Assembly (NCBI GenBank): GCA_964479005.1
Contig: CAYZJA010000001.1
Location: forward strand, 128,001-192,000
Reading direction: 5' to 3'
Source of the DNA: an uncultured Candidatus Saccharibacteria bacterium
Lineage (GTDB): Bacteria > Patescibacteriota > Minisyncoccia > UBA6257
DNA: 64,000 nt
The notes beneath the pieces are model-generated. The model had not been told where the DNA came from and did no database searches. It saw only the letters and a list, made by a program, of their open reading frames with translations. The number at the start of each line of letters is the position of its first letter. Positions within the stretch are counted from its first letter, which is position 1. The position numbers and the translations under genes were made by a program. This document shows positions 1 through 64,000 of this stretch, one piece after another.

Positions 1-266
1 TTAAAGGTAAAAGATACGTTAAATATGGTTATGATAATGCGATCAATGATTTATATTTAATGAATGCGATAAAAACAAAAGAGTTTAATTTATTAGAGAA
101 ATATAAATCAAAAAGAAATAAGTATATTCATAATCTATTGTCAAAAAATACGGAGTGTATAGAAAATGAGGTTTTGGATATTCATAATCAGTATAAAGAT
201 TTTGTTTGGAAAATGATAAAAAAATTGGGGAGATTAGAGAAAAAAAGATTAAGTAAAAAAAAATAA
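1..266 (+). CDS. hypothetical protein, 5'-truncated by window edge
   Basis: Frame 3 is open from nt 3 to the stop at 266; the ATG at 60 listed in the ORF track is internal. No recognisable motifs. Confidence 0.3.
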   Translation, partial: KGKRYVKYGYDNAINDLYLMNAIKTKEFNLLEKYKSKRNKYIHNLLSKNTECIENEVLDIHNQYKDFVWKMIKKLGRLEKKRLSKKK

Positions 267-270
267 AACT

Positions 271-1047
271 GTGCTTACAAAATTTATTCAAAAATTGCGA
301 AAAAAGAATAATATGACGCAGGAATTTTTGGCGTCCGAGTTGAATATCTCTCGTCCTACTTATGTTCAAATAGAACAAGGCGAACGGGATTTAACTATCA
401 CCGAAGCGGAAAAACTAGCTTCTATTTTTGGAATTTCTTTTGAAGATTTTAGACATGGAAAAGATTCTTCAATTACCGCAAAAATTGAAAAGAATAAAAT
501 CAAACCAAAAATAGGAAAACAAGAGATAAGAATTAACGTCCCGCAAAAAAATCTTAAAAAATTTAAGGAAGTTTTACTTTATGTTTTGTCAAAAGTCGGC
601 GGTAAATCAAATGTCGGCGAAGCGGTATTATATAAACTGCTTTATTTTATTGATTTTGATTTTTACGAAAAATTTGAGGAACAATTGATTGGCGCGACAT
701 ATATTAAAAATCATTATGGGCCAACTCCTGTTGAGTTTAAAGCTATTATTGGCAATATGATTCAAAACGATGAAGTCGTAAAAGTTGAGGGAAAATATTT
801 TAATTATCCACAAAGAAAATATCTGCCAGTTAGACGGCCAGATCTTAATGTTTTATCTGGACGAGAGATAGAACATATTGATGATGTTTTGGCGCGTCTT
901 GCTGATAAAAATGCTAAAGAAATGGAAAATTACTCCCATGAAGATATTCCGTGGAAAACGGCGGAAAATGGCAAACCACTTTCCTACGAAAGTGTTTTTT
1001 ATCGTGACGAACGTTATTCTGTAAGAAATTATGAAGACGAACTTTAA
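271..1047 (+). CDS. XRE-family HTH fused to Panacea (DUF4065) domain; antitoxin-like
   Basis: N-terminus 'MTQEFLASELNISRPTYVQIEQGERDLTITEAEKLASIFGIS' is a Cro/C1-type HTH. The central 'VLYKLLYFIDFDFYEKFEEQLIGATYIKNHYGPTPVEF' matches the SocA/GepA-type Panacea fold. Its stop overlaps the start of the next ORF by 17 nt. Confidence 0.7.
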   Translation: MLTKFIQKLRKKNNMTQEFLASELNISRPTYVQIEQGERDLTITEAEKLASIFGISFEDFRHGKDSSITAKIEKNKIKPKIGKQEIRINVPQKNLKKFKEVLLYVLSKVGGKSNVGEAVLYKLLYFIDFDFYEKFEEQLIGATYIKNHYGPTPVEFKAIIGNMIQNDEVVKVEGKYFNYPQRKYLPVRRPDLNVLSGREIEHIDDVLARLADKNAKEMENYSHEDIPWKTAENGKPLSYESVFYRDERYSVRNYEDEL

Positions 1048-1366
1048 TGAACTATCTGAATTTTCTAAGGAATTTAAGCGGTTTTCAAAAAAATATAAAT
1101 CGTTATATGATGACTTAGAAGAGTTTAAGCGCATCGTTGATGTTGTACCATTAGGAAATAGCAAGCATTTTAATATTATTACACAAAACGAGCAATGCAC
1201 CGTTATTAAGGCTCGTTTCTTTTGTCGTTATTTAAAACACTCTTCTTTAAGGATTATCTACGCTTTTTACAGCCAAAATTGTAAAATTGAGTTTATTGAG
1301 ATATATTTTAAAGGCGAAAAAAATAATGAGGATCGCGAGAGAATCAAAGATTACTTGAAAGATTAA
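1031..1366 (+). CDS. RelE/ParE-superfamily toxin-like protein
   Basis: 111 aa. The C-terminal core 'GNSKHFNIITQNEQCTVIKARFFCRYLKHSSLRIIYAFYSQNCKIEFIEIYFKGEKNNEDRERI' fits the RelE/ParE pattern (…YRIIY…i.il.I.hRkd.Y). Translationally coupled to the upstream HTH-Panacea gene. Confidence 0.5.
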   Translation: MKTNFNELSEFSKEFKRFSKKYKSLYDDLEEFKRIVDVVPLGNSKHFNIITQNEQCTVIKARFFCRYLKHSSLRIIYAFYSQNCKIEFIEIYFKGEKNNEDRERIKDYLKD

Positions 1367-1375
1367 AAATAGATT

Positions 1376-1843
1376 TTGTTATTCTCTCACAGAAAATTTA
1401 TGGATAAAAGAATAATCAGGGAAAAATTGGATTTAATCAGAGGAGAAGTTATCTCATCCGCCACAAGAGTTGAGTTCGTTCTCGGCTATCGCTTAAGAAG
1501 GTATTTTTTTCCTAAAAGTAATAATAAAGCAACAATTCTTTTTTGGAATGTTATGAATACTCCTTACCTTACTTTTGATAATAAAATTAGTATTTATGAA
1601 TCAATACCTTATTTTAAAAAATTGAAAGGTTATCCTACTATTAAAAAATCTTTGAGATTTGTTCAGAGGTTGAGAAATACAATGGCTCATTGGGATTTAG
1701 ATGAAAAGAAAAGCGATCTTAAAAATATTTTTATGTTCACATTAGTTGGGAAATATAGAAAAATAACAATTAACGATAACTTGATTGAAAATTATAGAAA
1801 ACAGATTACTTTTCTTCTAAAAAAATTTGGTTATAGTAGATGA
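1376..1843 (+). CDS. hypothetical protein with HEPN-like Rx4H motif
   Basis: 'RLRNTMAH' matches the HEPN R-x4-6-H signature and the protein is predicted mostly helical. Lies next to the toxin/antitoxin pair. The true start may be the internal Met at ~1400. Confidence 0.3.
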   Translation: MLFSHRKFMDKRIIREKLDLIRGEVISSATRVEFVLGYRLRRYFFPKSNNKATILFWNVMNTPYLTFDNKISIYESIPYFKKLKGYPTIKKSLRFVQRLRNTMAHWDLDEKKSDLKNIFMFTLVGKYRKITINDNLIENYRKQITFLLKKFGYSR

Positions 1844-1917
1844 AGCTTGACGAGGGATTATCTATTTAGATGAAATCTTTTTTGTTTTCTCACTCTTATC
1901 TTAAAAAGATAATATAC

Positions 1918-3000
1918 TCAAATTATTCTTCCGCCGCCTAAGCATTTATCCTTTTGATAAAATACAGCAAATTGACCTGGGCAGGGAGCAAAGACGCCTT
2001 TTTTAAAGATAATCTTTAATTTTCTTTTTTCTGGAATTAAACAAGCTTGCGATAGTTTTTGTTGATAGCGGGTTTTAACTTGCGCATGAATAGATTTTAT
2101 CATTCTTTTTCCTGAAATCAAATGATATGGAAAAACAAACAGCTCTTTTTTATAAAGAGTTTTCTTATTTTTAGTAACAAAAAGTGTGTTTTTATTCTTA
2201 TCCCAGCCTGCTACAAAATATGGACCCCCAGATAATTTTATACCTTTTCGTTGGCCTAAAGTAAAAAAATGTAGCCCTTGATGTTTAGTCAGTATATTTC
2301 CTTTTAAATCTAAAACTGGTCCTTGTTTTTCACCAACCTTTTCTTTAAGAAAGGGACAAACTGATTGGCCAGCAACAAAGCAGAAATCTTGGCTTTGTTT
2401 TTTCTTAATAAAAAATTTGAAACCTTGCTTTTTAGCAATTTTATATATGTCTTTTTTTATATAATTTGCTAATGGAAAAATAATATGAGCAAGATATTTT
2501 TGTGGTAATAAGCATAAATTATATGATTGGTCTTTATTTTTATCTCGCGCTTTTAAAAGCTCATATTTTTTGGTTCTATTGTTTAATCTGAGTCGCGCAT
2601 AGTGGCCAGTGGCGATATATTGAATCTTGTGTTTTCTTGCCCATTGCAATAACTGTTTAAATTTAAAATTAGGGTTACAAATAACGCAGGGGTTTGGAGT
2701 TCTTAGATTTTTCCATTCGGAAATAAAATAATCAACAACTTCTTTTTGAAAATCTTTTCTGGCATCTATAATATAGTAGGGGACATCTAGTTTTTTGCAA
2801 ATGTTCTTGGCGATTTTCAAAGACTCCTTAGTGCAAAAAGGGTTTTCTTTAAAAGGATTTAATTTGTTTTGCCAGATAGGTAGTTTTAAAGAAACGCCAA
2901 TTGGGTTCCACCCTTGCTTTTTTAATAATATTAAAGCCATGGAAGAATCTATTCCACCTGACATTCCAACAACAATTTTTTTACCCTTACCTAATTCCAT
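1918..3000 (-). CDS. mnmA: tRNA-specific 2-thiouridylase MnmA
   Basis: PP-loop 'KKIVVGMSGGIDSSMALILL' and conserved Cys residues. Collinear with MnmA along its whole length. Confidence 0.9.
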   Translation of the reverse strand: MELGKGKKIVVGMSGGIDSSMALILLKKQGWNPIGVSLKLPIWQNKLNPFKENPFCTKESLKIAKNICKKLDVPYYIIDARKDFQKEVVDYFISEWKNLRTPNPCVICNPNFKFKQLLQWARKHKIQYIATGHYARLRLNNRTKKYELLKARDKNKDQSYNLCLLPQKYLAHIIFPLANYIKKDIYKIAKKQGFKFFIKKKQSQDFCFVAGQSVCPFLKEKVGEKQGPVLDLKGNILTKHQGLHFFTLGQRKGIKLSGGPYFVAGWDKNKNTLFVTKNKKTLYKKELFVFPYHLISGKRMIKSIHAQVKTRYQQKLSQACLIPEKRKLKIIFKKGVFAPCPGQFAVFYQKDKCLGGGRII

Positions 3001-3470
3001 TCCTTATACTTTTCTTCAATTATCTTTTTTTCTTTTTCTACTCTTTTATGATGTTTTTCCAATTCTTCTGATATTTCAATTTTGTTTTTTAAAAAATAAT
3101 TATAAATCGCCTCTTTTAGGGAATCGGCAGCTAAAATCGAACAATGGAGCTTAAAAGGTGGCAAAGGTTTACCCAATTTGTTTATTAAGTCTTCTTTTGC
3201 TATCTTTAATACTTTTTCAATTTTCTTGCCCTTTACTAAGGTAGTAAGTAAACTGGTATTGGCGATAGCAACAACGCAACCTAAGGTTTCGAATTTTATA
3301 TCTTTGATAATCTTTCCGCCTTTTTTATTTTCTCCGATTTTCAAATAAATATTCATTATATCACCACAAAGAAAATTACCAGCACTACCTGCGCCGTCGG
3401 GATTTTTAATTTTACCCACATTCCTCGGTTTTTTAAAATGTTTAATTATTTCTTTTGAATAAATTGCCAT
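2991..3470 (-). CDS. iscU: Fe-S cluster scaffold protein NifU/IscU
   Basis: 'PRNVGKI…GAGSAGNFLCGDIMNIYLKI…FETLGCVVAIANTSL…LHCSILAADSL' carries the three conserved Cys and matches IscU. Confidence 0.85.
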   Translation of the reverse strand: MAIYSKEIIKHFKKPRNVGKIKNPDGAGSAGNFLCGDIMNIYLKIGENKKGGKIIKDIKFETLGCVVAIANTSLLTTLVKGKKIEKVLKIAKEDLINKLGKPLPPFKLHCSILAADSLKEAIYNYFLKNKIEISEELEKHHKRVEKEKKIIEEKYKEWN

Positions 3471-3474
3471 GAAT

Positions 3475-4641
3475 TTATTTTTTAAATGGAGATATTTTTC
3501 TTAATTTTTTTATGGCTTTTGACAGTATTTTAAGCAGATAATTAATATCTTGTTCTGTAGTCCATCTTCCTATTGTTAATCTCAAAGAACTATGTGCTTG
3601 TTCTGGTCGTAATCCGCATGCCAAAAGAATATGGCTAGGTTCTAATTTTTCAGAAGAACAGGCAGAACCAGTAGAAGCGGCAATTCCATAGGAGTTTAAA
3701 TTCATTACAATAGATTCACCTTCAACATAAGAAAACCAAAAATTAGCATTATTAGGCAATCGTTTTTTGCCATGGCCATTAAGATGAGAATCTGGTATTT
3801 TCTTCAAAACTTCATTAATTAGCTTATCTCTTAACTTGATTTGTCTTTTTGATTCTTTTTTCATTTCTTTTTCACAGATTTCTATTGCTTTTCCAAACCC
3901 TACAATTGCCGGAACATTAACAGTTGATGCTCTTAATCCAAATTCATGGCCTCCGCCGTGAATTAATGGTTCTATTTTTGTTCCTTTTTTAACATATAAC
4001 AAAGCCGCGCCTTTTGGCCCATAGATTTTATGTGAAGAAGCAGTTAATAAATTAACTTTCATTTTCTGTACATCAAGAGGCATTTTTCCAAAACTTTGGA
4101 CTGCGTCAGTATGAAAATATACTTTTTTCTTTTCACAGATTTTTCCTATTTTTTCAATTGGTTCAATAGTTCCTATCTCATTGCTCCCATGAATAATTGA
4201 TACTAATATTGTATCTTTTCTTATGGCTTTTTCTATTTCTTTTGGATCGATCATGCCATATTTATTGACTTTTATTTTTGTAAGCTCAAAACCTTGTTTT
4301 TCTAACCATTCAGCGCTGTTTAAAACGCAGCTATGTTCAATAGAGGAAATAATAATGTGTTTGCCCTTGTTTTGGTTAGCAAAAGCTATTCCCTTAATAG
4401 CAAGATTATTACTTTCTGTTGCTGAGCTTGTAAAGATTATTTCATTTTTATTTTTCGCATTAAGGACTTTTGACATTATTGAGCGGCTTTTTTCCAGAGC
4501 TTTTTTTGCTTCTTCACCAAAACTATGCAAAGAAACAGAATTCCCAAATTTTTCTGTAAAATAAGGAAGCATCGCCTTTAATACGCGAGAATCAACAGGA
4601 GTAGTAGCAGCATAATCCAAATATGTTTTTGTAATTTTCAT
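3475..4641 (-). CDS. iscS: cysteine desulfurase (NifS/IscS class V aminotransferase)
   Basis: PLP-lysine region 'SSHKIYGPKGAALLYVKKG' and C-terminal 'STGSACSS' active-site Cys loop. Operon with iscU and mnmA. Confidence 0.9.
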   Translation of the reverse strand: MKITKTYLDYAATTPVDSRVLKAMLPYFTEKFGNSVSLHSFGEEAKKALEKSRSIMSKVLNAKNKNEIIFTSSATESNNLAIKGIAFANQNKGKHIIISSIEHSCVLNSAEWLEKQGFELTKIKVNKYGMIDPKEIEKAIRKDTILVSIIHGSNEIGTIEPIEKIGKICEKKKVYFHTDAVQSFGKMPLDVQKMKVNLLTASSHKIYGPKGAALLYVKKGTKIEPLIHGGGHEFGLRASTVNVPAIVGFGKAIEICEKEMKKESKRQIKLRDKLINEVLKKIPDSHLNGHGKKRLPNNANFWFSYVEGESIVMNLNSYGIAASTGSACSSEKLEPSHILLACGLRPEQAHSSLRLTIGRWTTEQDINYLLKILSKAIKKLRKISPFKK

Positions 4642-4713
4642 AATTCAATCAATTTTAGCACAAAGAAAATGAGTTTACAATTCTTATAATTTCTGTTAAT
4701 TTATATAAAGAAC

Positions 4714-4785
4714 GCCGGGGTAACTCAGTGGTAGAGTAGCTGTTTCGTAAACAGCAAGTCGCGAGTTCGAATCTCGCCTCCGGCT
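4714..4785 (+). tRNA. tRNA-Thr (anticodon CGU)
   Basis: Cloverleaf: acceptor GCCGGGG/CTCCGGC; D-arm ACTC-AGTGGTA-GAGT; anticodon stem GCTGT/ACAGC with loop TTCGTAA; T-arm GCGAG-TTCGAAT-CTCGC. Confidence 0.8.
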
Positions 4786-4801
4786 CAGTAATTTTTATTC
4801 C

Positions 4802-4829
4802 TTGACTTGATTTTACTTTGCTCTATAAT
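4802..4829 (+). promoter_or_regulatory. sigma70-like promoter (TTGACT-16-TATAAT)
   Basis: cTTGACTtgattttactttgctcTATAAT lies just upstream of an AAGGAGG SD and the ATG at 4871. Confidence 0.45.
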
Positions 4830-4870
4830 TATGCATTAGGGTAATGGCAGGAAAAAAGGAGGTGTTTGTT

Positions 4871-5212
4871 ATGAGAATTAAAAGAACAATCTCTGGACCA
4901 AAAAGAAACACCCCCTCTACTTATGGACAGGAACTTTCTATGGCCAAAAACGTTGTGGAAAGTACATTAAGTAGTAAAAATAAGCAACTGATAGAATATA
5001 TTTTATCAGTTGCTAAATTGAAAATTAGAGGCGATAATTTTTTCGCTACTAAGATAAAAAAACTTTCAGATAGGGTAATGATAAACGGGGGTGTTTTAAT
5101 GAAAAAAACCAGGAGAATCAATCTTTACATTTACAACATGGATTTAAGGTCAACGCAAGAATTGATTGATAAAGCCCGAAGTATTTTAGAGGTAAATAAA
5201 AATGCAGCTTAA
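4871..5212 (+). CDS. hypothetical protein
   Basis: ORF with a strong SD (AAGGAGG at 4855-4861, 9-nt spacer to the ATG at 4871); the upstream ATG at 4844 has no SD. No family recognised. It sits where rplK/rplA would normally precede rplJ. Confidence 0.35.
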   Translation: MRIKRTISGPKRNTPSTYGQELSMAKNVVESTLSSKNKQLIEYILSVAKLKIRGDNFFATKIKKLSDRVMINGGVLMKKTRRINLYIYNMDLRSTQELIDKARSILEVNKNAA

Positions 5213-5410
5213 TAAATTAACAAACAAAGTAAAACAATACATCCTGCCATTGCCTTACCCTACTTACTTGACAAAAAAATTAGATTCTATATACTTAAGT
5301 AAAGTTTCCCAAGACATCAGGCAGCGATTAAGCATAAGGCCTGGTAAGGAATAAATTTAATGTTTTTATATTCTATCTGTGGGAAACCACAGATTTTTAA
5401 TTATTTTTTT

Positions 5411-5929
5411 ATGATTTCTAAAGAAAAAAAGGAACAAATTATTAAAGAATTATCAGAACAGATAAAAAAAGCCAAGGCAATTTATTTTGCCAAATTTTTA
5501 GGACTAAAAGTTTCTGAAATGAATGAATTACGCCAAGAATTGAAAAAAGATAATGCTAAAGCGAGAGTAGTAAAAAAGAACCTGGCTAAAATTGTTTTTT
5601 CTCAGAAAGGTTATAAAGACGAGATTTCTAATGATGAAGCAAATTCTTTTATGGTTAATTTTGCTTTTGATGATCCGATTAGCACAGCTAAAGTACTTTG
5701 GAATTTTTCCAAAAAGAATGATAAATTTCAAATTTTGGGAGGAGTAACAGACGGAGTGTTCTTAGACGCAGAAAAAGTAATAAGATTAGCAAAGATACCA
5801 TCAAAAGATATACTTTTAGGTCGATTAGTTGGTTCAATAGCTTCTCCAATACAACGATTATTATATGTCTTAAATGGAAATATTCAGAAATTAGTTGTGG
5901 TATTGGAAGGCATAAAAGCAACAAAATAA
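5411..5929 (+). CDS. rplJ: 50S ribosomal protein L10
   Basis: 'ISKEKKEQIIKELSEQIKKAKAIYFAKFLGLKVSEMNELRQELKK…ARVVKKNLAKIVF' matches the L10 N-terminal region. Start placed at the ATG at 5411; the track's 5360 start adds non-L10 residues. Confidence 0.8.
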   Translation: MISKEKKEQIIKELSEQIKKAKAIYFAKFLGLKVSEMNELRQELKKDNAKARVVKKNLAKIVFSQKGYKDEISNDEANSFMVNFAFDDPISTAKVLWNFSKKNDKFQILGGVTDGVFLDAEKVIRLAKIPSKDILLGRLVGSIASPIQRLLYVLNGNIQKLVVVLEGIKATK

Positions 5930-5959
5930 TTCATTTAATAATTTAGTAATATAATTATC

Positions 5960-6394
5960 ATGGCAGAAAAAAAAGAAGAAAAAAAAGAGGAAAAGAAAGA
6001 AAAAAAAGTTTCTGAAAAATTACAGGAAATAATGAAAAAAGTTGAGGAATTGACCGTTATAGAATTGGCAGATTTAGTTAAGGCATTAGAAGATAAATTC
6101 GGTGTTTCTGCTGCTCCTCAAGCAGTAGCCTCAGCTGGCGCAGCTGGCGTTGGCGAAGGTGAAGAGAGAGCTGAAGAAAAAAAAGAAACAGTTTCTGTAA
6201 TTCTTAAAGATGCTGGTCAGGCAAAAGTGCAAATAATCAAGGAAATAAAGGAAATTATGGGTTTGGGGCTGAAAGAAGCAAAAGATTTAGTAGATGCTGC
6301 TCCAAAAGCGTTAAAAGAGAATATTTCTGTGTCTGAAGCAGAAGAAATTAAGAAAAAATTAGAAGAAGCTGGCGCTACAGTAGAGATAAAATAA
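5960..6394 (+). CDS. rplL: 50S ribosomal protein L7/L12 with Lys/Glu-rich N-terminal extension
   Basis: '[23 protein letters not shown]…' and the C-terminal domain '[56 protein letters not shown]' are diagnostic. Preceded by a (KEEKK)n extension. Confidence 0.85.
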
Positions 6395-6418
6395 TACGAA
6401 AGTGTAAAAGCGAAAAGT

Positions 6419-6492
6419 GCGCGTGTAGCTCAGTTGGTTAGAGCGTACGATTCACATTCGTAAGGTCTCTGGTTCGAATCCAGACACGCGCA
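6419..6492 (+). tRNA. tRNA-Val (anticodon CAC)
   Basis: Acceptor GCGCGTG/CACGCGC; D-arm GCTC-AGTTGGTTA-GAGC; anticodon stem TACGA/TCGTA with loop TTCACAT; T-arm TCTGG-TTCGAAT-CCAGA. Confidence 0.8.
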
Positions 6493-6610
6493 CTGGTAAT
6501 TTCAAGTTCTTGACTAATAGTTAAAGGTTGTTATACTTTAAATGTAGAAGAAAATTAAATAAAAAAGGTCGATAAAACTTTAAAATAATTATAATTGGAA
6601 TTTTAAAAAT

Positions 6611-6811
6611 ATGAATAAAACCTGGTTAATCATAGCACTTGCAGTATTAGTAGTGGTTATTATTATGATCGTTCGTAGTGCAGGAGCGCCAACTGATGTT
6701 CCTGAAACAACAACTACTACTGAGGCAGTTGTAGATGAAGTTTTGCCTTTAGAAGGTGAAACAGTCGAAGATGAAGTTTCAGAAGATGAAGCAGTGGTTC
6801 CTGTTGAATAG
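6611..6811 (+). CDS. small single-TM protein with acidic Thr/Glu-rich tail
   Basis: 66 aa. One hydrophobic helix (LIIALAVLVVVIIMIV) followed by a TTTTE…DE-rich tail. Has its own promoter (TTGACT-16-TATACT at ~6513-6545) and a terminator immediately downstream. Confidence 0.4.
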   Translation: MNKTWLIIALAVLVVVIIMIVRSAGAPTDVPETTTTTEAVVDEVLPLEGETVEDEVSEDEAVVPVE

Positions 6812-6823
6812 ACGATTTTTAAA

Positions 6824-6858
6824 AAGACCTGTTATATTTGATATAGCAGGTCTTTTTC
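6824..6858 (+). terminator. intrinsic terminator
   Basis: aaAGACCTGttatatttgatatagCAGGTCTttttctt: a GC-containing stem followed by a T-run. Confidence 0.6.
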
Positions 6859-6867
6859 TTTATACAT

Positions 6868-6916
6868 AAAGTTATCCACAATGGGACTTGACAAGATTTA
6901 AATGTTTGCTATACTA
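6868..6916 (+). promoter_or_regulatory. conserved strong promoter module (DnaA-box-like 9-mer + -35 + extended -10)
   Basis: aagTTATCCACAatgggacTTGACAagatttaaatgtt TGcTATACT. 48 of 49 nt are identical to the minus-strand copy at 29082-29130. Core also shared with 10481-10515. Confidence 0.6.
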
Positions 6917-6919
6917 CGG

Positions 6920-6983
6920 ATGCTGTCGTTTGGAAGTATTTGTTAGCTTGCTAATGGATATGGAAGAGTGGCAGCATTTTTTT
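6920..6983 (+). ncRNA. candidate structured small RNA, copy 1 (promoter-to-terminator unit)
   Basis: AUGCUGUCG…UGGCAGCAU forms a 9-bp outer stem around an inner GUUAG-CUUG-CUAAU hairpin, ending in U7. Both stems are kept in copy 2 by compensatory substitutions. Confidence 0.45.
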
Positions 6984-7212
6984 ATACTTACATAATAACA
7001 AAAGATACGAAGAATTGTCCTTCATATTTTTGATTGACTTTATTAATAAGACGTGATATAGTAAAAATGCTCTTAATTGAGCATTTTTTTGTACTTTGAC
7101 ATTTAAAATATATAGCCGTAACAGGGAAAATTCTTTGTTATTGGAGATAAAAGATAGATTATTAAATGATTTGATTAGTAAAAAATAAATTTAAATAAAG
7201 GAGGAAAGAAAG

Positions 7213-7926
7213 ATGAAAAGGAAGTTAGTTATAGTTTTTGTTTTGTTTATTTTAGTGCTGAGTTTTACTCCAATTTTGAAACACTGGTCTTCAGAATGGG
7301 AATTGAATGCCCCAGTGTTATTGGATAGCGTTCAATTATCGAATGATTGCCGTATATTGTTGGGATCGTATTATTCAAGCGGGGTGATTTATCAGGATAA
7401 TTCTTTTGAATTTATTACTCATTCATCTGATGTGTTTTCTGATGTAAATGGTTTTAGGCCCTATCCTTGGGGAGGAGAAGTGTTTTCAGGAGAAATATCT
7501 TTTTTATGTTCCCTTGATAATTATACAGGATTCAGATCATTTATGATCCAGGGGAAACAGAAAGATGATCATGGCGCCATTGCTGTTCCTGGTTTACTGT
7601 CAAAACCAAATGTAGAATCAGGAGAATTATATTATCTATCGTTTTGGGTGAAATATGATATTCAAGAAGGAGGATTTAGGCTTACACAACAATTCTTTCG
7701 TAAGCAAGACAGCGAATATCCTCATTATGCTTGCTATGGTTCTTTGATTAAAGGTAATAGTAATAAACGCTGGGAGTATGTAGGTTTAATTGTTCAGGCA
7801 CCAATTGATGCTTGGAAAGGAGATCCAGTATTAGAATTGAAAGGCAAGGGATTTGTTTTAGTTGATGATGTTTATTTCGGAAAGATAGAAATAATAAAGG
7901 AGGTGAATAAAGGTGAGATTCTTTAG
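7213..7926 (+). CDS. secreted/membrane-anchored hypothetical protein (possible beta-sandwich carbohydrate-binding protein)
   Basis: Strong SD AAGGAGG, N-terminal signal/TM helix, and a stop overlapping the GTG start of the GT2 gene. Function is inferred only from operon context. Confidence 0.4.
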   Translation: MKRKLVIVFVLFILVLSFTPILKHWSSEWELNAPVLLDSVQLSNDCRILLGSYYSSGVIYQDNSFEFITHSSDVFSDVNGFRPYPWGGEVFSGEISFLCSLDNYTGFRSFMIQGKQKDDHGAIAVPGLLSKPNVESGELYYLSFWVKYDIQEGGFRLTQQFFRKQDSEYPHYACYGSLIKGNSNKRWEYVGLIVQAPIDAWKGDPVLELKGKGFVLVDDVYFGKIEIIKEVNKGEIL

Positions 7927-9196
7927 AAAATTAGGTATTTTTTCTTTTGAGGATTTTGTCTATGCCGGTTCTACTTTTGTGCTCGCGATGTATGTCATTT
8001 GTATTCTTGTAATTACTCTTTTCCAAATAACAGGGCAATCAGTAATTTTTAGCAGCCGTTTTTCACTCTGTTCTTTGGACATTCAATTTCCTTTTTTCTT
8101 AATTATTTGCATCATCCTGATGTATTTGAGTATGTTTATCTGGATTTTTATGGGATTTGCAGGTATATTTTATAGAAAAAAGGTAGATTTGAAGCAAGAA
8201 GATGATTCTACTCTAATATCAGTTCTTATCCCTGCGCATAATGAAGAAGATGTTATAGAAGGTATTTTGGGAGATTTAGTAGCGCAAGAATATAAGAACT
8301 TAGAGATTATCGTATTAGCTCATAATTGTACTGATTCCACAATATCCAGAGCGCAATCAGTAGATGATTCAAGGATTCAAATATTGGATATAAGAACTCG
8401 TAAGTCAGGAAAAGCATTAGCCCTTAACAGAGGATTAGAAGAAGTAAAAGGAGAAATTATTGCTCTATTTGATACTGACAACAGGATAAAAGATAAAAAA
8501 TTCTTTAATCGAGCAATAGTATATTTCAGAGACGAAACCATTGATGCTATCCAAACCGAACTTGCTACAAGTAACAGATCTGCTTCTTTGTTGACTTTTC
8601 TTCAGGAAGTAGAATATGATACTTTCTCTTCAATATCCTGGCGTGGTAGGGATGTTCTAGGTCTTCCTTGTTTTTTAGCAGGAACAGGTATTTTTATCCG
8701 AACAAAAACCTTAAGAGAGATGGGTGGATGGAAAAATTCCTTGGTGGAAGATTTTGAACTTTTTACTAGATTGACTTTGGAAAAGAAGAAGATAGTTTTT
8801 GCTGATAATCTTGTTGTTTATGATGAAAAACCGCCATCTTGGAGTGGAATAATGAAACAAAGATCACGTTGGATAAAAGGTCATTTGAAGGTTACTTGGG
8901 ATAATCTAGATAAGTTTGGAAATTGGTTGGACTATATTTATCGCTTGACTCCTTTAGCTGTTTTTGCATGGTGGGCATCAAATTTCCTATACTGGTTTTA
9001 CTATCTAACTGGCCAAATTTCTATTTTTAATGTAACAGGATGGATTTGGTTAAGTTGGACTTTTGCCTTCTTTGCTCTTCCTACTTATAATAGTATAAAA
9101 AAACGCAGTTGGAAAGGGGTTTTATTTTTGCCTGTTTATTGGTTCTTTGTTTTTCACTTGCTGTGGGCAAGTTTATACAGTTTAGGAGTGAAATGA
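7913..9196 (+). CDS. family-2 processive beta-glycosyltransferase (cellulose/PNAG/chitin-synthase-like)
   Basis: N-terminal TM helices, 'ISVLIPAHNEE…' and 'LFDTDN' (DxD), plus 'QRSRWIKGH' matching the QxxRW processive GT2 motif, and C-terminal TM helices. GTG start preceded by AAGGAGG. Confidence 0.8.
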   Translation: MRFFRKLGIFSFEDFVYAGSTFVLAMYVICILVITLFQITGQSVIFSSRFSLCSLDIQFPFFLIICIILMYLSMFIWIFMGFAGIFYRKKVDLKQEDDSTLISVLIPAHNEEDVIEGILGDLVAQEYKNLEIIVLAHNCTDSTISRAQSVDDSRIQILDIRTRKSGKALALNRGLEEVKGEIIALFDTDNRIKDKKFFNRAIVYFRDETIDAIQTELATSNRSASLLTFLQEVEYDTFSSISWRGRDVLGLPCFLAGTGIFIRTKTLREMGGWKNSLVEDFELFTRLTLEKKKIVFADNLVVYDEKPPSWSGIMKQRSRWIKGHLKVTWDNLDKFGNWLDYIYRLTPLAVFAWWASNFLYWFYYLTGQISIFNVTGWIWLSWTFAFFALPTYNSIKKRSWKGVLFLPVYWFFVFHLLWASLYSLGVK

Positions 9197-10353
9197 AACT
9201 TAGTAGGGAAATTGTAATAACGATTATAATTTTAATCTTTTTATTGGTATCTTTATCCGAATTTGGAGCAACTTTTTATTCTTCTATATCTCAAAAGCAG
9301 AAAAGTAGTAATTATATTTACGATGAGAAAATTATAGTTATAGATGAGAAAGTTATAGAAGATGAAAGACAGGAGATAGAGAATATTCAAATCAGTTTTA
9401 GAGGAATAGATTTCTATCCTGATCCTTATCCTTATTCTACTTCAGAAGCTTTTGATGCCTTAGAACAGCTCCTTAATTTTCAGGGAATGAATTATGTCCA
9501 ATTACGTTTTTTCCTAACTCAAGATTCTCTTACTTCCAACAAAGTGGTTTATGATGAAAAACAAGATATTACTCTAGAAAGCATGATTGTTATGATTCAT
9601 CAAGCAGGAAAGAGAGTATCATTACTGCCTGATATTATCATTAAAACAGGGGATTATGTAGCTAGTCTTAGTCCTGAAGATATTGAACAATGGTTTGCTT
9701 CTTATTATGATGCTTTAATGCACTATGCTATTTTGGCGCAGACATATGATGTAGAATTATACTGTATCGGTAATGAGCTTCATTCTTTATGGATAGAGGA
9801 TCAAAAATGGAGATACATTATTGATAAACTGAGAGAGCAATACAAAGGTTTAGTCACTACTAAACTTAACTGTTGGTGGCAGGAAAAAACATTCCAAAAA
9901 GTATTAACTTATGGTTGGCTGGAAAAACTTGATTATATTGCCATTGCTCCATATTTTGATCTAACGTGGGAAAATGATCTTTCTTTAGAAGAAATAAAGA
10001 GCAGCTGGCAGAATAGTCGTCATGGACTTAATATAGTAGCAGAATTGGAAGAAATCGCTAAAAAATATAAAAAAAAGATGATTTTTTCAGAGATTGGTTA
10101 TAGAAGCATTGATGGAACTACTATTGAACCTTGGAATAGTGATTCTATAGTACCTCGTTCAGGAGGAAGTGGTAAGATTGATTTAGAAGAACAATCCTTA
10201 GCTACTCAAGCTTTATTTGATGTTTTCAAAGATAAAGATTGGTGGGGAGGAGTATTCTGGTTCTATTGGCCGACTGTTAAACCAAATGAACAAGATAAAA
10301 CATGGGCTATATGGAATAAACCAGTACAGCTGGTTATTCAAAATAATTTTTGA
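9193..10353 (+). CDS. membrane-anchored glycoside hydrolase (clan GH-A TIM-barrel-like)
   Basis: N-terminal TM segment. 'YCIGNELH' resembles the NEP acid/base motif and 'IFSEIGYRS' a nucleophile motif, and the protein is aromatic-rich. Start set at the ATG at 9193 (GGAG 5 nt upstream), which overlaps the GT2 stop. Confidence 0.5.
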   Translation: MKLSREIVITIIILIFLLVSLSEFGATFYSSISQKQKSSNYIYDEKIIVIDEKVIEDERQEIENIQISFRGIDFYPDPYPYSTSEAFDALEQLLNFQGMNYVQLRFFLTQDSLTSNKVVYDEKQDITLESMIVMIHQAGKRVSLLPDIIIKTGDYVASLSPEDIEQWFASYYDALMHYAILAQTYDVELYCIGNELHSLWIEDQKWRYIIDKLREQYKGLVTTKLNCWWQEKTFQKVLTYGWLEKLDYIAIAPYFDLTWENDLSLEEIKSSWQNSRHGLNIVAELEEIAKKYKKKMIFSEIGYRSIDGTTIEPWNSDSIVPRSGGSGKIDLEEQSLATQALFDVFKDKDWWGGVFWFYWPTVKPNEQDKTWAIWNKPVQLVIQNNF

Positions 10354-10356
10354 AAC

Positions 10357-10390
10357 AAAGGGGAAGATTAATCTTCCCCTTTTATTTTTT
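10357..10390 (+). terminator. intrinsic terminator of GT2-GH operon
   Basis: aaAGGGGAAGAttaaTCTTCCCCTtttatttttt. Confidence 0.7.
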
Positions 10391-10486
10391 ATAAATATAA
10401 AATATTTTTATCATTTAATTTATAAAGCCAATGAAAGAGTTGGCAAATCATTATTAATATCATATTTTACTTAATTAAGAGTGGAC

Positions 10487-10515
10487 TTGACAAGAAAAAA
10501 AAAGTTTGCTATTGT
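10487..10515 (+). promoter_or_regulatory. promoter (TTGACA-17-TGcTATTGT), third copy of the conserved promoter core
   Basis: 'ggacTTGACAag' and 'gtttGCTAT' are shared with the 6868 and 29130 modules. Confidence 0.5.
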
Positions 10516-10521
10516 GTTTTC

Positions 10522-10678
10522 ACGGTGGGGCTTTTATTTTAGCCCCGCAGTGGGGCTTATGAATAATATTCAAAAAAGGGGATTTCATAATTTAAACAAA
10601 ATTTCTTTTCGATTTCTTGCGTTTAGTAAAATTGAAAAAGAAGTTTTTTGAGGTTGGCGTTTTTGCGCCAACTTTTTA
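10522..10678 (+). ncRNA. structured leader or sRNA with alternative hairpins and intrinsic terminator
   Basis: GGGGCU-uuuauuuu-AGCCCC (10527-10546) overlaps AGCCCC-gcagu-GGGGCU (10541-10557), giving two mutually exclusive pairings. Later GTTGGCG-uuuuug-CGCCAAC plus U5 (10653-10677). The next gene starts at 10736. Confidence 0.4.
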
Positions 10679-10735
10679 ATATTAAAATTAATAAAAAAAA
10701 TAAATAAAAAAATAAAAATTAATAAAATAAAAAAA

Positions 10736-11998
10736 ATGAAAAAAATAATAACAATTTTAAGTACTTCCCTTTTGATGTTTGCTTTTGTAACTTCAGTTTC
10801 CGCAGCAGCTCCGAATTGGAATGTCAGTGGAACATGGATGGCAGAGCATGAGTTCGGGGGGAATACTTACTCTCATGTAAACAACATTGTTCAAGCACTA
10901 GACGGTTCCCTGACGGGGACCGGAGGATGGGATGGTACGCAAAACGGCATCCCCGTTGGTACTCCTAATACATGGGAGATAACCAACGGTTCGGTTTCTG
11001 GTAACAACATTCAATTTAACTACCAATACAATACCGTCGAGTTATGCGCCAAGGATGGAGGTATTGATGCAGTAATTAATGCTGACGGTTCTATGACTGG
11101 AACATGGCATGATGATTGTGGTACTGGACGAACTGGCGCATGGACAGTCCCAGCAGGTTCCGCAGTCTATTTAAGAACTGCAGAAATTACTTCTCCAACA
11201 TCAGGAGAAGAAGTTTCGGGAATGGTTTCATTTGATGCAATACTAACTGACAAAGATGGTGATGATAGTGTTCAATGGGCAGTTCGTCAGGGTACTTGCA
11301 CTGCAGGAATAGGAACAGTGTTTGGTAATGTAGATGGTAAATCAGATATCTACACTTGGGATCATGTCAATTTCCATGCATCAGCCGATACTTCTTCCTG
11401 GGCTCCTGGAAATTACTGTTTTGTCTTTAATCCCACAGAGAGTGCTGGAGATATAGCTATTAGAGAGACACGAGAGTTTATCCTAAAAGACACTGTAGCA
11501 CCATTGGTAACGATAGAAAGTCCTAGTGAGGGTGATGTTGTTTCTGGTACAGTTGAAATTTATGGAACTGTTGTAGAATACTATATGCTAAGTCACTACA
11601 ATATCTCGGTTTATCCAGGTGATGCCGACTTTAATGATTTCAGCAAAAGAATAGCTCAAGCAACTATTTATCGCACTACGGGTTTTAGTAATGAATTAAT
11701 TTTCGCATGGGATTCAACTGGATTTGAAGATGGCGAGTATCTAATTAGATTAGCTGCTAGAGACGCTGCTGGTAATCGTAGTTATGATGGCGATGCATAT
11801 CTAGGTGGTGATGATTCACAGCATGTGATTAGAGTAACTGTGAATAATATACCAGACCTAATTGGTCCACCGATTAATAAAGATCAATGTAAAAAAGATG
11901 GTTGGAAGATATTTGATAATCCAAGTTTTAAGAATCAGGGAGATTGTGTAAGTTATGTCCAGAGTAATGAAAATGCAAAAGGAAATAAAAATAAATAA
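10736..11998 (+). CDS. secreted protein with Ig-like beta-sandwich repeats
   Basis: Signal peptide 'MKKIITILSTSLLMFAFVTSVSAAAP'. Gly/Thr/Asp-rich beta-type composition. Noticeably GC-richer than its neighbours. A-rich leader with no SD. Confidence 0.5.
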   Translation: MKKIITILSTSLLMFAFVTSVSAAAPNWNVSGTWMAEHEFGGNTYSHVNNIVQALDGSLTGTGGWDGTQNGIPVGTPNTWEITNGSVSGNNIQFNYQYNTVELCAKDGGIDAVINADGSMTGTWHDDCGTGRTGAWTVPAGSAVYLRTAEITSPTSGEEVSGMVSFDAILTDKDGDDSVQWAVRQGTCTAGIGTVFGNVDGKSDIYTWDHVNFHASADTSSWAPGNYCFVFNPTESAGDIAIRETREFILKDTVAPLVTIESPSEGDVVSGTVEIYGTVVEYYMLSHYNISVYPGDADFNDFSKRIAQATIYRTTGFSNELIFAWDSTGFEDGEYLIRLAARDAAGNRSYDGDAYLGGDDSQHVIRVTVNNIPDLIGPPINKDQCKKDGWKIFDNPSFKNQGDCVSYVQSNENAKGNKNK

Positions 11999-12023
11999 AA
12001 AATAAATAAAAAAAATAAAAAAT

Positions 12024-13772
12024 ATGAATAAACAATTATTCTCTAAAACGATTTCACTTTTCTTAGTTTTTTCTTTGGTGTTCGTAGGTGTTTCAATATT
12101 TTCACCAAATAATATTGAAGCTAAAGGACAGAAACCAAATAACAAAATATCAATTTGTCATAGAACTAGTTCTGCTACTAATCCTTGGAATGTAATTAAT
12201 GTTAGTGTTAATGCTCAAGATGCTCACTTAGCTCATGGAGATTTTCTTTATGAAGGTAGTTATCCAGTGAATTCTAAAGAAGCAGAGGAATGGTGTGGCA
12301 TGACTAGATATACTTGTAATGAAAGTACTTGGCAATGTGTAATTGATAACCAAGGTCAATATTCAAGTTATGATGATTGTTCAACTGTTTGTCAGGAACC
12401 AATGGCAACTGTAACAATTTGTAAATATGACGAAGAAAGGAATCCTTTAAGTGGATGGAAAATGATTTTGAAAGGGGATTTGCAAGACCAAGTAACTGTT
12501 TTTCCTGATGGGTCAGCATATTTGTCAGGAGATTTACCATTAGAAGATTATTTATTAATGGCTTCTGGTCAATATGTTTATAGGCCTGGAACTTTAGGGG
12601 CTGAATATTCTGATGCTGGCTATACTAAGAGGAATTGTCCAGGAGATGCTACTTATTTATGTAGTGGTCCCTATACCCCATGGTTTAATGTTTTTGATAT
12701 TATAGGTATTCATAAAGGATGGTTGGGGATTATGGTTAATGACGCCGCAACTAATTGGGGTTCTTACTTTAACTCTGCTCATACTTATGCTCTGGGATAT
12801 CCTAATTATAGTGGTTCATTATCTTTTACAATTAAAGATGATGTGTATAGTGATAATTCAGGACAATTAAATGTTGATATTTATAAAGGATATACTGGGG
12901 AGACAGATGAAAATGGTTGTATAACCTTTAATGATGTTCCTTTGGAAACTTATTCTCTTGAGGAAATTCTTAAAGATGGATGGCAAAATGTTAGTGGTTT
13001 AGGACAGATTGTTATTGATGAATCTCAAGAAACTTTTGATGTGATTAATAGTGAAATTAAAAGCGAAAAAGAACTAGCATGCATAAATTCAGGTGGCACA
13101 GTTGGAACAGGTATATGCTGCAAAAGTGTAGAAGGTTTTCCAAATGATTGTGCTACAGGAGCCTGCGGTTGTTCTGCAGGAGATAGCCATGAAGTTCAGG
13201 TTTGTAATTGTCCAGCAGGCAAATGTTTTGATGGAAATTCCTGCGTAACAAAATGTGAAGAAGGAATTAATCTTCTTAAAAACGGTAGTTTCGAATATCC
13301 GGAAGTAACTAATACAAGCAAATGGCAGTTATTTCCATCAGGGACAGCTCTACTTGAATGGGTAGTTGGATGGGTTAGCGCTGCTCCATCAGACCCTCCA
13401 ACAATTGAAATACAGAAAGGCGTAGTAGTTTCTCCTAGTAATGGACTTCAAAGCATTGAATTAGATTCAGAAGCTCCAACCTATATTTCTCAAGCAGTTA
13501 ATACAGAATCTGGCTATGGATATAAATTAAGCTTTGATTTTGCAGCCAGGCCTAATACTTCAGAAGAAGATAATAAATTAGAGGTTTGGGCTGATAGTAT
13601 TCTTAAAGATAGTATTAGCAGCAATACATCTTGGCAAACAAAAACATATAATTTTAATGCTACTTCTAACCTTACGGAAATCAAATTCGTGGATATAGGA
13701 ATTCCTAATACCGATTCAATGGGTACATTATTAGATAATGTTAAATTAGAATGTGTTCCGCCGGTTCTGTAA
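12024..13772 (+). CDS. secreted surface protein (SpaA/Cna-B-like domain + C-terminal lectin-like domain)
   Basis: Signal peptide. The 'TVTICKYDEERNPLSGWKMILKGD…' domain and the C-terminal 'NGSFEYPEVT…LDNVKLECVP' domain are both paralogous to parts of the next gene. Confidence 0.55.
   Translation: MNKQLFSKTISLFLVFSLVFVGVSIFSPNNIEAKGQKPNNKISICHRTSSATNPWNVINVSVNAQDAHLAHGDFLYEGSYPVNSKEAEEWCGMTRYTCNESTWQCVIDNQGQYSSYDDCSTVCQEPMATVTICKYDEERNPLSGWKMILKGDLQDQVTVFPDGSAYLSGDLPLEDYLLMASGQYVYRPGTLGAEYSDAGYTKRNCPGDATYLCSGPYTPWFNVFDIIGIHKGWLGIMVNDAATNWGSYFNSAHTYALGYPNYSGSLSFTIKDDVYSDNSGQLNVDIYKGYTGETDENGCITFNDVPLETYSLEEILKDGWQNVSGLGQIVIDESQETFDVINSEIKSEKELACINSGGTVGTGICCKSVEGFPNDCATGACGCSAGDSHEVQVCNCPAGKCFDGNSCVTKCEEGINLLKNGSFEYPEVTNTSKWQLFPSGTALLEWVVGWVSAAPSDPPTIEIQKGVVVSPSNGLQSIELDSEAPTYISQAVNTESGYGYKLSFDFAARPNTSEEDNKLEVWADSILKDSISSNTSWQTKTYNFNATSNLTEIKFVDIGIPNTDSMGTLLDNVKLECVPPVL
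12560..12742. repeat. inter-paralog DNA repeat, copy 1
   Basis: ~180 nt, >90% identical to 16548-16730, with perfect runs of 46, 40 and 26 nt (e.g. tattctgatgctggctatactaagaggaattgtccaggagatgct). Confidence 0.8.
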
Positions 13773-13878
13773 GTTATAAATAATATCCGGCAATTACAAA
13801 AGAAAAAGTTGATAGGATTTAATGGCGAATTAACCGTTCATTTTAAATAAAAGATTAAAAAGTTAAATATATAAAAAA

Positions 13879-16800
13879 ATGAAAAAACAATTTTTCTCTA
13901 AAACATTTTCAATTTTCTTGGCACTTTCTTTTGTACTTTCTAATAGCGCAATGTTAGTGCCATTACAAGCTGAAGCTTGTGAGGAAGAAATATGCGAAGA
14001 CGTTATTGTGGTAAGTAATATAGAAGATAAGGTTTTTGATATTGCAGAAACTCTTCCCGGTGAAGCAGCTGTTCTTGCTTGGGATGATCATCCGGCATGG
14101 ACAGCGTATATTGAAGGCGCAAATTGGATTTGGAAGACAGAATATGTAGAAAATCCTGATCAAGACGAAACATATATATTTAAAAAAGATTTTGATATTG
14201 TTGGCATTCCAGATTCTGCAACATTAAAAGTTGCAACTGATAATTCGTATAGTGTTTGGGTTAACAATGTTTTGATTGGAGAAGTTATAACTGAAGATAA
14301 TCACAGTTCAACAACCCAAGATCAATATAATAATATCGTTGACTTTCATACCGGTTCAAATGAAATTAAATTTGAAGTTAAAAACTGGGCAGGAAATGCG
14401 TCACCGAAATTAAATCCTGCAGGTCTTTTGTATAGACTTGAGATTGTAAGATCTTCTTGTGAACCTCAATGTATACCTCAATCTTCTATAGAAACAGACT
14501 GTACTAATGGTTTAGATGATGACTGCGATGGTTTTATTGATAGTGAAGATTCTGATTGTCAGATGTTAATAATGGCTTCTAAAGTAATTTGTGATAATGA
14601 ATCAGATTTACCTAATTGGGGGACAGGATCTGGAGTTGACTATCCTTCATATAACATTGATCAAAACACAGCTTCGGATTATGTAGCTGAACATTCTGGT
14701 TGTTATTTAGCTTCTAATTGGTTTTTTCAATGGGGACAACAAGGTTCTGATGATTTTGGAAAAGACTTTTATGGAGAAGCTGGCAATGGCTACACTACTT
14801 TTGGGCCAACAAATGAAAATGGAGTAGCTAGTACAACAGTGGATTCTGTTACCGGTAGTTATTTGGAATTAAGGGAAGTTCTGCAGCAAGGTTATATTCC
14901 TTTTACGTATGACCAATCACATAAATCTAATGATAATAATATTTCTGCAGAATTTTATTGCCACAATGATATTCTCAATTATGATAACTGGGATTATATA
15001 AAAAATCCTCAATTAGGAATTACTCATTATTGCGTTGGATTTAATGCATTAATCGAACAAGAAGAACCAGAACCTGTTTGTGGAAATGAAATTATAGAAA
15101 CTGGTGAACAATGTGATCCACCTTCAACCACTGCTCCTAATTCTACTGATGAATATTTCTGTGACCAAAATTGTAATTTAGTTCCTATCTATCATTCTCT
15201 GGATGGTTGTCCAAAAAATCAAATCCTAGAATTTATTCAGTCTTATCAAATTCATTCAACTAGTACGACAGAAGTTATTATTCCTGTGAGTGGTAGCGAT
15301 ACATATAAGTTTGAAGTTAAAGGAACTTTTTATCCTACTCAAAATGGAAAAAATGAGAATTTCCTATCAGATGCCGCCTATACGACTGAAGATGGCTGGG
15401 TTTCAACTTCTACAAAATACGGAATTAAAGGCATACCACCTGATTATGCTGCCCATGCTTTATTAGGTGATTTAGGATTAGGGGCTGGAGTAATTAATTG
15501 GGGAGATTATGATTCTTCTCATGAATATGATTTCTCTTACACAATTCCTTCAGGCGCTACTTCTACTCAATTTGTGATAGGTGATAGATGGGATAATTGG
15601 TTTATACCAGATGATATTAGTTGGAATAATCAAGGCGGAATGAAAGATAATCTTGGAAATTTGACTTTAGATGTTTATGAGTGTAAGCCAATCCAAGCTA
15701 GATGTGATCCTAAGTTAGAATTAGTTATGAATGGCGATTTTGAGAGTCCTGAAGTGACTGATCTAGTAAAAAAATGGGGTATTTTTCCATCAGGGACAAC
15801 CGATTTAGAATGGTTAATTAATTGGAGAGAAATTTGGCCTTCAGCACCAAAAATAGCAAATCTTGAAATTCAGAAAAGTTATTATACTCCAGTAATAGCT
15901 CCTGTAGTTCCTGGAGATCCAGATCAATATGCTGAGTTAGATACTGATTGGCATGGTCCAGGTGGACCTTCTGGTGAACCAGCCTCAGTAGCTATTTCTC
16001 AAGATATTCCAACAATTATAGGGGAAACTTATAGATTAAGTTTTGATTTTTCACCACGACCATATACTGATTTAGAACAGAATCATTTAAAGGGTTTTGT
16101 TGATAGCGCTGAATTATTTGATATTTCTGCTGATGGTTCTGGTTTAACAGATACTTTATGGAATCAATATTCTGATAATTTTGTTGCTACAAGTTCAATA
16201 ACAAACATTAAATTTACTGATTATGGTACACCAGACTCTTTAGGCACTTTCTTAGATAATGTTAGCGTAAGATGTGTTCCTCAGGACGAACCTACTATGT
16301 ATCATTGTAATGAGGAATGGCAATGTATAGCAGATCCTGAAGGTGAATATAATACTGATAATTGTGACAATCAATGTATTAAACCTGGAACATCCACAGT
16401 TACTATTTGTAAATATAATGAACAAGAAGAACCTTTAAGAGGTTGGAAGATGATACTTAAAGGTGATAGGTATGATACAGTGCCTGTTTTTCCAGATGGG
16501 CAAAATTATTCTTCAAATCCTTTGCTATTAGGTGATTACTTAATTCAGGCTTCTGGTCAATATTTATATAGACCAGGAACACCTGGCGCTGAGTATTCTG
16601 ATGCTGGCTATACTAAGAGGAATTGTCCAGGAGATGCTGATTATTTATGCAGTGGAGATTATACCCCATGGTTTAATGTTTTTGATATTATAGGTATTCA
16701 TCAAGGATGGTTGGGGATTATGGTTAATGATAATCTTACTGATTGGGGGTATTTTACTTCTGACCATACTTATACTCTTGGCTATCCTGGTTATAGTGGT

Positions 16801-18201
16801 TCGTTCACTTTTACTATAAAGGATGATGTATATTCAGATAATAGTGGATCATTAACAGTTAAAATCTATAAAGGCTATGTAGGGGAAACTGGAGAAAAAG
16901 GATGTGTTACATTTAATGGTGTTCCTTATGGCGAGTATATAGTTGATGAAGATCTTCAAAGTGGTTGGATAAATCAAGATGGTTTAGGAAATGTTACAGT
17001 AGATGACCTAGAAGAAACATTTGATGTTGTCAATATTCCACCAGAAGGACAGATAGGTTCTTTAACTGTTTGTAAATATAGAGATCACGAACCATTTGGG
17101 GAATACAATACAGGTATTGATACACCTCTAACTTGGGAGATGAGAATTATTGGACCTAATAGTTATGATCAATTGTACGAAACTGATCCTCAGAATGGAT
17201 GCAAAACAATAAATAATTTAGAATATGGCCAATATGTAGTTTCTGAAGAATTGAAGATTGGTTGGGATCAAACTTATCCTCTTGATCCTAATACCCATAC
17301 CATTGATATAAATGGCGGTAATTCTAATCCATCAGTATATTTCTTGAATTATAAAACAATTGATAATGGTGGAACAAAATATGCTTGTAATGCAGAAGGG
17401 CAATGTATAGAAAATGAAGGGGGTAATTATACCACTTCTAATTGTGATGAAGAATGTAGACCATATCCATATACTTGTAATTCATCTACCTCAGAATGTG
17501 TACGTGATGTTCATGGCCAATTTGGTTTATTGCAAGGTTGTGAGGATGCTTGTAGGGTATCTACTCCATTAGGAGGTCAATATGCAATATTGGGAACAGT
17601 TTTGGGTGCTGCTACTGAAAAGGAAGAAGAACCTTGCGGTCTTTATCTTTTGGAATACATAAAGCTTGGAGGTGATAATAATCCTGAGGAAGTGAAGAAA
17701 TTACAATATTTCTTAAATGAATATCTTGGCATTAATTTAGAGATAACAGGAGTTTATAATCAAGCTACTTATCAAGAAGTTATGAGATTCCAGCTTCTTT
17801 TGAACGATGAAATTTTGGCTCCTTGGGTTGAAGTTAATTGTCTTCCATCTAGTAATATAGCTACTGGTTATGTTTATCGAACAACACAATGGAAAATAAA
17901 TATGATTGTTTGTCCAGAATTGAACCTTCCAGTACCGAATTTATATGATGAAACTTGTAAATATATTAGTCTATATCCAGGAGAAGGTGTAGTTGCTGGA
18001 GCAGCTACTTCTACAGTGGGTGGAACTAATGGAACTACCACAACTACCTCAACTACAACTCCTGAAACAATAGGAGATACTACAACAACTGTTCCTCAAG
18101 ATACTGGGGATGAGCAGTCACAAAATTGGATTTGGGTTTTGATTGGACTTTTAGTGATTGGCGGCGCAGCTTATTTGGTTTATCAAACTAGACAAGTATA
18201 A
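13879..18201 (+). CDS. giant (1440 aa) cell-surface protein with C-terminal TM anchor
   Basis: Signal peptide, multiple Cys-rich beta domains, two regions ~70% identical in protein to the 12024 gene product, a Thr-rich stalk (TTTTSTTTPETIGDTTTT), and a C-terminal helix 'WIWVLIGLLVIGGAAYLVY'. Confidence 0.6.
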   Translation: MKKQFFSKTFSIFLALSFVLSNSAMLVPLQAEACEEEICEDVIVVSNIEDKVFDIAETLPGEAAVLAWDDHPAWTAYIEGANWIWKTEYVENPDQDETYIFKKDFDIVGIPDSATLKVATDNSYSVWVNNVLIGEVITEDNHSSTTQDQYNNIVDFHTGSNEIKFEVKNWAGNASPKLNPAGLLYRLEIVRSSCEPQCIPQSSIETDCTNGLDDDCDGFIDSEDSDCQMLIMASKVICDNESDLPNWGTGSGVDYPSYNIDQNTASDYVAEHSGCYLASNWFFQWGQQGSDDFGKDFYGEAGNGYTTFGPTNENGVASTTVDSVTGSYLELREVLQQGYIPFTYDQSHKSNDNNISAEFYCHNDILNYDNWDYIKNPQLGITHYCVGFNALIEQEEPEPVCGNEIIETGEQCDPPSTTAPNSTDEYFCDQNCNLVPIYHSLDGCPKNQILEFIQSYQIHSTSTTEVIIPVSGSDTYKFEVKGTFYPTQNGKNENFLSDAAYTTEDGWVSTSTKYGIKGIPPDYAAHALLGDLGLGAGVINWGDYDSSHEYDFSYTIPSGATSTQFVIGDRWDNWFIPDDISWNNQGGMKDNLGNLTLDVYECKPIQARCDPKLELVMNGDFESPEVTDLVKKWGIFPSGTTDLEWLINWREIWPSAPKIANLEIQKSYYTPVIAPVVPGDPDQYAELDTDWHGPGGPSGEPASVAISQDIPTIIGETYRLSFDFSPRPYTDLEQNHLKGFVDSAELFDISADGSGLTDTLWNQYSDNFVATSSITNIKFTDYGTPDSLGTFLDNVSVRCVPQDEPTMYHCNEEWQCIADPEGEYNTDNCDNQCIKPGTSTVTICKYNEQEEPLRGWKMILKGDRYDTVPVFPDGQNYSSNPLLLGDYLIQASGQYLYRPGTPGAEYSDAGYTKRNCPGDADYLCSGDYTPWFNVFDIIGIHQGWLGIMVNDNLTDWGYFTSDHTYTLGYPGYSGSFTFTIKDDVYSDNSGSLTVKIYKGYVGETGEKGCVTFNGVPYGEYIVDEDLQSGWINQDGLGNVTVDDLEETFDVVNIPPEGQIGSLTVCKYRDHEPFGEYNTGIDTPLTWEMRIIGPNSYDQLYETDPQNGCKTINNLEYGQYVVSEELKIGWDQTYPLDPNTHTIDINGGNSNPSVYFLNYKTIDNGGTKYACNAEGQCIENEGGNYTTSNCDEECRPYPYTCNSSTSECVRDVHGQFGLLQGCEDACRVSTPLGGQYAILGTVLGAATEKEEEPCGLYLLEYIKLGGDNNPEEVKKLQYFLNEYLGINLEITGVYNQATYQEVMRFQLLLNDEILAPWVEVNCLPSSNIATGYVYRTTQWKINMIVCPELNLPVPNLYDETCKYISLYPGEGVVAGAATSTVGGTNGTTTTTSTTTPETIGDTTTTVPQDTGDEQSQNWIWVLIGLLVIGGAAYLVYQTRQV
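16548..16730. repeat. inter-paralog DNA repeat, copy 2
   Basis: Matches 12560-12742. Confidence 0.8.
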
Positions 18202-18373
18202 ATATCAGACAAGATTGAATCAAAAAACAGTGCTGATTTAGCATTTTTTGCGTCAATTTTTAGTAGTTGGACCTAAATATGAAATTTAGGTAGTAAAAAC
18301 TAATAGGTCGATCTTTGGTAAAAACCAAAGTAAAAAAATCAAAAATAACAAATTAAATTAATTAAAAATTAAA

Positions 18374-18889
18374 ATGAAAAAGATATTAATTGGTTTAACG
18401 ATCATTACATTGGCTGCAATGGTTGCTAGTCCTGCTATGGCTTACTACTGGCCAATGCCAATGGAATCCAGTGACGTAACAGTCAATAATGATAGTTACT
18501 CGAGGATTCGCAATAACGTAACAGTTGTTGCTAAAACCGGCGATAACACTGCTAATACTGGCTCGGCAAGTTTCGGTGGTTTGGGTAGTACAATTCAGAC
18601 TGGTAATGCTGTCGCTGAAGCGACAGTAGTAACTGTTGCCAACACAAATTACACCAGAATTAAGGCTCCTTGCACTAATTGCGACGGCGATGTCACTGTT
18701 AACAATGATGATAGTGACGCTTTTGTCAGGAATAGAGTTAGGGTTATTGCCGACACCGGCGATAACACTGCTAATACTGGCTCGGCATGTTTAGGTGGTG
18801 AGGGTAGTTTGATTGTAACAGGCAGTGCATGGGCTGAAGGAAATGTTGTTACTGTTACTAACACTAACATAACCAGAATTCGCAGATAG
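18374..18889 (+). CDS. secreted protein with two tandem ~50-aa repeats
   Basis: Signal peptide. Repeats 'NNVTVVAKTGDNTANTGSASFGGLGSTIQTGNAVAEATVVTVANTNYTRI' and 'NRVRVIADTGDNTANTGSACLGGEGSLIVTGSAWAEGNVVTVTNTNITRI'. Confidence 0.55.
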   Translation: MKKILIGLTIITLAAMVASPAMAYYWPMPMESSDVTVNNDSYSRIRNNVTVVAKTGDNTANTGSASFGGLGSTIQTGNAVAEATVVTVANTNYTRIKAPCTNCDGDVTVNNDDSDAFVRNRVRVIADTGDNTANTGSACLGGEGSLIVTGSAWAEGNVVTVTNTNITRIRR

Positions 18890-18994
18890 TAATTGATTGT
18901 TATGAACAGGAAGGGGGTTCTTTGTCCTCTTCCTTGCATAAGCCCTTAAAAGATTATTTTGAGGGCTTATGCAAGGGATATTAAAAAATCAAAT

Positions 18995-19549
18995 ATGAAA
19001 AATCAAATATCAAAAATTCCGGTTTTAGTTGCTTTTCTGACAATTATTCCGTTAGTTTGCGGGGCTTTTTCCTTTGAAGAACCTTTTGATGATTTTGAAG
19101 AATGGATTTCGGATCTTAGTGATGGAATGAGTAGTACTCATATAATAAATGAAGTTAAGGTTTTAACAAATACTGGCAATAATGTAATTAATGGCGAAAT
19201 AACAGAAGGTGAAGCAAAAAGCCGGATTTTTATTAAAAACGTTATTAATGGAAAAGAAATAGACCCAATTGAGATTGAATCTGATAAAAACGAAATTAAA
19301 GTGGAAAGCCAAATTAAAACAGAAAATGGCAAAGTTATTATTCAGAGAGAAATTCAAATTGATTCTGAAAAAAGCACTGAAAATTATGAGGTTGATTTGG
19401 AAAATTCAGAAACTGAGACAGAAAGTGAAGGAATATTGAAAGACGGTTTAGATTCCTTTCAAGAAGGATGGTTAGATTTTATCGAAGATTTAAGGTCTTT
19501 TTTTGACGATATCTTTAATATTTTTAAATTAAATGCAAGAATCAAATAG
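18995..19549 (+). CDS. secreted acidic protein carrying one copy of the same repeat
   Basis: Start chosen at the ATG at 18995, which gives the signal peptide 'MKNQISKIPVLVAFLTIIPLVCGAF'. 'INEVKVLTNTGNNVINGEITEGEAKSRIFIKN' matches the repeat. Confidence 0.45.
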   Translation: MKNQISKIPVLVAFLTIIPLVCGAFSFEEPFDDFEEWISDLSDGMSSTHIINEVKVLTNTGNNVINGEITEGEAKSRIFIKNVINGKEIDPIEIESDKNEIKVESQIKTENGKVIIQREIQIDSEKSTENYEVDLENSETETESEGILKDGLDSFQEGWLDFIEDLRSFFDDIFNIFKLNARIK

Positions 19550-22163
19550 ATTAAAAAACTTTATTTTAATTCCTTTGCTAATCATAAGTTTGGTAGGTTT
19601 TAATTTTTATCCCTTTTTGGTTTTTGCAGAAGGAGATGGAGTTGTCACCGAAGGAGTAGTAATTGAGAATAATGAAGACACGCAGATTGTTACTGGAGAT
19701 TCTAATACTGAAGTTAATCTTGAAAACACTGTAAATTCTAATCTTACCGAATTAAACGGGGATGATTCTTCAGACGGAGAATCAGAACCTCTTGAGAATT
19801 TAGAATGTGAGGAAATTGATGTTACTACTTCAAGCACTGATGTTGTTTTTAATATTGCCAATGATAATGAGGCAGAAGTAGAGAATAATATCGAGACTGA
19901 GGAAGAAACTGGAGATAATGAAATTGATCAAAGTGAAGGAGATGCCATCATTGACACCGGAGATATAAATTTAGTCGTTGGCGTAGTTAATACAGTCAAC
20001 ACTAATGTTACTGGTTCTGATTTTTCTCAGCTTTTGTTAAACGTTTTTGAAAATTTAGAAGAAGATATTGATTTATCTGACCAATTAATGGGAATTTCTT
20101 CTTTGGAAAATTGTTATTCACCAATGGAATGTTTTGATCTTAATATTGTTAATGATAACCAAGGAAGTATTGAAAATAATATTTTAGTTGATGCATCAAC
20201 TGGCGAAAATACTGCCCAGAGTATTGATGGAGACGCAATCATTAAGACCGGTAACGCTAATGTTGCAGTTAATGCTTTAAATATTCTCAATACCGATATT
20301 ATCGGCTCAAACTGGACTCAGCTTATTATCAATGTATTTGATAATTGGACTGGCGATTTAGTTTTTCCCGGAAAAGGAAAAATGCAAGGATTTTTAAATC
20401 AAAAACCGCGCTCCTGTGAAGGAGATTGTGGAGATACTAATATAGTTAATTCTAATGAAGGCGAGATTGAAAATAAAGTCCATGTTCAGGCTAATACTGG
20501 CGAAAATCAATCTAATGGAAATTCAAGTATTATCCGCACTGGCCAAGCTAATGCTGAAGTTAATCTTTTAAATATTGCCAATACTAATTTATATGATAAG
20601 AATTGGTTTTTTGTAGGAATTAATAATTTTGGCAACTGGAAAGGAAATGTATTTAGTTTGCCTCCTGGTTTGGAAATGTCAGGAGATTCTAATAGTGTTC
20701 AAATTTATAATCTTGAACTAGAAGATGTTAATAATCCAACAGAAGATTTTGATAATAACACCAGTGGTAATTCTTTGAATATAGTCAATGAAAATACCGG
20801 GATTATTAAAAATAATATTATAGTTAATCTTTCGACTGGCGAGAACTCAGCTATTTCTTCTAACGGTCAGACAACGATAGAGACCGGAGATGCCAATACC
20901 CTAACTAACATTGCCAATCTTTTAAATTCAAATATTGTCGGCAGTAATTGGCTTTTGGGAACTGTAAATATTTTAGGAGATTGGAATGGAGATTTGGCTT
21001 TTGGCCGTCCTGATAATTGGATTGGTGGGAGTGTTGCCTCTTCTCATAATCCGGTTTCTCCTGGAGAAACTATAACTTATACTTTGACATATATTAACAA
21101 TGGGGATGCTGATGCTACACAAGTAATGATTATTGATGATTACGATGAGGCGCATCTTTCTATTATAGATACAGGTGGTGGAATTATCATTGATAATCCT
21201 GGCGAGATTCAGTGGGACATTGGAACAATTGCAGTAGGCGGTTCCGGTTCAGTTTCTTATTCTGCTGTAATTGATCCAGAAGTACCTTATGGTACTACCT
21301 ATCTTACTAATCAGGCGACAATTGATAGTTTTGAAGAAGATTTTAATAATGAAGATAACATTGAAATTTTATCAATTGAAGTGTATAGACCTTTGCCAGT
21401 TGCTTCAGTTATGTTGGGTTTTTCTTCTCCCTCGTCTTCGCCAAAATTGGAAATTAGCAAAACTCACAATGTAGATGATTTCGTTTATTCAGGAAGCGAT
21501 GTTGATTTTAAGATAGTGCTATATAATGATAGCGATAGTTCTGCTTATGATGTTGTCGTTTATGATACTTTACGGAACGATGCATCTGAAGCGATCAGTA
21601 CTTCCCATTGGGATTTGGGAGAAGTTTTCCCTCACGAAGAAATAATTATTGACTATACGGCAGCCATAGGTTCTGAGTTTCCAGCCGGCTTTTATACTAA
21701 TATAGCTGAGGCTCTAGGTTTTGATAGCCAGGGAAATCCAGTTAGTTCTCCTGAGGCCTCTAGCACAATTGAGGTTAGGGCGGCAGAAGTTCCTCCTGAT
21801 GAAACAGAGGAAGTGGAGGAAATTTCTCTTGAGGAGATAGAAAAGGAATTAAAAGAAATGAAAGACAAGATAAGAAAAATAAGAGAAGAGATAGAAAGAC
21901 TTTCTCATCCGTCTCCAGTCGAAGAATTTACAAGTTCTCTTCCAAAACAATTAATATCAGAGGTTTTGGCTGCTGAAGAACCTTTTGTTCCCAAAGAAAA
22001 AATTAATTTGCCTGAAAGAGGTTTGGCTCCGTTGCTTTTGGCTAGCTTAAGAGAGATAGGGGGAACGGATTGGATGATGATTTTGGCCATTTTTTGCCTT
22101 ATTGGGTTAATTATAATTGGAATTAGAGAGTGGGAATTAATTCGAAAAAAGAAAAAGAGATAA
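19533..22163 (+). CDS. large surface protein: 4 copies of the ~50-aa repeat + DUF11/CARDB-like domains + C-terminal TM anchor
   Basis: Four 'IENN(I/V)xVxAxTGxNxAxSxxGxAxIxTGxAxxxVNxLNIxNTxxxGSNW' units. 'PGETITYTLTYINNGDADATQVMIIDDYD' is DUF11-like. Coiled-coil 'EEIEKELKEMKDKIRKIREEIERL'. Terminal helix 'WMMILAIFCLIGLIIIGI'. Confidence 0.55.
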   Translation: MQESNRLKNFILIPLLIISLVGFNFYPFLVFAEGDGVVTEGVVIENNEDTQIVTGDSNTEVNLENTVNSNLTELNGDDSSDGESEPLENLECEEIDVTTSSTDVVFNIANDNEAEVENNIETEEETGDNEIDQSEGDAIIDTGDINLVVGVVNTVNTNVTGSDFSQLLLNVFENLEEDIDLSDQLMGISSLENCYSPMECFDLNIVNDNQGSIENNILVDASTGENTAQSIDGDAIIKTGNANVAVNALNILNTDIIGSNWTQLIINVFDNWTGDLVFPGKGKMQGFLNQKPRSCEGDCGDTNIVNSNEGEIENKVHVQANTGENQSNGNSSIIRTGQANAEVNLLNIANTNLYDKNWFFVGINNFGNWKGNVFSLPPGLEMSGDSNSVQIYNLELEDVNNPTEDFDNNTSGNSLNIVNENTGIIKNNIIVNLSTGENSAISSNGQTTIETGDANTLTNIANLLNSNIVGSNWLLGTVNILGDWNGDLAFGRPDNWIGGSVASSHNPVSPGETITYTLTYINNGDADATQVMIIDDYDEAHLSIIDTGGGIIIDNPGEIQWDIGTIAVGGSGSVSYSAVIDPEVPYGTTYLTNQATIDSFEEDFNNEDNIEILSIEVYRPLPVASVMLGFSSPSSSPKLEISKTHNVDDFVYSGSDVDFKIVLYNDSDSSAYDVVVYDTLRNDASEAISTSHWDLGEVFPHEEIIIDYTAAIGSEFPAGFYTNIAEALGFDSQGNPVSSPEASSTIEVRAAEVPPDETEEVEEISLEEIEKELKEMKDKIRKIREEIERLSHPSPVEEFTSSLPKQLISEVLAAEEPFVPKEKINLPERGLAPLLLASLREIGGTDWMMILAIFCLIGLIIIGIREWELIRKKKKR

Positions 22164-22181
22164 AAGAATTGAATTAGAAAT

Positions 22182-22220
22182 AAAACAGGACTGATAACAA
22201 TATTAGCCCTGTTTTGTTTT
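22182..22220 (-). repeat. 32-nt conserved hairpin/terminator-like element, copy A (inverted, diverged)
   Basis: The reverse complement reads gggctaatattgttatcagtcctgtttt. On the + strand it forms AAAACAGG-N18-CCTGTTTT followed by a T-run. Confidence 0.55.
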
Positions 22221-22329
22221 ACGATAATTGACTATTGACTCTTGGCCTATAATCTGTTATCATTTTAGAGCAATTAAAGAAGATTATTTTATAGCATTTT
22301 GAAAATTTTATAAAAAGAGGTGAAATATA

Positions 22330-22578
22330 GTGGATAAGAAAGAAAAGATAGATGTATTGGTTTTATGTTGTATGATGATAGTTTTTGTTACTTTGTCGAA
22401 ATTGACGTATAATTTTTGCATGTCTAAAGGAGTAGAATATATATCAAAATATATCGCTGCTTCTTTAACACCTTTAGAATCCATATTAGCTTTAGTTTGC
22501 TGGATTATTTTTTCTTGTCTTATGTTTCTTCTGACGCTTTACTTGTTTTGTCTTTGGAAAGATGATTTTTGCGAATGA
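22330..22578 (+). CDS. small 2-TM Cys-rich membrane protein
   Basis: GTG start with SD AGAGGTG and two hydrophobic helices. First gene of the small-ORF cluster. Confidence 0.35.
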   Translation: MDKKEKIDVLVLCCMMIVFVTLSKLTYNFCMSKGVEYISKYIAASLTPLESILALVCWIIFSCLMFLLTLYLFCLWKDDFCE

Positions 22579-22606
22579 TGAAAATTATATTAAGGAGGTA
22601 ATTAAT

Positions 22607-22849
22607 ATGTCAAGGGAATTAACAAATCTCGAGATAAGAGCATTGAATTTCAAAGTAGGAGAAAAAGTCAAGGAGTTTTTAGTGTGCGCGGTATGCAAAG
22701 GCAATCCCGGTATAGAATATGGGAATATTGACAATGTCAAATTTTGCGGTGATAAAGATTTTGCTAAAGAAAAAAAGAAGAAATTAAAAAAGAAATTTTC
22801 TAAAGATAATGTAAGCATTTTAGAAATTCAAGTTAGAAAAATAGAATAA
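22607..22849 (+). CDS. small Cys-containing protein with Lys-rich tail
   Basis: SD AAGGAGGTAATTA with an 8-nt spacer. 'CAVCKGNPGIEYGNIDNVKFCGDKDF' is a possible metal-binding knuckle. Confidence 0.4.
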   Translation: MSRELTNLEIRALNFKVGEKVKEFLVCAVCKGNPGIEYGNIDNVKFCGDKDFAKEKKKKLKKKFSKDNVSILEIQVRKIE

Positions 22850-22882
22850 TAAAATTAATTAATAAAAAAGGAGGTAATTATA

Positions 22883-23083
22883 ATGATACATATTTTAGAC
22901 ACTGAAGAAACACCTAATATTGGAAACCAAGTGTTTGCAAACTGCGGAGAGAAATTAGATTTTCGTCCTATATGCGCAGATATTTATGGCCGAAAAACTT
23001 GTCCCGAGTGTTTGAAAAAACATGATTTATTATCAAAATCGAAAACACCATCAATGTACATGTTTATACTAGAAGAAAAGTAA
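22883..23083 (+). CDS. small 4-Cys zinc-ribbon-like protein
   Basis: Identical SD (AAGGAGGTAATTA). 'CGEKLDFRPICADIYGRKTCPEC' has CxnC…CxxC spacing. Confidence 0.4.
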   Translation: MIHILDTEETPNIGNQVFANCGEKLDFRPICADIYGRKTCPECLKKHDLLSKSKTPSMYMFILEEK

Positions 23084-23191
23084 ATTTAAATTGGTGTGAG
23101 AGCCCTCTTAAAGGTACGTAAAACTATCTTAAGGGGGTTTTTATTTTGATATAGCTAAGTTGCTAAAGTTAATTTATTGTAATGATTTATT

Positions 23192-23229
23192 TAGAGCTGA
23201 TATATTGTTATCAGTCCTGTTTTGTTTTA
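23192..23229 (+). repeat. 32-nt conserved element, copy B
   Basis: tagagctgatatattgttatcagtcctgtttt is 32/32 identical to copy C. CTGATA/TATCAG palindrome followed by a T-rich run. Confidence 0.6.
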
Positions 23230-23253
23230 TAATTTGTATTAAGTTTATTAAAT

Positions 23254-24606
23254 ATGTCTTATACGGTTGACACATTATTAATTATATCTTATTTCGTAAT
23301 AATAATTCTTGTAGGTTTATTTGCAGCGAGAAAACAAACTAAAGAAGGTTTTCTTATTTCTAATAGAAAGCTTTCTTCATTTCCATTGATATCTACGATC
23401 GTAGCTTCGCTTATTGGAGGAAATGCTATTGTTGTTTTTACAACAGCTATTTTCCTATATGGAATTTCTGCTTTTTGGGGTTTTATAGGGCTTGCCTGTG
23501 GTTGTTTATGCCTTATTTTTGTTACAAAAAAGGTAAAATCAATAGCTGATGAAAAGAAGTTCTATACTCTTAGTGATTTCTTTTATGAAAAATATGGTAA
23601 AAGCGTTGGTTTATTAATAGCTTTTACTATTACATTAACCTTTTTTATTCTCTTACTTATTCAGATAATCGCTGGCAGCATTCTACTAAGTAAAATAATC
23701 GGTTTAAGCTATGTATTATCTGTTTTAATTGTAACCACAGTTGTTTTCCTTTATCTACTCGCAGCAGGCTTTAAAGCGGTTGTTAGAACAGATATTTTTC
23801 AATGTTTTGCTATTTTGATACCGCTTTTAATAATTGCTATTTTTTTATCCACTGGGAAAGGTATTAGTATTTCAGAGTTTAATCCATTTAGAAGTGGCTT
23901 TATGTCCATATCATTTTTTCTATTTGGGTTAATTACTGTGATAATTGGTGCGGATATGTGGCAACGTATTTACGCAGGGGAAAATTTCAAGACAATTAAA
24001 AAATCTTTGATTATTTCAGCTATTACTATTCCAATTATTGGTCTTGGAGTATCTATGATTGGTTTTGCAGCTAAATCAAATTTTCCAAATATTCTATCTG
24101 AAGAAGCGCTTATTTATGGTATCTCATATTTATTACCTGCTGGATTGTCTGGTTTAGCACTTGTTGTTTTATTTGCAGCAATTATGTCTACCATAGATAC
24201 GATAACATTTGTTCTGGCTACTAATTTTTCCAAAGATTTTATTTCTAGATTAAAAAACGAAGAAACTAGTAAAAAAGACCTTGTGTCTTTAACTCGTTTA
24301 GGAATATTTTTATTTATTGCCCTCGCTTTAGTTATAGCTTTATTTTATTCAAATATAATAAATGTAGCTTTATCATTAGCTAGTATGACTTTTATCTTGG
24401 CCCCAACGATAATTGGCTCCTTGTATATTAAATTAAAAAGGAGGGCAATATTATTAAGTATTTTGTCAGGATTATTCTATACCTTTTTGATGGTATTATT
24501 AGGACTTATAAAACCAGAAACCATTACCGTATCTTTGTTTATTTCTCTGGGATCTCTTTTTATAGGTCAAAAAATTTTTAAATATAAAGAGGTTAAATCT
24601 GATTAA
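23254..24606 (+). CDS. sodium:solute symporter-family (SSS-like) transporter
   Basis: About 12-13 TM helices. The N-terminal 'GFLISNRKLSSFPLISTIVASLIGG' resembles the SSS 'FLAGR…' signature region. Confidence 0.5.
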   Translation: MSYTVDTLLIISYFVIIILVGLFAARKQTKEGFLISNRKLSSFPLISTIVASLIGGNAIVVFTTAIFLYGISAFWGFIGLACGCLCLIFVTKKVKSIADEKKFYTLSDFFYEKYGKSVGLLIAFTITLTFFILLLIQIIAGSILLSKIIGLSYVLSVLIVTTVVFLYLLAAGFKAVVRTDIFQCFAILIPLLIIAIFLSTGKGISISEFNPFRSGFMSISFFLFGLITVIIGADMWQRIYAGENFKTIKKSLIISAITIPIIGLGVSMIGFAAKSNFPNILSEEALIYGISYLLPAGLSGLALVVLFAAIMSTIDTITFVLATNFSKDFISRLKNEETSKKDLVSLTRLGIFLFIALALVIALFYSNIINVALSLASMTFILAPTIIGSLYIKLKRRAILLSILSGLFYTFLMVLLGLIKPETITVSLFISLGSLFIGQKIFKYKEVKSD

Positions 24607-24609
24607 AAA

Positions 24610-24641
24610 TAGAGCTGATATATTGTTATCAGTCCTGTTTT
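24610..24641 (+). repeat. 32-nt conserved element, copy C
   Basis: Identical to copy B over 32 nt, directly after the transporter stop. Confidence 0.6.
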
Positions 24642-24677
24642 AATATAATAATAGCCAGAGATTTCCAATTCTATTAG

Positions 24678-24726
24678 GTTCTTGACTTCCTTAATAGATT
24701 GGCTATAATTGGATATAGCTAATATA
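24678..24726 (+). promoter_or_regulatory. fic promoter (TTGACT-16-TATAAT) embedded in a 10-bp inverted repeat
   Basis: ATTGGCTATA (24687-24696) and TATAGCCAAT (24717-24726) flank the -10 element and the likely transcription start. Confidence 0.45.
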
Positions 24727-24738
24727 GCCAATAATCAT

Positions 24739-25800
24739 ATGGCAAGAAATAAACAATTTGATCAGAGAATAGAAAATATTCCTACAGAAATTTGGTCAAA
24801 GCTTATACAAATTGATGAATTAAAGGGGCAATGGATTGCCGGCGCTCGGTTGAGCCCACAAGTTTTAAACCACCTTAAGCGGTCTGTTTTGATTACTTCT
24901 ACTGGTGCCTCAACTCGTATTGAGGGAGCTCGGCTTTCTGACGAAGATGTTGAGAAATTAATGCGTGGTATTGATATTCAGAAGTTTACTGACCGTGATA
25001 AGCAGGAAGTAAAGGGATATTTTGAATTACTAGAAAATATTTTTGATTCTTGGAGATCGATTAAGCTTTCAGAAAGCGCTATCAAGCATTTTCACAAAGA
25101 GCTTTTGAAGTATGTAAAAAAGGATGAACTCCACAGAGGTGATTATAAGAAAACCGAGAATAAAGTTGAGATGATTGATGCAGCTGGTAAATCCATCGGA
25201 ACTCTTTTTGACACTACACCGGTATATCTTACCCCGAAAGAAATGCAGGAATTAGTAGAGTGGACCCGAGAATCTTTGGCTGAAAAAAAATCTCATCCAC
25301 TTTTGATTGTTGGTAATTTTCTTGTTGAGTTTTTACAGATTCATCCATTCCAAGATGGCAATGGCCGGCTTAGCCGTGTTCTTACAAATCTTCTTTTATT
25401 GAAAGAGGGATATTTATATATGCCCTATATTTCTCATGAGAAGCTGGTTGAAGACAATAAGCCGGATTACTATATGGCCTTACGCAGAAGTCAAAAGACT
25501 TTTAAGACAGATCACGAAGACATCACTTCGTGGTTGGATTTCTTTTTGACTATTTTATTGAAGCAGTCAAAGATGGCCGTTGAGCTACTCTCAAAAGAGA
25601 ACATTGAAAAACTTCTTTCAATGAAGCAACTTGCTGTTTGGGAGTATTTGCAAAAGGCAAAAGAAACTACTACCGGCGAGATTATCAGAGGAACCAAGAT
25701 TACACGGCCTACTGTAAAACAGGCTCTTAACAAATTATTGCGTCTCAAAAAAATTGAACGCATTGGGCTCGGTAGAAGCACAAGATATAGAAAATTATGA
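24739..25800 (+). CDS. Fic/Doc family protein (putative AMPylase) with C-terminal winged-helix
   Basis: Canonical Fic motif 'HPFQDGNGRLSRVLTNLLL'. The start is moved to 24739 because the track's 24709 start lies inside the promoter -10 region. Confidence 0.85.
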   Translation: MARNKQFDQRIENIPTEIWSKLIQIDELKGQWIAGARLSPQVLNHLKRSVLITSTGASTRIEGARLSDEDVEKLMRGIDIQKFTDRDKQEVKGYFELLENIFDSWRSIKLSESAIKHFHKELLKYVKKDELHRGDYKKTENKVEMIDAAGKSIGTLFDTTPVYLTPKEMQELVEWTRESLAEKKSHPLLIVGNFLVEFLQIHPFQDGNGRLSRVLTNLLLLKEGYLYMPYISHEKLVEDNKPDYYMALRRSQKTFKTDHEDITSWLDFFLTILLKQSKMAVELLSKENIEKLLSMKQLAVWEYLQKAKETTTGEIIRGTKITRPTVKQALNKLLRLKKIERIGLGRSTRYRKL

Positions 25801-25830
25801 TAATTTAATAAAAGTGATAAATCTAAAAGT

Positions 25831-26847
25831 ATGAGTTTATCAATTGGAATTGTCGGTTTACCTAATGTGGGAAAATCCACTCTTTTTAAACTTTTAACAA
25901 AGCAGGAAGTTAATATTGCTAATTATCCATTTACTACCATTGATCCTAATGTGGCTGTTGTTTCAGTGGCTGATGAGAGATTAGAAAAAATAGCTGAGAT
26001 AAGCAAACCGGAAAAAGTAATTCCTGCCGCAATTGAATTTTTTGATATTGCAGGGTTAGTAAAAGGAGCTAATAAGGGAGAAGGGTTAGGAAATCAATTT
26101 TTAGCCCAGATTCGCGAAACCAATGCTATAGTACAAGTAGTTCGATGTTTTTCTGAAGAAACAGTAGCTCATATAGATGGCAGTATAGATCCTTTAAGAG
26201 ATATTAAAGTAGTTAATACCGAGTTAATCTTAAAAGATTTAGAAACTACAGAAAAGAGAATTAGTAAAATAGAAGGGGAAGCTCATGCTGGAAATAAAGA
26301 CATTGTTAAAGAATTAGAAATATTAAATCAGATAAAAAATTTACTAACAGAAGACAATCTTTTGATAAATTTTTTGAACGAAGAGTTATTAAATAATCCA
26401 GCAGTGAAAGATTTAAATTTTTTAACGGCAAAAAAACAAATCTACTTGTTTAATGGCAGAGACGAGGATACTCCAAAAGAAGTTATTAATTTTATTCAGC
26501 AATTAAAAAGTGAATATATTATTACTGGTTTAGAAACAAATCCTGATTTATTAGAGCTTATTAAAAAAGCCTATCAGGTTTTGGGGCTTATTAGCTTTTT
26601 TACTATTGTAGGTGAAAAAGAGGCGCGCGCTTGGCCTGTAAAAAAAGGTATTAAAGCTCAGGAAGCGGCAGGGATGATTCACAGTGATTTTGCCGATAAA
26701 TTTATTAAAGCTGAAGTTATTGATTGGAAGAAATTATTAGAAGCAGGCAAGTGGAGTGTTGCCCGCCAAAAAGGATGGATTCAATTAGAAGGAAAAGAGT
26801 ATGAGGTACAGGATGGAGATGTTATAATATTTAAACACGGGGGATGA
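25831..26847 (+). CDS. ychF: ribosome-binding ATPase YchF
   Basis: 'IGIVGLPNVGKSTLFKLLT…NYPFTTIDPNV…FFDIAGLVKGANKGEGLGNQFL' and a C-terminal TGS-like region. Confidence 0.9.
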   Translation: MSLSIGIVGLPNVGKSTLFKLLTKQEVNIANYPFTTIDPNVAVVSVADERLEKIAEISKPEKVIPAAIEFFDIAGLVKGANKGEGLGNQFLAQIRETNAIVQVVRCFSEETVAHIDGSIDPLRDIKVVNTELILKDLETTEKRISKIEGEAHAGNKDIVKELEILNQIKNLLTEDNLLINFLNEELLNNPAVKDLNFLTAKKQIYLFNGRDEDTPKEVINFIQQLKSEYIITGLETNPDLLELIKKAYQVLGLISFFTIVGEKEARAWPVKKGIKAQEAAGMIHSDFADKFIKAEVIDWKKLLEAGKWSVARQKGWIQLEGKEYEVQDGDVIIFKHGG

Positions 26848-27104
26848 AAAAGAAATTTATATTTTATGGTCGGGTCCAAGGTATAGGGTTTCGTTTTAGA
26901 GCCGAAATGTTAGCTAAAAAATTTAATATATTTGGTTGGGTGGAGAATAATGATGATGGAGGTGTTACTTTAATAGCAGAAGGGGCAGAAGAAAACATAG
27001 AAAGTTTAATAAATAATTTAAAAGATTATTTTCAAGATAATATTGAAAATATAAAAGAAAGTATAGAAAAAGGCGAGGGGTTAATTGATTTCAAAATAAA
27101 ATGA
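26844..27104 (+). CDS. acyP: acylphosphatase
   Basis: 'FYGRVQGIGFRFRAEMLAKKFNIFGWVENNDDGGVTLIAEG'. Confidence 0.85.
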   Translation: MKKKFIFYGRVQGIGFRFRAEMLAKKFNIFGWVENNDDGGVTLIAEGAEENIESLINNLKDYFQDNIENIKESIEKGEGLIDFKIK

Positions 27105-27451
27105 GTTTTATTAAGCATAAAGAGAGTAAAGAAAGCTTATTTGTTTGGACTAAGCATTCGCAAGCAAAGATGCGTCAATATATGCTTTCTGAAAGTAGAG
27201 TAAAGCGGGTGATAAGAAATCCTAAAAGAGTGGAAGAGGGTATTGCTCCAAAGACTTTAGCTTCAATGCAAAAGGCGGGTTCTAAAAAGCATCCTTATGA
27301 GATTTGGGTAATGTATCAACTTGTTAGTGAGCGAGGCCGTAGAATAAAAGTTATTAGCGCGTGGAAATATCCTGGTACTACTCATCCCGGAGATCCAATT
27401 CCTATTCCACCAGATATTTTTGAGGAAATTATTAAAGACCTTGGAACATAA
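27101..27451 (+). CDS. DUF4258-like small protein
   Basis: 'VWTKHSQAKMRQYMLSESRVKRVIRNPKRVEEG…IWVMYQL…IKVISAWK' fits the DUF4258 pattern. Overlaps both neighbouring genes (ATGA junctions). Confidence 0.35.
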   Translation: MSFIKHKESKESLFVWTKHSQAKMRQYMLSESRVKRVIRNPKRVEEGIAPKTLASMQKAGSKKHPYEIWVMYQLVSERGRRIKVISAWKYPGTTHPGDPIPIPPDIFEEIIKDLGT

Positions 27452-27453
27452 AT

Positions 27454-28164
27454 ATGGAGAAAGAAAAGTTTGAAGATTTAATAAGCCAGTCCTTAAAAAA
27501 ACTTCCTTATCGGTTCTTAAATAAATTAAAAAATATCGCTATTATAGCGCAAGATAAGCCAAGTGAATTCCAGAGACAACAATTAGGTTATTCTTCCGGC
27601 GGCTCTATTTTGGGCTTGTATGAAGGAGTTCCTCAAATTAAAAGGGGATACTATTATAGAGCAGCGCCAGACAAAATAACTTTATTTCAAAAAAACATTG
27701 AAAGAGCGGCAGGTAATAATGAAGAAAGAATTAAGGAAATTGTGCAAGGAACAGTTTGGCACGAAATAGCTCATCATTTTGGAATGAATGAAGAGGAGAT
27801 TCAAAAGCGAGTTCAAGACAATAAACCATTTTCTCGAAAAAATATGATTACTTTTGACCAATTTGAACAATTAGATTTACGCGTAGCTAAAATTTTAAAA
27901 GCGGAAAAAATAGAAGAAGCAGACGAGCTTCTTATTTTGCATATTGACTTGGGTGCAGAAAAAAGGCAATTAGTTGCCGGTATTGCTAAGGATTATTCTT
28001 TAGAGGAATTAGAGGGCAAAAAAATTATTATTGTGGCTAATTTAGAGCCAAAAAAAATAAAGGGTTATATAAGTCAGGGCATGCTTTTAGCAGTTGATTC
28101 TCCGCAAGGGCCCGTTTTATTAGTTCCAGAAGGTGAAGTATCACCTGGTAGTAAAGTAAGATAA
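27454..28164 (+). CDS. fusion of zincin-like HExxH domain and Trbp111/CsaA-type tRNA-binding domain
   Basis: N-terminal 'GTVWHEIAHHFGMNEEEI' is a zincin-like HExxHH motif. C-terminal 'DLRVAKILKAEKIEEADELLILHIDLGAEKRQLVAGIAKDYSLEELEGKKIIIVANLEPKKIKGYISQGMLLAV' matches the tRNA_bind (EMAP/Myf) fold. Confidence 0.6.
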   Translation: MEKEKFEDLISQSLKKLPYRFLNKLKNIAIIAQDKPSEFQRQQLGYSSGGSILGLYEGVPQIKRGYYYRAAPDKITLFQKNIERAAGNNEERIKEIVQGTVWHEIAHHFGMNEEEIQKRVQDNKPFSRKNMITFDQFEQLDLRVAKILKAEKIEEADELLILHIDLGAEKRQLVAGIAKDYSLEELEGKKIIIVANLEPKKIKGYISQGMLLAVDSPQGPVLLVPEGEVSPGSKVR

Positions 28165-28168
28165 AAAT

Positions 28169-29017
28169 ATGAAAAAACTATATGTTATCAACAGTTTAGG
28201 TATGAAGGAGCCTTTTTCATGGAGAAAGATTTGTAATGGCGCTGAACGAGTTGGCGCTTCAAAAGCATTAGCAAAAGAAATTGCCACTATTATTGAAAGA
28301 GAAGCATATCCTGGAATAACCACAAAAGAGATTTTTCAACGAGTGGAACAAATTTTATCAAAAGAGTGTCCTCGCGGCAGAATTCGTTTTAGATTAAAAG
28401 AAGCAATGAGACGTTTAGGCCCCAGTGGTTTTCCATTTGAAAAATATGTTGGAGGGATTTTAATGCAATTAGGTTTTTCCATTGAACTTAATCGATATGT
28501 TAAAGGGCAATGTGTTCGTCACGAAATTGATTTTTTAGCCAAAGAGGAAAAATATTTTTTAATTGGAGAATGTAAATATCATAGTTTGCCAGGGGGAAGG
28601 GTGGATTTAAAAGTTGGTTTGATTCATTGTGCCCGTTTTTTAGATTTGAAATCAGGTGATTTTTTTGGAAAGATTAAATCAGAAAAACTAAAAATACGAC
28701 CGATTATTGTCACCAATACTAAATTTACAAGCAAAATAATTAAATATGCTGAGTGTGCTGGCATAGATTTATTAGGATGGAAATATCCAGAGCTGAGAGG
28801 ATTAGAGTATGTGATTGAATCAGAAAGATTTTACCCAATTACTATTCTTCCGTCTTTAACTAATAATTTATTAGAAATATTTTATCAGCAAAAATTAATG
28901 TTGGTTCAGGATTTATTAAAGTTAGATGTAATAAAATTTTCAAAAAAGACAAGAATTCCAGAAAAAAAGATATCTGCCATTAAAAGGGAGGCAGAGATAT
29001 TGTTATTAGAAGAGTAG
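28169..29017 (+). CDS. ATP-cone domain fused to Mrr-type PD-(D/E)xK restriction-endonuclease-like domain
   Basis: N-terminal 'FSWRKICNGAERVGASKALAKEIATIIEREAYPGITTKEIFQRVEQIL' is ATP-cone-like. 'FEKYVGGILMQLGFSIELNRYVKGQCVRHEIDFLAKEEKYFLIGECKYH' resembles the Mrr catalytic core (D…E.K). Confidence 0.5.
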   Translation: MKKLYVINSLGMKEPFSWRKICNGAERVGASKALAKEIATIIEREAYPGITTKEIFQRVEQILSKECPRGRIRFRLKEAMRRLGPSGFPFEKYVGGILMQLGFSIELNRYVKGQCVRHEIDFLAKEEKYFLIGECKYHSLPGGRVDLKVGLIHCARFLDLKSGDFFGKIKSEKLKIRPIIVTNTKFTSKIIKYAECAGIDLLGWKYPELRGLEYVIESERFYPITILPSLTNNLLEIFYQQKLMLVQDLLKLDVIKFSKKTRIPEKKISAIKREAEILLLEE

Positions 29018-29018
29018 T

Positions 29019-29080
29019 AAAAAAATGCTACTGCCCTTTGAAACTAAATAGCAAGCTATTCAATCTCTCTAGACAGTAGC
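29019..29080 (-). ncRNA. candidate structured small RNA, copy 2
   Basis: The minus-strand transcript is caAUGCUACUGuc…AAUAG-CUUG-CUAUU…ggGCAGUAGCAU followed by U7. The outer stem is 9-11 bp. Confidence 0.45.
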
Positions 29081-29081
29081 A

Positions 29082-29130
29082 TTGGTAGTATAGCAAACAT
29101 TTAAGTCTTGTCAAGTCCCATTGTGGATAA
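29082..29130 (-). promoter_or_regulatory. conserved promoter module, copy 2 (DnaA-box-like + -35 + extended -10)
   Basis: The reverse complement reads aagTTATCCACAatgggacTTGACAagacttaaatgttTGcTATACTac. Confidence 0.6.
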
Positions 29131-29139
29131 CTTAAAATT

Positions 29140-31548
29140 ATGATAATTATGAAGAAAAAATATATTTTGTGGTTTAAGGAAATAAATATTAAAGATGTTC
29201 CTATTGTTGGCGGGAAAAATGCTTCATTAGGGGAGATGTATAGGAATTTATCAAAAAAAGGAGTAAATATCCCAAATGGTTTTGCTATTTCTGCTCAGTC
29301 ATATTTCTATTTTTTGAAAAAAGGAAAAATAAAAAAAAGAATTCAAGAGATTTTGTCTGAGTTTAATCCGAAGAGCATTAAGAGTCTTCAAGAAACAGGA
29401 AAGAAAATAAGAAAATTAATTTTAGATATACCATTACCAAAAGATTTGGAAAAAGATATTATTAAAAATTATCAAAAGCTTTGCAAGATGTATAAGCAAG
29501 ATGATTTAGATGTGGCAGTTCGTTCTTCTGCCACAGCCGAGGATCTTCCCTCAGCCAGTTTTGCAGGTCAACATGAAACCTATCTTAATGTAAGAGGAGA
29601 AGAAGAATTACTGAAAGCGGTTAAAAACAGTTATGCGTCTTTATTTACAGATAGGGCAATAATGTATCGTGAGGAAAAAGGATTTAAACACATGGATATT
29701 GGGCTTTCCACTGGAGTCCAAAAAATGGTGCGTTCTGATTTAGCATCTTCTGGAGTTATGTTTACTTTAGATACAGAGACAGGATTTGCTAATGTAGTTT
29801 TAATTAATTCTATTTTTGGAATAGGAGAGATGATAGTAAAAGGGTTGATTACTCCTGACGAATTTTATGTTTTTAAACCAACACTTAAACAAGGATATAA
29901 AGCGATTATTAGAAAAGATTTAGGAAGAAAGACAAAAAAATATATTTATAACAAAAAAGCTGGGCTCAAGGAAATTGCGGTTTCTAAAAAAGATCAATTA
30001 AAATTTTCTCTTTCTGATGACGAAATTCTTACTTTGGCAAAATGGGGAATTATTATTGAAGAGCACTACTCAAAAATTCAAAAAAAATGGATGCCTCAGG
30101 ATATAGAATGGGCAAAAGATGGAAAAACAGGCGAATTATTTATTGTTCAATCAAGGCCAGAAACTGTTCATTCAATTGAAACAAATATTTATAAGGAATA
30201 TAAAATAAAAACCGCTAAAAGACCAATTTTAAATGGCATTGCTATTGGTAATAAAATAGGCGCAGGTAAGATTCATATTATAAAAAACGCTTCAAAACTT
30301 TCAGAATTTAAAAAGGGAGAGATTTTAGTCACCAAGATGACTGATCCTGACTGGACTTCAGTTTTCCCTATGGCTTCAGCTATTATTACTGATGAAGGTG
30401 GTAAAACCTGCCATAGCGCAATAATTTCCAGAGAATTAGGCGTGCCTTGTATTGTAGGGACAAGAAACGCGACAAAAATTCTTAAAAATGGACAGGAAGT
30501 AACTGTAGATTGTACTCAAGGCCTTGATGGAAAGATCTTTAATGGAAAAGTTCCTTTTAAAATTAAAGAATATAATTTTAAAAAATTTCCAAAAATAAAG
30601 ACCAAGATCATGATTAATATCGGCGCTCCTGAAATAGCTTTTGCAACATCATTTCTTCCTAATGATGGAGTAGGTTTAGCCAGAGAGGAATTTATTATTG
30701 CGGAGAAAATCAGGATTCATCCGTTGGCGTTATATCACTACAAAAAACTTAAGTCAAAAGAGGTTATTAAAAAGATTGACGAGATGACTGTGGAACATAA
30801 GGATAAGAAAGAATATTTTATAAAAGAATTAGCAGAAGGAATTGCTCAGATAGCTGCTGCTTTTTATCCAAAAGAAGTAATTGTAAGATTTTCTGATTTT
30901 AAAACCAATGAATATCGCAATCTGATTGGAGGAGAACTTTTTGAACAGGAAGATGAAGCCAATCCAATGCTTGGATTCAGGGGTGCTTCAAGGTATTATG
31001 ATGAAAAATTTAAACCAGCTTTTTTGATGGAGTGTGAAGCGATAAAGCGAACTCGCGATGTTTTTGGTTTAAAGAATATTAAAGTAATGATTCCTTTTTG
31101 TCGGACAGTCGATGAGGGAAAAAAAGTGATTGAATTAATGAAAAAGGCAGGTTTACAAAGAGGGAAAGATGGTTTGAAAATTTATGTAATGTGCGAAATT
31201 CCGTCAAATGTAATTTTAGTAGATCGTTTCAGTGAAATTTTTGATTTTTACTCAATTGGGAGCAACGATCTAACACAACTCATATTAGGAGTTGATCGAG
31301 ATAATGCACATTTAACACAAGTTTTTAATGAAAATGATGATGCAGTAAAAAGAGCTATAGAGGAGTTTATTAAAAAAGTTCATCAATATAAAAAGAAAGT
31401 GAGTATTTGTGGTGAAGCTCCAGCGAGCGTTGAAGGATTTGTAGAATTTCTTATTAAGTGTGGGATAGATTCTATTTCAATAAACCCTGGCTCTGTTATA
31501 AAGACGATGCTTTTAGTAAGTAAAATAGAGAAAAAATTACAAAAATGA
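29140..31548 (+). CDS. ppsA: phosphoenolpyruvate synthase (pyruvate, water dikinase)
   Basis: 'VGGKNASLGEM' ATP-grasp start, the PEP-utilizer His site 'GGKTCHSAIISRELGVPCIVG', and a C-terminal PEP/pyruvate-binding TIM domain. About 800 aa. Confidence 0.9.
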   Translation: MIIMKKKYILWFKEINIKDVPIVGGKNASLGEMYRNLSKKGVNIPNGFAISAQSYFYFLKKGKIKKRIQEILSEFNPKSIKSLQETGKKIRKLILDIPLPKDLEKDIIKNYQKLCKMYKQDDLDVAVRSSATAEDLPSASFAGQHETYLNVRGEEELLKAVKNSYASLFTDRAIMYREEKGFKHMDIGLSTGVQKMVRSDLASSGVMFTLDTETGFANVVLINSIFGIGEMIVKGLITPDEFYVFKPTLKQGYKAIIRKDLGRKTKKYIYNKKAGLKEIAVSKKDQLKFSLSDDEILTLAKWGIIIEEHYSKIQKKWMPQDIEWAKDGKTGELFIVQSRPETVHSIETNIYKEYKIKTAKRPILNGIAIGNKIGAGKIHIIKNASKLSEFKKGEILVTKMTDPDWTSVFPMASAIITDEGGKTCHSAIISRELGVPCIVGTRNATKILKNGQEVTVDCTQGLDGKIFNGKVPFKIKEYNFKKFPKIKTKIMINIGAPEIAFATSFLPNDGVGLAREEFIIAEKIRIHPLALYHYKKLKSKEVIKKIDEMTVEHKDKKEYFIKELAEGIAQIAAAFYPKEVIVRFSDFKTNEYRNLIGGELFEQEDEANPMLGFRGASRYYDEKFKPAFLMECEAIKRTRDVFGLKNIKVMIPFCRTVDEGKKVIELMKKAGLQRGKDGLKIYVMCEIPSNVILVDRFSEIFDFYSIGSNDLTQLILGVDRDNAHLTQVFNENDDAVKRAIEEFIKKVHQYKKKVSICGEAPASVEGFVEFLIKCGIDSISINPGSVIKTMLLVSKIEKKLQK

Positions 31549-32990
31549 GACACTTTCATTTAATAGATTTACCTTCGGATTTAGTTTTTGTTTATTTAGA
31601 AGATGAATTTCGGAAACAATTTTTGGAAACAGCCAGGCAAGCTTTTAGAAGTTTTAAAAAATTAGGAGAGTTTGTTGGTTATACAAGGACAGGGATTATA
31701 GAAACTTTTAGAGTTAAAAATAGATTTACAAAATTATCAACCGTAATAAAATTAGCAAATTTTCTTTCTCGAGAAGGGTTTCAAGGCTTTAGCCTTAATG
31801 AAGTGGAAAAGAAAATCATTGCTTATCGAGGAATTGGAACGAGTTTAATTATCAAAAATTCATATTTTTCTCTGAAAGAAGATGAAAGAATGATTAGAAT
31901 ATTTTTTCATTTATTAGGTGATGGATATGGTGGAAAATATGGTGCAGGTAAACCTTTTTATCGAAACTACGCGAAAGAATTGTTGAATGAATTTGGGGAA
32001 GATTTGAAAGTTTTTGGAAGAGTTCCTTATATAAAAAGAGAAACAATTGTTGAAATTCCTAGTGTTATAGGTTATATCCTTGAACATATTTATAAGATTA
32101 ATTTTGAAAGCCATAAATCATTTATTCCGTTGGTTATTTATAAACTTCCAAAAAAGATTATAGCTCAAGGCATAAAAGCGTTTGCAGACGATGAAGCAAA
32201 TATAGAAGATTCCAGGATTAGATTTTATTCTTCTAACAAAAGATTGCTTTCCGGAATAAAAAGTTTAATGATTAAGAAATTTCCTGAATTTTCTGGTAAA
32301 ATTGGCGAAATTAAAAAAAGCAAAAATTATCTAAGAGGAAGAGAATATATTAACTATTCTTTTTCGATTTTTTCAGGTGGACTTCAAGCATACTATAATT
32401 TAATTGGCTTTTCGCATTATGAGAAAGCGAGGATTTTAAAAAGAATTATTGAGAGAAAGGGGAGGGTATGGAAAAGAAGGAATAAAGATATTACGAAATT
32501 ATTAATACTACAAATTTTAAGGAACAAGAATAAAATGATAAAAGAAATTTCTAGTGAGATTGGTATTACTACAAGCATTACAAGATGTCATCTTGAAGGG
32601 AACAGTACTACGGGAATATTATCCTTGAAAAAGATGGGTTATGTTAAAGATATGGGTTTTAGTAGAACGAAAGCTAAAATTTGGGGCATTACTGACAAAG
32701 GAATAAATTTCTTGAGAGAAAACGTACATAAGTTAAATAAATTTTCAATCGAAGGAAATATTTCCAAGTTCTATTTAAAAATAGTTAGAAGATTCTCATT
32801 AGTTATGCCTTCCTACATAGCTAAACTGCCTTCCTACATAGCTAAACAAAGAAGTTGCAGAAATGATACAGCGAGTAAGCAACTATTGAAATTATATAGA
32901 AGTAATTATTTAAAAAGGAATAGATGCTCTAAAGAAGAATATAGCTATACATTAACCAATAAAGGGATTAAATTTTTAGTAAGTGGGTAG
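31545..32990 (+). CDS. hypothetical protein with degenerate LAGLIDADG-like motifs and C-terminal winged-HTH
   Basis: Motif 1 is 'RIFFHLLGDGYGG' and motif 2 'GIKAFADDEANI' (~120 aa later). A wHTH-like 'ILQILRNKNKMIKEISSEIGITTSITRCHLEG' follows. The start overlaps the ppsA stop (ATGA). Confidence 0.3.
   Translation: MRHFHLIDLPSDLVFVYLEDEFRKQFLETARQAFRSFKKLGEFVGYTRTGIIETFRVKNRFTKLSTVIKLANFLSREGFQGFSLNEVEKKIIAYRGIGTSLIIKNSYFSLKEDERMIRIFFHLLGDGYGGKYGAGKPFYRNYAKELLNEFGEDLKVFGRVPYIKRETIVEIPSVIGYILEHIYKINFESHKSFIPLVIYKLPKKIIAQGIKAFADDEANIEDSRIRFYSSNKRLLSGIKSLMIKKFPEFSGKIGEIKKSKNYLRGREYINYSFSIFSGGLQAYYNLIGFSHYEKARILKRIIERKGRVWKRRNKDITKLLILQILRNKNKMIKEISSEIGITTSITRCHLEGNSTTGILSLKKMGYVKDMGFSRTKAKIWGITDKGINFLRENVHKLNKFSIEGNISKFYLKIVRRFSLVMPSYIAKLPSYIAKQRSCRNDTASKQLLKLYRSNYLKRNRCSKEEYSYTLTNKGIKFLVSG
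32807..32848 (+). repeat. tandem 21-bp duplication inside CDS
   Basis: gccttcctacatagctaaac ×2, encoding PSYIAKL-PSYIAKQ. Confidence 0.8.
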
Positions 32991-33020
32991 GTTTTAAAAA
33001 TTAAGAATTAAAAATTTATA

Positions 33021-34238
33021 ATGAGGATTAATGATATTATTCTTAAGATAATTTCTGATTCAAGAGGGCAAGAAACTTTAAAGGCCACGATGAAAAGTGG
33101 TAATATTGAAGTGGATTCCAGTGTTCCTCAAGGAAAAAGTAAAGGGGAAAAAGAAGTTTATATTTTAGAACCGCATTCAGCTATTAGAAAATTTGAAATA
33201 ATTAAAAATCAGATTATAAATACTGAATTTGCTAGCTTAAAAGAATTTGATAATTATTTATTAAGGTTGGATGGAACAGAAAATAAAAGTAATCTTGGTG
33301 GAAATTTAATTTTGGTTTTATCGCAAGCATTTTGCCGTTTAGCGGCAAAAAGTGAAAGATTAGAACTTTGGCAGTATTTAGAAAAACAATTATCTATTTC
33401 TAAAGAAAAAAAAGCGCCGTATCTTTTATTTAATTTGATTAACGGAGGCAAGCATGCCATTTATGGGCCAAAAATTCAAGAATATATGATTGTTCCTCAA
33501 GTTGATAATCCAAAAGTTTCTTTAGAGGTTGCTCAAATATTCTTTGTCGGGTTAAAGGAATATTTCAAGAAAGAATATGGAGAGAATAAATTTGGCGATG
33601 AAGGGGGATTGTTAATTTTTGGGGATGATTATGAAAAACCTTTAAAAATTCTTAATCAAATCAAAGAAGAATTAAATTTAAAGAATAAAATAGAATTTTC
33701 ATTAGATATTGCAGCGTCCTCTTTTTATAACAAAGAGAAGGAGGTGTATTTATTGGAAAAAGATAAAAGTTTTTCAAAAGAAGAATTAGGGCAAATATAT
33801 AAAAAACTTATTTCCGAATACGGTATTCTTTCTTTAGAAGATCCTTTTGAAGAGAATGATTGGGAAAGTTTTCAGAAATTAACTTCTGAAATAGGGGATA
33901 AAACTATAATAATAGGAGACGATTTAACAGTAACTAATCCAGAGTTAGTTAAGAAGGCTGTGGAAATGAAAACAATTACTGGAGTGATTATAAAGCTTAC
34001 ACAAATAGGAACTGTTTCTGAAACTTTAAAAACAATTGATTTGGCTAATAAACATGATTTAAGGATTGTTATAAGCCATCGGAGCGCAGAAACTAATGAT
34101 GATTTTATTGCGGATTTGGCATTGGCAAGCAGGGCATGGGGGCTGAAGGCTGGAGCTCCCAATCAAGAGGAAAGAATGGTAAAATACAATAGAATGATAA
34201 AAATTCATGAAGAAAATAATATTTTTAGAGGCAACTGA
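33021..34238 (+). CDS. eno: enolase (divergent)
   Basis: 'DSRGQETLKATMKSGNIEVDSSVPQGKSKGEKE' and C-terminal 'IIGDDLTVTNPELVKKAVEMKTITGVIIKLTQIGTVSETL…ISHRSAETNDDFIADLALA' are collinear with enolase. Confidence 0.75.
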   Translation: MRINDIILKIISDSRGQETLKATMKSGNIEVDSSVPQGKSKGEKEVYILEPHSAIRKFEIIKNQIINTEFASLKEFDNYLLRLDGTENKSNLGGNLILVLSQAFCRLAAKSERLELWQYLEKQLSISKEKKAPYLLFNLINGGKHAIYGPKIQEYMIVPQVDNPKVSLEVAQIFFVGLKEYFKKEYGENKFGDEGGLLIFGDDYEKPLKILNQIKEELNLKNKIEFSLDIAASSFYNKEKEVYLLEKDKSFSKEELGQIYKKLISEYGILSLEDPFEENDWESFQKLTSEIGDKTIIIGDDLTVTNPELVKKAVEMKTITGVIIKLTQIGTVSETLKTIDLANKHDLRIVISHRSAETNDDFIADLALASRAWGLKAGAPNQEERMVKYNRMIKIHEENNIFRGN

Positions 34239-35220
34239 TTGGGAAAAAGAAACCCTTCAAAAGTATCCTGATTTTTTGGAGAGAGTGGATTTTTCTTCGG
34301 AAAAACTTACTTTGGAAAATGCCAAAGAATTTAAGGATTATGAAGTTGTTTCTATTTTTATTAGTTCTCAGTTGTCAGCAGAGGCGTTGGGGCAACTGGA
34401 AAATTTAAAATTTATTGCCACTCGTTCTACTGGTTTTGATCATATTGATTTAGATTATTGTAAGAAAAAAGAAATTTTAGTAGCTAATGTTCCTGCTTAT
34501 GGAAGCCATACTGTGGCTGAATATACTTTTGCTTTACTTTTATGTTTAATAAGAAAAGTTTATAATGCTTATCATCGTGTTAGAGAAACAGGGAGTTTTT
34601 CTCTTGAGAGCTTGCGAGGTGAAGAATTGTTTGAAAAAACTATAGGAATAATAGGAACAGGACGAATTGGCACTGAGGTGATAAAAATAGCAAAAGGATT
34701 TTCAATGAATATAATCGCTTGTGATAAATATCCAAAAGAAGGATTGACTGAGCAATTAGGTTTTAAATACGTTTCTTTTGAAGAATTATTGTCCCAATCA
34801 GATATAATCACTTTGCATGTTCCTTATAATAAAGAGACACATCATTTATTAAATAAAGATAGTTTATCAAAAACAAAGAAAGGGGTTTATATTATTAATA
34901 CTGCTCGCGGCGGGATAATAGAAACGCAAGCACTTTATCAGGCATTAAAGAAAGGTCAGATAGGAGGCGCGGCATTAGATGTTTTGGAAGAAGAAGGCGA
35001 TTTAAAAGAAGAACAAAGAATGCTTTTAGAAAAAGAAAATATTCCTCCAGAAAAATTAAAAACACTTTTAGCTAATCATATTTTTATTGATTTGGATAAT
35101 GTGATTATTTCTCCCCATAATGCTTTTAATACAAAAGAAGCGCTTCAGAATATCGTTGTTACAACTGTTGAGAATATTGAGAGTTATTTAAACAAAAAAC
35201 CAATAAATCTTGTAAACTAA
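34207..35220 (+). CDS. D-isomer-specific 2-hydroxyacid dehydrogenase family protein
   Basis: NAD-binding Rossmann 'IGIIGTGRIGTEVIKIAKGF', and 'ARGGIIETQALYQALKKGQIGGAALDV' followed by 'SPHNAF' with the catalytic His region. Confidence 0.8.
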   Translation: MKKIIFLEATDWEKETLQKYPDFLERVDFSSEKLTLENAKEFKDYEVVSIFISSQLSAEALGQLENLKFIATRSTGFDHIDLDYCKKKEILVANVPAYGSHTVAEYTFALLLCLIRKVYNAYHRVRETGSFSLESLRGEELFEKTIGIIGTGRIGTEVIKIAKGFSMNIIACDKYPKEGLTEQLGFKYVSFEELLSQSDIITLHVPYNKETHHLLNKDSLSKTKKGVYIINTARGGIIETQALYQALKKGQIGGAALDVLEEEGDLKEEQRMLLEKENIPPEKLKTLLANHIFIDLDNVIISPHNAFNTKEALQNIVVTTVENIESYLNKKPINLVN

Positions 35221-35224
35221 AATT

Positions 35225-35584
35225 ATGTTAAAAGAAGATTGTCTTTTTTGTAAAATTATTAAAGGAGAAATCCCTTCAAAGAAATATTACGAAGATAATA
35301 ATTTTTTGGCTATTTTTGACATTAATCCTATTAGTGAAGGGCATCTTGTAGTATTTTCTAAAAATCATTATTCTAATATTGAAGAAATGCCTGAACAAGA
35401 ATGGCAAAAAATCTGCGTTTTAGCCCGTAATTTAGCAGAAAAACATATAAAAGAAATAAAGGCTGATGGATATAATTTTTTAACTAATCAAGGTGAAGCA
35501 GCTCAATCAGGCATTGCTCACCGTCCTCATATTCATATTATTCCCCGTCGTTTTAATGATGGATTAAAAATTGACCCAAGGTAG
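35225..35584 (+). CDS. HIT-family hydrolase
   Basis: 'CLFCKIIKGEIPS' and the histidine triad 'HRPHIHIIPR'. Confidence 0.85.
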   Translation: MLKEDCLFCKIIKGEIPSKKYYEDNNFLAIFDINPISEGHLVVFSKNHYSNIEEMPEQEWQKICVLARNLAEKHIKEIKADGYNFLTNQGEAAQSGIAHRPHIHIIPRRFNDGLKIDPR

Positions 35585-35705
35585 TTTTTAACAAAGGTTT
35601 GGAATATTATCTCAAAAACACGCTAATCGCTATCGTTTTTTTTCAACAACATTCCGAACCTTTTATGGCTTCAGTTTAAAAATCAAAGCATTAAATTGTT
35701 ATTAA

Positions 35706-36527
35706 ATGAAGAATAAAATTGTAATTTTAGATTTTGATGGCACTTTAACTCTGGCAGATGAAGAAGCAAAACCGTTTTTGATTAATTTTAAAAAGGATAT
35801 TGCTAATCTACTAAATAAGAAAGATATAGATAAAGAATGGAAAAAGGCAGAAAGAGAAATTTTGCAAAATCCTAGTGGATATGGCTGGAAATATAAAGGA
35901 AAAATAGTTGCTCCTCCAAATGCAGATGATTATGTATTAGCGACAGTTATAGCCAAATTTCTTTTAGATAAAGCGGGGGTTTTAATGGATATGAATGAAA
36001 GAGATAACATTCTTCAGCAGATCTATCAGCAAAATTATTCGAAAAGCGATATTGCTTTTAAAAAACAGGCAAAAGAAGTTTTAGAAGAATTAATTAAAAG
36101 AATGCCTGTTTTTATCGTGACCAATTCCAATTCAGAAGCTGTTGCTAATAAAATAGAAAAATTAAATCCTCGTGGTAAAGAAAAAATTGCACTTTTTGGT
36201 GATGCCAAAAAATATGTTATTGATTTTAAATTTGATGCTGTTCCTGAAAATATGACAATAAATGGCTTGAATAGAGTCATTTTTCTAAGGAGAAAAAAAT
36301 ATTTTGATGTTTTAAATAAAATTTGGAAAGCAACTATTACAAAACCTGAACAAACCTTGATAATAGGTGATATTTTTGAACTGGATTTAGCTTTACCTGC
36401 CATACTTGGTTGTAATATTTTCTTAATTGCTAATTCTAATACGCCATCCTGTGAAAAAGAGGCCGTGAGTCATTTATTTAAGGGTTATGTGAGTGAAGAT
36501 ATCAAAGATATATTAAAGGTAATTTAA
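35706..36527 (+). CDS. HAD-superfamily hydrolase
   Basis: Motif I 'VILDFDGTLT' and 'IIGDIFELDLA'-type motif IV. Confidence 0.6.
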   Translation: MKNKIVILDFDGTLTLADEEAKPFLINFKKDIANLLNKKDIDKEWKKAEREILQNPSGYGWKYKGKIVAPPNADDYVLATVIAKFLLDKAGVLMDMNERDNILQQIYQQNYSKSDIAFKKQAKEVLEELIKRMPVFIVTNSNSEAVANKIEKLNPRGKEKIALFGDAKKYVIDFKFDAVPENMTINGLNRVIFLRRKKYFDVLNKIWKATITKPEQTLIIGDIFELDLALPAILGCNIFLIANSNTPSCEKEAVSHLFKGYVSEDIKDILKVI

Positions 36528-36546
36528 AATTAAAAATTATTATTGT

Positions 36547-38319
36547 ATGTGTGGAATTATTGCTTATAAAGGAAAAGAAGACGCTACTTCAATTGTTATA
36601 AATGGTTTAAAGCATCTTGAGTATAGGGGGTATGATTCTTGGGGTATAGTCTATTTAAATAATCAAAAAGCTCATTTATTAAAAAAAGTTGGAAAGATTG
36701 GTGAGTTTCAAGGACTAAATAATCTTTCAAGTTCTTCTATAGCCATTGGCCAAAACCGCTGGGCAACTCATGGTAAAGTTTCAGTAGCTAATGCTCATCC
36801 TCATTTTTCCTGCGATAAAAATATTTTTGTTGTTCATAATGGGATTGTTGAAAACTATGAAGTATTGAAAGAAAAATTAATTAAAAAAGGACATCATTTT
36901 GTTTCCCAAACTGATACAGAAGTTATTCCTCATTTAATTGAAGAATACAGAAAAAAGAATAGTTTTGTTGCTTCTTGTGAAAAAACTTTTCGTCAATTGA
37001 AAGGTTTATTTGCTATTGTTGTTTTAGATAAAAAAACAGGAGAAATTATTGGAACTAGAAAAGGTTCTCCTTTGGTAATGGGAATTAGCGACAAAGGACT
37101 TTTTTTGGCTTCAGATGTACCAGCTTTTTTAAATAAAACAAACAAGGTTATATTTTTAGATGACGGGGATATGGTGCATATTATTGATGATAAAACATAT
37201 CAAATTAAAAATTTATCTTCAAAAAAGATACTGAAAAAGAAAATAGATACGATTAAATGGACTCAAGAAGAAGCGGAAAAAGGAAAACATCCGCATTTTA
37301 TGATAAAGGAAATAAAAGAAATACCAGAAGCTATTGAAAAAGCTGTTTGTCAGGATAATAAGAAATTACGATTAATAGCAGGTTTAATAAACAAGAGTCC
37401 TAATTTGTTTTTTGTAGCTTGCGGTACTGCAGGACATGCTTGTTTAGCCGGTCAATATTTATTTTCTTCAGTAGGAAAGCCAACTGGTTTTAGCGCTGCG
37501 AGTGAATTTAAAAATTTTCTACCGACATTAGATAAAAAAACTTTGTTAATCGCTGTTTCACAGAGTGGGGAAACCATTGATGTGATAGAAGCTGTAAAAA
37601 AAGCTAAAGAAAAAGGTATAAAGGTGGTATCTTTGGTAAATGTGATGGGATCTACTTTAACAAGGATAAGTGATTATGTTTTGATGATTAATGCTGGTCC
37701 GGAAAAATGCGTTTTGGCGACAAAAAGTTATTTATCTCAATTAAGTTTGATCATTTTACTTTTTTATTCTATCTTTGGCCAATATAAAAAAGGAGAAAAA
37801 GATTTAAAAAAGATAAGCCGAGAAATAAATCAGCTAATAGAGAATAAATTATTTATTTCTAAAATTAAAAAATTAGCTAAAAAATTATCTTTAGTTAAGC
37901 ATATTTATGTAATTGGGAGAAGTTATAATTACCCAACTACATTAGAAACCGCTTTAAAAATTAAAGAAGGTTGTTATATTCATACTGAGGCTTTTGCAGG
38001 CGGAGAATTAAAGCATGGAGTAATTGCTTTAATACAAAAAGGAACACCTTGCATAATTCATTTGTCAAAAGGCGATGAAGAAGAAAATACTTTAATAAAC
38101 GCGATGGAATTAAAAAGCCGGGGAGCTTATATTATAGGCATAGGGCCTGAACAGAAAAAAGATTTTGATTTTTTTGTTGAAGTTTCAGAAGTTGAAGAAA
38201 TCTTTTCTTTATTGGTAAATATCGTTCCAATTATGCTTTTGAGTTATTATATTGCCTTGGAAAAAGATATAGATCCAGATAAACCGCGTAATTTAGCAAA
38301 AAGTGTTACAGTCAAATAA
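36547..38319 (+). CDS. glmS: glutamine--fructose-6-phosphate aminotransferase
   Basis: Ntn 'MCGIIAYKG', two SIS domains, and the C-terminal 'DKPRNLAKSVTVK'. Confidence 0.9.
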   Translation: MCGIIAYKGKEDATSIVINGLKHLEYRGYDSWGIVYLNNQKAHLLKKVGKIGEFQGLNNLSSSSIAIGQNRWATHGKVSVANAHPHFSCDKNIFVVHNGIVENYEVLKEKLIKKGHHFVSQTDTEVIPHLIEEYRKKNSFVASCEKTFRQLKGLFAIVVLDKKTGEIIGTRKGSPLVMGISDKGLFLASDVPAFLNKTNKVIFLDDGDMVHIIDDKTYQIKNLSSKKILKKKIDTIKWTQEEAEKGKHPHFMIKEIKEIPEAIEKAVCQDNKKLRLIAGLINKSPNLFFVACGTAGHACLAGQYLFSSVGKPTGFSAASEFKNFLPTLDKKTLLIAVSQSGETIDVIEAVKKAKEKGIKVVSLVNVMGSTLTRISDYVLMINAGPEKCVLATKSYLSQLSLIILLFYSIFGQYKKGEKDLKKISREINQLIENKLFISKIKKLAKKLSLVKHIYVIGRSYNYPTTLETALKIKEGCYIHTEAFAGGELKHGVIALIQKGTPCIIHLSKGDEEENTLINAMELKSRGAYIIGIGPEQKKDFDFFVEVSEVEEIFSLLVNIVPIMLLSYYIALEKDIDPDKPRNLAKSVTVK

Positions 38320-38333
38320 ATTGCTAAATTGTT

Positions 38334-38897
38334 TCATTGCTGAACTCTTGCCACATAGCTTATTGTTTCCGTATTAATAATTAATATATCCCCTTCTTTT
38401 ATAAAGATTGGGGTGTTAATTTTTAATCCAGTTTCTAAAACAACTGTTTTAATGGCGCCTGAAACAGTATTTCCTTTTATTGCCGGTGGTGCTTCAATAA
38501 CTTTTAATTCAACTTTTGTTGGTATATTAATATTAATTGGTTTTTCATCAAGAAAGATAATTGAAATTTCACTCTCTTTTTTTAAAAATTGAATAGATTC
38601 TTTTACTTTTTCCAATGGAAAGCTGATTCGCTCTTTGCTATCTTTTAGTTGGAAAACAGCTGATTTTCTATCACTATATAGGTAAAAGGCGGATTGATAT
38701 TGAACTTCAATCTTTTTAAATTTATCCCCAGAGCGAAATGTTTTTTCTAAAACTTTTCCCGTTTGGAAATTTTTTAACTCAGTTCTCATTACGGCTCCTC
38801 CTTTTCCAGGTTTATAAAATTGAAAATCGACGATTTGCCAAGGCTCGCCATTAACATTAATAACCATTCCTTTTTCAAAATCTGAAGTAGATATCAT
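38334..38897 (-). CDS. efp: elongation factor P
   Basis: 'KPGKGGAVMRTELKNFQTGKVLEKTF' and three OB/KOW-like domains. Confidence 0.9.
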   Translation of the reverse strand: MISTSDFEKGMVINVNGEPWQIVDFQFYKPGKGGAVMRTELKNFQTGKVLEKTFRSGDKFKKIEVQYQSAFYLYSDRKSAVFQLKDSKERISFPLEKVKESIQFLKKESEISIIFLDEKPININIPTKVELKVIEAPPAIKGNTVSGAIKTVVLETGLKINTPIFIKEGDILIINTETISYVARVQQ

Positions 38898-38938
38898 ATT
38901 ATTGATTTCTGATTAAACTGATGTTATGATATTCTTTA

Positions 38939-39418
38939 ATGGATATTTCGTCAAGCATTTTTCTTTTAAGTTTGAAGGGGTTAATCTTAGCTGCCGCTCT
39001 TGGCGCTTTAATTGGTCTTGAGAGAGAATGGGCTCAAAGAGCAGCAGGATTAAGAACATTTTCTTTAATTAGCTTGGGAGCTGCTTTATTTGTAATGATT
39101 TCCCGTTTGAGTTTTAGTCAGTATTTAGGAATATCAAGTTTAGATCCTTCACGAACTTTAGGACAGATTATTGTTGGAATAGGATTTTTAGGAGCTGGAA
39201 TTATTATTTTTAGGCAAAGAGAGGGTAAAGTTGAGGGGTTAACTACAGCAGCAATGATGTGGGTAACAGCTGCTGTAGGAGCAGCAGTAGGATTAGAATT
39301 ATATTGGTTAGCGATATCTGTTACCGTATTGATTGTTTTGATTAATTTTGTTGTTTTACCACTTGAAAAACGATTAGAAAAAAAGATTGAGAAAATAAAA
39401 AACGGAAAAGAAGAATAG
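38939..39418 (+). CDS. MgtC/SapB-family membrane protein
   Basis: 'LGLEREWAQRAAGLRTFSLISLGAALF'. Four TM helices. Confidence 0.75.
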   Translation: MDISSSIFLLSLKGLILAAALGALIGLEREWAQRAAGLRTFSLISLGAALFVMISRLSFSQYLGISSLDPSRTLGQIIVGIGFLGAGIIIFRQREGKVEGLTTAAMMWVTAAVGAAVGLELYWLAISVTVLIVLINFVVLPLEKRLEKKIEKIKNGKEE

Positions 39419-39460
39419 TTATTGCCCCCACGTTAAACGTGGGACAGGTACGTTAAACGT

Positions 39461-39531
39461 GCCCCCATAGCTTAACGGAAAAGCAGTTGCCTTTTAAGCA
39501 ATTGATGGAAGTTCGATTCTTCCTGGGGGCA
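39461..39531 (+). tRNA. tRNA-Lys (anticodon UUU)
   Basis: Acceptor GCCCCCA/TGGGGGC; D-arm GCTT-AACGGAA-AAGC; anticodon stem GTTGC/GCAAT with loop CTTTTAA; T-arm GGAAG-TTCGATT-CTTCC. Confidence 0.75.
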
Positions 39532-39620
39532 CTATTAAATCGTCAATTAATTGATGATTTTTTTATTTTAAAAATAAATTGTGGTATAATTATTTAATAA
39601 TATTAAAATGTTATAAAAAG

Positions 39621-42600
39621 ATGAGTTTTAATAGATCTATAAAAATTTCTGTTGTATTTTTAGTTATTTTCGCTTGGGTATTAAATAGCTTTCCTTTGAA
39701 AGCGGCTGACGGTTCTGGTACAAATGTTGTTGATCCGATTACTGCTACGGCCAGCGCTACAGATAAAACTTTTGATTTTACTTTTACTGCGGCAGAAACA
39801 ATGGATTCTGGCGAGATTTCAATAGCAGTGCCTAGTGGCTGGTCTGCTCCACAAGATATATCAACAACAGTTGGTTATACAACAGCTGCTTCTACTGGTA
39901 TGACAGCTGATGTTTTAACCGCTTTAGATACTCATACTGGTTGGAGCACAGGCAGTAATATAGCCATTTCTGCTGATGGCGCTGATTATCAGGAGGGTTC
40001 ATATTCTATTTCAGCTGATATTGCTGTAGGAGCTCAGGCTGGTGAAAAGTGGTATTTTAACGAACCTGGAGCAAAAGATTTTGGCAGCGCCACAAAGATG
40101 ATTTTTTGGATTAAATCAAGTGTTAATACTAATGCTGGTGATTTGCAATTTGAGGTTGATGATTCTGCTGATTTAGCTTCGCCAGAAGAGACGGTTAATA
40201 TTCCAGCTTTAACAGTTGATACCTGGACTGAAGTAACAATTAGTTTAGGAGCAGCTCGCAGTTCAGTGCTTTCTTATGGAATCAAATACACTGTTGATAT
40301 TGGAGCAGCTACTGTGAAAATTGATGATATAAGGGCAATGTTTGATGATGCTGATGCTACTACTAGTTGGACTCAATCTGGTAGTGGAAAGATTACTATT
40401 AGCTCAGATGCAGCAATAAAAAAACAGGGTACAGCTTCAATCAAAGCTGCCTTTCTCCCTCAGGCTAAACCCTTGGATAAATATTTTTGGTCAAGCGCTA
40501 CACCGAGAAGTTTTGGTTCTTACGCTAGAGTTTCTTTTTGGATTTATTCGAGTAAGGCAACAGAAGCTGATGATTTGAAATGGGAGAATGATAATAGTAC
40601 AGGTCTAGCCTCGCCCGAAGATACTATTGGTCTTCCAGCCCTAGCTGCTACTACCTGGACCTATCTCCAGGTTACTCTTGGGGCAACCAGGACTTCGGTT
40701 CTCTCCCACGGTATTCACCAAGTAATTGACTTAGGAGCTCATAATGAATATGTTGACGCTATGGCTGTGCAGGTTAATGCAGCTGAATCAACTACTAATT
40801 GGACAAAGACCTCTCCAATGGTTTTAAGCACTGATACAACTGTTTATCATGAAAATGCTGCGTCTTTGAAAAATATTGTAGCAGTTACTGCTGGAACTGG
40901 AGATGAATGGTGGTATAATTTAGGAGCTGCAGATGATTGGTCAAGTTATACTAATGTTGGTTTTTGGATTCGTTCAACAGTTAATACTTCTGGTGGAAAT
41001 TTACAATTTGAATATGATGATAATACTGATTTAGCTTCTCCAATTGCTTCTCTTGATATTGGCGCTTTAACTGCTAATACCTGGTCTTATCAAAATTTAA
41101 CTTTAACTGATACTCGAACAACTATTAATAGTTATGGTTTTAAATATACTACTGATGTAGGAGCAGTTATTATTAATGCTGATGATATTCTTTTGGGTCC
41201 TGGAGAACCAAGTTTTTCTGGAAGCGGACCGTGGGATATTAATGTAAGAATTTTAGCTTTAGCTAATACAGAAACAATTACTGTGACTTATGGTGATAAT
41301 GCAGGTTCTGGAGGTGGAGTAACTGTTACTTCTGCAACTGGTGACGCTACTTTTACAACCAAATCCAGAATTTCTGATTCAGGAACTCTTACTAATATTG
41401 CCTCTTCTCCAGTTGTAACAGTCGGCACAGCACTGGTTGTTGATAATGTTCAGTTAAATGGTCAGGCTGCAATTGATTTAATTGAAAACACAACTAAATC
41501 TGTATCAGCTACAGCTAATATTTCTCATCCTACAGATTGTAATCTTATTACCAATGTAACATCTAAAATTTATCGTTCAGGTGTCACTAATAATAAAGAT
41601 TGCACATCTGATAATAATGATTGTTATAGTGTTGCTTCTTGCAGTAAAACTTCTTGCGTTGAAACAGAGGCTGTTTATACTTGTACGATTAATATGCAGT
41701 TTCACGCTGATCCGACTGATGAAGATGCAGAATATTGGAGAGCTTGGATTGAAGCAACTGATGGATCTTTGACAAATTCTAATTATAGTCCAGTTGACGC
41801 GCCTGATGTTAATACTTTACGGGCTCTGAATACTACTGCGACAATTAACTATGGAACATTAGATCCCGGACAAAATAGTACCTCGACAAATCAACAAATC
41901 ACAGTGACAAATACTGGCAATGATGCTATTGATATTAGACTTTATGGTATTGATATGACTTGGAACGGAAATACTATTGACACAGCTAATCAAGAATACA
42001 GTTTATCTCCATTTACTTATGGTTCTGGAAATTATCTTAAGGAAGCACCAAGCTATGATGATGTGGATGCTAATTTGCCAAAACCTACAGAATCGCCATC
42101 AAATTCGTCAGATATTTTTTATTGGGGACTAGGTATTCCTTCACCAATGCCTTCAGGTGGACCTTATCAGGGAACAAATACATTTGAAGCGATAAATGAT
42201 CAGGGGGTACTTGGTTGGTATAATCCATCTTGGGGATATAGAGTAAAAGTTACGGTTTTAGCATCAGAAGTTGACGCTGATTTAACTGATTATCCCGTAT
42301 ATGTAGATTTATCTAATTTACCAGCAGGATTTCATACTAATGTTAACCAGACAGATGCAAGGGATATTCGTGTTACGAAATATAATGGTACATTAGAAGT
42401 TCCAAGGGAAGTTGTTTTTTATGATTCAGCAACTGATACTGGGGAGTTACATTTTAAAGGAAATGTAGATGATGGTACAAATACTGATTTCTATATTTAT
42501 TATGGAAATGGTGGGGCAAGTGATTATGCGGTAGATGCAGAATTTGGGGCAGAAAATGTTTGGAATGCGAATGCCAAAATGGTTCAGCATATGAAAGATG

Positions 42601-43244
42601 ACCCTGACACTTCTCATATTAAAGACAGTACTGTGAATGCTAATAATGGCACAAAAAAAGCAGCAAATGAACCGGTAGAAGCAGACGCTAAAATAGCCAA
42701 AGGGCAAAGTTTTGACGGAGCGGATGATTATGTGGATGCTCCTATTCCCAACCTAATTGATTACACTTATGAAGCGTGGTTTTATACTCGAAGTTTTGTT
42801 AATGGTAATGCTAATGATGGTACGGGCACTTATTTTATAGATAGACAAATTGGAGGTAACTCATTGGTTTCTCTAAAGGCTATTAGTGGAAATTTCGCAC
42901 ATCAGTATAGAGATAATGCTGGTGCAGGTCTTGGAGCAGTTCAAGGTGGCGCAATTCAGCTAGATACTTGGCAGCATGTTGTTTGGGGAAGGGAGGAAGG
43001 AATAGGGTTTTTCATTTATGTTGATACTATCAAAAATAGCGTTGCTGATACTCTTGGTGCTTTGACTCCCGACTCACCAAGAATTGGAGCACATCAAGGT
43101 TTAGTAATTTTTTTAAACGGTCTCATCGATGAAATTCGTATATCCAATATTGCACGTTCTTCAACCTGGATTTCTACAGAATACAATAATCAGTCATCAC
43201 CTAGTTCTTTTTACACAGTGGGAAACCAAGAAGAGAGTTACTAA
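39621..43244 (+). CDS. giant secreted protein: 4 tandem ~135-aa repeats + DUF2341-like + LamG/ConA-like lectin domain
   Basis: Signal peptide 'MSFNRSIKISVVFLVIFAWVLNSFPLKAA' from the ATG at 39621. Repeats read '…TGW(S/T)…W(Y/F)…(K/S)…FWI(K/R)SSVNT…G(D/N)LQFE(V/Y)DD…DLASP…'. 'YRVKVTV…YVDLSNLP' is DUF2341-like. The C-terminal 'FDGADDYVDAP…WQHVVW…' is LamG-like. Confidence 0.6.
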   Translation: MSFNRSIKISVVFLVIFAWVLNSFPLKAADGSGTNVVDPITATASATDKTFDFTFTAAETMDSGEISIAVPSGWSAPQDISTTVGYTTAASTGMTADVLTALDTHTGWSTGSNIAISADGADYQEGSYSISADIAVGAQAGEKWYFNEPGAKDFGSATKMIFWIKSSVNTNAGDLQFEVDDSADLASPEETVNIPALTVDTWTEVTISLGAARSSVLSYGIKYTVDIGAATVKIDDIRAMFDDADATTSWTQSGSGKITISSDAAIKKQGTASIKAAFLPQAKPLDKYFWSSATPRSFGSYARVSFWIYSSKATEADDLKWENDNSTGLASPEDTIGLPALAATTWTYLQVTLGATRTSVLSHGIHQVIDLGAHNEYVDAMAVQVNAAESTTNWTKTSPMVLSTDTTVYHENAASLKNIVAVTAGTGDEWWYNLGAADDWSSYTNVGFWIRSTVNTSGGNLQFEYDDNTDLASPIASLDIGALTANTWSYQNLTLTDTRTTINSYGFKYTTDVGAVIINADDILLGPGEPSFSGSGPWDINVRILALANTETITVTYGDNAGSGGGVTVTSATGDATFTTKSRISDSGTLTNIASSPVVTVGTALVVDNVQLNGQAAIDLIENTTKSVSATANISHPTDCNLITNVTSKIYRSGVTNNKDCTSDNNDCYSVASCSKTSCVETEAVYTCTINMQFHADPTDEDAEYWRAWIEATDGSLTNSNYSPVDAPDVNTLRALNTTATINYGTLDPGQNSTSTNQQITVTNTGNDAIDIRLYGIDMTWNGNTIDTANQEYSLSPFTYGSGNYLKEAPSYDDVDANLPKPTESPSNSSDIFYWGLGIPSPMPSGGPYQGTNTFEAINDQGVLGWYNPSWGYRVKVTVLASEVDADLTDYPVYVDLSNLPAGFHTNVNQTDARDIRVTKYNGTLEVPREVVFYDSATDTGELHFKGNVDDGTNTDFYIYYGNGGASDYAVDAEFGAENVWNANAKMVQHMKDDPDTSHIKDSTVNANNGTKKAANEPVEADAKIAKGQSFDGADDYVDAPIPNLIDYTYEAWFYTRSFVNGNANDGTGTYFIDRQIGGNSLVSLKAISGNFAHQYRDNAGAGLGAVQGGAIQLDTWQHVVWGREEGIGFFIYVDTIKNSVADTLGALTPDSPRIGAHQGLVIFLNGLIDEIRISNIARSSTWISTEYNNQSSPSSFYTVGNQEESY

Positions 43245-43337
43245 AGTGAAAGTGCTTGTCCATAAATATTGACATTGTTTTCTAAATAAATTATATGTTA
43301 TAATAAATAAACAAAACTATGACTAATTCCATATCTT

Positions 43338-43391
<54 letters not shown>

Positions 43392-43396
43392 ATCGC

Positions 43397-43427
43397 GGTT
43401 TTTCAGAAAAACCCTTTTTTTGTTGGT
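43397..43427 (+). terminator. intrinsic terminator
   Basis: cGGTTTTTCaGAAAAACCctttttttg. Confidence 0.6.
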
Positions 43428-43506
43428 TCAGTCTATAATACTTAACTTAGGCTGGACTTTTTTATTTGTTAATAAAAATTAAATTTTAAAAATAAAATTA
43501 AAAAAT

Positions 43507-45243
43507 ATGCCTAAAATAATAAAAAAATCTATTCCTTGGTTTTTAATTGTAAGTTTAACTCTTGCAACAGTATTAACTTTTAACTTTATGAGTTCAAGAG
43601 TTGAAGCTGATTCAGCAGATACTTCAGTAAGTGTAGGTAATACCACACCAACTTTTAATAGTGGTTATGAGCCTCATGAAGACATAGCTTCAGATGGTAC
43701 GACTCCGACAAATGTTGGTAGTGATGTAACTTTTAAAGCAACAGCAACTGACGCTAATAGTGATGATTGGAAGCTTTTGATTTGCGACAGTCCTGGTACA
43801 ACCGGTGTGACTTGTACTGGTACTGTAATTTGTAATACTGCTGTTGCAGTAAGTTCTGATACAGAAGCTACTTGTAGTTATACTGCGCTTATAGGTGATA
43901 ATCAATCAATTGATTGGTATGGTTATGCTTGTGATTCAACAGGATGTTCTGACGAGGATCACAAAGTAGATGCTTCTGGTCCTCCATTTAAAGTTAATCA
44001 TAGTCCAGCATTTACTGTTTATGCAGATGATGGACCTAAAGGACCTAACGCTACTATTACCTGGACTACCACAGCTTCTGACACAGATGATGATACAGAG
44101 CAAGATACGATAAGCTTATATGTTTGTAAAGCAGATGATTTTACCGGTTCTGCGTGCGGAGTTGGAGGACAGTGGTGTTCATCACTTAACGATGCTGATG
44201 GTGATCCAACTTGTAACGAAACCACTCCGAGACCAGATGGTGATTATGCTGCTTATGGTTATATAGTTGATAGCCATAGTTTAGTTTCTGTAGGTACAGC
44301 AGAAGGAACTGATTCTTCACCAACAGTTACTAATAGCACTCCTTCAATTACTGATTCTTCAATTAATTTATTAGACACAGATGGAAGCGGCAATTTAGAA
44401 TTAATTGATGAGCAAGCTGAAACTGCTAATTTTACAGTTACTTTTATAGTAAATGATGAGAATAGTTGTGAAAATATTACGTCCGGAGATGAAATATCTT
44501 CAGCTTTTATTAATGTAAGGATGTCAGAAAAACCAACAGGCGACTGTGATATTACTGGTGAATATAATGCTAATGATTGTTATCCAGATGATTATACTGA
44601 ATGGAATCCTGTTTGCGCTGCTTCTTCAACAGTTGATGCTTGTAATGGTGATACTGATACTACTGTTGGTTGGGCATGTACTTTCCCTTTACAATATCAT
44701 GCTGATCCAACAGTTACTGGAACTCCAAAGGCAGCTTATACCTGGATAGCAGCTGTTCAAGCTGAAGATGATCAGGCAGCTAATACGGGTCTAATAGATT
44801 CTTCAACTGGCAGCAATGATATTGATAAATTTATGTCTTATAATTTAACTACTGCCTCAATTGCTTATGGTACAGTAGCTCCTGATGATTACAGCTTAGA
44901 GCAAACCACAATTATTGAGGCTACTGGTAATGTTGGATTAGATGAGAATCTTTTGGGGAGTCTGTTATGTAATGATTATGAAACTTGTGCAGGTGATGAT
45001 GATATCGCAATTGCTGAACAACATTATAATCTAAGCCAAGGCGCAGGCTGGGCAGCTGGAACAGAACTTACTGATAGTTTGGTTGAATCTGAGCTTAATT
45101 GTACGAAGACTACTATTACTGGAACTCCAGAAACAAAAAGTACTTATTGGTATTTGCATATACCTCTAGGTCAAGGTGTAGATAGTTATACTGGTGAGAA
45201 TACTATTGAAGGCAAGGTTGATAATGAAACTTACGAAACATAA
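43507..45243 (+). CDS. secreted Thr/Asp/Cys-rich surface protein
   Basis: Signal/TM helix 'IPWFLIVSLTLATVLTF'. Shares the 'GWACTFPLQYHADPT' module with 39621 ('YTCTINMQFHADPT'). Confidence 0.5.
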   Translation: MPKIIKKSIPWFLIVSLTLATVLTFNFMSSRVEADSADTSVSVGNTTPTFNSGYEPHEDIASDGTTPTNVGSDVTFKATATDANSDDWKLLICDSPGTTGVTCTGTVICNTAVAVSSDTEATCSYTALIGDNQSIDWYGYACDSTGCSDEDHKVDASGPPFKVNHSPAFTVYADDGPKGPNATITWTTTASDTDDDTEQDTISLYVCKADDFTGSACGVGGQWCSSLNDADGDPTCNETTPRPDGDYAAYGYIVDSHSLVSVGTAEGTDSSPTVTNSTPSITDSSINLLDTDGSGNLELIDEQAETANFTVTFIVNDENSCENITSGDEISSAFINVRMSEKPTGDCDITGEYNANDCYPDDYTEWNPVCAASSTVDACNGDTDTTVGWACTFPLQYHADPTVTGTPKAAYTWIAAVQAEDDQAANTGLIDSSTGSNDIDKFMSYNLTTASIAYGTVAPDDYSLEQTTIIEATGNVGLDENLLGSLLCNDYETCAGDDDIAIAEQHYNLSQGAGWAAGTELTDSLVESELNCTKTTITGTPETKSTYWYLHIPLGQGVDSYTGENTIEGKVDNETYET

Positions 45244-45291
45244 TATCTCTGTGTGATAGCAAAGAAATTATTTTAGATAGAGTAAAAACTC

Positions 45292-46227
45292 ATGGTTTTA
45301 AAGAGGATAATTTTATTTATAGTTTTGTGTTCACTATTTAGTTTTAGTTTGATTAATGTTGTTCAAGCTGGCTTTGGAATTTCTCCGCCATATATTAACA
45401 ATGAAAATCTTAGTCAGGGTTCTTATTATGAAAAGAAAATCACATTAGTAAGAGGCGATCCAATTGAAGATTGGAAAGTGGAAATAATTACCAATGTTCC
45501 CGGAGCTGATGATTGGATTTCAGTTAACAAAGGAAAAGAATTTATTATGCCAAAAGGAGCCCAGCAGGTTCCTATTGTTTTTAGTATTGATGTTCCAAAA
45601 AATGCTAAATTTGGAAGATATACAGGAAGTATTAGAGTAAAAACCGCGCCAGTAAAAGATCCAGAAGAAGGAACAATATCAATTCTTTTAGGAGGACAAA
45701 TTGACGTTGATTTAAATATTCAAAAAGAAATTTTTGATTTTAATGTAAGAGGAATAAAAGCTTCTGATTTAGAAGAAGGAGAAAAGCGATTGATATTTTA
45801 TTTTCCGGGAATAATAAAATTCTCAATGCAAATTGAAAATCTTGGGAATATAAAAGCTGCTCCAAGCAAAGTGCTTCTTGAGATTTATGATGAAAAAGAA
45901 AACGAACTTTTGGAAACGATTCAAACCACTAAGATGAATAAAATAAATCCATTTGAAATAGATTGGGTTATTGCCGAACTTAAAACTAAGTTAAAAGCCG
46001 GCAGTTATTACGCGCAATATCAAATTTTTAAAAAAGATGAAGTGGTAAGTCAAGGAAAAATTCATTTGAGCATTTTATCAAAAGGTGCCATTGCTGATTA
46101 TCAAAGGGCAACAATTTTTGATATAGGAGTAAAAGATAAATTAATTATTTTATTTGGAATTTTAGCTAGTATTGGATTAGTGATTTTTGTTATTCCAAAA
46201 ATTATTAGAACTTTTCGAAAAAAATAA
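45292..46227 (+). CDS. secreted protein with C-terminal TM anchor
   Basis: Signal peptide and a terminal 'LIILFGILASIGLVIFVIPKIIRTFRKK'. Confidence 0.4.
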   Translation: MVLKRIILFIVLCSLFSFSLINVVQAGFGISPPYINNENLSQGSYYEKKITLVRGDPIEDWKVEIITNVPGADDWISVNKGKEFIMPKGAQQVPIVFSIDVPKNAKFGRYTGSIRVKTAPVKDPEEGTISILLGGQIDVDLNIQKEIFDFNVRGIKASDLEEGEKRLIFYFPGIIKFSMQIENLGNIKAAPSKVLLEIYDEKENELLETIQTTKMNKINPFEIDWVIAELKTKLKAGSYYAQYQIFKKDEVVSQGKIHLSILSKGAIADYQRATIFDIGVKDKLIILFGILASIGLVIFVIPKIIRTFRKK

Positions 46228-46248
46228 TTTGAAGTCGAGAAAAGTATA

Positions 46249-47160
46249 ATGTTCAGAAATTCAAATCGTTTTGGAATTTTTATTATTATTTTAATTTTTT
46301 TTGGATTTTTATCCTCAATCTTTTTATTTCCAAAAAAAACATTTTCAGAAATGCTTTCTACTTCTGTACAGGTACAGATAGTAACTACAACCATCGGTGG
46401 CGGAGGTGGGGGTGGGGGATATATTCCACCTTTGCCACCAGAAACAAAAGTTATTTTTGAAGGAAGGGCTTATCCTTTAAGTAAAGTTAATATTCTTAAA
46501 GATGGTCAGTTAGCTGTTAGCACTATTTCTGGTCCAGATGCAAAATTTTATGTTTCAATAGAAGGCTTATCTTCTGGAAACTATTTGTTTGCAGTTTATA
46601 GCGAGGATAGTCAGGGAAGACGTTCTGTATTATTCACTTTTCCGGTTTTTATTACTCAAGGAGTCACCACCAAGATAAGTGGTATTTTTATTGCGCCAAC
46701 TATTGATGTAGATAAATTGGAAGTCAAAAAAGGGGAAGTAATTAAAATTTTTGGCCAAACAGTTCCTAATATCGATGTTGCCGTTATCATTAATTCCGAA
46801 GAAGAAATTTATGGGAAAACAAAATCAGACGAAATAGGCGCTTATCTTTATAATTTAGATACTATAGAAGTAGAAATGGGAAATCATTTGGCAAAATCAA
46901 GGGCTACTATTGAAGAAGAAATTAGTCCTTTATCGCAAGCAATAAGTTTTAAGGTAGGAACAAAAACAGTTTTAAAAGAAACTGTAAAAATACCAGAAAA
47001 AGGGGATTTAAATAATGATAAAAGGGTAAATTTGGTTGATTTTTCCATTCTTGCTTATTGGTATCAAAGGCCATCACCTTCAGCAACAGTTGATTTTAAC
47101 AATGATGGAAAAGTAAACTTAGTGGATTTTAGTATAATGGCATACTACTGGACAGGTTAA
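46249..47160 (+). CDS. secreted protein with C-terminal type-I dockerin
   Basis: Two Ca-binding repeats: 'DLNNDKRVNLVDFSILAYW' and 'DFNNDGKVNLVDFSIMAYYW'. Also an internal Gly8 tract. Confidence 0.7.
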   Translation: MFRNSNRFGIFIIILIFFGFLSSIFLFPKKTFSEMLSTSVQVQIVTTTIGGGGGGGGYIPPLPPETKVIFEGRAYPLSKVNILKDGQLAVSTISGPDAKFYVSIEGLSSGNYLFAVYSEDSQGRRSVLFTFPVFITQGVTTKISGIFIAPTIDVDKLEVKKGEVIKIFGQTVPNIDVAVIINSEEEIYGKTKSDEIGAYLYNLDTIEVEMGNHLAKSRATIEEEISPLSQAISFKVGTKTVLKETVKIPEKGDLNNDKRVNLVDFSILAYWYQRPSPSATVDFNNDGKVNLVDFSIMAYYWTG

Positions 47161-47200
47161 AATTTTCAATTTTTAATTTCCAATTTTTAAATAAATTCTA

Positions 47201-48172
47201 ATGACAAAAACTCAAAAACTAATTTTTATTCTTCTATTTTCTACTTTCTGCTTTCTATTTTTTAGTTCTTCTTCTACTTTAGCCGCGGAGTTATATTTGG
47301 AGAATTCCGAGGATAATTATTACGTTGATGAAACTTTTATTACTGATATAAGGATTAATGTTGAAAATAATGAAAGCATTAATGCTATTGAAGGTTATTT
47401 AAAATTTCCAAGTAATATTTTGGAAGTAAAAGATTTTAGCACTGGTAATTCGATACTTACTTTTATTGAAGAGCCAAAAATTAATAAAGAAGAAGGTTTG
47501 ATTTCTTTTGTTGGAATTATTCCTGGTGGATATAGTGGAAGGATTCCTGGTGATCCTGGACAAAGTAATCTTTTAGGAAAAATAATTTTTTATTCTATTT
47601 TTTCTGGCACAGCAGAGATTATTTTTGAAGATAGATCACAAGCATTATTAAGCGATGGGGAGGGAACACCAGCTAAGTTAATTAATAAAGGAGTAACTAT
47701 TGAGATCGTAACTAAACCCTTCGACTACGCTCAGGGCAAGGATGAATGGCAGGAACAATTAGAAAAAGACAAAATTCCTCCAGAAGATTTTAAACCAGAA
47801 ATTATTAAAATTGATGATAAATATTATTTAGCTTTTACTACTAAAGATAAAGATTCTGGTATTGATCATTATGAAGTTTTAGAAAAGAATTTTTGGACAA
47901 ATATAAGTAAATTATTAGGAAGAGAAAAATGGATAGTCGCAGAAAGTCCTTATTTATTAAATGGGCAATCATTAAGTAATAGGATAGAAATAAAAACAAT
48001 AGATAAAGCGGGCAATGAGAGAATTGTTAAATTACCAGCTACATATTATTTGCCTTGGTATAAAAATTACTTTATTTGGGTTATACTTATAATAAGTATT
48101 TTTTATGTGATATGGAGAATAATCGCGAAACAGAAAAAAAACAATACGCGAAACCCCGAAGAAAAGCCTTAG
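47201..48172 (+). CDS. membrane-anchored cohesin-like scaffold protein
   Basis: Signal peptide. 'ELYLENSEDNYYVDETFITDIRINVENNESINAIEGYLKFPSNILEVKDFSTGNSILTF…' has the cohesin-type beta-sandwich pattern. C-terminal TM helix 'YFIWVILIISIFYVIWRI'. Confidence 0.5.
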   Translation: MTKTQKLIFILLFSTFCFLFFSSSSTLAAELYLENSEDNYYVDETFITDIRINVENNESINAIEGYLKFPSNILEVKDFSTGNSILTFIEEPKINKEEGLISFVGIIPGGYSGRIPGDPGQSNLLGKIIFYSIFSGTAEIIFEDRSQALLSDGEGTPAKLINKGVTIEIVTKPFDYAQGKDEWQEQLEKDKIPPEDFKPEIIKIDDKYYLAFTTKDKDSGIDHYEVLEKNFWTNISKLLGREKWIVAESPYLLNGQSLSNRIEIKTIDKAGNERIVKLPATYYLPWYKNYFIWVILIISIFYVIWRIIAKQKKNNTRNPEEKP

Positions 48173-49929
48173 GCTTCCTACGGGGCAGGCAGACGCGAAA
48201 TTTCTTAATTTGGTTTAGCGTCGGTTTAGCGTTTTTCCTTGGCGTTGGTTTAACGCTGCCTGTGGTAGCGCAAGCGGCAAGTCTATATTTTTATCCTTCA
48301 TCTGGTTCTTATTCCATTGGTCAAACTCTTACTGACTCTGTCTATGTTTCCAGTTCTGATCAGGCAATCAACGCGGCTTCAGGAATTATTTCCTTTCCAC
48401 AGAATAAAATACAGGTTGTATCACTTTCAAAAACAGGTTCTATAATGAGTCTTTGGGTTCAAGAACCATCTTTTTCTAATACTATTGGGACAATCAACTT
48501 TGAAGGTATTATATTAAATCCTGGGTTTATCGGAAATAATGGCAAGATTATTGATATTATTTTTAAATCAAAGGCGTCAGGAATTACACCGTTAAGTTTT
48601 TTTTCAGCGTCAGTTTTGGCTAATGATGGTAAAGGGACAAATATTTTAACAAGCTCTGGGAGCGCTAAATATAATATTATAATCACTACAACTACAGCAA
48701 CCTCGCCAAGTATACCAACTGGGGATGCAAGAACGCCAAGCGCTGTAATTATTTCTTCTGAAACTCATTCCGATTCTAATAAGTGGTATAGTTCTGCAAC
48801 AGCTGAACTTTCTTGGCCTTTAACTGATGATATTACGGCTACTCGTCTTCTTATTAGCAGAAGCTCAAAAGCTTATCCTACTGTGATTTATACACCTGCG
48901 ATTTCTTCTAAAACAATCACCAATTTAGGTGAGGGTATTTGGTATTTTTATGTACAGCTCAGAAATAAATATGGGTGGGGTGATGTTGCTCATTTTCGTT
49001 TACAGATTGATAATACTCCTCCAGGGCCATTAGAAGTTGAAATAGACAATGAAGGAGACCCTACTAATCCTCAGCCCTTGCTTTGCTTTAAAACAAGTGA
49101 TTTTTTATCAGGAATTGATTTTTATGAAATAAAGATTGGAGAGATCTATAATCTCCAGATTTCAATTAATGAAATAAAGGATAATATTTATCGTTTACCG
49201 CTTTGTCCTCCAGGCGAATATTCATTAATAGTAAAAGCCGTAGATAAAGTAGGAAAATACAGTTCAGTAACAAAAAAATTAAATATAGCATCAATAGACG
49301 TTCCAATTATTAGTGACTACTCAAGAATATTATCTAAAAATGATTACTTAGTAATTCTGGGTTATGCAAGATTAAATGATATTGTAAAGTTGTTTATTAA
49401 AAGTGAAAATAAAAAAGTTGCAAGTTATATTGCTAAACGCGATAATGAAAAATGGAGTTATAAAGCAGAAAAACCTTTGCAAGCAGGGATTTATGCAATT
49501 TGGGCACAAGCAGTTGATTCTCGTGGAGCTAAAAGTAATTTTTCAGAAAAAGTCGAAATTTCCGTAGATTCTCCAGCATTTCTTAGATTTGGATTTGGCA
49601 ATTTTATAGTTAGTTATATTGATATTATAATTATTTTTATTATTCTTATTGTTCTTACAGCATTGGCTTGGGTCTATTATGCAAGAATAAAATTAGTGCA
49701 GACAAATCTTCTTAAAGAAGATATTACACAGACTCAGAAAAACTTATACGAAGCTTTTGATCTTTTGAGAAGAGAAGTTACAAGAGAAATAGCCAAACTT
49801 GATAATAATGATCTTTTATCAGAGAGAGAAGAAGCAGTTAATGAAGAATTGAAAAAAGCTATTAGAAAGTCAGAAGAGTTAATTACTGAAGAAATTAAAG
49901 ATATAAAAGAAAAAATAGACAAATCGTAA
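48112..49929 (+). CDS. membrane-anchored cohesin-like scaffold protein with C-terminal coiled coil
   Basis: Start taken at the ATG at 48112 (basic tail then signal anchor). 'ASLYFYPSSGSYSIGQTLTDSVYVSSSDQAINAASGIISFPQNKIQVVSLSKTGSIMSLW' is paralogous to the 47201 domain. A TM helix follows near the C-terminus, then a charged coiled coil. Confidence 0.5.
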   Translation: MENNRETEKKQYAKPRRKALGFLRGRQTRNFLIWFSVGLAFFLGVGLTLPVVAQAASLYFYPSSGSYSIGQTLTDSVYVSSSDQAINAASGIISFPQNKIQVVSLSKTGSIMSLWVQEPSFSNTIGTINFEGIILNPGFIGNNGKIIDIIFKSKASGITPLSFFSASVLANDGKGTNILTSSGSAKYNIIITTTTATSPSIPTGDARTPSAVIISSETHSDSNKWYSSATAELSWPLTDDITATRLLISRSSKAYPTVIYTPAISSKTITNLGEGIWYFYVQLRNKYGWGDVAHFRLQIDNTPPGPLEVEIDNEGDPTNPQPLLCFKTSDFLSGIDFYEIKIGEIYNLQISINEIKDNIYRLPLCPPGEYSLIVKAVDKVGKYSSVTKKLNIASIDVPIISDYSRILSKNDYLVILGYARLNDIVKLFIKSENKKVASYIAKRDNEKWSYKAEKPLQAGIYAIWAQAVDSRGAKSNFSEKVEISVDSPAFLRFGFGNFIVSYIDIIIIFIILIVLTALAWVYYARIKLVQTNLLKEDITQTQKNLYEAFDLLRREVTREIAKLDNNDLLSEREEAVNEELKKAIRKSEELITEEIKDIKEKIDKS

Positions 49930-49987
49930 CTGTTGTGTTAAATTATATTTAATTAAAATTTTTGATAGGATTGTAAAGAATTAAGCA

Positions 49988-51307
49988 ATGAATTACAAAA
50001 AGTTATTAATTATTATTGGTATTTTTATAGTCACCATTTTATTGGGGGCTTTTGTTTATCCTGATGGATTAAAAGAAAGGGGGATTGAACTTCCCAGTTT
50101 TTTTGATAAGTCCTTTAGTTTTGGGTTAGATGTTTCTGGTGGAACACTTTTGCTTTATGAAGCTGATTTAAATAATATTGAAACTTCTGATCATGATTCG
50201 GCAATGGATGGTTTGAGAGATGTAATAGAAAGGCGTATAAATTATTCAGGTGTTAGAGAACCGCGTGTGGCAATAAATAAAAGCGGAGAAAAATGGCGTT
50301 TAATAGTGGAATTAGCTGGAATTAAAGATATTCAAGAAGCAATAAAAATGATTGGGGAAACTCCTTATTTAGAATTTAAAGAAATTCGCACAGAAGAAGA
50401 AGCAAAAAGCATTTTAACATTACAAGAAGAAGAATCAAATAAAGAAGAACCCGATTTAAAAATTATGCGGATAGATCCATATTTTAAACAAACTTCTTTA
50501 ACTGGAAAATATTTAAAAAGAGCAAATTTGGGGTTTGACCAAAATTCTTTACCTATCATTAATCTTCAATTTAATGATGAGGGCGCAAAGATTTTTGCCG
50601 CTTTAACAAAAAAGAACATTGGGCAACCATTAGCAATTTATTTAGATAATTATCCAATTAGTATTCCTGTAGTGCGGGAAGAAATTCCTTCAGGTAAAGC
50701 CCAGATTTCTGGAAAATTCACTTTACCTGAAGCAAAGGAGTTAGTGACAAGATTAAATCAAGGCGCTTTACCTGTTCCAATTAATTTAATTTCCCAGCAA
50801 TCTGTTGGCGCTGTTTTAGGGGAAGAATCAATTGAGAAGATAGCCAAAGCGGCTCTTTTAGGATTTGTTTTAGTGCTTATATTTATGATTTTGATTTATC
50901 GTATGCCGGGATTTTTAGCCTCAATTTCTTTGATAATTTATGTTATTTTAACAATGAGTATTTTTAAGGCTCTACCAGTAACCCTTACTTTAGCTGGTAT
51001 TACTGGGTTTATTCTCTCTGTTGGTATGGCTGTAGATGCTAATATCTTAATTTTTGAGCATGCAAAAGAAGAAATTAAAAAAAATAAACCAATGAGGATT
51101 TCAATGGAAGACGGTTTTCAAAGGTCATGGCCAGCTATTCGAGATTCTAACATTGCTACAATAATTTCTGCTGTAATCCTTTATTATTTTACATCAAGTA
51201 TGATAAGAGGATTTTCTGTTACATTGGCAATTGGAGTAGGGGTGAGTATAATTACAGCTTTGTATGTTACAAGGATATTCTTGCAGGTACTCACGACAAA
51301 CAAATAA
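49988..51307 (+). CDS. secD: protein translocase subunit SecD
   Basis: 'GLDVSGGTLLLYEA' and the C-terminal six-TM region 'LAGITGFILSVGMAVDANILIFE'. Confidence 0.85.
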   Translation: MNYKKLLIIIGIFIVTILLGAFVYPDGLKERGIELPSFFDKSFSFGLDVSGGTLLLYEADLNNIETSDHDSAMDGLRDVIERRINYSGVREPRVAINKSGEKWRLIVELAGIKDIQEAIKMIGETPYLEFKEIRTEEEAKSILTLQEEESNKEEPDLKIMRIDPYFKQTSLTGKYLKRANLGFDQNSLPIINLQFNDEGAKIFAALTKKNIGQPLAIYLDNYPISIPVVREEIPSGKAQISGKFTLPEAKELVTRLNQGALPVPINLISQQSVGAVLGEESIEKIAKAALLGFVLVLIFMILIYRMPGFLASISLIIYVILTMSIFKALPVTLTLAGITGFILSVGMAVDANILIFEHAKEEIKKNKPMRISMEDGFQRSWPAIRDSNIATIISAVILYYFTSSMIRGFSVTLAIGVGVSIITALYVTRIFLQVLTTNK

Positions 51308-51372
51308 CAAACAACAAACAACAAATAGCAGATAACAAATAACAGATAACAGATAACAGATAACAGATAATA
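51308..51372. repeat. tandem heptamer microsatellite (ACAAACA/ACAGATA)n
   Basis: caaacaacaaacaacaaatagcagataacaaataacagataacagataacagataacagataat. Confidence 0.85.
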
Positions 51373-51412
51373 TTGTTTATTGTTCCTTGTTAATTGTTAA
51401 TTAATATTTAGT

Positions 51413-52303
51413 ATGGATTTTATTAATAAGCGGAAAATTTTTTACGGTTTTTCAATAGCAATGATTGTTACTTCCTTTTTGTGTCTCCTGACCTTTGGAT
51501 TTAATTGGGGGATTGATTTTACTGGTGGAAGTCTTTGGGAATTAACTACAGCAGATATTAAAAATGACACAATTAAAATTGTAAATTATTTAGAAAACCA
51601 AGAATTAGGGCAAATTAATGTTCAAACTACAAATGAAAATAGTTTAATATTACGCTTTTCTAATATTTCTGAAGAAAAACATGTCCAATTATTTAAAGGA
51701 TTACAAGAGAAACTTTCTTTAATTCAGGAAAGAAAATTTGAATCAATTGGTCCTTCCATTGGACAGGAATTGAAATCCAAGTCTATTTGGGCTGTTCTTT
51801 TAGTCTTTTTTGGAATTTTAGCATATCTTTCTTATGCTTTTCACAATTCCTCCTTCCGTATTCCGTCTTATCGTTATGGTATTTTGGCAGTTTTAGTATT
51901 AATGCATGACGCAGTGTTCATTATAGGTTTATTTTCCTTGCTGGGAAAATTAAAAGGATGGGAAGTAAATTCGGATTTTTTGGTGGCTCTATTGGTAGTA
52001 GCTGGTTATTCTGTCCATGACACAATAGTAGTTTTTGATAGAGTTAGAGAAAATATACGATTAAAAACAAAAGAAAGTTTAGCTGAAATTATTAATTTAA
52101 GCATTAATCAAACCCTTTTGCGATCTTTAAATACATCTCTTACAACAGCTTTTCCTTTAATAGCTTTATATTTTTTAGGTCCTATTTCTATTAAAATACT
52201 GGTAATAGCAATGATTAGCGGTGTAATAATAGGTACTTATTCTTCAATTTGTCTTGCTGCCCCATTATTATATGATTGGTCGCTAAGGCGAGGACGAACT
52301 TAA
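51413..52303 (+). CDS. secF: protein translocase subunit SecF
   Basis: 'GIDFTGGSLWEL' and six TM helices. Confidence 0.85.
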   Translation: MDFINKRKIFYGFSIAMIVTSFLCLLTFGFNWGIDFTGGSLWELTTADIKNDTIKIVNYLENQELGQINVQTTNENSLILRFSNISEEKHVQLFKGLQEKLSLIQERKFESIGPSIGQELKSKSIWAVLLVFFGILAYLSYAFHNSSFRIPSYRYGILAVLVLMHDAVFIIGLFSLLGKLKGWEVNSDFLVALLVVAGYSVHDTIVVFDRVRENIRLKTKESLAEIINLSINQTLLRSLNTSLTTAFPLIALYFLGPISIKILVIAMISGVIIGTYSSICLAAPLLYDWSLRRGRT

Positions 52304-52352
52304 TATCATTGCAATATTGACTTTTTGTTTGTTTTTTGCTTTAATTAATAAT

Positions 52353-53462
52353 ATGAGTATAAACAATTTTAACTTAAGTAAAGAGAGTCCACATCAATTG
52401 GCTCTTAAAATCATTGCTATTTTACCTTCCCGCACGCAGGATATTGTTAAGAAAAGATTTGGTTTAGATAATAACGATCCTAAAACATTAGAAGCAGTTG
52501 GTCAGGATTATAAGATTACGAGGGAGAGAATTAGGCAAATTATAGAGGTAGCTTTAAAAACTGTTAAAAAACAGCCAGTTTTAAAAATGGCTGATGTTTT
52601 TATAAAGCAAGCTGAACAGATTTTAAAGCAAAGCGGAGGAGTAGACGAGAACGTGAGGTTCCTTACAAAAATAGATAAGCAGTTTAAAGAATCAAAAGGG
52701 AATCTGTCCGCAATTAGATTTTTATTGGCATTAAATCCTGATTTTTCATTTGAAGAAGAAAATGATTTATACAATAGTTTTTGGCATTTTTCCAGGATTT
52801 CCAAAAATAAAATTTATAAAAATATTAAAAATATAGAAGGACTTTTTAAGAAAAAACAATCAACTTATTTGATGAACGAAATATTGACTTTGGTTAAAAA
52901 AAATATTTCCTCAAATATTAATAAGGAAGAGCTAAGGGCATATTTAGAAATATCCAAGAAAGTTGGTATGAATCCATTTGGCGAGTATGGCCTATTTGAT
53001 TGGATGGAGATAGATCCATCTGGCGCTCGCGATAGGGCATATTTAATAATGAAACATTCTAAAAAGCCTTTACATTTTTCTGATATTACAAAACGCCTTA
53101 ATGAGTGTAATGAAATAACTATTCCAGCATCTGTTGCCTCTCATTCTTGGCAAAAGAAAGTATGTATTCAAACAGTGCATAATGAATTAATCCGTGATTC
53201 CCGTTTTGTTCTTATTGGAAGGGGAATTTATGCGTTAGGAGAGTGGGGTTATAAACCTGGAAAAATAGTCAATGTTATTAAGGATATTTTAAAGGAAGCC
53301 GGAAAACCGTTAAAACAGGAAGCAATCATTAAGGAAGTTAAAAAACGCAGAATGGCAAAAGATAATACTATTATTTTGAATCTTCATAATAAGAAATATT
53401 TTAAAAAATTGCCGAATAAATATTATAGCTTAGTTAGGTCCTATAAAATATTAGAGGTTTAA
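52353..53462 (+). CDS. sigma-70 region-4-like HTH domain protein
   Basis: '[28 protein letters not shown]' is a sigma region 4.2-type HTH; the remainder is unassigned. Start set at the in-frame ATG at 52353. Confidence 0.45.
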   Translation: MSINNFNLSKESPHQLALKIIAILPSRTQDIVKKRFGLDNNDPKTLEAVGQDYKITRERIRQIIEVALKTVKKQPVLKMADVFIKQAEQILKQSGGVDENVRFLTKIDKQFKESKGNLSAIRFLLALNPDFSFEEENDLYNSFWHFSRISKNKIYKNIKNIEGLFKKKQSTYLMNEILTLVKKNISSNINKEELRAYLEISKKVGMNPFGEYGLFDWMEIDPSGARDRAYLIMKHSKKPLHFSDITKRLNECNEITIPASVASHSWQKKVCIQTVHNELIRDSRFVLIGRGIYALGEWGYKPGKIVNVIKDILKEAGKPLKQEAIIKEVKKRRMAKDNTIILNLHNKKYFKKLPNKYYSLVRSYKILEV

Positions 53463-54655
53463 TGTTAGGAGAGATTATTCGTGAATTTTGGTGGATATTA
53501 GCCCTTATTGTTTTGGGGAAGTTTTTTATTGATTCAAGTAAAAAGTATGAAGAGAAAAAAAAGAAAGAAAAAGAAGAGATAAAAGATTGGGTTACTCTAC
53601 AAGCAAAGATTAATCGTGAGATATTACAAACTCCTAAAGCAATGGAGCAAGTATTTAATGGTTTTCATGTTATAGAAAAGGGATATATTTGCTTAGAGCT
53701 GGTTGGTATGGACAGAGAGATATATTTTATTATTCGCGCACCTAAAGAATATAAAAATTTAGTAGAATCACAATTTTACGCGCAATATCCAGAAATAGAA
53801 ATTAAAGAGATTGATGATTATTTTTCACGTCTTCCAGCTCATTTACCAAATAAGGATTTTGATTTATGGGGAACCGAGATCATTTTAGAAAAAGAAAATT
53901 ATTATCCTATTAAAACTTATTCTTATTTTGAGGAATTAAAAGAAGAAAAAAGAATTGATCCAATATCAAGTTTTGCAGAAAGTATTGCCAAGCTTCAAAA
54001 ATCTGAATGGTTTATTTTAGAGATTCTTATTAAACCTCTTTCTGATAAAGATGAGGAAAAATTTATAAATGAAGGGAAAAAACAGATTGACAGTATGTTA
54101 GGTAAAAAAAAGGGAAAAGAAATTACTTGGACAGATTGGGTTGGAGCTTTTTTTAAAAATCTTTTAGTAGGACTAGTTGAACCTCCAGTTTGGCCTACAA
54201 AAGAAGAAAAGAAAAATGGGGCGCCTTTAGTCATTTCATCTGGTGAAAAGGATATAATTAAATCAATTGAAAATAAAATAAGCCGATTATCATTTAATAC
54301 AAACATAAGATTGATTTATATTTCCCCAAAAAAGATTTTTAACGAATCTAATATTTCCGCTTTTATGGCGTTTTTGAAACAATTTAATTCAAAAGATTTA
54401 AATGGTTTTAAGATCAACAAAGACGCTTCTACAATTCTTAAATCTAAATTTTTGCAAAACAGAAGATTATTTTTAAAAAAGATGGATTTTTATCAAAAGT
54501 GTTTAAAGCGAACAAAAACGCAAGATGCAATGATTTTAAACACAGAAGAATTGGCGACTATTTATCATTTCCCGGCATTAAAGGTTGTAACCCCTACATT
54601 GGTCAGGGTTTTGAGTAAAAAAGGCGAACCGCCAGCAGGGTTGCCAGTAGAATAA
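53462..54655 (+). CDS. membrane-anchored hypothetical protein (partner of downstream ATPase)
   Basis: N-terminal TM helix 'FWWILALIVLGKFFI'. Stop/start coupled with the ATPase gene. Confidence 0.35.
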   Translation: MLGEIIREFWWILALIVLGKFFIDSSKKYEEKKKKEKEEIKDWVTLQAKINREILQTPKAMEQVFNGFHVIEKGYICLELVGMDREIYFIIRAPKEYKNLVESQFYAQYPEIEIKEIDDYFSRLPAHLPNKDFDLWGTEIILEKENYYPIKTYSYFEELKEEKRIDPISSFAESIAKLQKSEWFILEILIKPLSDKDEEKFINEGKKQIDSMLGKKKGKEITWTDWVGAFFKNLLVGLVEPPVWPTKEEKKNGAPLVISSGEKDIIKSIENKISRLSFNTNIRLIYISPKKIFNESNISAFMAFLKQFNSKDLNGFKINKDASTILKSKFLQNRRLFLKKMDFYQKCLKRTKTQDAMILNTEELATIYHFPALKVVTPTLVRVLSKKGEPPAGLPVE

Positions 54656-54659
54656 ATTT

Positions 54660-56210
54660 ATGGATATAAATCATATTGGAATAACAAATTTTAGAGATGA
54701 ATTTCAGCGATTTGGCATTAAAGCCGATGATAGGCGTCGGCATATATATTTTGTTGGAAAGAGTGGAGTAGGTAAGACTACAATGATGGAGAATATGATT
54801 ATTCAGGATATTAATAATGACAAAGGTGTATGTGTTATTGATCCTCACGGAGAATTAATAAACAGAGTTCTTTACTTTATTCCTGAAAACAGAATAAAAG
54901 ATGTGATTTATTTTAATCCTGGCGATGTTGAATGGCCAATTGCTTTTAATGTTATTGAAGAAGTTCCAGTAGAATATCGCCATTTGGTTGTAGCGGGTTT
55001 AATGGGAGTCTTTAAAAAAATCTGGCCAGATGTATGGTCTGCCAGAATGGAATATATCTTAAATAATGCTTTACTGGCTCTTTTAGAATATCCTGGAGCA
55101 ACGCTTTTAGCTGTAAACAGATTGCTTTCTGACGAAGATTTTCGTAAAGCAGTAATGAAAAAGGTAACAGATCCAATAGTTAAATCTTTTTGGGAAAGAG
55201 AGTTTGCTCGTTATAATGCCCGCTTTGCGACAGAAGCAATTGCTCCAATTCAAAATAAAGTTGGGCAATTTATTTCAAACCCTTTAATTAGAAATATTAT
55301 TGGACAGAAAGAATCAAAAATTGATATCAGGAAAATAATGGATGATGGTAAGATTCTTTTAGCTAATTTGTCAAAAGGAATGGTTGGTGAGGATAATTCT
55401 AGTCTTTTGGGAGCTCTCTTGGTTACAAAAATACAATTAGCTGCAATGAGCCGTATAGATGTTCCTGAAGAGAAAAGAAAGGATTTTTATTTGTACGTAG
55501 ATGAGTTTCAAAATTTTTCCACTGAATCATTTGCTTCTATTTTTGCCGAAGCTAGAAAGTATCGTTTAAACTTAGCTTTAGCTCATCAATATATAGCTCA
55601 ACTTAATGAGCAAGTTAAAGATTCTATTTTTGGTAATATAGGAACTTTGATTTCTTTTAGATTGGGCCCTGAAGACGCGGAATTACTGGAAAAATATTTT
55701 GCTCCAGAATTTTCAAAAGAAGATTTAATTAATCTTCCAAATTATAATTTTTATATAAAATTGATGATTGATGGTGTTTTGTCCAAAAGTTTTTCAGCGA
55801 TGAATATACCACCTTCTAGTTTGCCAGAGAACTCGTTTATACAAGAAATAATTCAGTATTCACGTGAGCATTATGCTGCTTTGCGGCAAGAAATTGAAAA
55901 GAATATCGCGCATTGGGAGTTATTGGATTTTTCTCCAAGCTTCAAGGCAGGGGATCTTAGAAGCAGAAAAGTTGGCGTTAAAGAAGGTTGGGAAGCTGTA
56001 TGTTCTCAATGTGGAAAAAGAATTATTGTACCTTTTCAACCAGATCCTGCCAGGCCTGTTTATTGTGATGAATGTTTTAAAGAAATACGAAGGCAAAGAG
56101 GAAAAGATTTAACACATGCAAATTCTGTTCAGCATACTCAATCTAAAATTAAACCAAAAAAAGAAGAAATAAAGGAGGTAATTAAAAATATTTTCCGTCA
56201 GGATACTTAA
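54660..56210 (+). CDS. TraD/VirD4/HerA-FtsK-superfamily P-loop ATPase with C-terminal zinc ribbon
   Basis: Walker A 'FVGKSGVGKTT' followed by 'VIDPHGE' (compare TrwB 'DPKGD'). Walker B 'LYVDEFQNF'. 'EARKYRLNLALAHQ' is a sensor/arginine-finger region. Terminal 'CSQCGKRII…PVYCDEC'. Confidence 0.55.
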   Translation: MDINHIGITNFRDEFQRFGIKADDRRRHIYFVGKSGVGKTTMMENMIIQDINNDKGVCVIDPHGELINRVLYFIPENRIKDVIYFNPGDVEWPIAFNVIEEVPVEYRHLVVAGLMGVFKKIWPDVWSARMEYILNNALLALLEYPGATLLAVNRLLSDEDFRKAVMKKVTDPIVKSFWEREFARYNARFATEAIAPIQNKVGQFISNPLIRNIIGQKESKIDIRKIMDDGKILLANLSKGMVGEDNSSLLGALLVTKIQLAAMSRIDVPEEKRKDFYLYVDEFQNFSTESFASIFAEARKYRLNLALAHQYIAQLNEQVKDSIFGNIGTLISFRLGPEDAELLEKYFAPEFSKEDLINLPNYNFYIKLMIDGVLSKSFSAMNIPPSSLPENSFIQEIIQYSREHYAALRQEIEKNIAHWELLDFSPSFKAGDLRSRKVGVKEGWEAVCSQCGKRIIVPFQPDPARPVYCDECFKEIRRQRGKDLTHANSVQHTQSKIKPKKEEIKEVIKNIFRQDT

Positions 56211-56217
56211 TTAAAAG

Positions 56218-57315
56218 ATGAAAAAAACGATTGCAATTGTTTGTGGGGGGAAAAGCGGAGAACATGAAGTGTCTTTGCGTTCTGCTTTTTATGTTTACAA
56301 TAATATAAATAAAAAAAAGTATCGGGCAGTAATTATAGCAGTTGATAAAAAAGGAAAATGGTATTTTAGCCGTAATTTTAAAGATATTATTAATACTATT
56401 GGTCAGTTATGGAAATTAAAATCCAGATTAGATGAAATTGTTCTTTTAAAATCCAAAAAATGTAGTCAGGTATTCAGCTTAAAACAAAAGAAAAATTTAA
56501 TTGGAATAGATATATTTTTTCCATTAATTCATGGCACTTACGGAGAAGACGGTTGTTTGCAGGGATTTTTTGAGCTTTTAGGTATTCCTTATGTAGGGGC
56601 AGATGTTATAGGCTCGGCAATAGCAATGGATAAAGAAATAACAAAAAGATTATTAATGCTTGAAAAAATACCTGTGACAAAATTTATTATCCTTAAAAAA
56701 GAAGACAAATTAGTAGAGAGAAAAAGAAAAGTTAATCAAGCTATAAAAGAGTTTCATTTTCCTCTTTTTATTAAACCTGTTTGTTTAGGCTCTTCAGTGG
56801 GAATATCCAAGATTTTTAGCAAAAAAGAAATTAATAAGGCTATTGAAGAAGCATTCCAATACGATAACAGAATTATGATTGAAAAATTTGTAAAAGGAAG
56901 AGAAATTGAATGTTCAGTATTAGGAAATTCTAATCCAAGGGCTTCTTTGCCAGGAGAAATCAAATCTCGTTCTTTTTATTCCTATGAGGCAAAGTATTTA
57001 AATTCTGAAGAAGCAGAACTATTGGTTCCAGCTTCTTTGTCAGAAAAAATTATTAAAAAAGTGCAGGAATTAAGTATTAAAGTATTTAAAATATTAAAAT
57101 TGCAAGGAATGGCGCGAATAGATTTTTTCTTAAAGCCAAATGAACAATTAATAGTTAATGAGGCAAATACTATTCCAGGATTTACTCAAATTAGTATGTA
57201 TCCCAAATTATGGCAAATTTCAGGGATAAAATATTCAAAACTACTTGATGAATTAATTCAATTATCTATTGAGAATTTTAACAATAAAAATAAATTAAAA
57301 AGAAATTATCAATGA
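56218..57315 (+). CDS. ddl: D-alanine--D-alanine ligase
   Basis: 'IAIVCGGKSGEHEVSLRSA…FPLIHGTYGEDGCLQGFFELLGIPYVG' and the ATP-grasp C-terminal region. Confidence 0.85.
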   Translation: MKKTIAIVCGGKSGEHEVSLRSAFYVYNNINKKKYRAVIIAVDKKGKWYFSRNFKDIINTIGQLWKLKSRLDEIVLLKSKKCSQVFSLKQKKNLIGIDIFFPLIHGTYGEDGCLQGFFELLGIPYVGADVIGSAIAMDKEITKRLLMLEKIPVTKFIILKKEDKLVERKRKVNQAIKEFHFPLFIKPVCLGSSVGISKIFSKKEINKAIEEAFQYDNRIMIEKFVKGREIECSVLGNSNPRASLPGEIKSRSFYSYEAKYLNSEEAELLVPASLSEKIIKKVQELSIKVFKILKLQGMARIDFFLKPNEQLIVNEANTIPGFTQISMYPKLWQISGIKYSKLLDELIQLSIENFNNKNKLKRNYQ

Positions 57316-57686
57316 AACTTTCTTTTAAAAAATTTCTCAAAAGCATATATCATGCCTCTCAAGGAATAAAATATGTATTTTTGCAACAGAATTTCTTTTT
57401 AATGTTTCTTATAACGATTGGAACATTAATTCTCGGATTTTGGCTGCAAATTTCTTATTTTGAATGGCTGATAATAATCTTTCTTATTGGTTTTATTCTT
57501 AGTTTAGAAATATTAAACACTGTCCTTGAAAGAACATTAGATTTTTTAGAGCCATATATTTCTGATAAAATTAGAATGATAAAAGACTTAATCGCAGGAG
57601 CGGTTTTTTTAGCTTGTTTGACAGCGCTTATTTTAGGATTTATAATCTTTTTTCCCAAAATACTTATAATAATTTTAAATAACTAA
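57312..57686 (+). CDS. dgkA: diacylglycerol/undecaprenol kinase family protein
   Basis: Three TM helices and the 'LEILNTVLE' motif. Confidence 0.7.
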   Translation: MKLSFKKFLKSIYHASQGIKYVFLQQNFFLMFLITIGTLILGFWLQISYFEWLIIIFLIGFILSLEILNTVLERTLDFLEPYISDKIRMIKDLIAGAVFLACLTALILGFIIFFPKILIIILNN

Positions 57687-57706
57687 ATTCATAAATTAGA
57701 AATATT

Positions 57707-59506
57707 ATGATTTCTTCTTCTGAAGAGATAAAAAATAAATTAGATATTAAAGAAGTAATTGGTCAGTATGTAAAACTGCAGAAAGCAGGGGCTAATCATA
57801 GGGCTCTTTGCCCTTTTCATAAAGAAAAAACCCCTTCGTTTTTTGTTTCTCCATCCCGTCAAATTTGGCATTGTTTCGGTTGCGGAGAAGGGGGGGATAT
57901 TTTTTCTTTTATAATGAAGATAGAAAATATTGAATTTAAAGAAGCTTTAAAAATATTAGCTCAAAAAGCAGGAGTAAAATTAGCTTATGAAAATCCTCAG
58001 GTGCGTTCTCAGAAACAAAGGTTGATTGATATTAATAAAGAAGCAGTGATATTTTTTGAAGAGAATCTTTGGAAAGAGAAAGAAGTTATAGATTATCTTA
58101 TTAAAAGAGGCTTTAAACAAGAGACAATAAAAGAATTTCATCTTGGCTGGGCTTCTGATGAATGGCAATTTCTTAGCGACTTGCTTATAAAAAAAGGATT
58201 TAAATCAGAAGACATTGTGGCTAGTGGTCTAGGCATTTCTAAAAACACAAAAATATACGATCGTTTTCGTTCACGAATTATGTTTCCTATAGAAGATTAC
58301 TCCCAAAACATAGTTGGTTTTACCGGCAGAATTTTTCAAGGTAAAACTCCTTTGAAAACGATTAGAGATATAGAAAAAATAGGAAAATATATTAATAGTC
58401 CACAAACTTTAATCTTTGATAAAAGTAAGATTTTATATGGTTTATCAAAAAGCAAAAATTATCTACGTTCTCAAGAAAATACTTTGTTAGTAGAAGGCCA
58501 AACAGATTTCTTAATGGGTTGGCAGGCAGGTATTAAAAATATAGTAGCTACTTCGGGAACAGCTTTAACTTTTTATCAATTAAAGATTCTAAGAAGGTAT
58601 AATAATACTTTGGTTTTAGGTTTTGATATGGATGAAGCAGGAGAAAAAGCGGCTGAAAGAAGCATAGAATTAGCATTATCTAGAGAATTTAATATAAAGA
58701 TTCTTAGGTTGCCCCAGGGAAAAGATTTAGCCGACTATCTCAATGATAAGGAAAACAAAGAAAACATTAAAGATTTAATAAATCAAGCCGAGGCAATAAT
58801 GGATTTTTATTTTACCAGAGCCAAAAACGCAGGCGATAAAACAAATATTGATGGTAAGAAAGCCATAGCTTCTTATTTTCTTCCTAAAATCAAAAAACTT
58901 AATAATGCCCTAGATAGATCCTTTTGGATAAATAAGCTCTCGCGTTTTATAAATATCCCTGAACAAGCCCTTGAAGATGAATTAAATAGGCTATTAAAAG
59001 AAGTCGATAAAGAAAATGTTATTGATGAAAATGAATCTCTTTATCAATTTCCCGCTTCTCAATTGCAATCACGAATAGATGGCATAGCTGAAAGAATAAT
59101 ATCTTTTTTAATAAAAACGCCTTCATTAAAAAAAGAGGCTTCTGAATATGAAGAATATTTTCCCGAGAATTTTCAAAAGATTTTTGAAGTTATCAAAAAC
59201 ATTTCTTCGGAAAAAGATTTGAGTATTGAAAATTTGAAAAAAGTAAATTTACCGGAAAATTTAATTAATCAAATCAATCAATTAGCCTTGAGAGCTGATT
59301 ACGAGACAGAATTATTGGAAAAATTTCAGGTTTCTCTTGATGAGGAATTTAAGAAAGAATTAAAAGAATTAAAAAGAGAGTACACCAAGAAGGAATTAGA
59401 AGGAATAGAAAAAGAAATTCAGGTTGCGGAAAAAAATAAAGATAAAAAAGTGCTCAAAGATTTAATGACAAAATTTAACAAATTATCAAAAAGATTATTA
59501 AATTAA
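57707..59506 (+). CDS. dnaG: DNA primase
   Basis: CHC2 zinc finger '[32 protein letters not shown]', RNA-polymerase domain, and Toprim '[15 protein letters not shown]…VATSGTALT'. Confidence 0.9.
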
Positions 59507-59507
59507 T

Positions 59508-60824
59508 ATGAAACGAATTAAAAAAAACAAAAAGAAGAAAAAAGTTAGAAAAGGAAAAGCCCGTCTTGCTAAAACTTTAGTGAGGCGAGCAAAAAAGGTA
59601 AAAGTTGTAAAAAAGAAAAGAAAAGTAAAAATCATTAAAAGAACAAGAAAAGTAAGGAAGATGAGGAAAATCAAAAAAACCGGGAAGATTAAGAATAACA
59701 AGAAGGTCAAGAATATTAAGAAAAAAAGGCAACAGCCCAAAAAAGAGAAAATACAAGAAAAGATAGGGGTATTGATTGAAAGGGGTAAATCGCGAGGATT
59801 TATTACCCAAGATGAGATCTTAAAATATTTTCCACGCATTGAAGCAGATATTAATCTTTTAGAAAAACTTTATGATGCATTAGCAGAGGTTAATATTGAA
59901 GTAGTAGAAAGTGGGGATTTATTGATACCAAAAAAAGAAGTTTCTGATAAAGAATTAAAAGATGCTTTAAAAGTTCCAAGTTCCAGGGTATTATCTGGGG
60001 CAGTTCAGTCATATCTTAGGGAGATAGGAAAAGTTTCTCTTTTAACTGCTGAGGAAGAAAGGGAATTAGCAAAAAAAGTAGATAGCGGAGATGAACAAGC
60101 AAGACGAAAGATGATTGAAGCCAATCTCCGTTTAGTGGTTTCTATTGCCAAACGTTATATCGGCCGAAGCAGAAATTTGGGCTTATTGGATTTGATTCAG
60201 GAAGGCAATATTGGTCTTTCTAAAGCAGTTGATAAATTTGATTACAAAAAAGGTTTTAAATTTTCCACTTATGCCACTTGGTGGATCAGGCAAGCGATTA
60301 CACGGGCTTTAGCTGATCAAGGACGGACGATTCGTATTCCCGTACATATGGTTGAAACAATTACCAAATATTTAAAAACAAGAAGGGCATTGGCTCAAAC
60401 ATTGGGGAGGGATCCTTTACCAGAAGAAATAGCTTCTGAAATGGGGAAAGAAGTTGAAGAAATTCTTTACCTTATGAGAATTTCTCAAAGCACTTCATCA
60501 TTAAATCAACCAGTAGGGGATGAAGATGGCGGCAGCCAGTTAGGAGATTTTATTTCAGATACGAAAGCCATAACTCCTGATAGCCATGCTGCAAGAGAAT
60601 TGTTAAAAACCGAATTAGAAAAAATTATGAGTGAATTATCTGAAAGAGAAAGAGAGATCATAAAAATGAGGTTTGGCTTGGAAGATGAAATCACCCATAC
60701 ATTAGAAGAAGTAGGAAAATCTTTTGGCGTGACTCGAGAAAGAATTAGACAGATTGAAGCTAAAACCTTAGAAAAACTTAAAGAACATTCTCAATCTAAT
60801 AGACTCAAAGAGTTTTTAAAGTAG
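59508..60824 (+). CDS. rpoD: RNA polymerase sigma-70 factor RpoD with ~85-aa poly-Lys/Arg N-terminal extension
   Basis: Region 1.1 starts at '[16 protein letters not shown]'; region 2 at '[31 protein letters not shown]'; region 4 at '[27 protein letters not shown]'. Preceded by [17 protein letters not shown]…. Confidence 0.9.
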
Positions 60825-60826
60825 GT

Positions 60827-62170
60827 ATGAATCTACTGGAAAAAATAAAAAGGAATAGCTTATTGCGAAAGATGATTGCTTTTTTGGCTGCTTTGAGATT
60901 TGGTTTTCCAGGGCGTCATCTTACGATTATTGGTATTACAGGAACCACTGGCAAGACCACAACAGCTTTTATGATTAAGAATATACTGGAGGTTAATGGT
61001 ATAAAGACGGGATTAATTAGTACTGCAGGTTATTACATTGGAGAAGAAGTGATACATCCAGAAGCTTATGCGTCGGGCACTACGCCTGATCTATTTTTTC
61101 TTTATTACTTACTGAAAAAGATGGCAAAAAAAAGTTTGAAAGCGCCAGGTACTACACCTGATCCGTTTTTCCTTCACTATTTGCTAAGAAAGATGGTAAA
61201 AAAAGGCTTAAAAGCTGTAGTAATTGAAGTTGCTTCATTTGGTTTAATGTATGAACGAGTTTATGGATTAAATTTCTCAGCAGCAGTTTTAACTAATATT
61301 TCTTACAATCACCATATTACTTTGCATGGTAATATGAATAATTATGTTTCTGCTAAATTAAAACTTTTTCGTAATTTAAAAACGACATCAATTGCTGTTT
61401 TACCGAAAGAAAGCGAGTATTTTGATCTATTTGCCAAGAACACGCAAGCTCAAGTTCTAAAATTTGGTATTGATAAAACCTGCGATTTATGGATGGACAT
61501 AAAAGAGATTACTAAAACAGAAAATAAAGCGGTTATTCATTGCAATGACAATTCTTTTTCTATTAATTTACCTTTACCCGGGCTTTTTAATATTCTTAAT
61601 GCTTTAGCGGCTGTTGGCGCTGTTTATGGATTTTCTTTTTCCATTGAAAAATTAAAAAAGGGATTAGAAAGTTTAAAAGAAATTCCAGGACGATTAGAGT
61701 ATATAAATGGCAAGCATCCTTTTTCTATAATTATAGATAAAGCGAATACACCAGCAGCCTTTTATGGTATAATAGATTTTATTAAAATTTTAAATCCCAA
61801 AAAGAAAATTGCTGTTTATGGAAACTTTGGGGAAAGTCCTTTAAAAGAAAGGGAAAAACTGGCAGAAATAGCAACCAATTTTTTTGATATTACTATTATC
61901 ACAGAAGATGATCCCCAGGAAGAATCTCCTCAGAAGAGCATTAATGATTTTTTGAATTTTGTGAAAAAAAAGAATATTTCTTCAACTAAATACCAGTCTT
62001 TCCTAAATAGAAGGCAGGCAATTCAAGAAGCGATAAAACAGGCTAATAAAGGAGATTTAATAGTAATTTTAGGCCGTGGCAATGAACAAACAATGGATTA
62101 TGGAACTAAAATTACGCCTTTTGATGATAGGCAAGTGACGAGGGAGGTGCTGAAGAAACAAGGTTATTAG
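60827..62170 (+). CDS. murE: Mur ligase family protein (MurE-like UDP-MurNAc-tripeptide synthetase)
   Basis: 'IIGITGTTGKTTTAFMI' P-loop, 'LFNILNALAAVGAVYG' (compare the MurE 'HNxYNALAA' motif), and a C-terminal Mur_ligase_C domain. Confidence 0.65.
   Translation: MNLLEKIKRNSLLRKMIAFLAALRFGFPGRHLTIIGITGTTGKTTTAFMIKNILEVNGIKTGLISTAGYYIGEEVIHPEAYASGTTPDLFFLYYLLKKMAKKSLKAPGTTPDPFFLHYLLRKMVKKGLKAVVIEVASFGLMYERVYGLNFSAAVLTNISYNHHITLHGNMNNYVSAKLKLFRNLKTTSIAVLPKESEYFDLFAKNTQAQVLKFGIDKTCDLWMDIKEITKTENKAVIHCNDNSFSINLPLPGLFNILNALAAVGAVYGFSFSIEKLKKGLESLKEIPGRLEYINGKHPFSIIIDKANTPAAFYGIIDFIKILNPKKKIAVYGNFGESPLKEREKLAEIATNFFDITIITEDDPQEESPQKSINDFLNFVKKKNISSTKYQSFLNRRQAIQEAIKQANKGDLIVILGRGNEQTMDYGTKITPFDDRQVTREVLKKQGY
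61070..61213 (+). repeat. in-frame tandem duplication (2 × 72 bp, ~80% nt identity) inside the Mur ligase gene
   Basis: ASGTTPDLFFLYYLLKKMAKKSLK and APGTTPDPFFLHYLLRKMVKKGLK. Confidence 0.75.
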
Positions 62171-62193
62171 TTGTTAATTGTTATTATAGTTTA

Positions 62194-64000
62194 TGGATTC
62201 AAAAGAGTTAAGAAAAAGATTTTTGAAGTTTTTTGAACAAAGAGGGCATAAAATAATCCCTTCTTCTTCTTTAATTCCAGAAAATGATTCAACGACCTTG
62301 TTTACTGGTTCAGGAATGCAGCCTTTAGTGCCGTATTTGATGGGCGAGTCTCATTCTAAAGGCAAGCGGTTAGTAAATGTCCAAAAATCATTTCGAGCTG
62401 AAGACATTGAAGAAGTAGGTGATAATCGTCATACAACCTTTTTTGAAATGCTGGGCAATTGGTCATTAGGCGATTATTTTAAAAAAGAACAATTAAATTG
62501 GTTGTTTGAATTTCTCATTGAGGAAGTAAAATTAGATCCTAAAAAGATTTACGTATCTGTTTTCCGAGGGAATGAAAAAATTGGCATCAATAGAGACTTA
62601 GAATCTGTTCAGGTTTGGAAAGATATTTTTAAAAAAAATGGAATTGAAGCTAATGACGTCGATTATTCTGAAAAACATGGATTTCAAGATGGTCGTATTT
62701 TTTATTATGACGAAACCAAAAATTGGTGGTCACGTTCAGGAACTCCGGCTAATATGCCGATTGGAGAAATTGGGGGGCCAGATAGCGAAGTTTTTTATGA
62801 TTTAGGAGAAGAATTAAAACGGCATGAAAATTCTAAATGGCGAAATCAACCTTGTCATATTAATTGTGATTGCGGGCGTTTTATTGAAATCGGCAACAGC
62901 GTTTTTATAGAATTTATTCGTTCTGCAAAAGGATTTGAATCCTTACCGCAAAAGAACGTAGATTTTGGCGGTGGTTTGGAAAGAATTACTATGGTAGCGC
63001 AAGGTAAGAACAATATTTTCAAAACAGATTTATTTATTAGTATCATTAAAAGAATTGAAGAATTGTCAGGTAAAAAATATGAAGACAATATGCAATCATT
63101 TGAAATTATTGCGGACCATTTAAGGGCCGCAACCTTTATTATGGGTGATGATAGGGGAATTGTTCCTTCTAATGTTGATCAGGGATATATAGCTCGCCGA
63201 TTAATTAGAAGGGCTATTCGTTATGGTCGGCAAATAGATATTCAACAGAAATCCTGGACTCAGGAAATAGCAAAAGTCATAAATAATGATTATAAATTAA
63301 TTTATCCTGAATTAACCCATAATCTTAAATTTATAACAAATAATTTAGAAAAAGAAGAAATTAAATTCAGTAAAACATTGGAGAAAGGGCTAAAAGAATT
63401 AGAAAGATATAAGAGTAGTGGAAAAGAAATCACAGGAATAATAGCTTTTGATTTATATCAAACCTATGGATTTCCTTTTGAAATGACTGAAGAAGAATTA
63501 TTTAAATCTGGTATTAAAATAAAAAATCCAGAAAAGTTCAAAGAAGCATTGATTAAGCATCAAGAACTTTCTCGAACTGCTGCTGTTGGTAAATTTAAAG
63601 GCGGATTAGCTGATGTTTCTGATAAAACCAAGAAACTTCATACTGCTTGCCACCTTGTTTTAGCTGCTTTAAGGAGTGTGTTAGGGGATCATGTAGAGCA
63701 AAGAGGCTCAAATATCACGGCTGAACGTCTTCGTTTTGATTTTTCTCATACTGAAAAACTTACCTTAGAACAAAAAACTACAGTGGAAAAAATGGTAAAT
63801 GAAGCAATTCAAAAAGATTTGCCAGTGCTTTCCGAAGAGATGTTATTGGAAGATGCTAAAAAACAAGGGGCACTAGGAATATTTGAGTCAAAATATGGAG
63901 AAAAAGTAAAAGTTTATACTATTGGAGAAAAAGATAATTCTTTTTCAAAAGAAATTTGTGGTGGTCCACACGTAGAATCCACTGGTAAATTGGGTTATTT
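62194..64000 (+). CDS. alaS: alanine--tRNA ligase, 3'-truncated by window edge
   Basis: 'FTGSGMQPLVPYLMG…KRLVNVQKSFRAEDIEEVGDNRHTTFFEMLGNWSLGDYFKKE' matches the class-II AlaRS catalytic core. No stop codon before position 64000. Confidence 0.9.

Follow-up and report, generated by a model that had tools for sequence, protein, structure and literature searches.

Repetitive extragenic palindromes (REPs) occur as tens to hundreds of dispersed copies and are linked to RAYT transposases, the Correia elements of Neisseria carry promoters and terminators, and the JUMPstart sequence is not a hairpin and acts through RfaH. MITEs, of about 100-600 bp, have terminal inverted repeats and a target-site duplication. 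Integron attC sites are 57-141 nt long, conserved in structure and not in sequence, carry R''/L''-L'/R' boxes (GTTRRRY) and extrahelical bases, and lie beside intI/attI, while Xer/dif-like (pdif) sites have two 11-bp arms and a 6-8-bp central region. To our knowledge, the signals that govern transcription are almost entirely uncharacterized in the Patescibacteria (CPR), bacteria with tiny genomes that do not grow alone; a search of the literature on terminators in Patescibacteria found no paper.

Here we describe a hairpin element in a 64-kb window (the whole stretch of DNA analysed, 12% of a 551-kb genome). Like intrinsic and bidirectional terminators, it has a stem-loop followed by a T-run, is found after the stop codons of co-directional genes and shows A-run/T-run symmetry. 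Unlike them, it is conserved across paralogues and orthologues in sequence and not in structure alone, occurs at one locus only, has a fixed -10-like box downstream and a -35-like hexamer in the loop and, in its B-type copies, follows another terminator. It resembles REP/BIME and other repetitive extragenic palindromes in being a short imperfect palindrome after stop codons, with a possible role in termination or mRNA stabilization and with copies that appear to recombine. Its copies are few, however, and all upstream of ychF, with no terminal inverted repeats, target-site duplications or transposase, and no RAYT (Y1 transposase) was found in the 64-kb window. A MITE is likewise a poor match for a 34-nt palindrome without target-site duplication whose flank homology tracks the neighboring genes, as is a CRISPR array, with spacers of 25-70 nt, for copies spaced ~1.0 and 1.4 kb apart with genes between them. 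JUMPstart/ops elements of polysaccharide loci are similar as short conserved sequences between conserved genes and an exchanged variable cluster, though no RfaH-type factor is implied for the ychF-upstream element. With attC the element shares the arrangement of folded palindromic sites punctuating variable, co-directional accessory genes.

We propose that the element represents a locus-restricted family of 34-nt hairpins that combine an intrinsic-terminator-type signal with a sigma-70-type promoter at the 5´ edge of the ychF operon, a reading to which we give a probability of roughly 0.55 from sequence comparison. It is probably a plain punctuation mark between modules and not a recombination site of integron type.

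Three copies and a relic within 6.5 kb

The original prediction drew attention to a 32-nt sequence, TAGAGCTGATATATTGTTATCAGTCCTGTTTT, identical at all 32 positions at two sites and located just after stop codons. The identity is exact, with two occurrences on the + strand (in copies B and C, Table 1) and none expected in 100 shuffles. The placement was correct for copy C, which lies 4 nt past the stop codon of the SSF gene, but not for copy B, which is 107 nt from the stop of the 66-aa ORF and ~45 nt past a separate, strong terminator-like hairpin. Copy A lies 18 nt past the stop codon of an 876-aa DUF11 surface protein gene, so that only A and C, among the three, directly follow a gene.

A covariance-model scan of the window detected these three copies (57.6, 55.1 and 57.9 bits for A, B and C, respectively) and, together with a relic, they lie within 6.5 kb. 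No further family copy was found by the model in the 64-kb window or in ~220 kb of loci. The relic, E0, scores below the covariance-model threshold and was recognized by alignment: its left flank, A-run and CAG.GCTGAT match an intact copy after the orthologous gene in the related locus L033, while the top of the hairpin is deleted.

Table 1. Features of the region, in window coordinates
Feature	Position	Strand	Remarks
Decayed fourth copy E0, AAAAAACAGTGCTGATTTAGCATTTTTT	18222-18249	+	After stop of 1440-aa surface protein gene; found by alignment
Copy A, AAAACAGGACTGATA-ACAA-TATTAGCCCTGTTTT	22182-22215	+	Hairpin with flipped top
TACGAT box	22220-22225		Downstream of copy A
Promoter-like site TTGACT-17-TATCAT	22235-22263	+	Separate; between copy A and small-ORF module
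Small-ORF module	22330-23083	+	82 aa (membrane-like), 80 aa, 66 aa
80-aa ORF	22607-22849	+	CxxC
66-aa ORF	22883-23083	+	Two CxxC
Independent terminator-like hairpin and U-run	23096-23150	+	Closes small-ORF module; hairpin proper 23096-23144, -21.3 kcal/mol, then GGGGGUUUUUAUUUU
Copy B	23188-23223	+	32-mer at 23192-23223; orthologue in L025 at 8538
Promoter-like site in copy B	23205-23233	+	TTGTTA (loop and right arm), 17 nt, TATAAT; 10/12 consensus matches
Sodium:solute symporter family (SSF) gene	23254-24606	+	PF00474, E 1.3e-27; flanked by B and C
Copy C	24606-24641	+	32-mer at 24610-24641; A-run overlaps SSF stop codon
Fic module	24682-25800	+	Promoter-like TTGACT-16-TATAAT at 24682-24709; Fic/wHTH gene at 24739-25800
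ychF	25831-26847	+	Pfam; first gene of conserved operon anchoring right end of variable region
RpoD	59508-60824		Sigma70 regions 1.1, 1.2, 2, 3, 4

The family lies upstream of ychF in related genomes

The motif extends beyond the window and was found in homologous loci of relatives, again upstream of ychF. For ~20 related Paceibacteria loci, in which copies were located with blastn-short and the covariance model, comparison defined the family as a 34-nt hairpin, AAAACAGGGCTGATA-TTGT-TATCAGYCCTGTTTT, with a 15-bp stem followed by a T-run. An exact 20-mer scan of metagenome contigs yielded nine genuine hairpins (L009, L012, L015, L016, L018, L020, L021, L022 and L024), all upstream of ychF. The remaining seven of 16 metagenome loci have no left arm and were excluded as unrelated or chance matches; two such excluded loci, L014 and L017, scored only 18-19 bits with the covariance model. 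Seven more loci, reached via YchF and Fic homologues (L025, L028, L031, L033, L034, L038 and L041), have one to three copies each, only upstream of ychF. Across the family there are one to four copies per genome region, and ychF lies downstream of every member wherever the contig is long enough. We also note that L009, L015, L016 and L022 had wrongly been taken for close YchF relatives: their YchF is only 50-54% identical to that of the window, while the flanking genes are 82-91% identical.

Searches elsewhere gave little. The same 20-mer had only five matches in a set of species-representative genomes, in unrelated or non-hairpin contexts, three of them sharing one non-hairpin flank. Rfam had no match at the gathering score, with only chance-level matches elsewhere in 22100-24760. 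The hairpin and T-run form and the AT-rich genome would suit three generic terminators that are similar by chance, or a species-wide terminator consensus. This explanation, which we regard as scarcely credible, is refuted by the chance expectation of zero for the 32-mer, by conservation of the family across relatives and by its occurrence at one locus only in 64 kb; other terminators of the window, moreover, have unrelated stems.

Structure and sequence constraint of the hairpin

Consensus copies are predicted to fold as RNA at -21.5/-22.2 kcal/mol and copy A at -19.4 kcal/mol (z -9.4; -8 to -9 across A and the consensus copies). Copy C is intermediate (-13.8 kcal/mol, z -5.5). Its left arm has a derived TAGAG and an extra TA, both in common with copy B, while its orthologues in L025, L028 and L022 match the consensus there. 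Copy B is weak, at only -9.3 kcal/mol (z -2.7), with a degenerate outer left arm (TATTTAGAG) and the extra TA at the top. In the family alignment, 92.6% of stem cells are paired, versus 31-57% with the partners slid, and the gene strand has 22 G.U cells versus 6 A.C cells. The outer stem CAGGGC/GCCCTG persists in two more distant relatives, L040 and L039, whose hairpin tops are different and GC-rich and, read on the gene strand, have GNRA loops. It is these variant hairpins from which we draw support for the stem, not covariation within the clade, which falls short of significance: both sides change in three pairs, a result matched in 76 of 500 shuffles. Most stem pairs are invariant, which is compatible with a DNA-binding site as well.

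The T-run is formed by TTTT at the base of the right arm and, in most copies, further T residues (GTTTT, AGTTT or ATTTT). It can pair in part with the upstream A-run, and a simple terminator scan flagged none of the copies. The suggestion that the element terminates transcription fits the intrinsic-terminator form of copy A and the consensus copies, with a stem-loop of -19 to -22 kcal/mol and a T-run. We consider that transcription would end at the T-run.

The claim that the identity exceeds what a generic terminator needs was borne out as regards sequence constraint. Of 22 distinct copies, 15 have an unaltered 16-nt core, CTGATATTGTTATCAG, and four more differ in it only by an inserted TA, whereas the 67-aa gene has an ordinary terminator that diverges strongly among these genomes and shows compensatory changes. 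Fourfold-degenerate sites of neighboring genes are 56-84% identical. This comparison supports stronger constraint on the sequence of the element than on that of an ordinary terminator.

The core, CTGATA-N4-TATCAG, is a perfect 16-bp palindrome and is more conserved than the outer stem. It could accordingly be read as a dimer site for a palindrome-binding factor, with the ychF, SSF and small-ORF promoters as a small regulon. CTG-N10-CAG with an AT-rich center may resemble some known operators, the core overlaps the putative -35 hexamer and spacer, and the invariance of most stem pairs leaves pairing without proof from covariation. We nevertheless think an operator unlikely. No candidate regulator is conserved beside the copies, the Fic/wHTH gene being missing in L025, L028, L031 and L033, and each arm of the palindrome, with its A/T run, reaches 15 bp, a length that an operator would not need but that terminators typically show. 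In L040 and L039 the base of the stem persists but the whole core has given way to other self-complementary sequences with GNRA loops; the gene strand favors G.U over A.C, and copy 1 of L041 keeps TTGT even though its core symmetry is broken.

A promoter-like arrangement at fixed spacing

In support of the preferred terminator-promoter reading, a TAnnnT-type hexamer is found exactly 17 nt past TTGT(TA) in 21 of 21 unflipped copies (TATAAT in 12); the intervening 3-5 nt are variable. In copy B, the promoter-like site formed in this way lies 20 nt ahead of the SSF start codon. The window encodes an RpoD with all of the Sigma70 regions listed in Table 1. The gap between the element and the ychF ATG is only 18-20 nt in L025, L028, L033, L015 and L041, and two of these loci, L025 and L028, have SSF coding sequence directly upstream of the element that precedes ychF; with so short a gap and coding sequence directly upstream, there is no room for another promoter. 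Promoters so near the ATG imply near-leaderless ychF mRNAs, which are undocumented for these organisms.

Some copies fit less well. The -10 is poor (TAATAA) in window copy C and in L022, and the Fic gene downstream has its own promoter-like site. Two flipped copies are without TTGTTA. Downstream of copy A lies the separate promoter-like site at 22235-22263, where the TAATTGACYATTGAC block is conserved in the A-type copies of L025, L033 and L015. A scan for promoter consensus matches found no excess in the real sequence over shuffled sequence (88 versus 82.5), so the promoter case is one of positional conservation among related, non-independent copies. On this evidence the element's promoter activity is plausible, and the additional sequence constraint appears better explained by an embedded promoter (TTGTTA-17-TATAAT/TAnnnT).

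These features also bear on the possibility that the element acts only as RNA, as an intercistronic hairpin that stabilizes or processes mRNA (REP-like or RNase III-like) with neither termination nor a promoter. The stable 15-bp duplex on the gene strand with tolerated G.U pairs, the position of A and C directly after stop codons, the co-directional genes throughout the region and the very short gap to the ychF start codon could all be understood in this way. Left unexplained would be the constant 17-nt distance between TTGTTA and the TAnnnT box in every unflipped copy, as well as the B-type copies, which have lost the outer left arm while retaining the right half with the -10 box and are placed behind a separate terminator. 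Copies behind another terminator with no coding sequence directly upstream (L031, L038 and window copy B) are also difficult to reconcile with a purely intercistronic role, and we judge it improbable to much the same degree as an operator.

Variable modules and the recombination-site reading

Upstream of the ychF operon is a hypervariable stretch whose genes are all co-directional, and every copy found lies within it, at junctions of modules that vary among relatives (surface proteins, small CxxC ORFs, the SSF transporter and Fic). The expectation that the motif lies 3´ of genes and flanks variable cassettes agrees with the position of copies at boundaries of variable modules, while copy B shows that copies are not always directly 3´ of genes. 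The small-ORF module has no Pfam match for any of its three ORFs, and homologues of the 80-aa and 66-aa ORFs are found between element copies in L033, L015 and L041. A hairpin analogous to the one that closes this module is present upstream of the B-type copy of L025. The SSF gene is present in L025 and L028 and missing at the same position in L031, L033, L038 and L041, and the window Fic gene is 94% identical to that of L022 at the amino acid level.

Such an arrangement might be expected if the hairpin were the site of a trans-acting recombinase (attC-like, Xer/pdif-like or serine-recombinase-like) at which modules are inserted or excised precisely. Besides the location of copies at the boundaries of variable modules, the SSF gene lies between direct copies and is missing in L033, where one hybrid-looking copy remains; the cargo is of accessory type (Fic, putative toxin-antitoxin pairs and small ORFs); and the asymmetric loop would give the site polarity. 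The junctions, however, are imprecise. The Fic module begins 13 nt past the element in the window and in L022, but in L041 it starts inside the 5´ end of ychF, with a 30-nt remnant of ychF preceding it. Where L028 and L031 differ by the presence of SSF, the left edge of the indel carries no copy; the second copy is missing for modules in L009, L022 and L034; and some modules in L009, L022, L028 and L034 are bordered by a copy on a single side or are without one on both sides. Among the ORFs of 140 aa or more in the window and the 21-kb loci, we detected no integrase, transposase or HUH enzyme; for integrase, this covers 44 such ORFs in the 64-kb window and the annotated loci. The element itself, 34 nt long with a 4-nt loop and a near-perfect stem of 15 bp, has no GTTRRRY/RYYYAAC ends, extrahelical bases or 6-8-nt spacer, and its 15-bp arms around 4 nt differ from the Xer/dif (pdif) design. 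The idea of a cassette boundary reminiscent of attC is therefore not supported, given the heterogeneous junctions, the modules without flanking copies, the lack of a recombinase in the window and the lack of attC features, and a precise recombination site of any of these kinds seems to us distinctly improbable.

A phage or plasmid att site was rejected, since searches of viral contigs, phages and plasmids did not recover the element, with no meaningful plasmid match; this absence also argues against a recombinase site. The 1446-bp Logan contig L008, both ends of which lie inside the repeat, was set aside as an assembly break at the exact 32-nt repeat and not evidence of a circle. A further variant would have a dedicated recombination or capture site whose enzyme is encoded elsewhere in these ~0.55-Mb genomes, making the ychF-upstream region a minimal integron-like platform. 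Each module would then arrive with, or land behind, a terminator-promoter hairpin; the enzyme would also cause the loop flip as a side effect, and some heterogeneous junctions would reflect secondary decay. We consider this very doubtful.

Gene conversion and inversion of the hairpin top

Window copies B and C share TAGAG, the extra TA and CAGTCC, none of which is common to their orthologues in L025, L028 and L022. As these derived changes are missing from the orthologues, we attribute the 32/32 identity of B and C to recent gene conversion. In L033, a single copy combines a B-type left flank with the ychF right flank.

Copy A had been described as a diverged inverted copy. A third copy does exist (22178-22203 is 96% complementary to 23202-23227 across 26 nt), but only the inner hairpin is inverted, changing the loop from TTGT to ACAA along with a G.T position, and the flanks are colinear with the orthologous copies in L025 (7494) and L015. 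Insertion of the whole element in reverse is rejected on account of these colinear flanks. The top of the palindrome is likewise flipped in the L015 orthologue of copy A. Minute hairpin-loop inversions are known from plastid non-coding DNA, where they recur independently in related lineages (PMC2903610, PMC6824564). As in the plastid cases described there, the loop is reverse-complemented with colinear flanks, here together with the mismatched stem top; unlike them, the flip is on a bacterial chromosome and would remove a putative -35 hexamer.

Discussion

Our model for the terminator-promoter hairpin has two levels. In RNA of the gene strand, an intrinsic-terminator-type or 3´-end hairpin would close the upstream transcription unit. 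In DNA, the same sequence would serve as a sigma-70-type promoter, with the loop and descending arm giving TTGTTA as the -35, the stem and T-run forming the 17-nt spacer and a TATAAT/TAnnnT box acting as the -10. Transcription would thereby restart into the next module or, in the simplest relatives, into ychF itself.

We take the region upstream of ychF to be a recombination hot spot at which surface-protein genes, small ORFs, SSF, Fic and even the ychF allele are exchanged between relatives. Extra copies of the element would arise because segments carrying it are duplicated or imported there. Once present, paralogous copies interact: B and C have been homogenized by gene conversion, recombination between copies may delete or insert the intervening DNA, as the hybrid copy of L033 suggests, and the top of the palindrome occasionally flips, as in copy A and its L015 orthologue.

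The element reveals no new class of mobile element, and it clearly exemplifies how an intergenic repeat in bacteria can undergo both gene conversion and hairpin-loop inversion. Because it marks the rplJL-ychF recombination hot spot, where surface and accessory genes appear to be exchanged, it is a useful landmark for studies of strain variation and host attachment. If the proposed reading is true, a stop signal and a start signal are combined within 45 nt, which would illustrate how compact genomes insulate and express acquired genes.

A family of hairpins upstream of ychF

As the original prediction had stated, the 32-mer TAGAGCTGATATATTGTTATCAGTCCTGTTTT occurs in two identical copies, exactly twice in the window (G+C content 32%), within copies B and C; in shuffled sequence, 0 occurrences are expected. 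A third related sequence, copy A, was recovered by an inverted-pair search (26 nt, 96% complementary), and a decayed fourth copy 3´ of the gene for a 1440-aa surface protein was seen by alignment with L033 (L numbers denote related loci or contigs compared with the window). Based on the YchF homologues, the host organism belongs to Paceibacteria/Parcubacteria within Patescibacteria.

Species-representative genomes and metagenome contigs were scanned with a 20-mer from the right arm. The species-representative genomes gave just five matches, all in unrelated or non-hairpin contexts (three of the five having one non-hairpin flank in common), and the metagenome contigs gave 16 loci, with the complete hairpin in nine. 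With further copies gathered from relatives found via YchF and Fic homologues, the observation is confirmed and widened to a family of 22 distinct copies. The consensus, AAAACAGGGCTGATA-TTGT-TATCAGYCCTGTTTT, is a 15-bp stem with a 4-nt loop followed by further T residues. Consensus copies folded as RNA at -21.5 and -22.2 kcal/mol (z -7.9 and -8.9), and window copies A, C and B at -19.4, -13.8 and merely -9.3 kcal/mol, respectively. When covariance model R1 was run on the 64-kb window and on ~220 kb of related loci, no additional copy was detected, and an Rfam search returned no match for the element.

Features of the region. Window features are listed in gene order, followed by features of related loci.
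Feature	Sequence	Position	Description
HTH + SocA/Panacea antitoxin-like protein	window	271-1047
rplJ-rplL, tRNA-Val, 67-aa gene	window	5360-6810
Small unit, first copy	window	6869-6984 (+)
Cell-surface/cell-envelope gene block	window	7213-22163	15 kb; glycosyltransferase, GH113, Big_7, DUF642/SpaA, 1440-aa protein, 876-aa DUF11 protein
Internal repeat in block (example)	window	12408-12942 vs 16396-16927
Decayed fourth copy	window	18222-18249
876-aa DUF11 surface protein gene	window
Copy A	window	22182-22215	flipped top
Three small ORFs	window		82, 80, 66 aa; CxxC motifs in 80-aa and 66-aa ORFs
Separate terminator-like hairpin	window	23096-23144	-21.3 kcal/mol
Copy B	window	23188-23223	32-mer at 23192-23223
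SSF transporter	window
Copy C	window	24606-24641	32-mer at 24610-24641
Fic/wHTH gene	window	24739-25800	own TTGACT-16-TATAAT site
ychF	window	25831-26847
Small unit, second copy	window	29018-29133 (-)	inverted
Second Sigma70_r4 + HARE-HTH protein	window	52317-53462
TrwB/TraG-like type IV coupling protein	window	54660-56210	C-terminal treble-clef zinc finger
ychF 5´-end remnant	L041	2477-2510	30 nt, ATGAATCTTTCTATTGGAATTGTCGGTTTG
GC-rich stretch	L021	5340-5535
GC-rich stretch	L034	4290-4485
GC-rich stretch	L024
Long-armed inverted element	L028	~8330-8450
Long-armed inverted element	L034	~4010-4180

Wherever a contig reaches far enough to tell, all genuine copies are upstream of ychF, at junctions of modules that differ among relatives. 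Given the position of rplJ-rplL, tRNA-Val and the 67-aa gene, the variable DNA from these genes to ychF amounts to ~19 kb in the window, compared to 0.7 kb in L031. Hence, the element is not limited to one genome, nor is it a species-wide terminator consensus, the two outcomes that the original prediction had named as counting against it. The surface gene block has internal repeats, and its position is occupied by wholly different genes in relatives.

Module arrays in related loci. E, element copy; slash, junction.
Locus	Array
L031, L038	67-aa gene, sRNA-like unit / E / ychF
L016	surface genes / E / ychF
L028	... SSF / E / ychF
L025	surface genes / E / two small ORFs / E / SSF / E / ychF
L033	surface gene / E / five small ORFs / E / ychF
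L015	surface genes / E / two small ORFs / E / ychF
L021, L024	245-aa gene / E / 238-aa PG-binding gene / E / ychF
L022	surface gene / E / Fic / ychF (no copy between Fic and ychF)
L009	surface genes / E / two genes / ychF (no copy between the two genes and ychF)
L041	peptidase / E / two small ORFs / E / ychF remnant / Fic / ychF

Sequence constraint and a putative embedded promoter

Neighbouring genes of the compared genomes are 81-95% identical in nucleotide sequence and 56-84% identical at fourfold-degenerate sites. As an internal control, we used the ordinary terminator of the 67-aa gene, which is remodelled between genomes by compensatory changes (GACCTGTTATA...TATAGCAGGTC in the window, GGCCTGTTGTA...TGTAGCAGGTC in L028 and GGATCCATTATA...TATAATGGATCC in L038). 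Of the 22 distinct copies of the element, 15 retain an intact 16-nt core and four more depart from it solely by an inserted TA. Since the core is kept while the control terminator is remodelled, the element is more constrained than a generic terminator. This constraint is asymmetric; the right arm, T-run and following box are retained, and the outer left arm is gone in B-type copies (window B, L025 B, L033 and L041).

The box is a TAnnnT-type hexamer, found exactly 17 nt past TTGT(TA) in 21/21 unflipped copies (TATAAT in 12, TAAAAT in three, TAATAA in two, and TAAGAT, TATTAT, TACAAT and TATAAC in one each) and separated from the T-run by 3-5 nt of variable sequence. The element is just 18-20 nt from the ychF ATG in L025, L028, L033, L015 and L041, and the SSF coding region of L025 and L028 stops directly before it, so any promoter of ychF's own there must be that of the element. 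A complete RpoD is encoded in the genome, and clear TTGACA/TATAAT-type sites are present elsewhere in the window; a generic promoter scan of the region scored no better than shuffles. The box spacing, the short gap to ychF, RpoD and the sites elsewhere lead us to infer a terminator-type hairpin fused to a promoter. Of the terminator with an additional sequence-specific role proposed originally, the terminator is plausible and the role, judged from sequence, is most likely an embedded promoter.

Covariation is weak because the stem is mostly invariant within the clade; the number of pairs altered in both arms (three) is not significant, and G.U outnumbers A.C on the gene strand (22 vs 6). Stronger evidence that the hairpin itself matters comes from two more distant relatives, with flanking genes ~60% identical, in which hairpins were found upstream of ychF (L040, GGGGACAGGGCCGGC-GCAA-TGCCGGCCCTGTTTGATTT) and 3´ of a surface-protein gene (L039, GGGGTCAGGGCCGACTT-GTGA-AAGTCGGCCCTGTTTT). 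Both have the outer stem and left flank of the family. Their tops are unlike each other yet self-complementary, and on the gene strand each carries a GNRA loop. The hairpin therefore predates the CTGATA-TTGT-TATCAG top, which is the part that creates TTGTTA.

Flipping of copy A and probable gene conversion between copies B and C

Copy A, described earlier as an inverted copy, is a genuine relative, but inverted insertion was rejected, as its left flank (upstream gene 3´ end plus GAATTAGA.A) and right flank (GTTTTA..ATAATTGACYATTGA) are colinear with those of the orthologous copies of L025, L033 and L015. The inner part alone is reverse-complemented (GCTGATATTGTTATCAGY to ACTGATAACAATATTAGC). 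The same flip is found in L015 and not in L025 or L033, and is therefore recurrent or polymorphic. Plastid spacers provide well-documented cases of minute inversions in hairpin loops (PMC2903610, PMC6824564).

Window copies B and C have in common TAGAG, the inserted TA and CAGTCC. The L025 orthologues of B and C are TATTAAAGGCTGATATTGTTATCAGCCCTGTTTT and AAAACAGGGCTGATATTGTTATCAGTTCTGTTTT, respectively, and the left arm at the C position in L028 and L022 is consensus too. Derived states common to paralogues of one genome and absent from their orthologues indicate gene conversion across ~32 nt between B and C. The exact identity, originally taken to suggest a sequence-specific role, therefore points to recent recombination rather than a 32-nt functional need. 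In L033, the copy nearest to ychF is B-type in its left flank and left arm yet runs directly into ychF, as expected if SSF had been deleted, or inserted, via B x C recombination. L008, a 1446-bp Logan contig found in six samples, begins within copy B and stops within copy C; the most likely cause is that assembly broke off at this exact 32-nt repeat, and a circular SSF-plus-hairpin molecule would give the same pattern.

Recombination at module boundaries

Judged from the sequence comparisons, element copies recombine with one another, in a region that is a hot spot. Identity of the window group to the L009/L015/L016/L022 group is just 50-59% for ychF itself and 82-94% for the flanking genes, a pattern suggesting that recombination has replaced the ychF allele. 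Individual values are 94% for Fic, 86-91% for a 116-aa gene and 82-88% for a 236-aa gene.

The copies mark the module boundaries and recombine there, but the attC-like cassette boundary proposed originally is not supported. The junctions are imprecise; the Fic module begins 13 nt past the element in the window and L022 but differently in L041, where a 30-nt remnant of the ychF 5´ end intervenes. Additionally, no copy borders the left side of the SSF indel that distinguishes L028 from L031, and several modules, in L009, L022 and L034, are accompanied by a single copy or by none. The 44 window ORFs of 140 aa or more and the annotated 21-kb loci include no integrase, transposase or HUH enzyme. 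The element was absent from IMG/VR contigs and phage records, gave only chance-level matches in plasmids, and has no defining feature of attC, Xer sites, MITEs, REP/BIME or CRISPR repeats. A site-specific recombination site is thus quite improbable, and the L041 junction fits homology-facilitated illegitimate recombination of imported DNA. The L041 remnant, lying between the hairpin and Fic with a complete ychF 3´ of Fic, appears to be the scar of an insertion or replacement event.

Other features of the region

The two copies of the small unit (116 nt, 78% identical) consist of a strong promoter-like site (TTGACA, 16-17 nt, TATACT) followed by a hairpin of ~60 nt, in which the AGCTTGCTA loop is conserved, and a T-run. 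The unit is conserved 3´ of the 67-aa gene in L028, L031 and L038, has no Rfam match and looks like a small RNA gene. Another repeat, which has long inverted arms (CCCCCACACCATAAYGAGCAC ... GTGCTCATTTGGTRTGGGG) and interrupts the -35 region of this unit or lies between modules, may be a MITE-like insertion. The GC-rich stretch (~200 nt) between hairpin and ychF in three loci has a Shine-Dalgarno-like site, a possible 20-codon basic ORF (MLLKKPSRRPKRVWLERSHV) and more hairpins. For the Fic/wHTH protein, >100 cluster representatives are 81-95% identical, unusually high conservation for an accessory gene, with named sources including Parcubacteria, Portnoybacteria, Buchananbacteria and Omnitrophota; in another lineage (L044-L046), the gene is again ~2.4 kb upstream of a ychF gene.

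Discussion

The element family is undescribed and would belong to the intergenic terminator/promoter palindromes. It comes from a poorly studied phylum, and its interest is moderate.

Follow-up and report, generated by a model that had tools for sequence, protein, structure and literature searches.

The 64-kb stretch of DNA analyzed here (the window) encodes a 236-residue protein in which a mini-zincin (Zincin_1/M94) is joined through a linker to a tRNA-binding OB domain of the Trbp111/MetRS C-terminal type. Is this fusion real, and, if so, does it bring a hydrolase to tRNA? The open reading frame (27454–28164, + strand) lies where the first-pass annotation had placed it, and the two domains assigned there to a single 236-residue protein, Zincin_1 (PF06262) and tRNA_bind (PF01588), both score above their Pfam cutoffs.

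Architecture of the fusion protein

Mini-zincins (DUF1025/Zincin_1, provisional family M94) have had a crystal structure since 2008 and are widespread in CPR, Chloroflexota, Actinobacteria and other groups. In the fusion, the zincin fold begins at about residue 1, and PF06262 spans residues 25–118 (27526–27807, + strand; 76 bits against a cutoff of 22.4, E = 2e-21), covering profile positions 1–94 of 97. Acel_2062 (PDB 3e11) is matched both in sequence (E = 1.6e-13) and, with the AF2 model as query, by Foldseek (TM 0.72), with 2ejq also among the Foldseek matches. Together with the Pfam match, these results remove the reservation that the N-terminal half might match no zincin fold. The minimal zincin fold, a three-stranded sheet plus an active-site helix with almost nothing past the third ligand, is present in the AF2 model, with predicted strands at residues 28–33, 54–57 and 73–78 and a predicted helix at residues 90–108.

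The metal-binding and catalytic motif, as read from the sequence, is HEIAHHFGMNE at residues 103–113 (27760–27792, + strand), encoded by CAC GAA ATA GCT CAT CAT TTT GGA ATG AAT GAA (H103-E-I-A-H107-H-F-G-M-N-E113). It corresponds to HEXXHXXGXXD with a conservative Glu-for-Asp at position 11. The residues suggest an active site in which Zn would be bound by H103, H107 and E113, with E104 as the putative catalytic residue. All family-invariant residues (F6, N27, G54, L55, Y56, G58, P60, P72, D73, F78, H103, E104, H107 and G110) are present. The fusion thus has the same minimal scaffold and HExxHxxGxx(D/E) motif as Acel_2062 (provisional MEROPS M94) and likewise lacks a signal peptide, for which reason we take it as cytoplasmic. 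The third metal ligand differs, as the published, Acel_2062-type motif has Asp at this position, whereas the fusion has Glu in common with nearly all close CPR homologues; among close free-standing homologues, position 11 is Glu in 81 of 83 and Asp in 2 of 83.

The tRNA_bind domain occupies residues 142–234 (27877–28155, + strand; 94 bits against a cutoff of 27, E = 6e-27), and NCBIfam TIGR00399 (metG_C_term) scores 132.3 bits on the fusion against a cutoff of 116.65. The sequence matches 8vtz, 1pyb and 1mkh at E ~1e-26, and the fold is that of dimeric Trbp111-type OB proteins, with target-normalized TM scores of 0.87–0.92, r.m.s.d. values of 1.3–2.2 Å and 40–50% identity to 8vtz, 1pyb, 1mkh and 5h34. 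The closest known system for the C-terminal 106 residues is Trbp111 of Aquifex aeolicus (1pyb, 8vtz; a second name in the deposited entries is ‘MetRS beta subunit’; ~50% identity, E ~1e-26, TM 0.87–0.89), with which Escherichia coli YgjH (3ers) is grouped. The OB domain is as long as a free-standing Trbp111-type protein, but Trbp111 is a stand-alone homodimer of 111 residues, whereas the domain here bears a 130-residue mini-zincin on its N-terminal side. The MetRS C-terminal domain (TIGR00399; 1mkh, 5h34, 1rqg) is similarly close (TM 0.89–0.92) and is likewise appended in cis to an enzyme, although its partner is an aminoacyl-tRNA synthetase with an anticodon-binding domain and not a zincin.

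The two domains are separated by a flexible linker of ~20 residues (residues 119–141; 27808–27876, + strand), in which the AF2 pLDDT falls below 50 at residues 123–129. In position the linker corresponds to a Lys/Arg-rich tail of free-standing CPR mini-zincins. The AF2 monomer model as a whole has a mean pLDDT of 83.6 but a pTM of only 0.48; it consists of two domains on a disordered linker, with no fixed interdomain geometry or interface predicted.

PF06262 and PF01588 occur together in 61 homologous clusters (90% identity level), whose proteins are almost always 236 residues long and are 55–93% identical to the protein in the window. The motif, with Glu at position 11, is kept in 59 of the 61, and linker residues are in part conserved. 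Mean pairwise identity within this clade is 0.77 for the N-terminal domain, 0.79 for the C-terminal domain and 0.62 for the linker, and both domains are intact and about equally conserved. Amino-acid conservation per domain was used here because synonymous sites would saturate at the 55–68% protein identity of the DNA relatives compared. That a frameshift or chimera has joined two separate genes, a concern also raised by the first-pass annotation, has next to no probability: nothing was found in its favor, and it is ruled out by the cluster survey, in which the same architecture and conserved linker residues recur in 61 clusters that come independently from assemblies of NCBI, JGI, ENA and Logan, by the occurrence of the gene on contigs up to 551 kb, and by a junction that is in frame in the window DNA. 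The fusion is a real cytoplasmic protein of two domains, and it is limited to a single lineage within the Paceibacterota (CPR), a group of ultra-small bacteria.

Distribution and origin of the fusion

When all 1.84 billion representatives at the 50%-identity level were scanned with HMMER, one full-length two-domain representative emerged, and all members of its cluster are Paceibacterota; no second protein with both domains turned up when the 150 best representatives were checked with local HMMs. The phylogenetic distribution asked for in the first-pass annotation is therefore a single cluster, and the architecture is as unusual as had been supposed. The 2014 survey of DUF1025 lists single-domain, TPR, and TM plus septum-formation architectures and none with tRNA_bind (PMC3890501). 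A search of one literature collection for a link between Zincin_1, DUF1025 or mini-zincins and tRNA, or for a zincin plus tRNA_bind architecture, likewise returned none. Among the 150 best representatives, the fusion of a mini-zincin to a tRNA-binding domain is unique to its lineage.

The nearest relatives of the two halves are stand-alone proteins: Zincin_1 proteins of ~130 residues for the N-terminal half (50–59% identity) and Parcubacterial tRNA_bind proteins of 106 residues for the C-terminal half (57–70% identity), with which synteny indicates orthology. The slot upstream of a conserved AF1548-like gene is found in three states. It holds the fusion in the window and in three further loci (L001, L004, L005), Zincin_1 alone in L097, where it is immediately followed by the same pair of genes (AF1548-like and PolX), and the OB domain alone in L012. 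Since L012 is nested inside the fusion clade, its zincin half was lost secondarily. No zincin remnant was detected by tblastn or three-frame translation in the 315-bp spacer of L012, which holds arrays of a 7-nt tandem repeat. Each half can thus stand alone, as seen from L012 and L097. In L095, YchF is followed by a homologue of the 116-residue protein described below and then, 2 kb downstream, by a stand-alone Zincin_1. These arrangements suggest an in-place fusion of a mini-zincin gene resident at the locus with a Trbp111-like gene for ~106 residues, of a kind common in Parcubacteria.

We also looked at Zincin_1 genes outside the fusion lineage, in 80 GTDB loci among the matches listed and three CPR loci, by calling open reading frames and clustering the three neighbors on either side. 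There is no conserved Zincin_1 neighbor in this set, the largest neighbor cluster covering 5 of the 83 loci, and the recurring neighbors (a class I aminoacyl-tRNA synthetase, a TypA-like GTPase, a response regulator and an ABC ATPase) look like lineage synteny. A tRNA_bind gene within 5 kb of Zincin_1 occurs in none of the 83 loci, which come from many phyla. One stand-alone Zincin_1 (L010) lies directly upstream of the genes for Met-tRNA formyltransferase and EF-P, but this adjacency is a single case and was set aside as a functional clue, as it is not repeated among the 83 loci.

A proposed tether of the mini-zincin to tRNA

What might the fusion do? The best reading, to which we would give a probability of roughly 0.45, is that it forms a dimer whose mini-zincins are tethered to tRNA or RNA. 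Dimerization through this OB domain is known from Trbp111 and the MetRS C-domain, and the ~50% identity to Trbp111 suggests that the fusion may do the same and that it may bind the tRNA elbow without sequence specificity. An OB dimer would hold two mini-zincin active sites next to tRNA or the tRNA-loaded translation machinery, where the zincin could hydrolyze an amide or ester bond; candidate substrates are blocked aminoacyl- or peptidyl-tRNA and proteins that are nascent or bound to RNA. In addition, the OB domain has probably retained a function of its own, of the Trbp111 type, as a chaperone or cofactor of tRNA, and its survival without the lost zincin half would thereby be accounted for. 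A hydrolase targeted to tRNA, the function that the first-pass annotation had suggested, is a plausible one.

The argument for tethering draws on both halves. The structure matches of the OB domain include its in-cis partners MetRS, PheRS-beta, TyrRS, LysRS and p43/Arc1p, and in these the domain gives its partner, an enzyme or cofactor that works with tRNA, added capacity for binding tRNA. The matches also include chimeras in which it serves as a dimerization module (7d8r, 7d8s). On the zincin side, every family-invariant residue is kept in the fusion of the window, and the architecture is conserved in 61 clusters. Moreover, the OB domain takes exactly the place of the Lys/Arg-rich tail found on free-standing CPR mini-zincins. 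In the free-standing CPR homologues this tail has a median length of 17 residues and a net charge of +4 (at least +2 in 90%), and the catalytic body has a net charge of −2. That an OB domain stands in for a basic tail, itself probably a nucleic-acid binder, suggests that one element has taken over the function of the other and that the two genes were not joined at random; the domain may be a stronger and structure-specific replacement. On the other hand, the tail could have a ligand other than RNA.

Small hydrolases that are brought to their site by a nucleic-acid-binding element are known from other families. SprT, Wss1 and SPRTN, which are DNA-dependent proteases, and YbeY, a metal-dependent RNase, have HExxH-type or related active sites and are positioned in this manner. 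The fusion would resemble them by analogy, as a small metal hydrolase combined with a nucleic-acid-binding element, but the sequences are not detectably related (Zincin_1 is the one such domain that Pfam recognizes here), and the nucleic acid would be tRNA.

Several observations weigh against tethering. The architecture is confined to one 50%-identity cluster (best 150 representatives of the 1.84 billion checked), Zincin_1 and tRNA_bind never adjoin in the 83 other loci among the matches listed, L012 has dropped the zincin and kept the OB domain, and L097 has the zincin without it. The AF2 model predicts no fixed arrangement of the two domains. Unrelated domains (NUDIX, HSP20, Desulfoferrodoxin_N and DUF5652) are also found joined to tRNA_bind on occasion, and a fusion is thus not in itself proof of coupling. 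Finally, none of the mini-zincins has been found to be enzymatically active (PMC3890501).

Most of these points would be expected if the fusion were functionally uncoupled. This is the main rival reading, which we regard as quite possible, with the odds somewhat against it. Two housekeeping genes without relation to each other, one for a mini-zincin and one for the Parcubacterial Trbp111-like tRNA chaperone, would have become adjacent and the stop codon between them lost; each half would keep its own job, and the hydrolase would not be directed by tRNA binding. The fusion belongs to a single narrow lineage; zincin alone, fusion and (by secondary loss) OB domain alone occupy one syntenic slot; the two families have no gene-neighborhood link elsewhere; and the linker is flexible. 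The surrounding block is very compact, its genes being spaced by −4 to +4 nt, which makes accidental read-through fusions easy. However, the fusion persists down to 55% identity, nearly always at 236 residues and with a linker that is partly conserved, and the OB domain replaces the basic tail of the free-standing orthologues. In addition, every characterized in-cis use of this OB domain that we know of serves the tRNA binding of its partner.

The choice between tethering and an uncoupled fusion bears on the mini-zincin family as a whole, which is retained even in tiny CPR genomes. Besides the fusion at the position of the basic tail, no other contextual clue to where mini-zincins act was found in these analyses. 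The fusion gives a first, weak hint that the family works near tRNA. It might further be read as a ‘Rosetta stone’, marking mini-zincins (M94/DUF1025) as translation-associated hydrolases that act on a tRNA-carried group or on ribosome-bound nascent chains, possibly on blocked aminoacyl-tRNA or peptidyl-tRNA; most CPR would use the basic tail for docking, and the fusion lineage a complete Trbp111 domain. We consider this wider generalization unlikely, but if true it defines a new class of tRNA-tethered metallohydrolase. If the halves are functionally uncoupled, the fusion illustrates no more than how genes fuse and split in compact genomes.

Less probable readings: MetRS subunit or CsaA-type chaperone

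In NCBI and JGI records the fusion is named ‘methionine--tRNA ligase subunit beta’. Taken literally, the OB domain would act in trans to complement a MetRS that lacks the C-domain, and the zincin would be an accessory or regulatory module of the MetRS complex, with Met-tRNA or the N-terminal Met pathway as possible points of action. The TIGR00399 score is above its cutoff, and two loci have neighbors that would suit such a role, the zincin upstream of Met-tRNA formyltransferase and EF-P in L010 and a stand-alone OB gene that adjoins methionine aminopeptidase and EF-P in L014. Yet TIGR00399 recognizes the domain and not the role, and the formyltransferase and aminopeptidase adjacencies are single cases that do not recur in the 83 loci among the matches listed. 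The best structural match, Aquifex Trbp111, binds tRNAs in general. We therefore regard a MetRS subunit as improbable. Under the TIGR00399 annotation rule, the beta-subunit name is to be given only when MetRS is a separate protein without a match to TIGR00399. No MetRS is encoded in the 64-kb window (no KMSKS motif, and none in the Pfam annotation) or in the fusion loci L001, L004 and L005; pth, def, fmt and map, sought near the fusion gene, are likewise absent from the window. The fusion exposes the name as a systematic mis-annotation by profile hit alone, which extends to the free-standing 106-residue Parcubacterial proteins.

The export chaperone CsaA (TIGR02222; 2nzh, 1gd7) has the same OB fold, and its structures match the fusion well (TM 0.85–0.89, E = 1e-8 to 1e-12). 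As CsaA is reported to bind peptides, and 2q2h is a CsaA–peptide fusion, the OB domain could bind unfolded peptides and feed them to the zincin. The profiles point elsewhere: TIGR02222 reaches 60.5 bits against a cutoff of 119.65, compared with 132 bits for the Trbp111/MetRS-C model, and identity is 28–37% to CsaA but 40–50% to Trbp111/MetRS-C. Such a chaperone-protease has very little probability.

The upstream gene and the conserved block

The first conserved gene of the syntenic block that contains the fusion encodes the ribosome-associated ATPase/GTPase YchF (25831–26847, + strand; MMR_HSR1 and YchF-GTPase_C), which is syntenic in L001, L004, L005 and L095. It is followed by the gene of an 86-residue acylphosphatase (26844–27104, + strand; PF00708, 63 bits), which overlaps each adjoining gene by 4 nt and is syntenic in L001, L004, L005 and L012. 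Next comes a gene for a conserved 116-residue Parcubacterial protein (27101–27451, + strand), which the first-pass annotation had described as DUF4258-like, as overlapping the fusion gene and as possibly forming a toxin–antitoxin-like pair with it. The overlap proved wrong, since the two genes are separated by a 2-nt gap (TAA AT ATG) and the 4-nt overlap is with the acylphosphatase gene.

The family assignment stands in part. The protein has the RelE/BrnT-type (BECR) fold and is in this respect remotely DUF4258-like, but PF14076 (DUF4258) scores 19.5 bits on it, below the cutoff of 25. Its homologues match PF14076 at E ≤ 0.01 in 18 of 63 cases, the best at 2.6e-5, and the protein is at most a remote relative of DUF4258. 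We found 334 homologues, only in Parcubacteria-type records, and 27 positions are invariant in 63 sequences. The gene immediately downstream varies: the window, L001, L004 and L005 have the fusion there and L012 the OB domain alone, whereas a hypothetical gene of no relation follows in L095 and a gene in convergent orientation in L096. In L095 and L096, the homologue itself follows YchF or an RRM protein.

In a toxin–antitoxin-like module, the 116-residue protein would be a toxin with RNase activity, perhaps against tRNA as in colicin E5/D, and the fusion its antidote or regulator. The 2-nt gap does suggest translational coupling, and adjacency is kept in L001, L004 and L005 and, with the OB domain alone, in L012. 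To our knowledge, Zincin_1 and tRNA_bind are not antitoxin families; both are housekeeping-like. DUF4258 has been placed in the RelE/ParE superfamily and its colicin-like branch (PMC11980606; bioRxiv 10.64898/2026.08.28.747851), which would fit a toxin. Unlike the DUF4258/RelE-ParE (BECR) toxins, such as BrnT (3u97), the 116-residue protein is below the Pfam cutoff, restricted to Parcubacteria and highly conserved, and its gene lies in a housekeeping block after YchF without a conserved antitoxin-like partner. A small DNA-binding partner is absent. Adjacency to the fusion is found only within the fusion clade, where the entire block is syntenic, and more distant genomes have different downstream neighbors, so that no conserved adjacent partner of the type II kind is seen. 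We consider the pairing highly improbable.

Directly downstream of the fusion lies the AF1548-like gene that served as the synteny anchor (28169–29017, + strand) in L001, L004, L005, L012 and L097. According to Pfam, it encodes a 282-residue protein with an ATP-cone, a nuclease-like core and an AF1548-like_C domain. By eye only, the core (EIDF...GECKY) reads as PD-(D/E)XK-like. In a scan for promoters and terminators, the only strong promoter-like site was at 24682–24709, upstream of a Fic gene.

Domain structure of the fusion protein

The 236-residue protein encoded at 27454-28164 (+) joins two known domains, as the first-pass annotation had proposed: a zincin-type module (Pfam Zincin_1, residues 25-118, 76 bits, E = 2e-21) and a complete tRNA-binding OB domain (tRNA_bind, residues 142-234, 94 bits, E = 6e-27). 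The C-terminal half scores 132 bits against the NCBIfam model TIGR00399 for the MetRS C-terminal region/beta chain (cutoff 116.65), whereas it reaches only 60.5 bits with the CsaA subfamily model (cutoff 119.65). By sequence, it matches the solved structures of Aquifex Trbp111 (8vtz/1pyb) and MetRS C-domains (E ~1e-26), and the N-terminal half matches the mini-zincin Acel_2062 (3e11; E = 1.6e-13).

An AlphaFold2 model built from 99 sequences (mean pLDDT 83.6) contains two well-folded domains separated by a disordered stretch (residues 123-129), and its pTM of 0.48 means that the interdomain orientation is not fixed. With Foldseek, the model superposes on Trbp111/MetRS-C with TM-scores of 0.87-0.92 (40-50% identity) and on 3e11 with 0.72, so that the N-terminal domain has the predicted zincin fold on which the original proposal depended.

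The HExxHH motif noted earlier reads H103-E-I-A-H107-H-F-G-M-N-E113. It follows the published mini-zincin pattern, HEXXHXXGXXD (PMC3890501), but with Glu instead of Asp. The Glu variant is common to 81 of 83 close free-standing homologues, and all 14 family-invariant zincin residues are present in the fusion.

Distribution and conservation

Among 5.8 billion clustered proteins searched, 61 clusters combine the two domains; they share 55-93% identity with the window protein and come from NCBI, JGI, ENA and Logan assemblies. Nearly all are 236 residues long, and the motif is intact in 59. This consistency across several assembly sources argues against a frameshift artefact, which the annotation had considered; contigs bearing the exact window protein extend to 551 kb. 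Mean pairwise identity within the clade is 0.77 and 0.79 in the two domains versus 0.62 in the linker, and the domains are conserved about equally.

The architecture is as unusual as had been supposed. When 1.84 billion representatives clustered at 50% identity were scanned exhaustively with HMMER, one full-length fusion and two fragments were recovered, and a local HMM check found no second protein with both domains among the best 150 hits. Other proteins with an N-terminal extension on this OB domain are mostly MetRS pieces. Trbp111-type tRNA_bind domains are also fused to NUDIX, HSP20, Desulfoferrodoxin_N and DUF5652, as single 50%-identity representatives (proteins P0243-P0389). No description of a zincin-tRNA_bind architecture was found in a literature search, and in NCBI and JGI records the protein goes by 'methionine--tRNA ligase subunit beta' (MCK4805705.1, HZI95823.1 and MDD3491378.1 among others), with no mention of the zincin half. 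The fusion is a new domain architecture made from two known domains and filed under a misleading name. Every close relative at the protein level derives from a 'Candidatus Paceibacterota/Pacebacteria' MAG; the fusion is restricted to one Paceibacteria lineage and is evolutionarily reversible.

Gene context and origin of the fusion

The window (32% G+C) is ordinary CPR chromosomal DNA judging by its housekeeping genes, which encode ribosomal proteins L10 and L7/L12, MnmA, IscU/NifS, SecDF, DnaG, RpoD, Ddl, a Mur ligase, YchF, EF-P, PEP synthase and enolase (Pfam; identities cross-checked in the related fusion locus L001). The fusion gene is fourth in a packed array, preceded by YchF (25831-26847), an acylphosphatase (26844-27104) and a 116-residue ORF (27101-27451, +), and followed by a 282-residue ATP-cone/AF1548-like protein (28169-29017), with successive spacings of -4, -4, +2 and +4 nt. 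The overlap previously ascribed to the 116-residue ORF and the fusion gene is in fact with the acylphosphatase gene. The 282-residue protein has a weak N-terminal ATP-cone match and an AF1548-like_C helix-hairpin-helix at its end, and by eye its core carries an EIDF...GECKY pattern resembling a PD-(D/E)XK nuclease.

The N-terminal half of the fusion is nearest to free-standing Zincin_1 proteins of ~130 residues (50-59% identity), and the C-terminal half to free-standing ~106-residue tRNA_bind proteins of Parcubacteria (57-70%). The block YchF - acylphosphatase - 116-residue ORF - fusion - AF1548-like - (PolX) - PEP synthase - enolase is kept in carriers down to 55% identity (L001, L004 and L005). 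At the zincin-only locus L097, the closest free-standing Zincin_1 (137 residues, with a basic tail) lies directly upstream of AF1548-like and PolX and lacks the OB domain. In the OB-only locus L012, the order is acylphosphatase, 116-residue homologue, 315 bp of non-coding DNA, a free-standing 106-residue tRNA_bind protein, AF1548-like, PolX and PEP synthase. The AF1548-like gene is the invariable downstream neighbour in all three states. In a more distant genome (L095), YchF and the 116-residue homologue are followed 2 kb downstream by a free-standing Zincin_1.

Judged by pairwise identity over five flanking or shared proteins, L012 lies next to L005 (PEP synthase 88%, AF1548-like 83%) rather than the window and L001 (63-67% and 47-54%, respectively). 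This nests L012 within the fusion carriers, so its zincin half was lost secondarily. The simplest history is that in one lineage a Trbp111-like gene of Parcubacteria became joined to the 3' end of a resident Zincin_1, and that the fusion later reverted at least once to the OB-only state. L097 is similarly distant from both fusion subclades; its typical basic tail favours an ancestral zincin-only state over a second loss.

The L012 spacer (L012:950-1263) occupies the expected place of the zincin domain, and no zincin remnant was found in it. It carries two tandem arrays, each with 7-nt units (TATCTTG-like, ~9 copies, 954-1018; ATACGSR-like, ~7 copies, 1087-1135), a third repeat pair, flanking 21-nt inverted repeats and a 66-residue minus-strand ORF annotated by the source. 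The spacer may be a scar or the agent of the zincin deletion.

Possible function of the fusion

We favour, at a probability of roughly 45%, a putative dimeric mini-zincin tethered to tRNA or RNA, in which the OB half probably also keeps a Trbp111-type role of its own. An OB domain in cis gives tRNA-binding capacity to MetRS, PheRS-beta, TyrRS, LysRS and p43/Arc1p, and to our knowledge every characterized in-cis use among those matched here serves a tRNA enzyme or cofactor; such precedents support coupling of the two halves. Moreover, free-standing CPR orthologues carry a Lys/Arg-rich tail after the third metal ligand (median 17 residues, net charge +4; 90% at +2 or more) on an acidic catalytic body (net -2), whereas the tail is short and neutral in homologues outside CPR. 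The linker and OB domain of the fusion sit exactly at the position of this basic tail, and so the OB domain appears to have taken the place of a general-purpose basic anchor that probably binds nucleic acids.

Both arguments count against the alternative that the halves are functionally uncoupled, which nevertheless has an appreciable chance of being correct. The fusion occurs in one lineage only, relatives have either half by itself at this locus, and the AlphaFold2 model resembles beads on a string. In a survey of 83 loci spanning many phyla, no gene was conserved beside Zincin_1, and no tRNA_bind gene occurred within 5 kb of it. At one Paceibacteria-type locus (L010:3983-5875), the tail end of a UvrD-like helicase gene overlaps a free-standing Zincin_1 gene, which is directly followed by Met-tRNA formyltransferase and EF-P, an adjacency not repeated in the survey. 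Furthermore, no activity has been reported for any mini-zincin (PMC3890501). The fusion is the sole contextual hint so far, and a weak one, to the role of this orphan, widely conserved family; that mini-zincins at large are tRNA- or ribosome-associated hydrolases is unlikely. A MetRS-beta function, as the database name implies, would hinge on the lineage's own MetRS and is very doubtful; no MetRS gene was found in the window.

The upstream 116-residue protein

Of the earlier interpretation, the new architecture stood and the toxin-antitoxin-like pairing with the upstream gene did not. The resemblance to DUF4258 is remote at most: 18 of 63 homologues match at E ≤ 0.01, but the window ORF itself scores 19.5 bits, below the Pfam threshold of 25. 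The family (334 homologues, Parcubacteria-type records only) has 27 invariant positions among 63 sequences, a high conservation unlike that of typical toxins. Its members usually follow YchF or an RRM protein, the downstream neighbour varies outside the fusion clade (L095 and the likewise distant L096), and in L012 the homologue persists beside the OB-only gene. The 116-residue ORF is therefore a member of the syntenic block rather than a demonstrable partner of the fusion, and a toxin-antitoxin pair is highly improbable. The family has a BECR/RelE fold (window 27101-27451, L095:4001-4357 and L096:4001-4345) and no antitoxin-like partner at these loci; it could represent an RNase-fold protein that has been domesticated.

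Other features of the window

Several very large proteins of predicted surface type (582, 1440, 876, 1221, 578 and 617 residues) occupy 12024-22163 and 39579-49929; any SpaA, DUF642, DUF11, Big or dockerin matches in them are weak, and some have no match. An HTH_3 and SocA/Panacea antitoxin-type protein (271-1047) precedes two small ORFs lacking Pfam matches (1031-1366 and 1376-1843), and together they may form a Panacea-type toxin-antitoxin module. Just upstream of YchF, a Fic/DOC-domain protein with a C-terminal winged helix (24682-25800, including the promoter match) follows the region's only near-consensus sigma-70-like promoter match (TTGACT-16-TATAAT, 24682-24709); the gene is not at this position in L001, L004 or L005. 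In those loci PEP synthase adjoins enolase, and in the window a 481-residue ORF without a Pfam match (31545-32990) lies between them. A type IV coupling-protein ATPase (54660-56210), similar to TrwB/VirD4 and bearing a treble-clef zinc finger, is flanked by a sigma-70-region-4/HARE-HTH protein and D-Ala-D-Ala ligase.

Follow-up and report, generated by a model that had tools for sequence, protein, structure and literature searches.

The window analysed here is a stretch of 64,000 nucleotides in which genes between 4.8 and 62 kb lie almost all on the + strand. Its longest inverted repeat consists of two 116-nt arms that are 78% complementary and 22,033 nt apart (Table 1). The first arm, copy 1 (c1), is on the + strand and follows, in order, rplJ, rplL, a tRNA-Val gene (6419–6493), an ORF for a 66-aa membrane protein and the terminator of that ORF. 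The second arm, copy 2 (c2), is on the - strand and fills the gap between a nuclease gene (28169–29017, stop codon 29015–29017) and ppsA, with the end of its U-tract 1 nt from the nuclease stop codon. Within the arms a 47-nt block, GTTATCCACAATGGGACTTGACAAGAYTTAAATGTTTGCTATACTAC, has exactly two occurrences, at 6871–6917 (+) and 29131–29085 (-), identical at 46 of 47 positions; no match was obtained in 100 dinucleotide-preserving shuffles (0 expected by chance), and the longest exact stretches common to both arms are 28 and 20 nt. When the copies are aligned, identity is concentrated in the promoter part, the RNA body being far less alike. Two full copies were found within the 64 kb by profile search and pattern scan, together with a reduced unit that is kept in the relative L016 with one compensatory pair and is possibly a degenerate third copy, or else the operon's own promoter and leader.

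Table 1. Positions of the inverted arms, their component parts and neighbouring features in the 64-kb window
Feature	Position	Strand	Basis
Intrinsic terminator of small membrane ORF 6611–6811, directly upstream of c1	6825–6858	+	Read from sequence
c1, whole arm: box, promoter, hairpin RNA, U-tract	6869–6984	+	Inverted repeat; alignment with c2; nhmmer E=2.8e-23
TTATCCACA box of c1, 7 nt upstream of -35	6872–6880	+	Exact match
c1 promoter (predicted): TTGACA, 16-nt spacer, TGc TATACT	6888–6915	+	11/12 consensus positions plus TG
c1 RNA body (predicted): symmetric 58-nt hairpin (6920–6977), G-CUUG-C cap, seven U (6977–6983)	6920–6983	+	Folding; covariation
Reduced unit: TTGACT-17-TATAGT promoter, 6-bp hairpin ATGCTC..GAGCAT, T7	7034–7095	+	Sequence scan
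Variable part: 237-aa ORF, GT2, GH113, Big_7, DUF642/SpaA giants, DUF11 adhesin, small ORFs, SSF, Fic	7213–25800	+	Pfam
Conserved core: YchF, acylphosphatase, 116-aa ORF, Zincin/tRNA_bind, ATP-cone/AF1548-like nuclease	25831–29017	+	Same string upstream of c2 in every relative
c2, whole arm, antisense to neighbouring + strand genes	29018–29133	-	Inverted repeat; alignment; shuffles; nhmmer E=8e-25
c2 RNA body (predicted): 58-nt hairpin (29082 down to 29025), seven U (29025 down to 29019)	29019–29082	-	Folding
c2 promoter (predicted): TTGACA, 16-nt spacer, TGc TATACT	29087–29114	-	11/12 consensus positions plus TG
TTATCCACA box of c2	29122–29130	-	Exact match
ppsA, start codon 29140 or 29149, 9–18 nt from c2 box	29140–31548	+	No + strand promoter-like site upstream

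Much of the preliminary description of this locus is borne out by these data. It had recognised two small predicted promoter-plus-terminator RNA units in inverted orientation about 22 kb apart, with near-perfect identity in the promoter rather than in the RNA body, and this agrees with the two arms and with the 46/47 block, beyond which the alignment diverges. The leftward direction of c2 towards the 3' end of the ATP-cone/AF1548-like nuclease gene and its back-to-back arrangement with ppsA were also correctly described, and the content reported for the interval was upheld by Pfam, the interval comprising GT2, GH113, giant proteins of SpaA/DUF642/DUF11 type, small ORFs, SSF, Fic, YchF and the nuclease.

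About 10 related lineages were fetched using rplL, the nuclease and ppsA as anchors; relatives were covered over the rplL-to-ppsA region, and the copy counts given here refer to that region. The closest homologues come from sources labelled Paceibacteria/Pacebacteria or Minisyncoccia, with one MAG labelled Saccharibacteria. Exact-core scans with 20- and 22-mers gave one match in 185,579 species genomes (L001) and three in JGI metagenomes (L002–L004), and a scan of viral contigs gave no match; an origin from phage, considered as a candidate source, was rejected on the latter result. In every lineage with both anchors visible, c1 (+) follows the small membrane ORF and c2 (-) follows the nuclease, and the relative orientation of the two is the same in five further lineages showing both copies. 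A counterpart of the terminator ahead of c1 is present in L002, L003, L016, L019 and L026 and has a different sequence in L020, whilst c2 is retained down to 59% nuclease protein identity (L037). Judged by gene order, c1 and c2 are positional orthologues at two fixed anchor points.

The distance between these anchor points varies widely, from 3.5 kb in L020 and L025 through 5 kb in L019, 8.4 kb in L026-28 and 22 kb in the window to about 24.8 kb in L016/L039, which form one contig. The variable part is absent or different in L019, L020, L025, L026 and L037, present in L016/L039 and partly present in L034. Since the GT2/adhesin block may be present or absent next to c1, its bracketing by the two copies is incidental, and the earlier proposal that the pair brackets a surface-protein block as a unit is not supported. 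The interval would instead be made up of the conserved core from YchF to the nuclease and a variable insert beside c1, with no functional unit. Extra + strand copies sit in the variable part, bringing the total number of units to four in L026 and five in L037 (two each in L029 and L002). In L037 and L026 each extra unit has the terminator of the preceding gene on one side and, on the other, a distinct promoter-like site and a Shine-Dalgarno sequence belonging to the gene that follows; because these downstream genes have promoters of their own after the U-tract the units appear to be self-contained.

Both arms of the window have the same order of elements: a TTATCCACA box, 7 nt, TTGACA, a 16-nt spacer ending in TGc, TATACT, 4 nt, the hairpin and T7. 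As a predicted sigma-70 promoter each copy scores 11/12 and carries a TG-extended -10. Over the 25 distinct promoters of the hairpin-RNA family, drawn from about 10 lineages, the -35, TG and -10 elements are near-invariant, and the box is perfect in 15 and has one mismatch in five, always 6–7 nt from the -35; it is missing in five copies, among them c2 of L037. In the most distant relatives the conserved core is reduced to exactly TTATCCACA, the flanks having diverged and the 9-mer being retained, which indicates purifying selection on a putative binding site. The conservation of box, -35, TG and -10 over about 10 lineages likewise indicates selection, as the preliminary description had suggested for the regulatory part. 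The box matches TTATNCACA, which we take to be the DnaA-box consensus. Sites resembling TTATCCACA are not enriched in the 64-kb window (22 found vs 19.8 expected); the 9-mer is conserved at a fixed position relative to the promoter, orthologues included, which at sequence level is the pattern of a DnaA-regulated promoter. The common box might place all copies under one regulator, most simply DnaA, although confidence in this assignment, which is read from the 9-mer itself, is low.

In c1 and c2 the 58-nt hairpin has arms of 27 nt each and a G-C pair closing its CUUG loop. The minimum free energy was -23.5 kcal/mol for the c1 RNA (z = -4.8) and -30.3 kcal/mol for the c2 RNA (z = -7.5), compared with -5.9 and -15.2, respectively, for the opposite strands. 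The fold contains many G-U pairs and is therefore strand-specific, which points to a structure at the RNA rather than the DNA level. From about 10 related CPR (Paceibacteria-like) lineages, 19 distinct hairpins were recovered, all of them single hairpins with equal arms (16/16, 19/19, 26/26 or 27/27), an invariant GCUUGC cap, a UGY...RCAU base that is mostly AUGC...GCAU, and 7–8 U following. The 58-nt sequence of c2 is identical in L019, L020, L025 and, except for the first base, L004, and in L001 it differs by one compensatory pair. In an alignment of the outer nine and inner seven pairs, whose anchoring on hairpin base and loop favours structure, 94.9% of cells were paired compared with 81% in shuffles, and none of 500 shuffles attained the observed value. 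Both sides change in 11 of the 16 hairpin pairs, and controls in which the partner was slid by 1–3 columns gave 24–66% pairing. A MAFFT alignment of the full module misplaced gaps in the hairpin and served for the promoter columns and the nhmmer profile only.

A search of the window at Rfam gathering thresholds returned three tRNAs only, with neither copy matching a family. In E-value searches with both copies and L037 no match reached half the gathering score of its family, except for one lying on neither copy, a weak CRISPR-DR63 match (24.3 of 37 bits) on the minus strand of the reduced unit; a CopA match at E=1.4 is at chance level. A literature search gave no relevant description of CPR sRNAs of this kind. 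Each unit combines a promoter of its own, a stem-loop with U-tract and compensatory change, all predicted from the sequence and all marks of an sRNA gene. Together these predictions describe what appears to be an uncatalogued family of small hairpin-RNA genes in CPR, structurally well supported. Transcription would be expected to start right at the foot of a hairpin of 36–58 nt whose arms are perfectly symmetric and whose cap is the stable G-CUUG-C tetraloop, and the tract of 7–8 U should terminate it, giving a predicted hairpin RNA of about 45–70 nt. The hairpin is often AUG-initial, and a mini-ORF was considered (MLSFGSIC, MLLSREIE, MPLF) and rejected: the first codon is UUG in L004 and L034 and GUG in L037 and L032, L029 has no in-hairpin stop, and peptide conservation does not exceed what the stem sequence dictates.

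The unit might alternatively be a promoter and 5' leader of the downstream genes, in which the hairpin and U-tract act as an attenuator or 5'-end stabiliser and the short RNA is a by-product. A co-directional gene does lie 50–470 nt downstream of nearly every + strand copy (the 237-aa/GT2 operon after c1 of the window, four cases in L037 and two in L026), the exception being L026_x2, and a hairpin at the 5' end resembles known stabilising stem-loops, which begin at the 5' end of the transcript. However, c2 in all lineages, as well as L026_x2, confronts convergent genes and has nothing to drive, and hairpins of -20 to -30 kcal/mol followed by 7–8 U are predicted to terminate efficiently, with no space in which an anti-terminator could fold instead. 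In L037 and L026, moreover, promoter-like sites distinct from that of the unit, such as TTGACT-17-TGGTATAAT, stand between U-tract and gene, and in the window a second promoter-hairpin unit intervenes. A leader function is on this evidence unlikely.

Considerably less probable is a repeat acting at the DNA level, either a MITE- or REP-like mobile repeat or recombination site, or a cluster titrating DnaA, in place of an RNA gene. Such a repeat would fit the presence of several copies in the variable region, the DnaA-box-like core and the occurrence of another, genuinely MITE-like insertion in the same regions. It is at odds with the strand-specific fold given by the G-U pairs, and both a U-tract confined to one strand and a conserved, TG-containing promoter geometry speak for transcription. 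Terminal inverted repeats or target-site duplications were not found at the unit ends, and the one, three and no exact-core matches in species genomes, JGI metagenomes and viral contigs indicate that the unit is not proliferating. Unlike the boxes of oriC or datA, those of the units are spaced by about 1 kb or more and are individually linked to a promoter. A TIGR-Tas or CRISPR-like array was also considered and discarded, the units being solitary with promoters of their own and no Nop-domain or Cas gene being found nearby by Pfam or in the gene table.

The similarity of the two promoters was compared within and between genomes over the 47-nt block. Besides the window, where c1 and c2 agree at 46/47, c1 and c2 of L026 agree at 45/47 and both carry CCCCA and ATAAAAAT, and c1 of L016 and c2 of L039 have AATTGG in common and agree at 39/47 by hand count. 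In L020 the value is 38/47 and homogenisation was not seen. Orthologous c1 copies of different genomes agree at 37–42 positions. The c1 of the window agrees at 44–46 positions with c2 of other genomes and at 37–39 with c1 of L016, L020 and L002; that it is nearer to the c2 of other genomes than to these c1 copies indicates conversion. It has a c2-type spacer and a c2-type 'AC' after the -10, yet a c1-type RNA body, and compared with L016 its flanks are 96–100% identical, the unit itself differing in spacer and hairpin length. Short-tract gene conversion between the copies, with tracts of about 50 nt, is supported by these comparisons, and the earlier suggestion of gene conversion acting on the regulatory part is sustained by derived states shared within the genome in the window and L026 and not in L020. 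The near-identity of the promoters would then result from purifying selection on box, -35, TG and -10 together with conversion tracts of about 50 nt between copies, and conversion without crossover would leave the orientation of the interval unaffected.

The pair had also been put forward as a possible substrate for segment inversion; a working substrate would flip the 22-kb segment, as a switch or recurrent rearrangement that re-orients the surface-protein block. The repeat is genuinely inverted, includes the exact stretches given above and its copies appear to have exchanged sequence over evolutionary time. Against this, the intervening genes are all + oriented in L019, L020, L025, L026-28 and L016/L039, so that orientation is kept in every relative showing both copies, and several of them have no surface block between c1 and c2. 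The window is collinear with the JGI reference contig Ga0309839_1000001 and with six contigs drawn from four other assemblies; the c1 junction is crossed by L011, L013 and L014 and the c2 junction by L006, L007 and L008, in the reference arrangement only and at 99.97–100% identity. GC skew is uniformly positive and inside the block (0.17–0.21) is like that of the flanks, with no reversal. Pfam scans of the ORFs from 4.8 to 29 kb, some of which are without any match, gave no recombinase, invertase or integrase domain, and exact stretches of 28 and 20 nt offer barely the minimum homology that RecA-dependent exchange requires. An active inversion substrate is very improbable on these data, and since orientation is constant in all comparisons a phase-variation mechanism should not be inferred. 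As posed, the inversion idea has a mostly ordinary outcome, namely two conserved paralogous genes in constant orientation.

The two arms are probably paralogues from a small, lineage-restricted family in CPR (Paceibacteria-like) bacteria, one of stand-alone RNA genes kept at fixed sites and in fixed orientation with homogenised promoters. Their inverted relative orientation would be ancestral and fixed.

The position of c2 bears on the expression of ppsA. The gap between the ppsA start and the c2 box is too short to accommodate a separate ppsA promoter, and a promoter scan found no + strand promoter-like site upstream of the gene. A divergent ppsA promoter within the unit (TTGTCA on the other strand) was considered and rejected, the spacing being 18–20 nt, the -10 candidate of L004 abutting the ATG and the scan finding no + strand promoter. 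Because ppsA is without a + strand promoter and the + strand version of the hairpin is without a U-tract, ppsA-eno is presumably transcribed through c2 from the upstream gene string. Spacing from c2 to the next gene is as tight in L004 (PolX) and L019 (DUF6485), with a gap of about 50 nt to GDPD in L020 and L025. Given this invariant antisense placement and the lack of a ppsA promoter, c2 may act in cis on nuclease-to-ppsA-eno transcripts, by promoter occupancy, convergent transcription and a perfectly complementary antisense RNA; an effect on read-through into ppsA is proposed with low confidence. The closed hairpin offers almost no single-stranded sequence for base pairing, and as a loop of 4 nt is ill suited to kissing interactions, antisense action would require the strands to open. 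RNAduplex comparison of c1 and c2 with 51 translation-initiation regions of the window, as possible trans targets, gave best energies no better than those of shuffled sRNAs.

It is a doubtful extension of the preferred reading that the family is controlled through its DnaA box, replication-initiator status setting the firing of several identical promoters, the antisense copy gating ppsA-eno, and with it central carbon metabolism, through convergent transcription and antisense pairing, and conversion keeping the copies uniform. A role for the hairpin RNA as cofactor or antidote of the neighbouring ATP-cone/AF1548-like nuclease is highly improbable: c2 adjoins the nuclease stop codon in every lineage, even at 59% protein identity, but c1 and the extra copies have no nuclease beside them, c2 runs convergent to the nuclease gene without being co-transcribed with it, and the architecture matched no known family.

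Paralogous multi-copy sRNAs with a common upstream site are familiar from Qrr1-5 (LuxO/sigma-54), RsmX/Y/Z (GacA upstream sequence) and OmrA/OmrB. As in those systems, one genome carries multiple (here predicted) short RNA genes, all equipped with a promoter and an intrinsic terminator of their own, and conservation of the upstream box exceeds that of parts of the RNA; conserved ends enclosing a variable middle recall OmrA/B. Unlike them, the RNA predicted here is a closed hairpin of 36 to 58 nt without an exposed seed, and its box fits the DnaA-box consensus. Like CopA/CopT and RNA I/RNA II, c2 is a short, strongly promoted hairpin RNA (predicted) that is fully complementary to the opposite transcript and lies just upstream of the promoter-less ppsA, but it lies between chromosomal cistrons and not in the replication leader of a plasmid, a tetraloop of 4 nt does not lend itself to loop-loop kissing, and the paralogous c1 and extra copies are antisense to nothing. 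With the DnaA-box promoters of dnaA, nrdAB and sda the units share a TTATNCACA 9-mer without mismatch and of constant orientation, located at about -43 to -52, where activators or repressors are typically positioned; those promoters drive protein genes, whereas an sRNA under putative DnaA control is predicted here. Two inverted copies flanking a surface-protein-rich segment recall hin, fim, shufflons and RecA inversions between rRNA or IS copies, although no invertase gene was found, a single orientation is seen throughout with no disturbance of GC skew, the repeats are genes in their own right, and relatives differ in what lies between them. The concerted evolution of rRNA operons and tuf genes by gene conversion, and 'mobile promoters', offer a parallel, in that derived states lacking in orthologues are common to the paralogues of one genome and the homogenised tract spans the promoter; in contrast to rRNA and tuf conversion, that tract measures no more than about 50 nt here and connects inverted copies separated by up to 25 kb. 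The object would belong to the familiar class of multi-copy sRNA genes ending in an intrinsic terminator, and what appears distinctive is the DnaA-box-like element and the embedded antisense copy.

To our knowledge almost no regulatory RNAs are known from CPR/Patescibacteria, and the value of the locus lies in a predicted, uncatalogued small-RNA family in this group. Its pattern is unusual in that promoter and DnaA-box-like site are conserved better than the RNA, and it offers a clean small-scale case of concerted evolution between inverted copies. The compact antisense unit placed between a stop codon and the next start codon leads to a testable prediction, that c2 may gate ppsA-eno in a reduced genome.

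Downstream of c1, the plus-strand copy of the hairpin-RNA unit in the window, lies a reduced unit (see table) that is kept in the related-lineage sequence L016, the two differing by one compensatory pair. This reduced unit may represent either a degenerate member of the family or the own promoter and 5' hairpin of the 237-aa/GT2/GH113 operon. The operon is preceded by a leader of approximately 115 nt (window 7096-7213) with 100% identity to L016, and the c1 unit just 5' of this fully identical leader diverges markedly between the two sequences. No match to the leader was found in an Rfam search, and it may function as a structured or protein-bound 5' UTR.

A MITE-like insertion of approximately 70 nt (CCCCACACCATAACG...TTTGGTATGGGG) was observed at 10905-10975 of the related sequence L019, separating the 9-nt box of its c1 unit from the -35 element, with TTGAC duplicated on both sides. 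Its end motif, CCCCCACACCA, is also present directly past the family unit of L004 (approximately 2420-2440) and in L022 (10543-10612), both from related lineages.

Within the variable interval between the two copies, the DUF11/CLIPPER surface-protein ORF (19533-22163) encodes 876 aa in the window and 971 aa in the JGI contig Ga0309839_1000001. This 285-nt difference derives from tandem-repeat number, with 99.98% identity elsewhere. Internal direct repeats of 75-78% identity (12408-12942 and 16396-16927) are common to the 582-aa and 1440-aa DUF642/SpaA proteins, and several surface-protein genes are preceded by very A-rich, low-complexity intergenic DNA (AAATAAAAAAATAAAAATTAATAAAA...). A 26-nt inverted repeat (22178-22203 and 23202-23227; 96% complementary, spacing 998 nt) corresponds to two similar terminator-type hairpins, one on each side of the small Cys-rich ORF cassette. 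Elsewhere in the window, a 1221-aa ORF (39579-43244) with no match in a Pfam search contains a repeat with a period of approximately 430 nt at 40103-41087. In the gene tables of the relatives, NifU, GlmS and a UvrD/AddB-like helicase are listed as carrying an intein or LAGLIDADG insertion.

Coordinates of the reduced unit, repeat tracts and insertion loci
Feature	Location	Details
Reduced unit	window 7034-7095	TTGACT-17-TATAGT promoter; 6-bp hairpin ATGCTC/GAGCAT; T7
A-rich intergenic stretches	window 10675-10765, 11966-12035, 18319-18385	repeat families D1, D3, D7
Tandem-repeat region of DUF11/CLIPPER ORF	window ~19823-20013	
Intein/LAGLIDADG insertion loci in relatives	L029 5894-6715; L034 16062-19214; L022 18225-20474	gene tables

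A promoter, hairpin and T5 unit unrelated to the family (GTGGCCGCTTGAGTC...GACCAAGTGGCC) is located at 5040-5130 of the related-lineage sequence L037, where it follows a family unit in tandem. These related genomes may thus contain such mini transcription units of several kinds.
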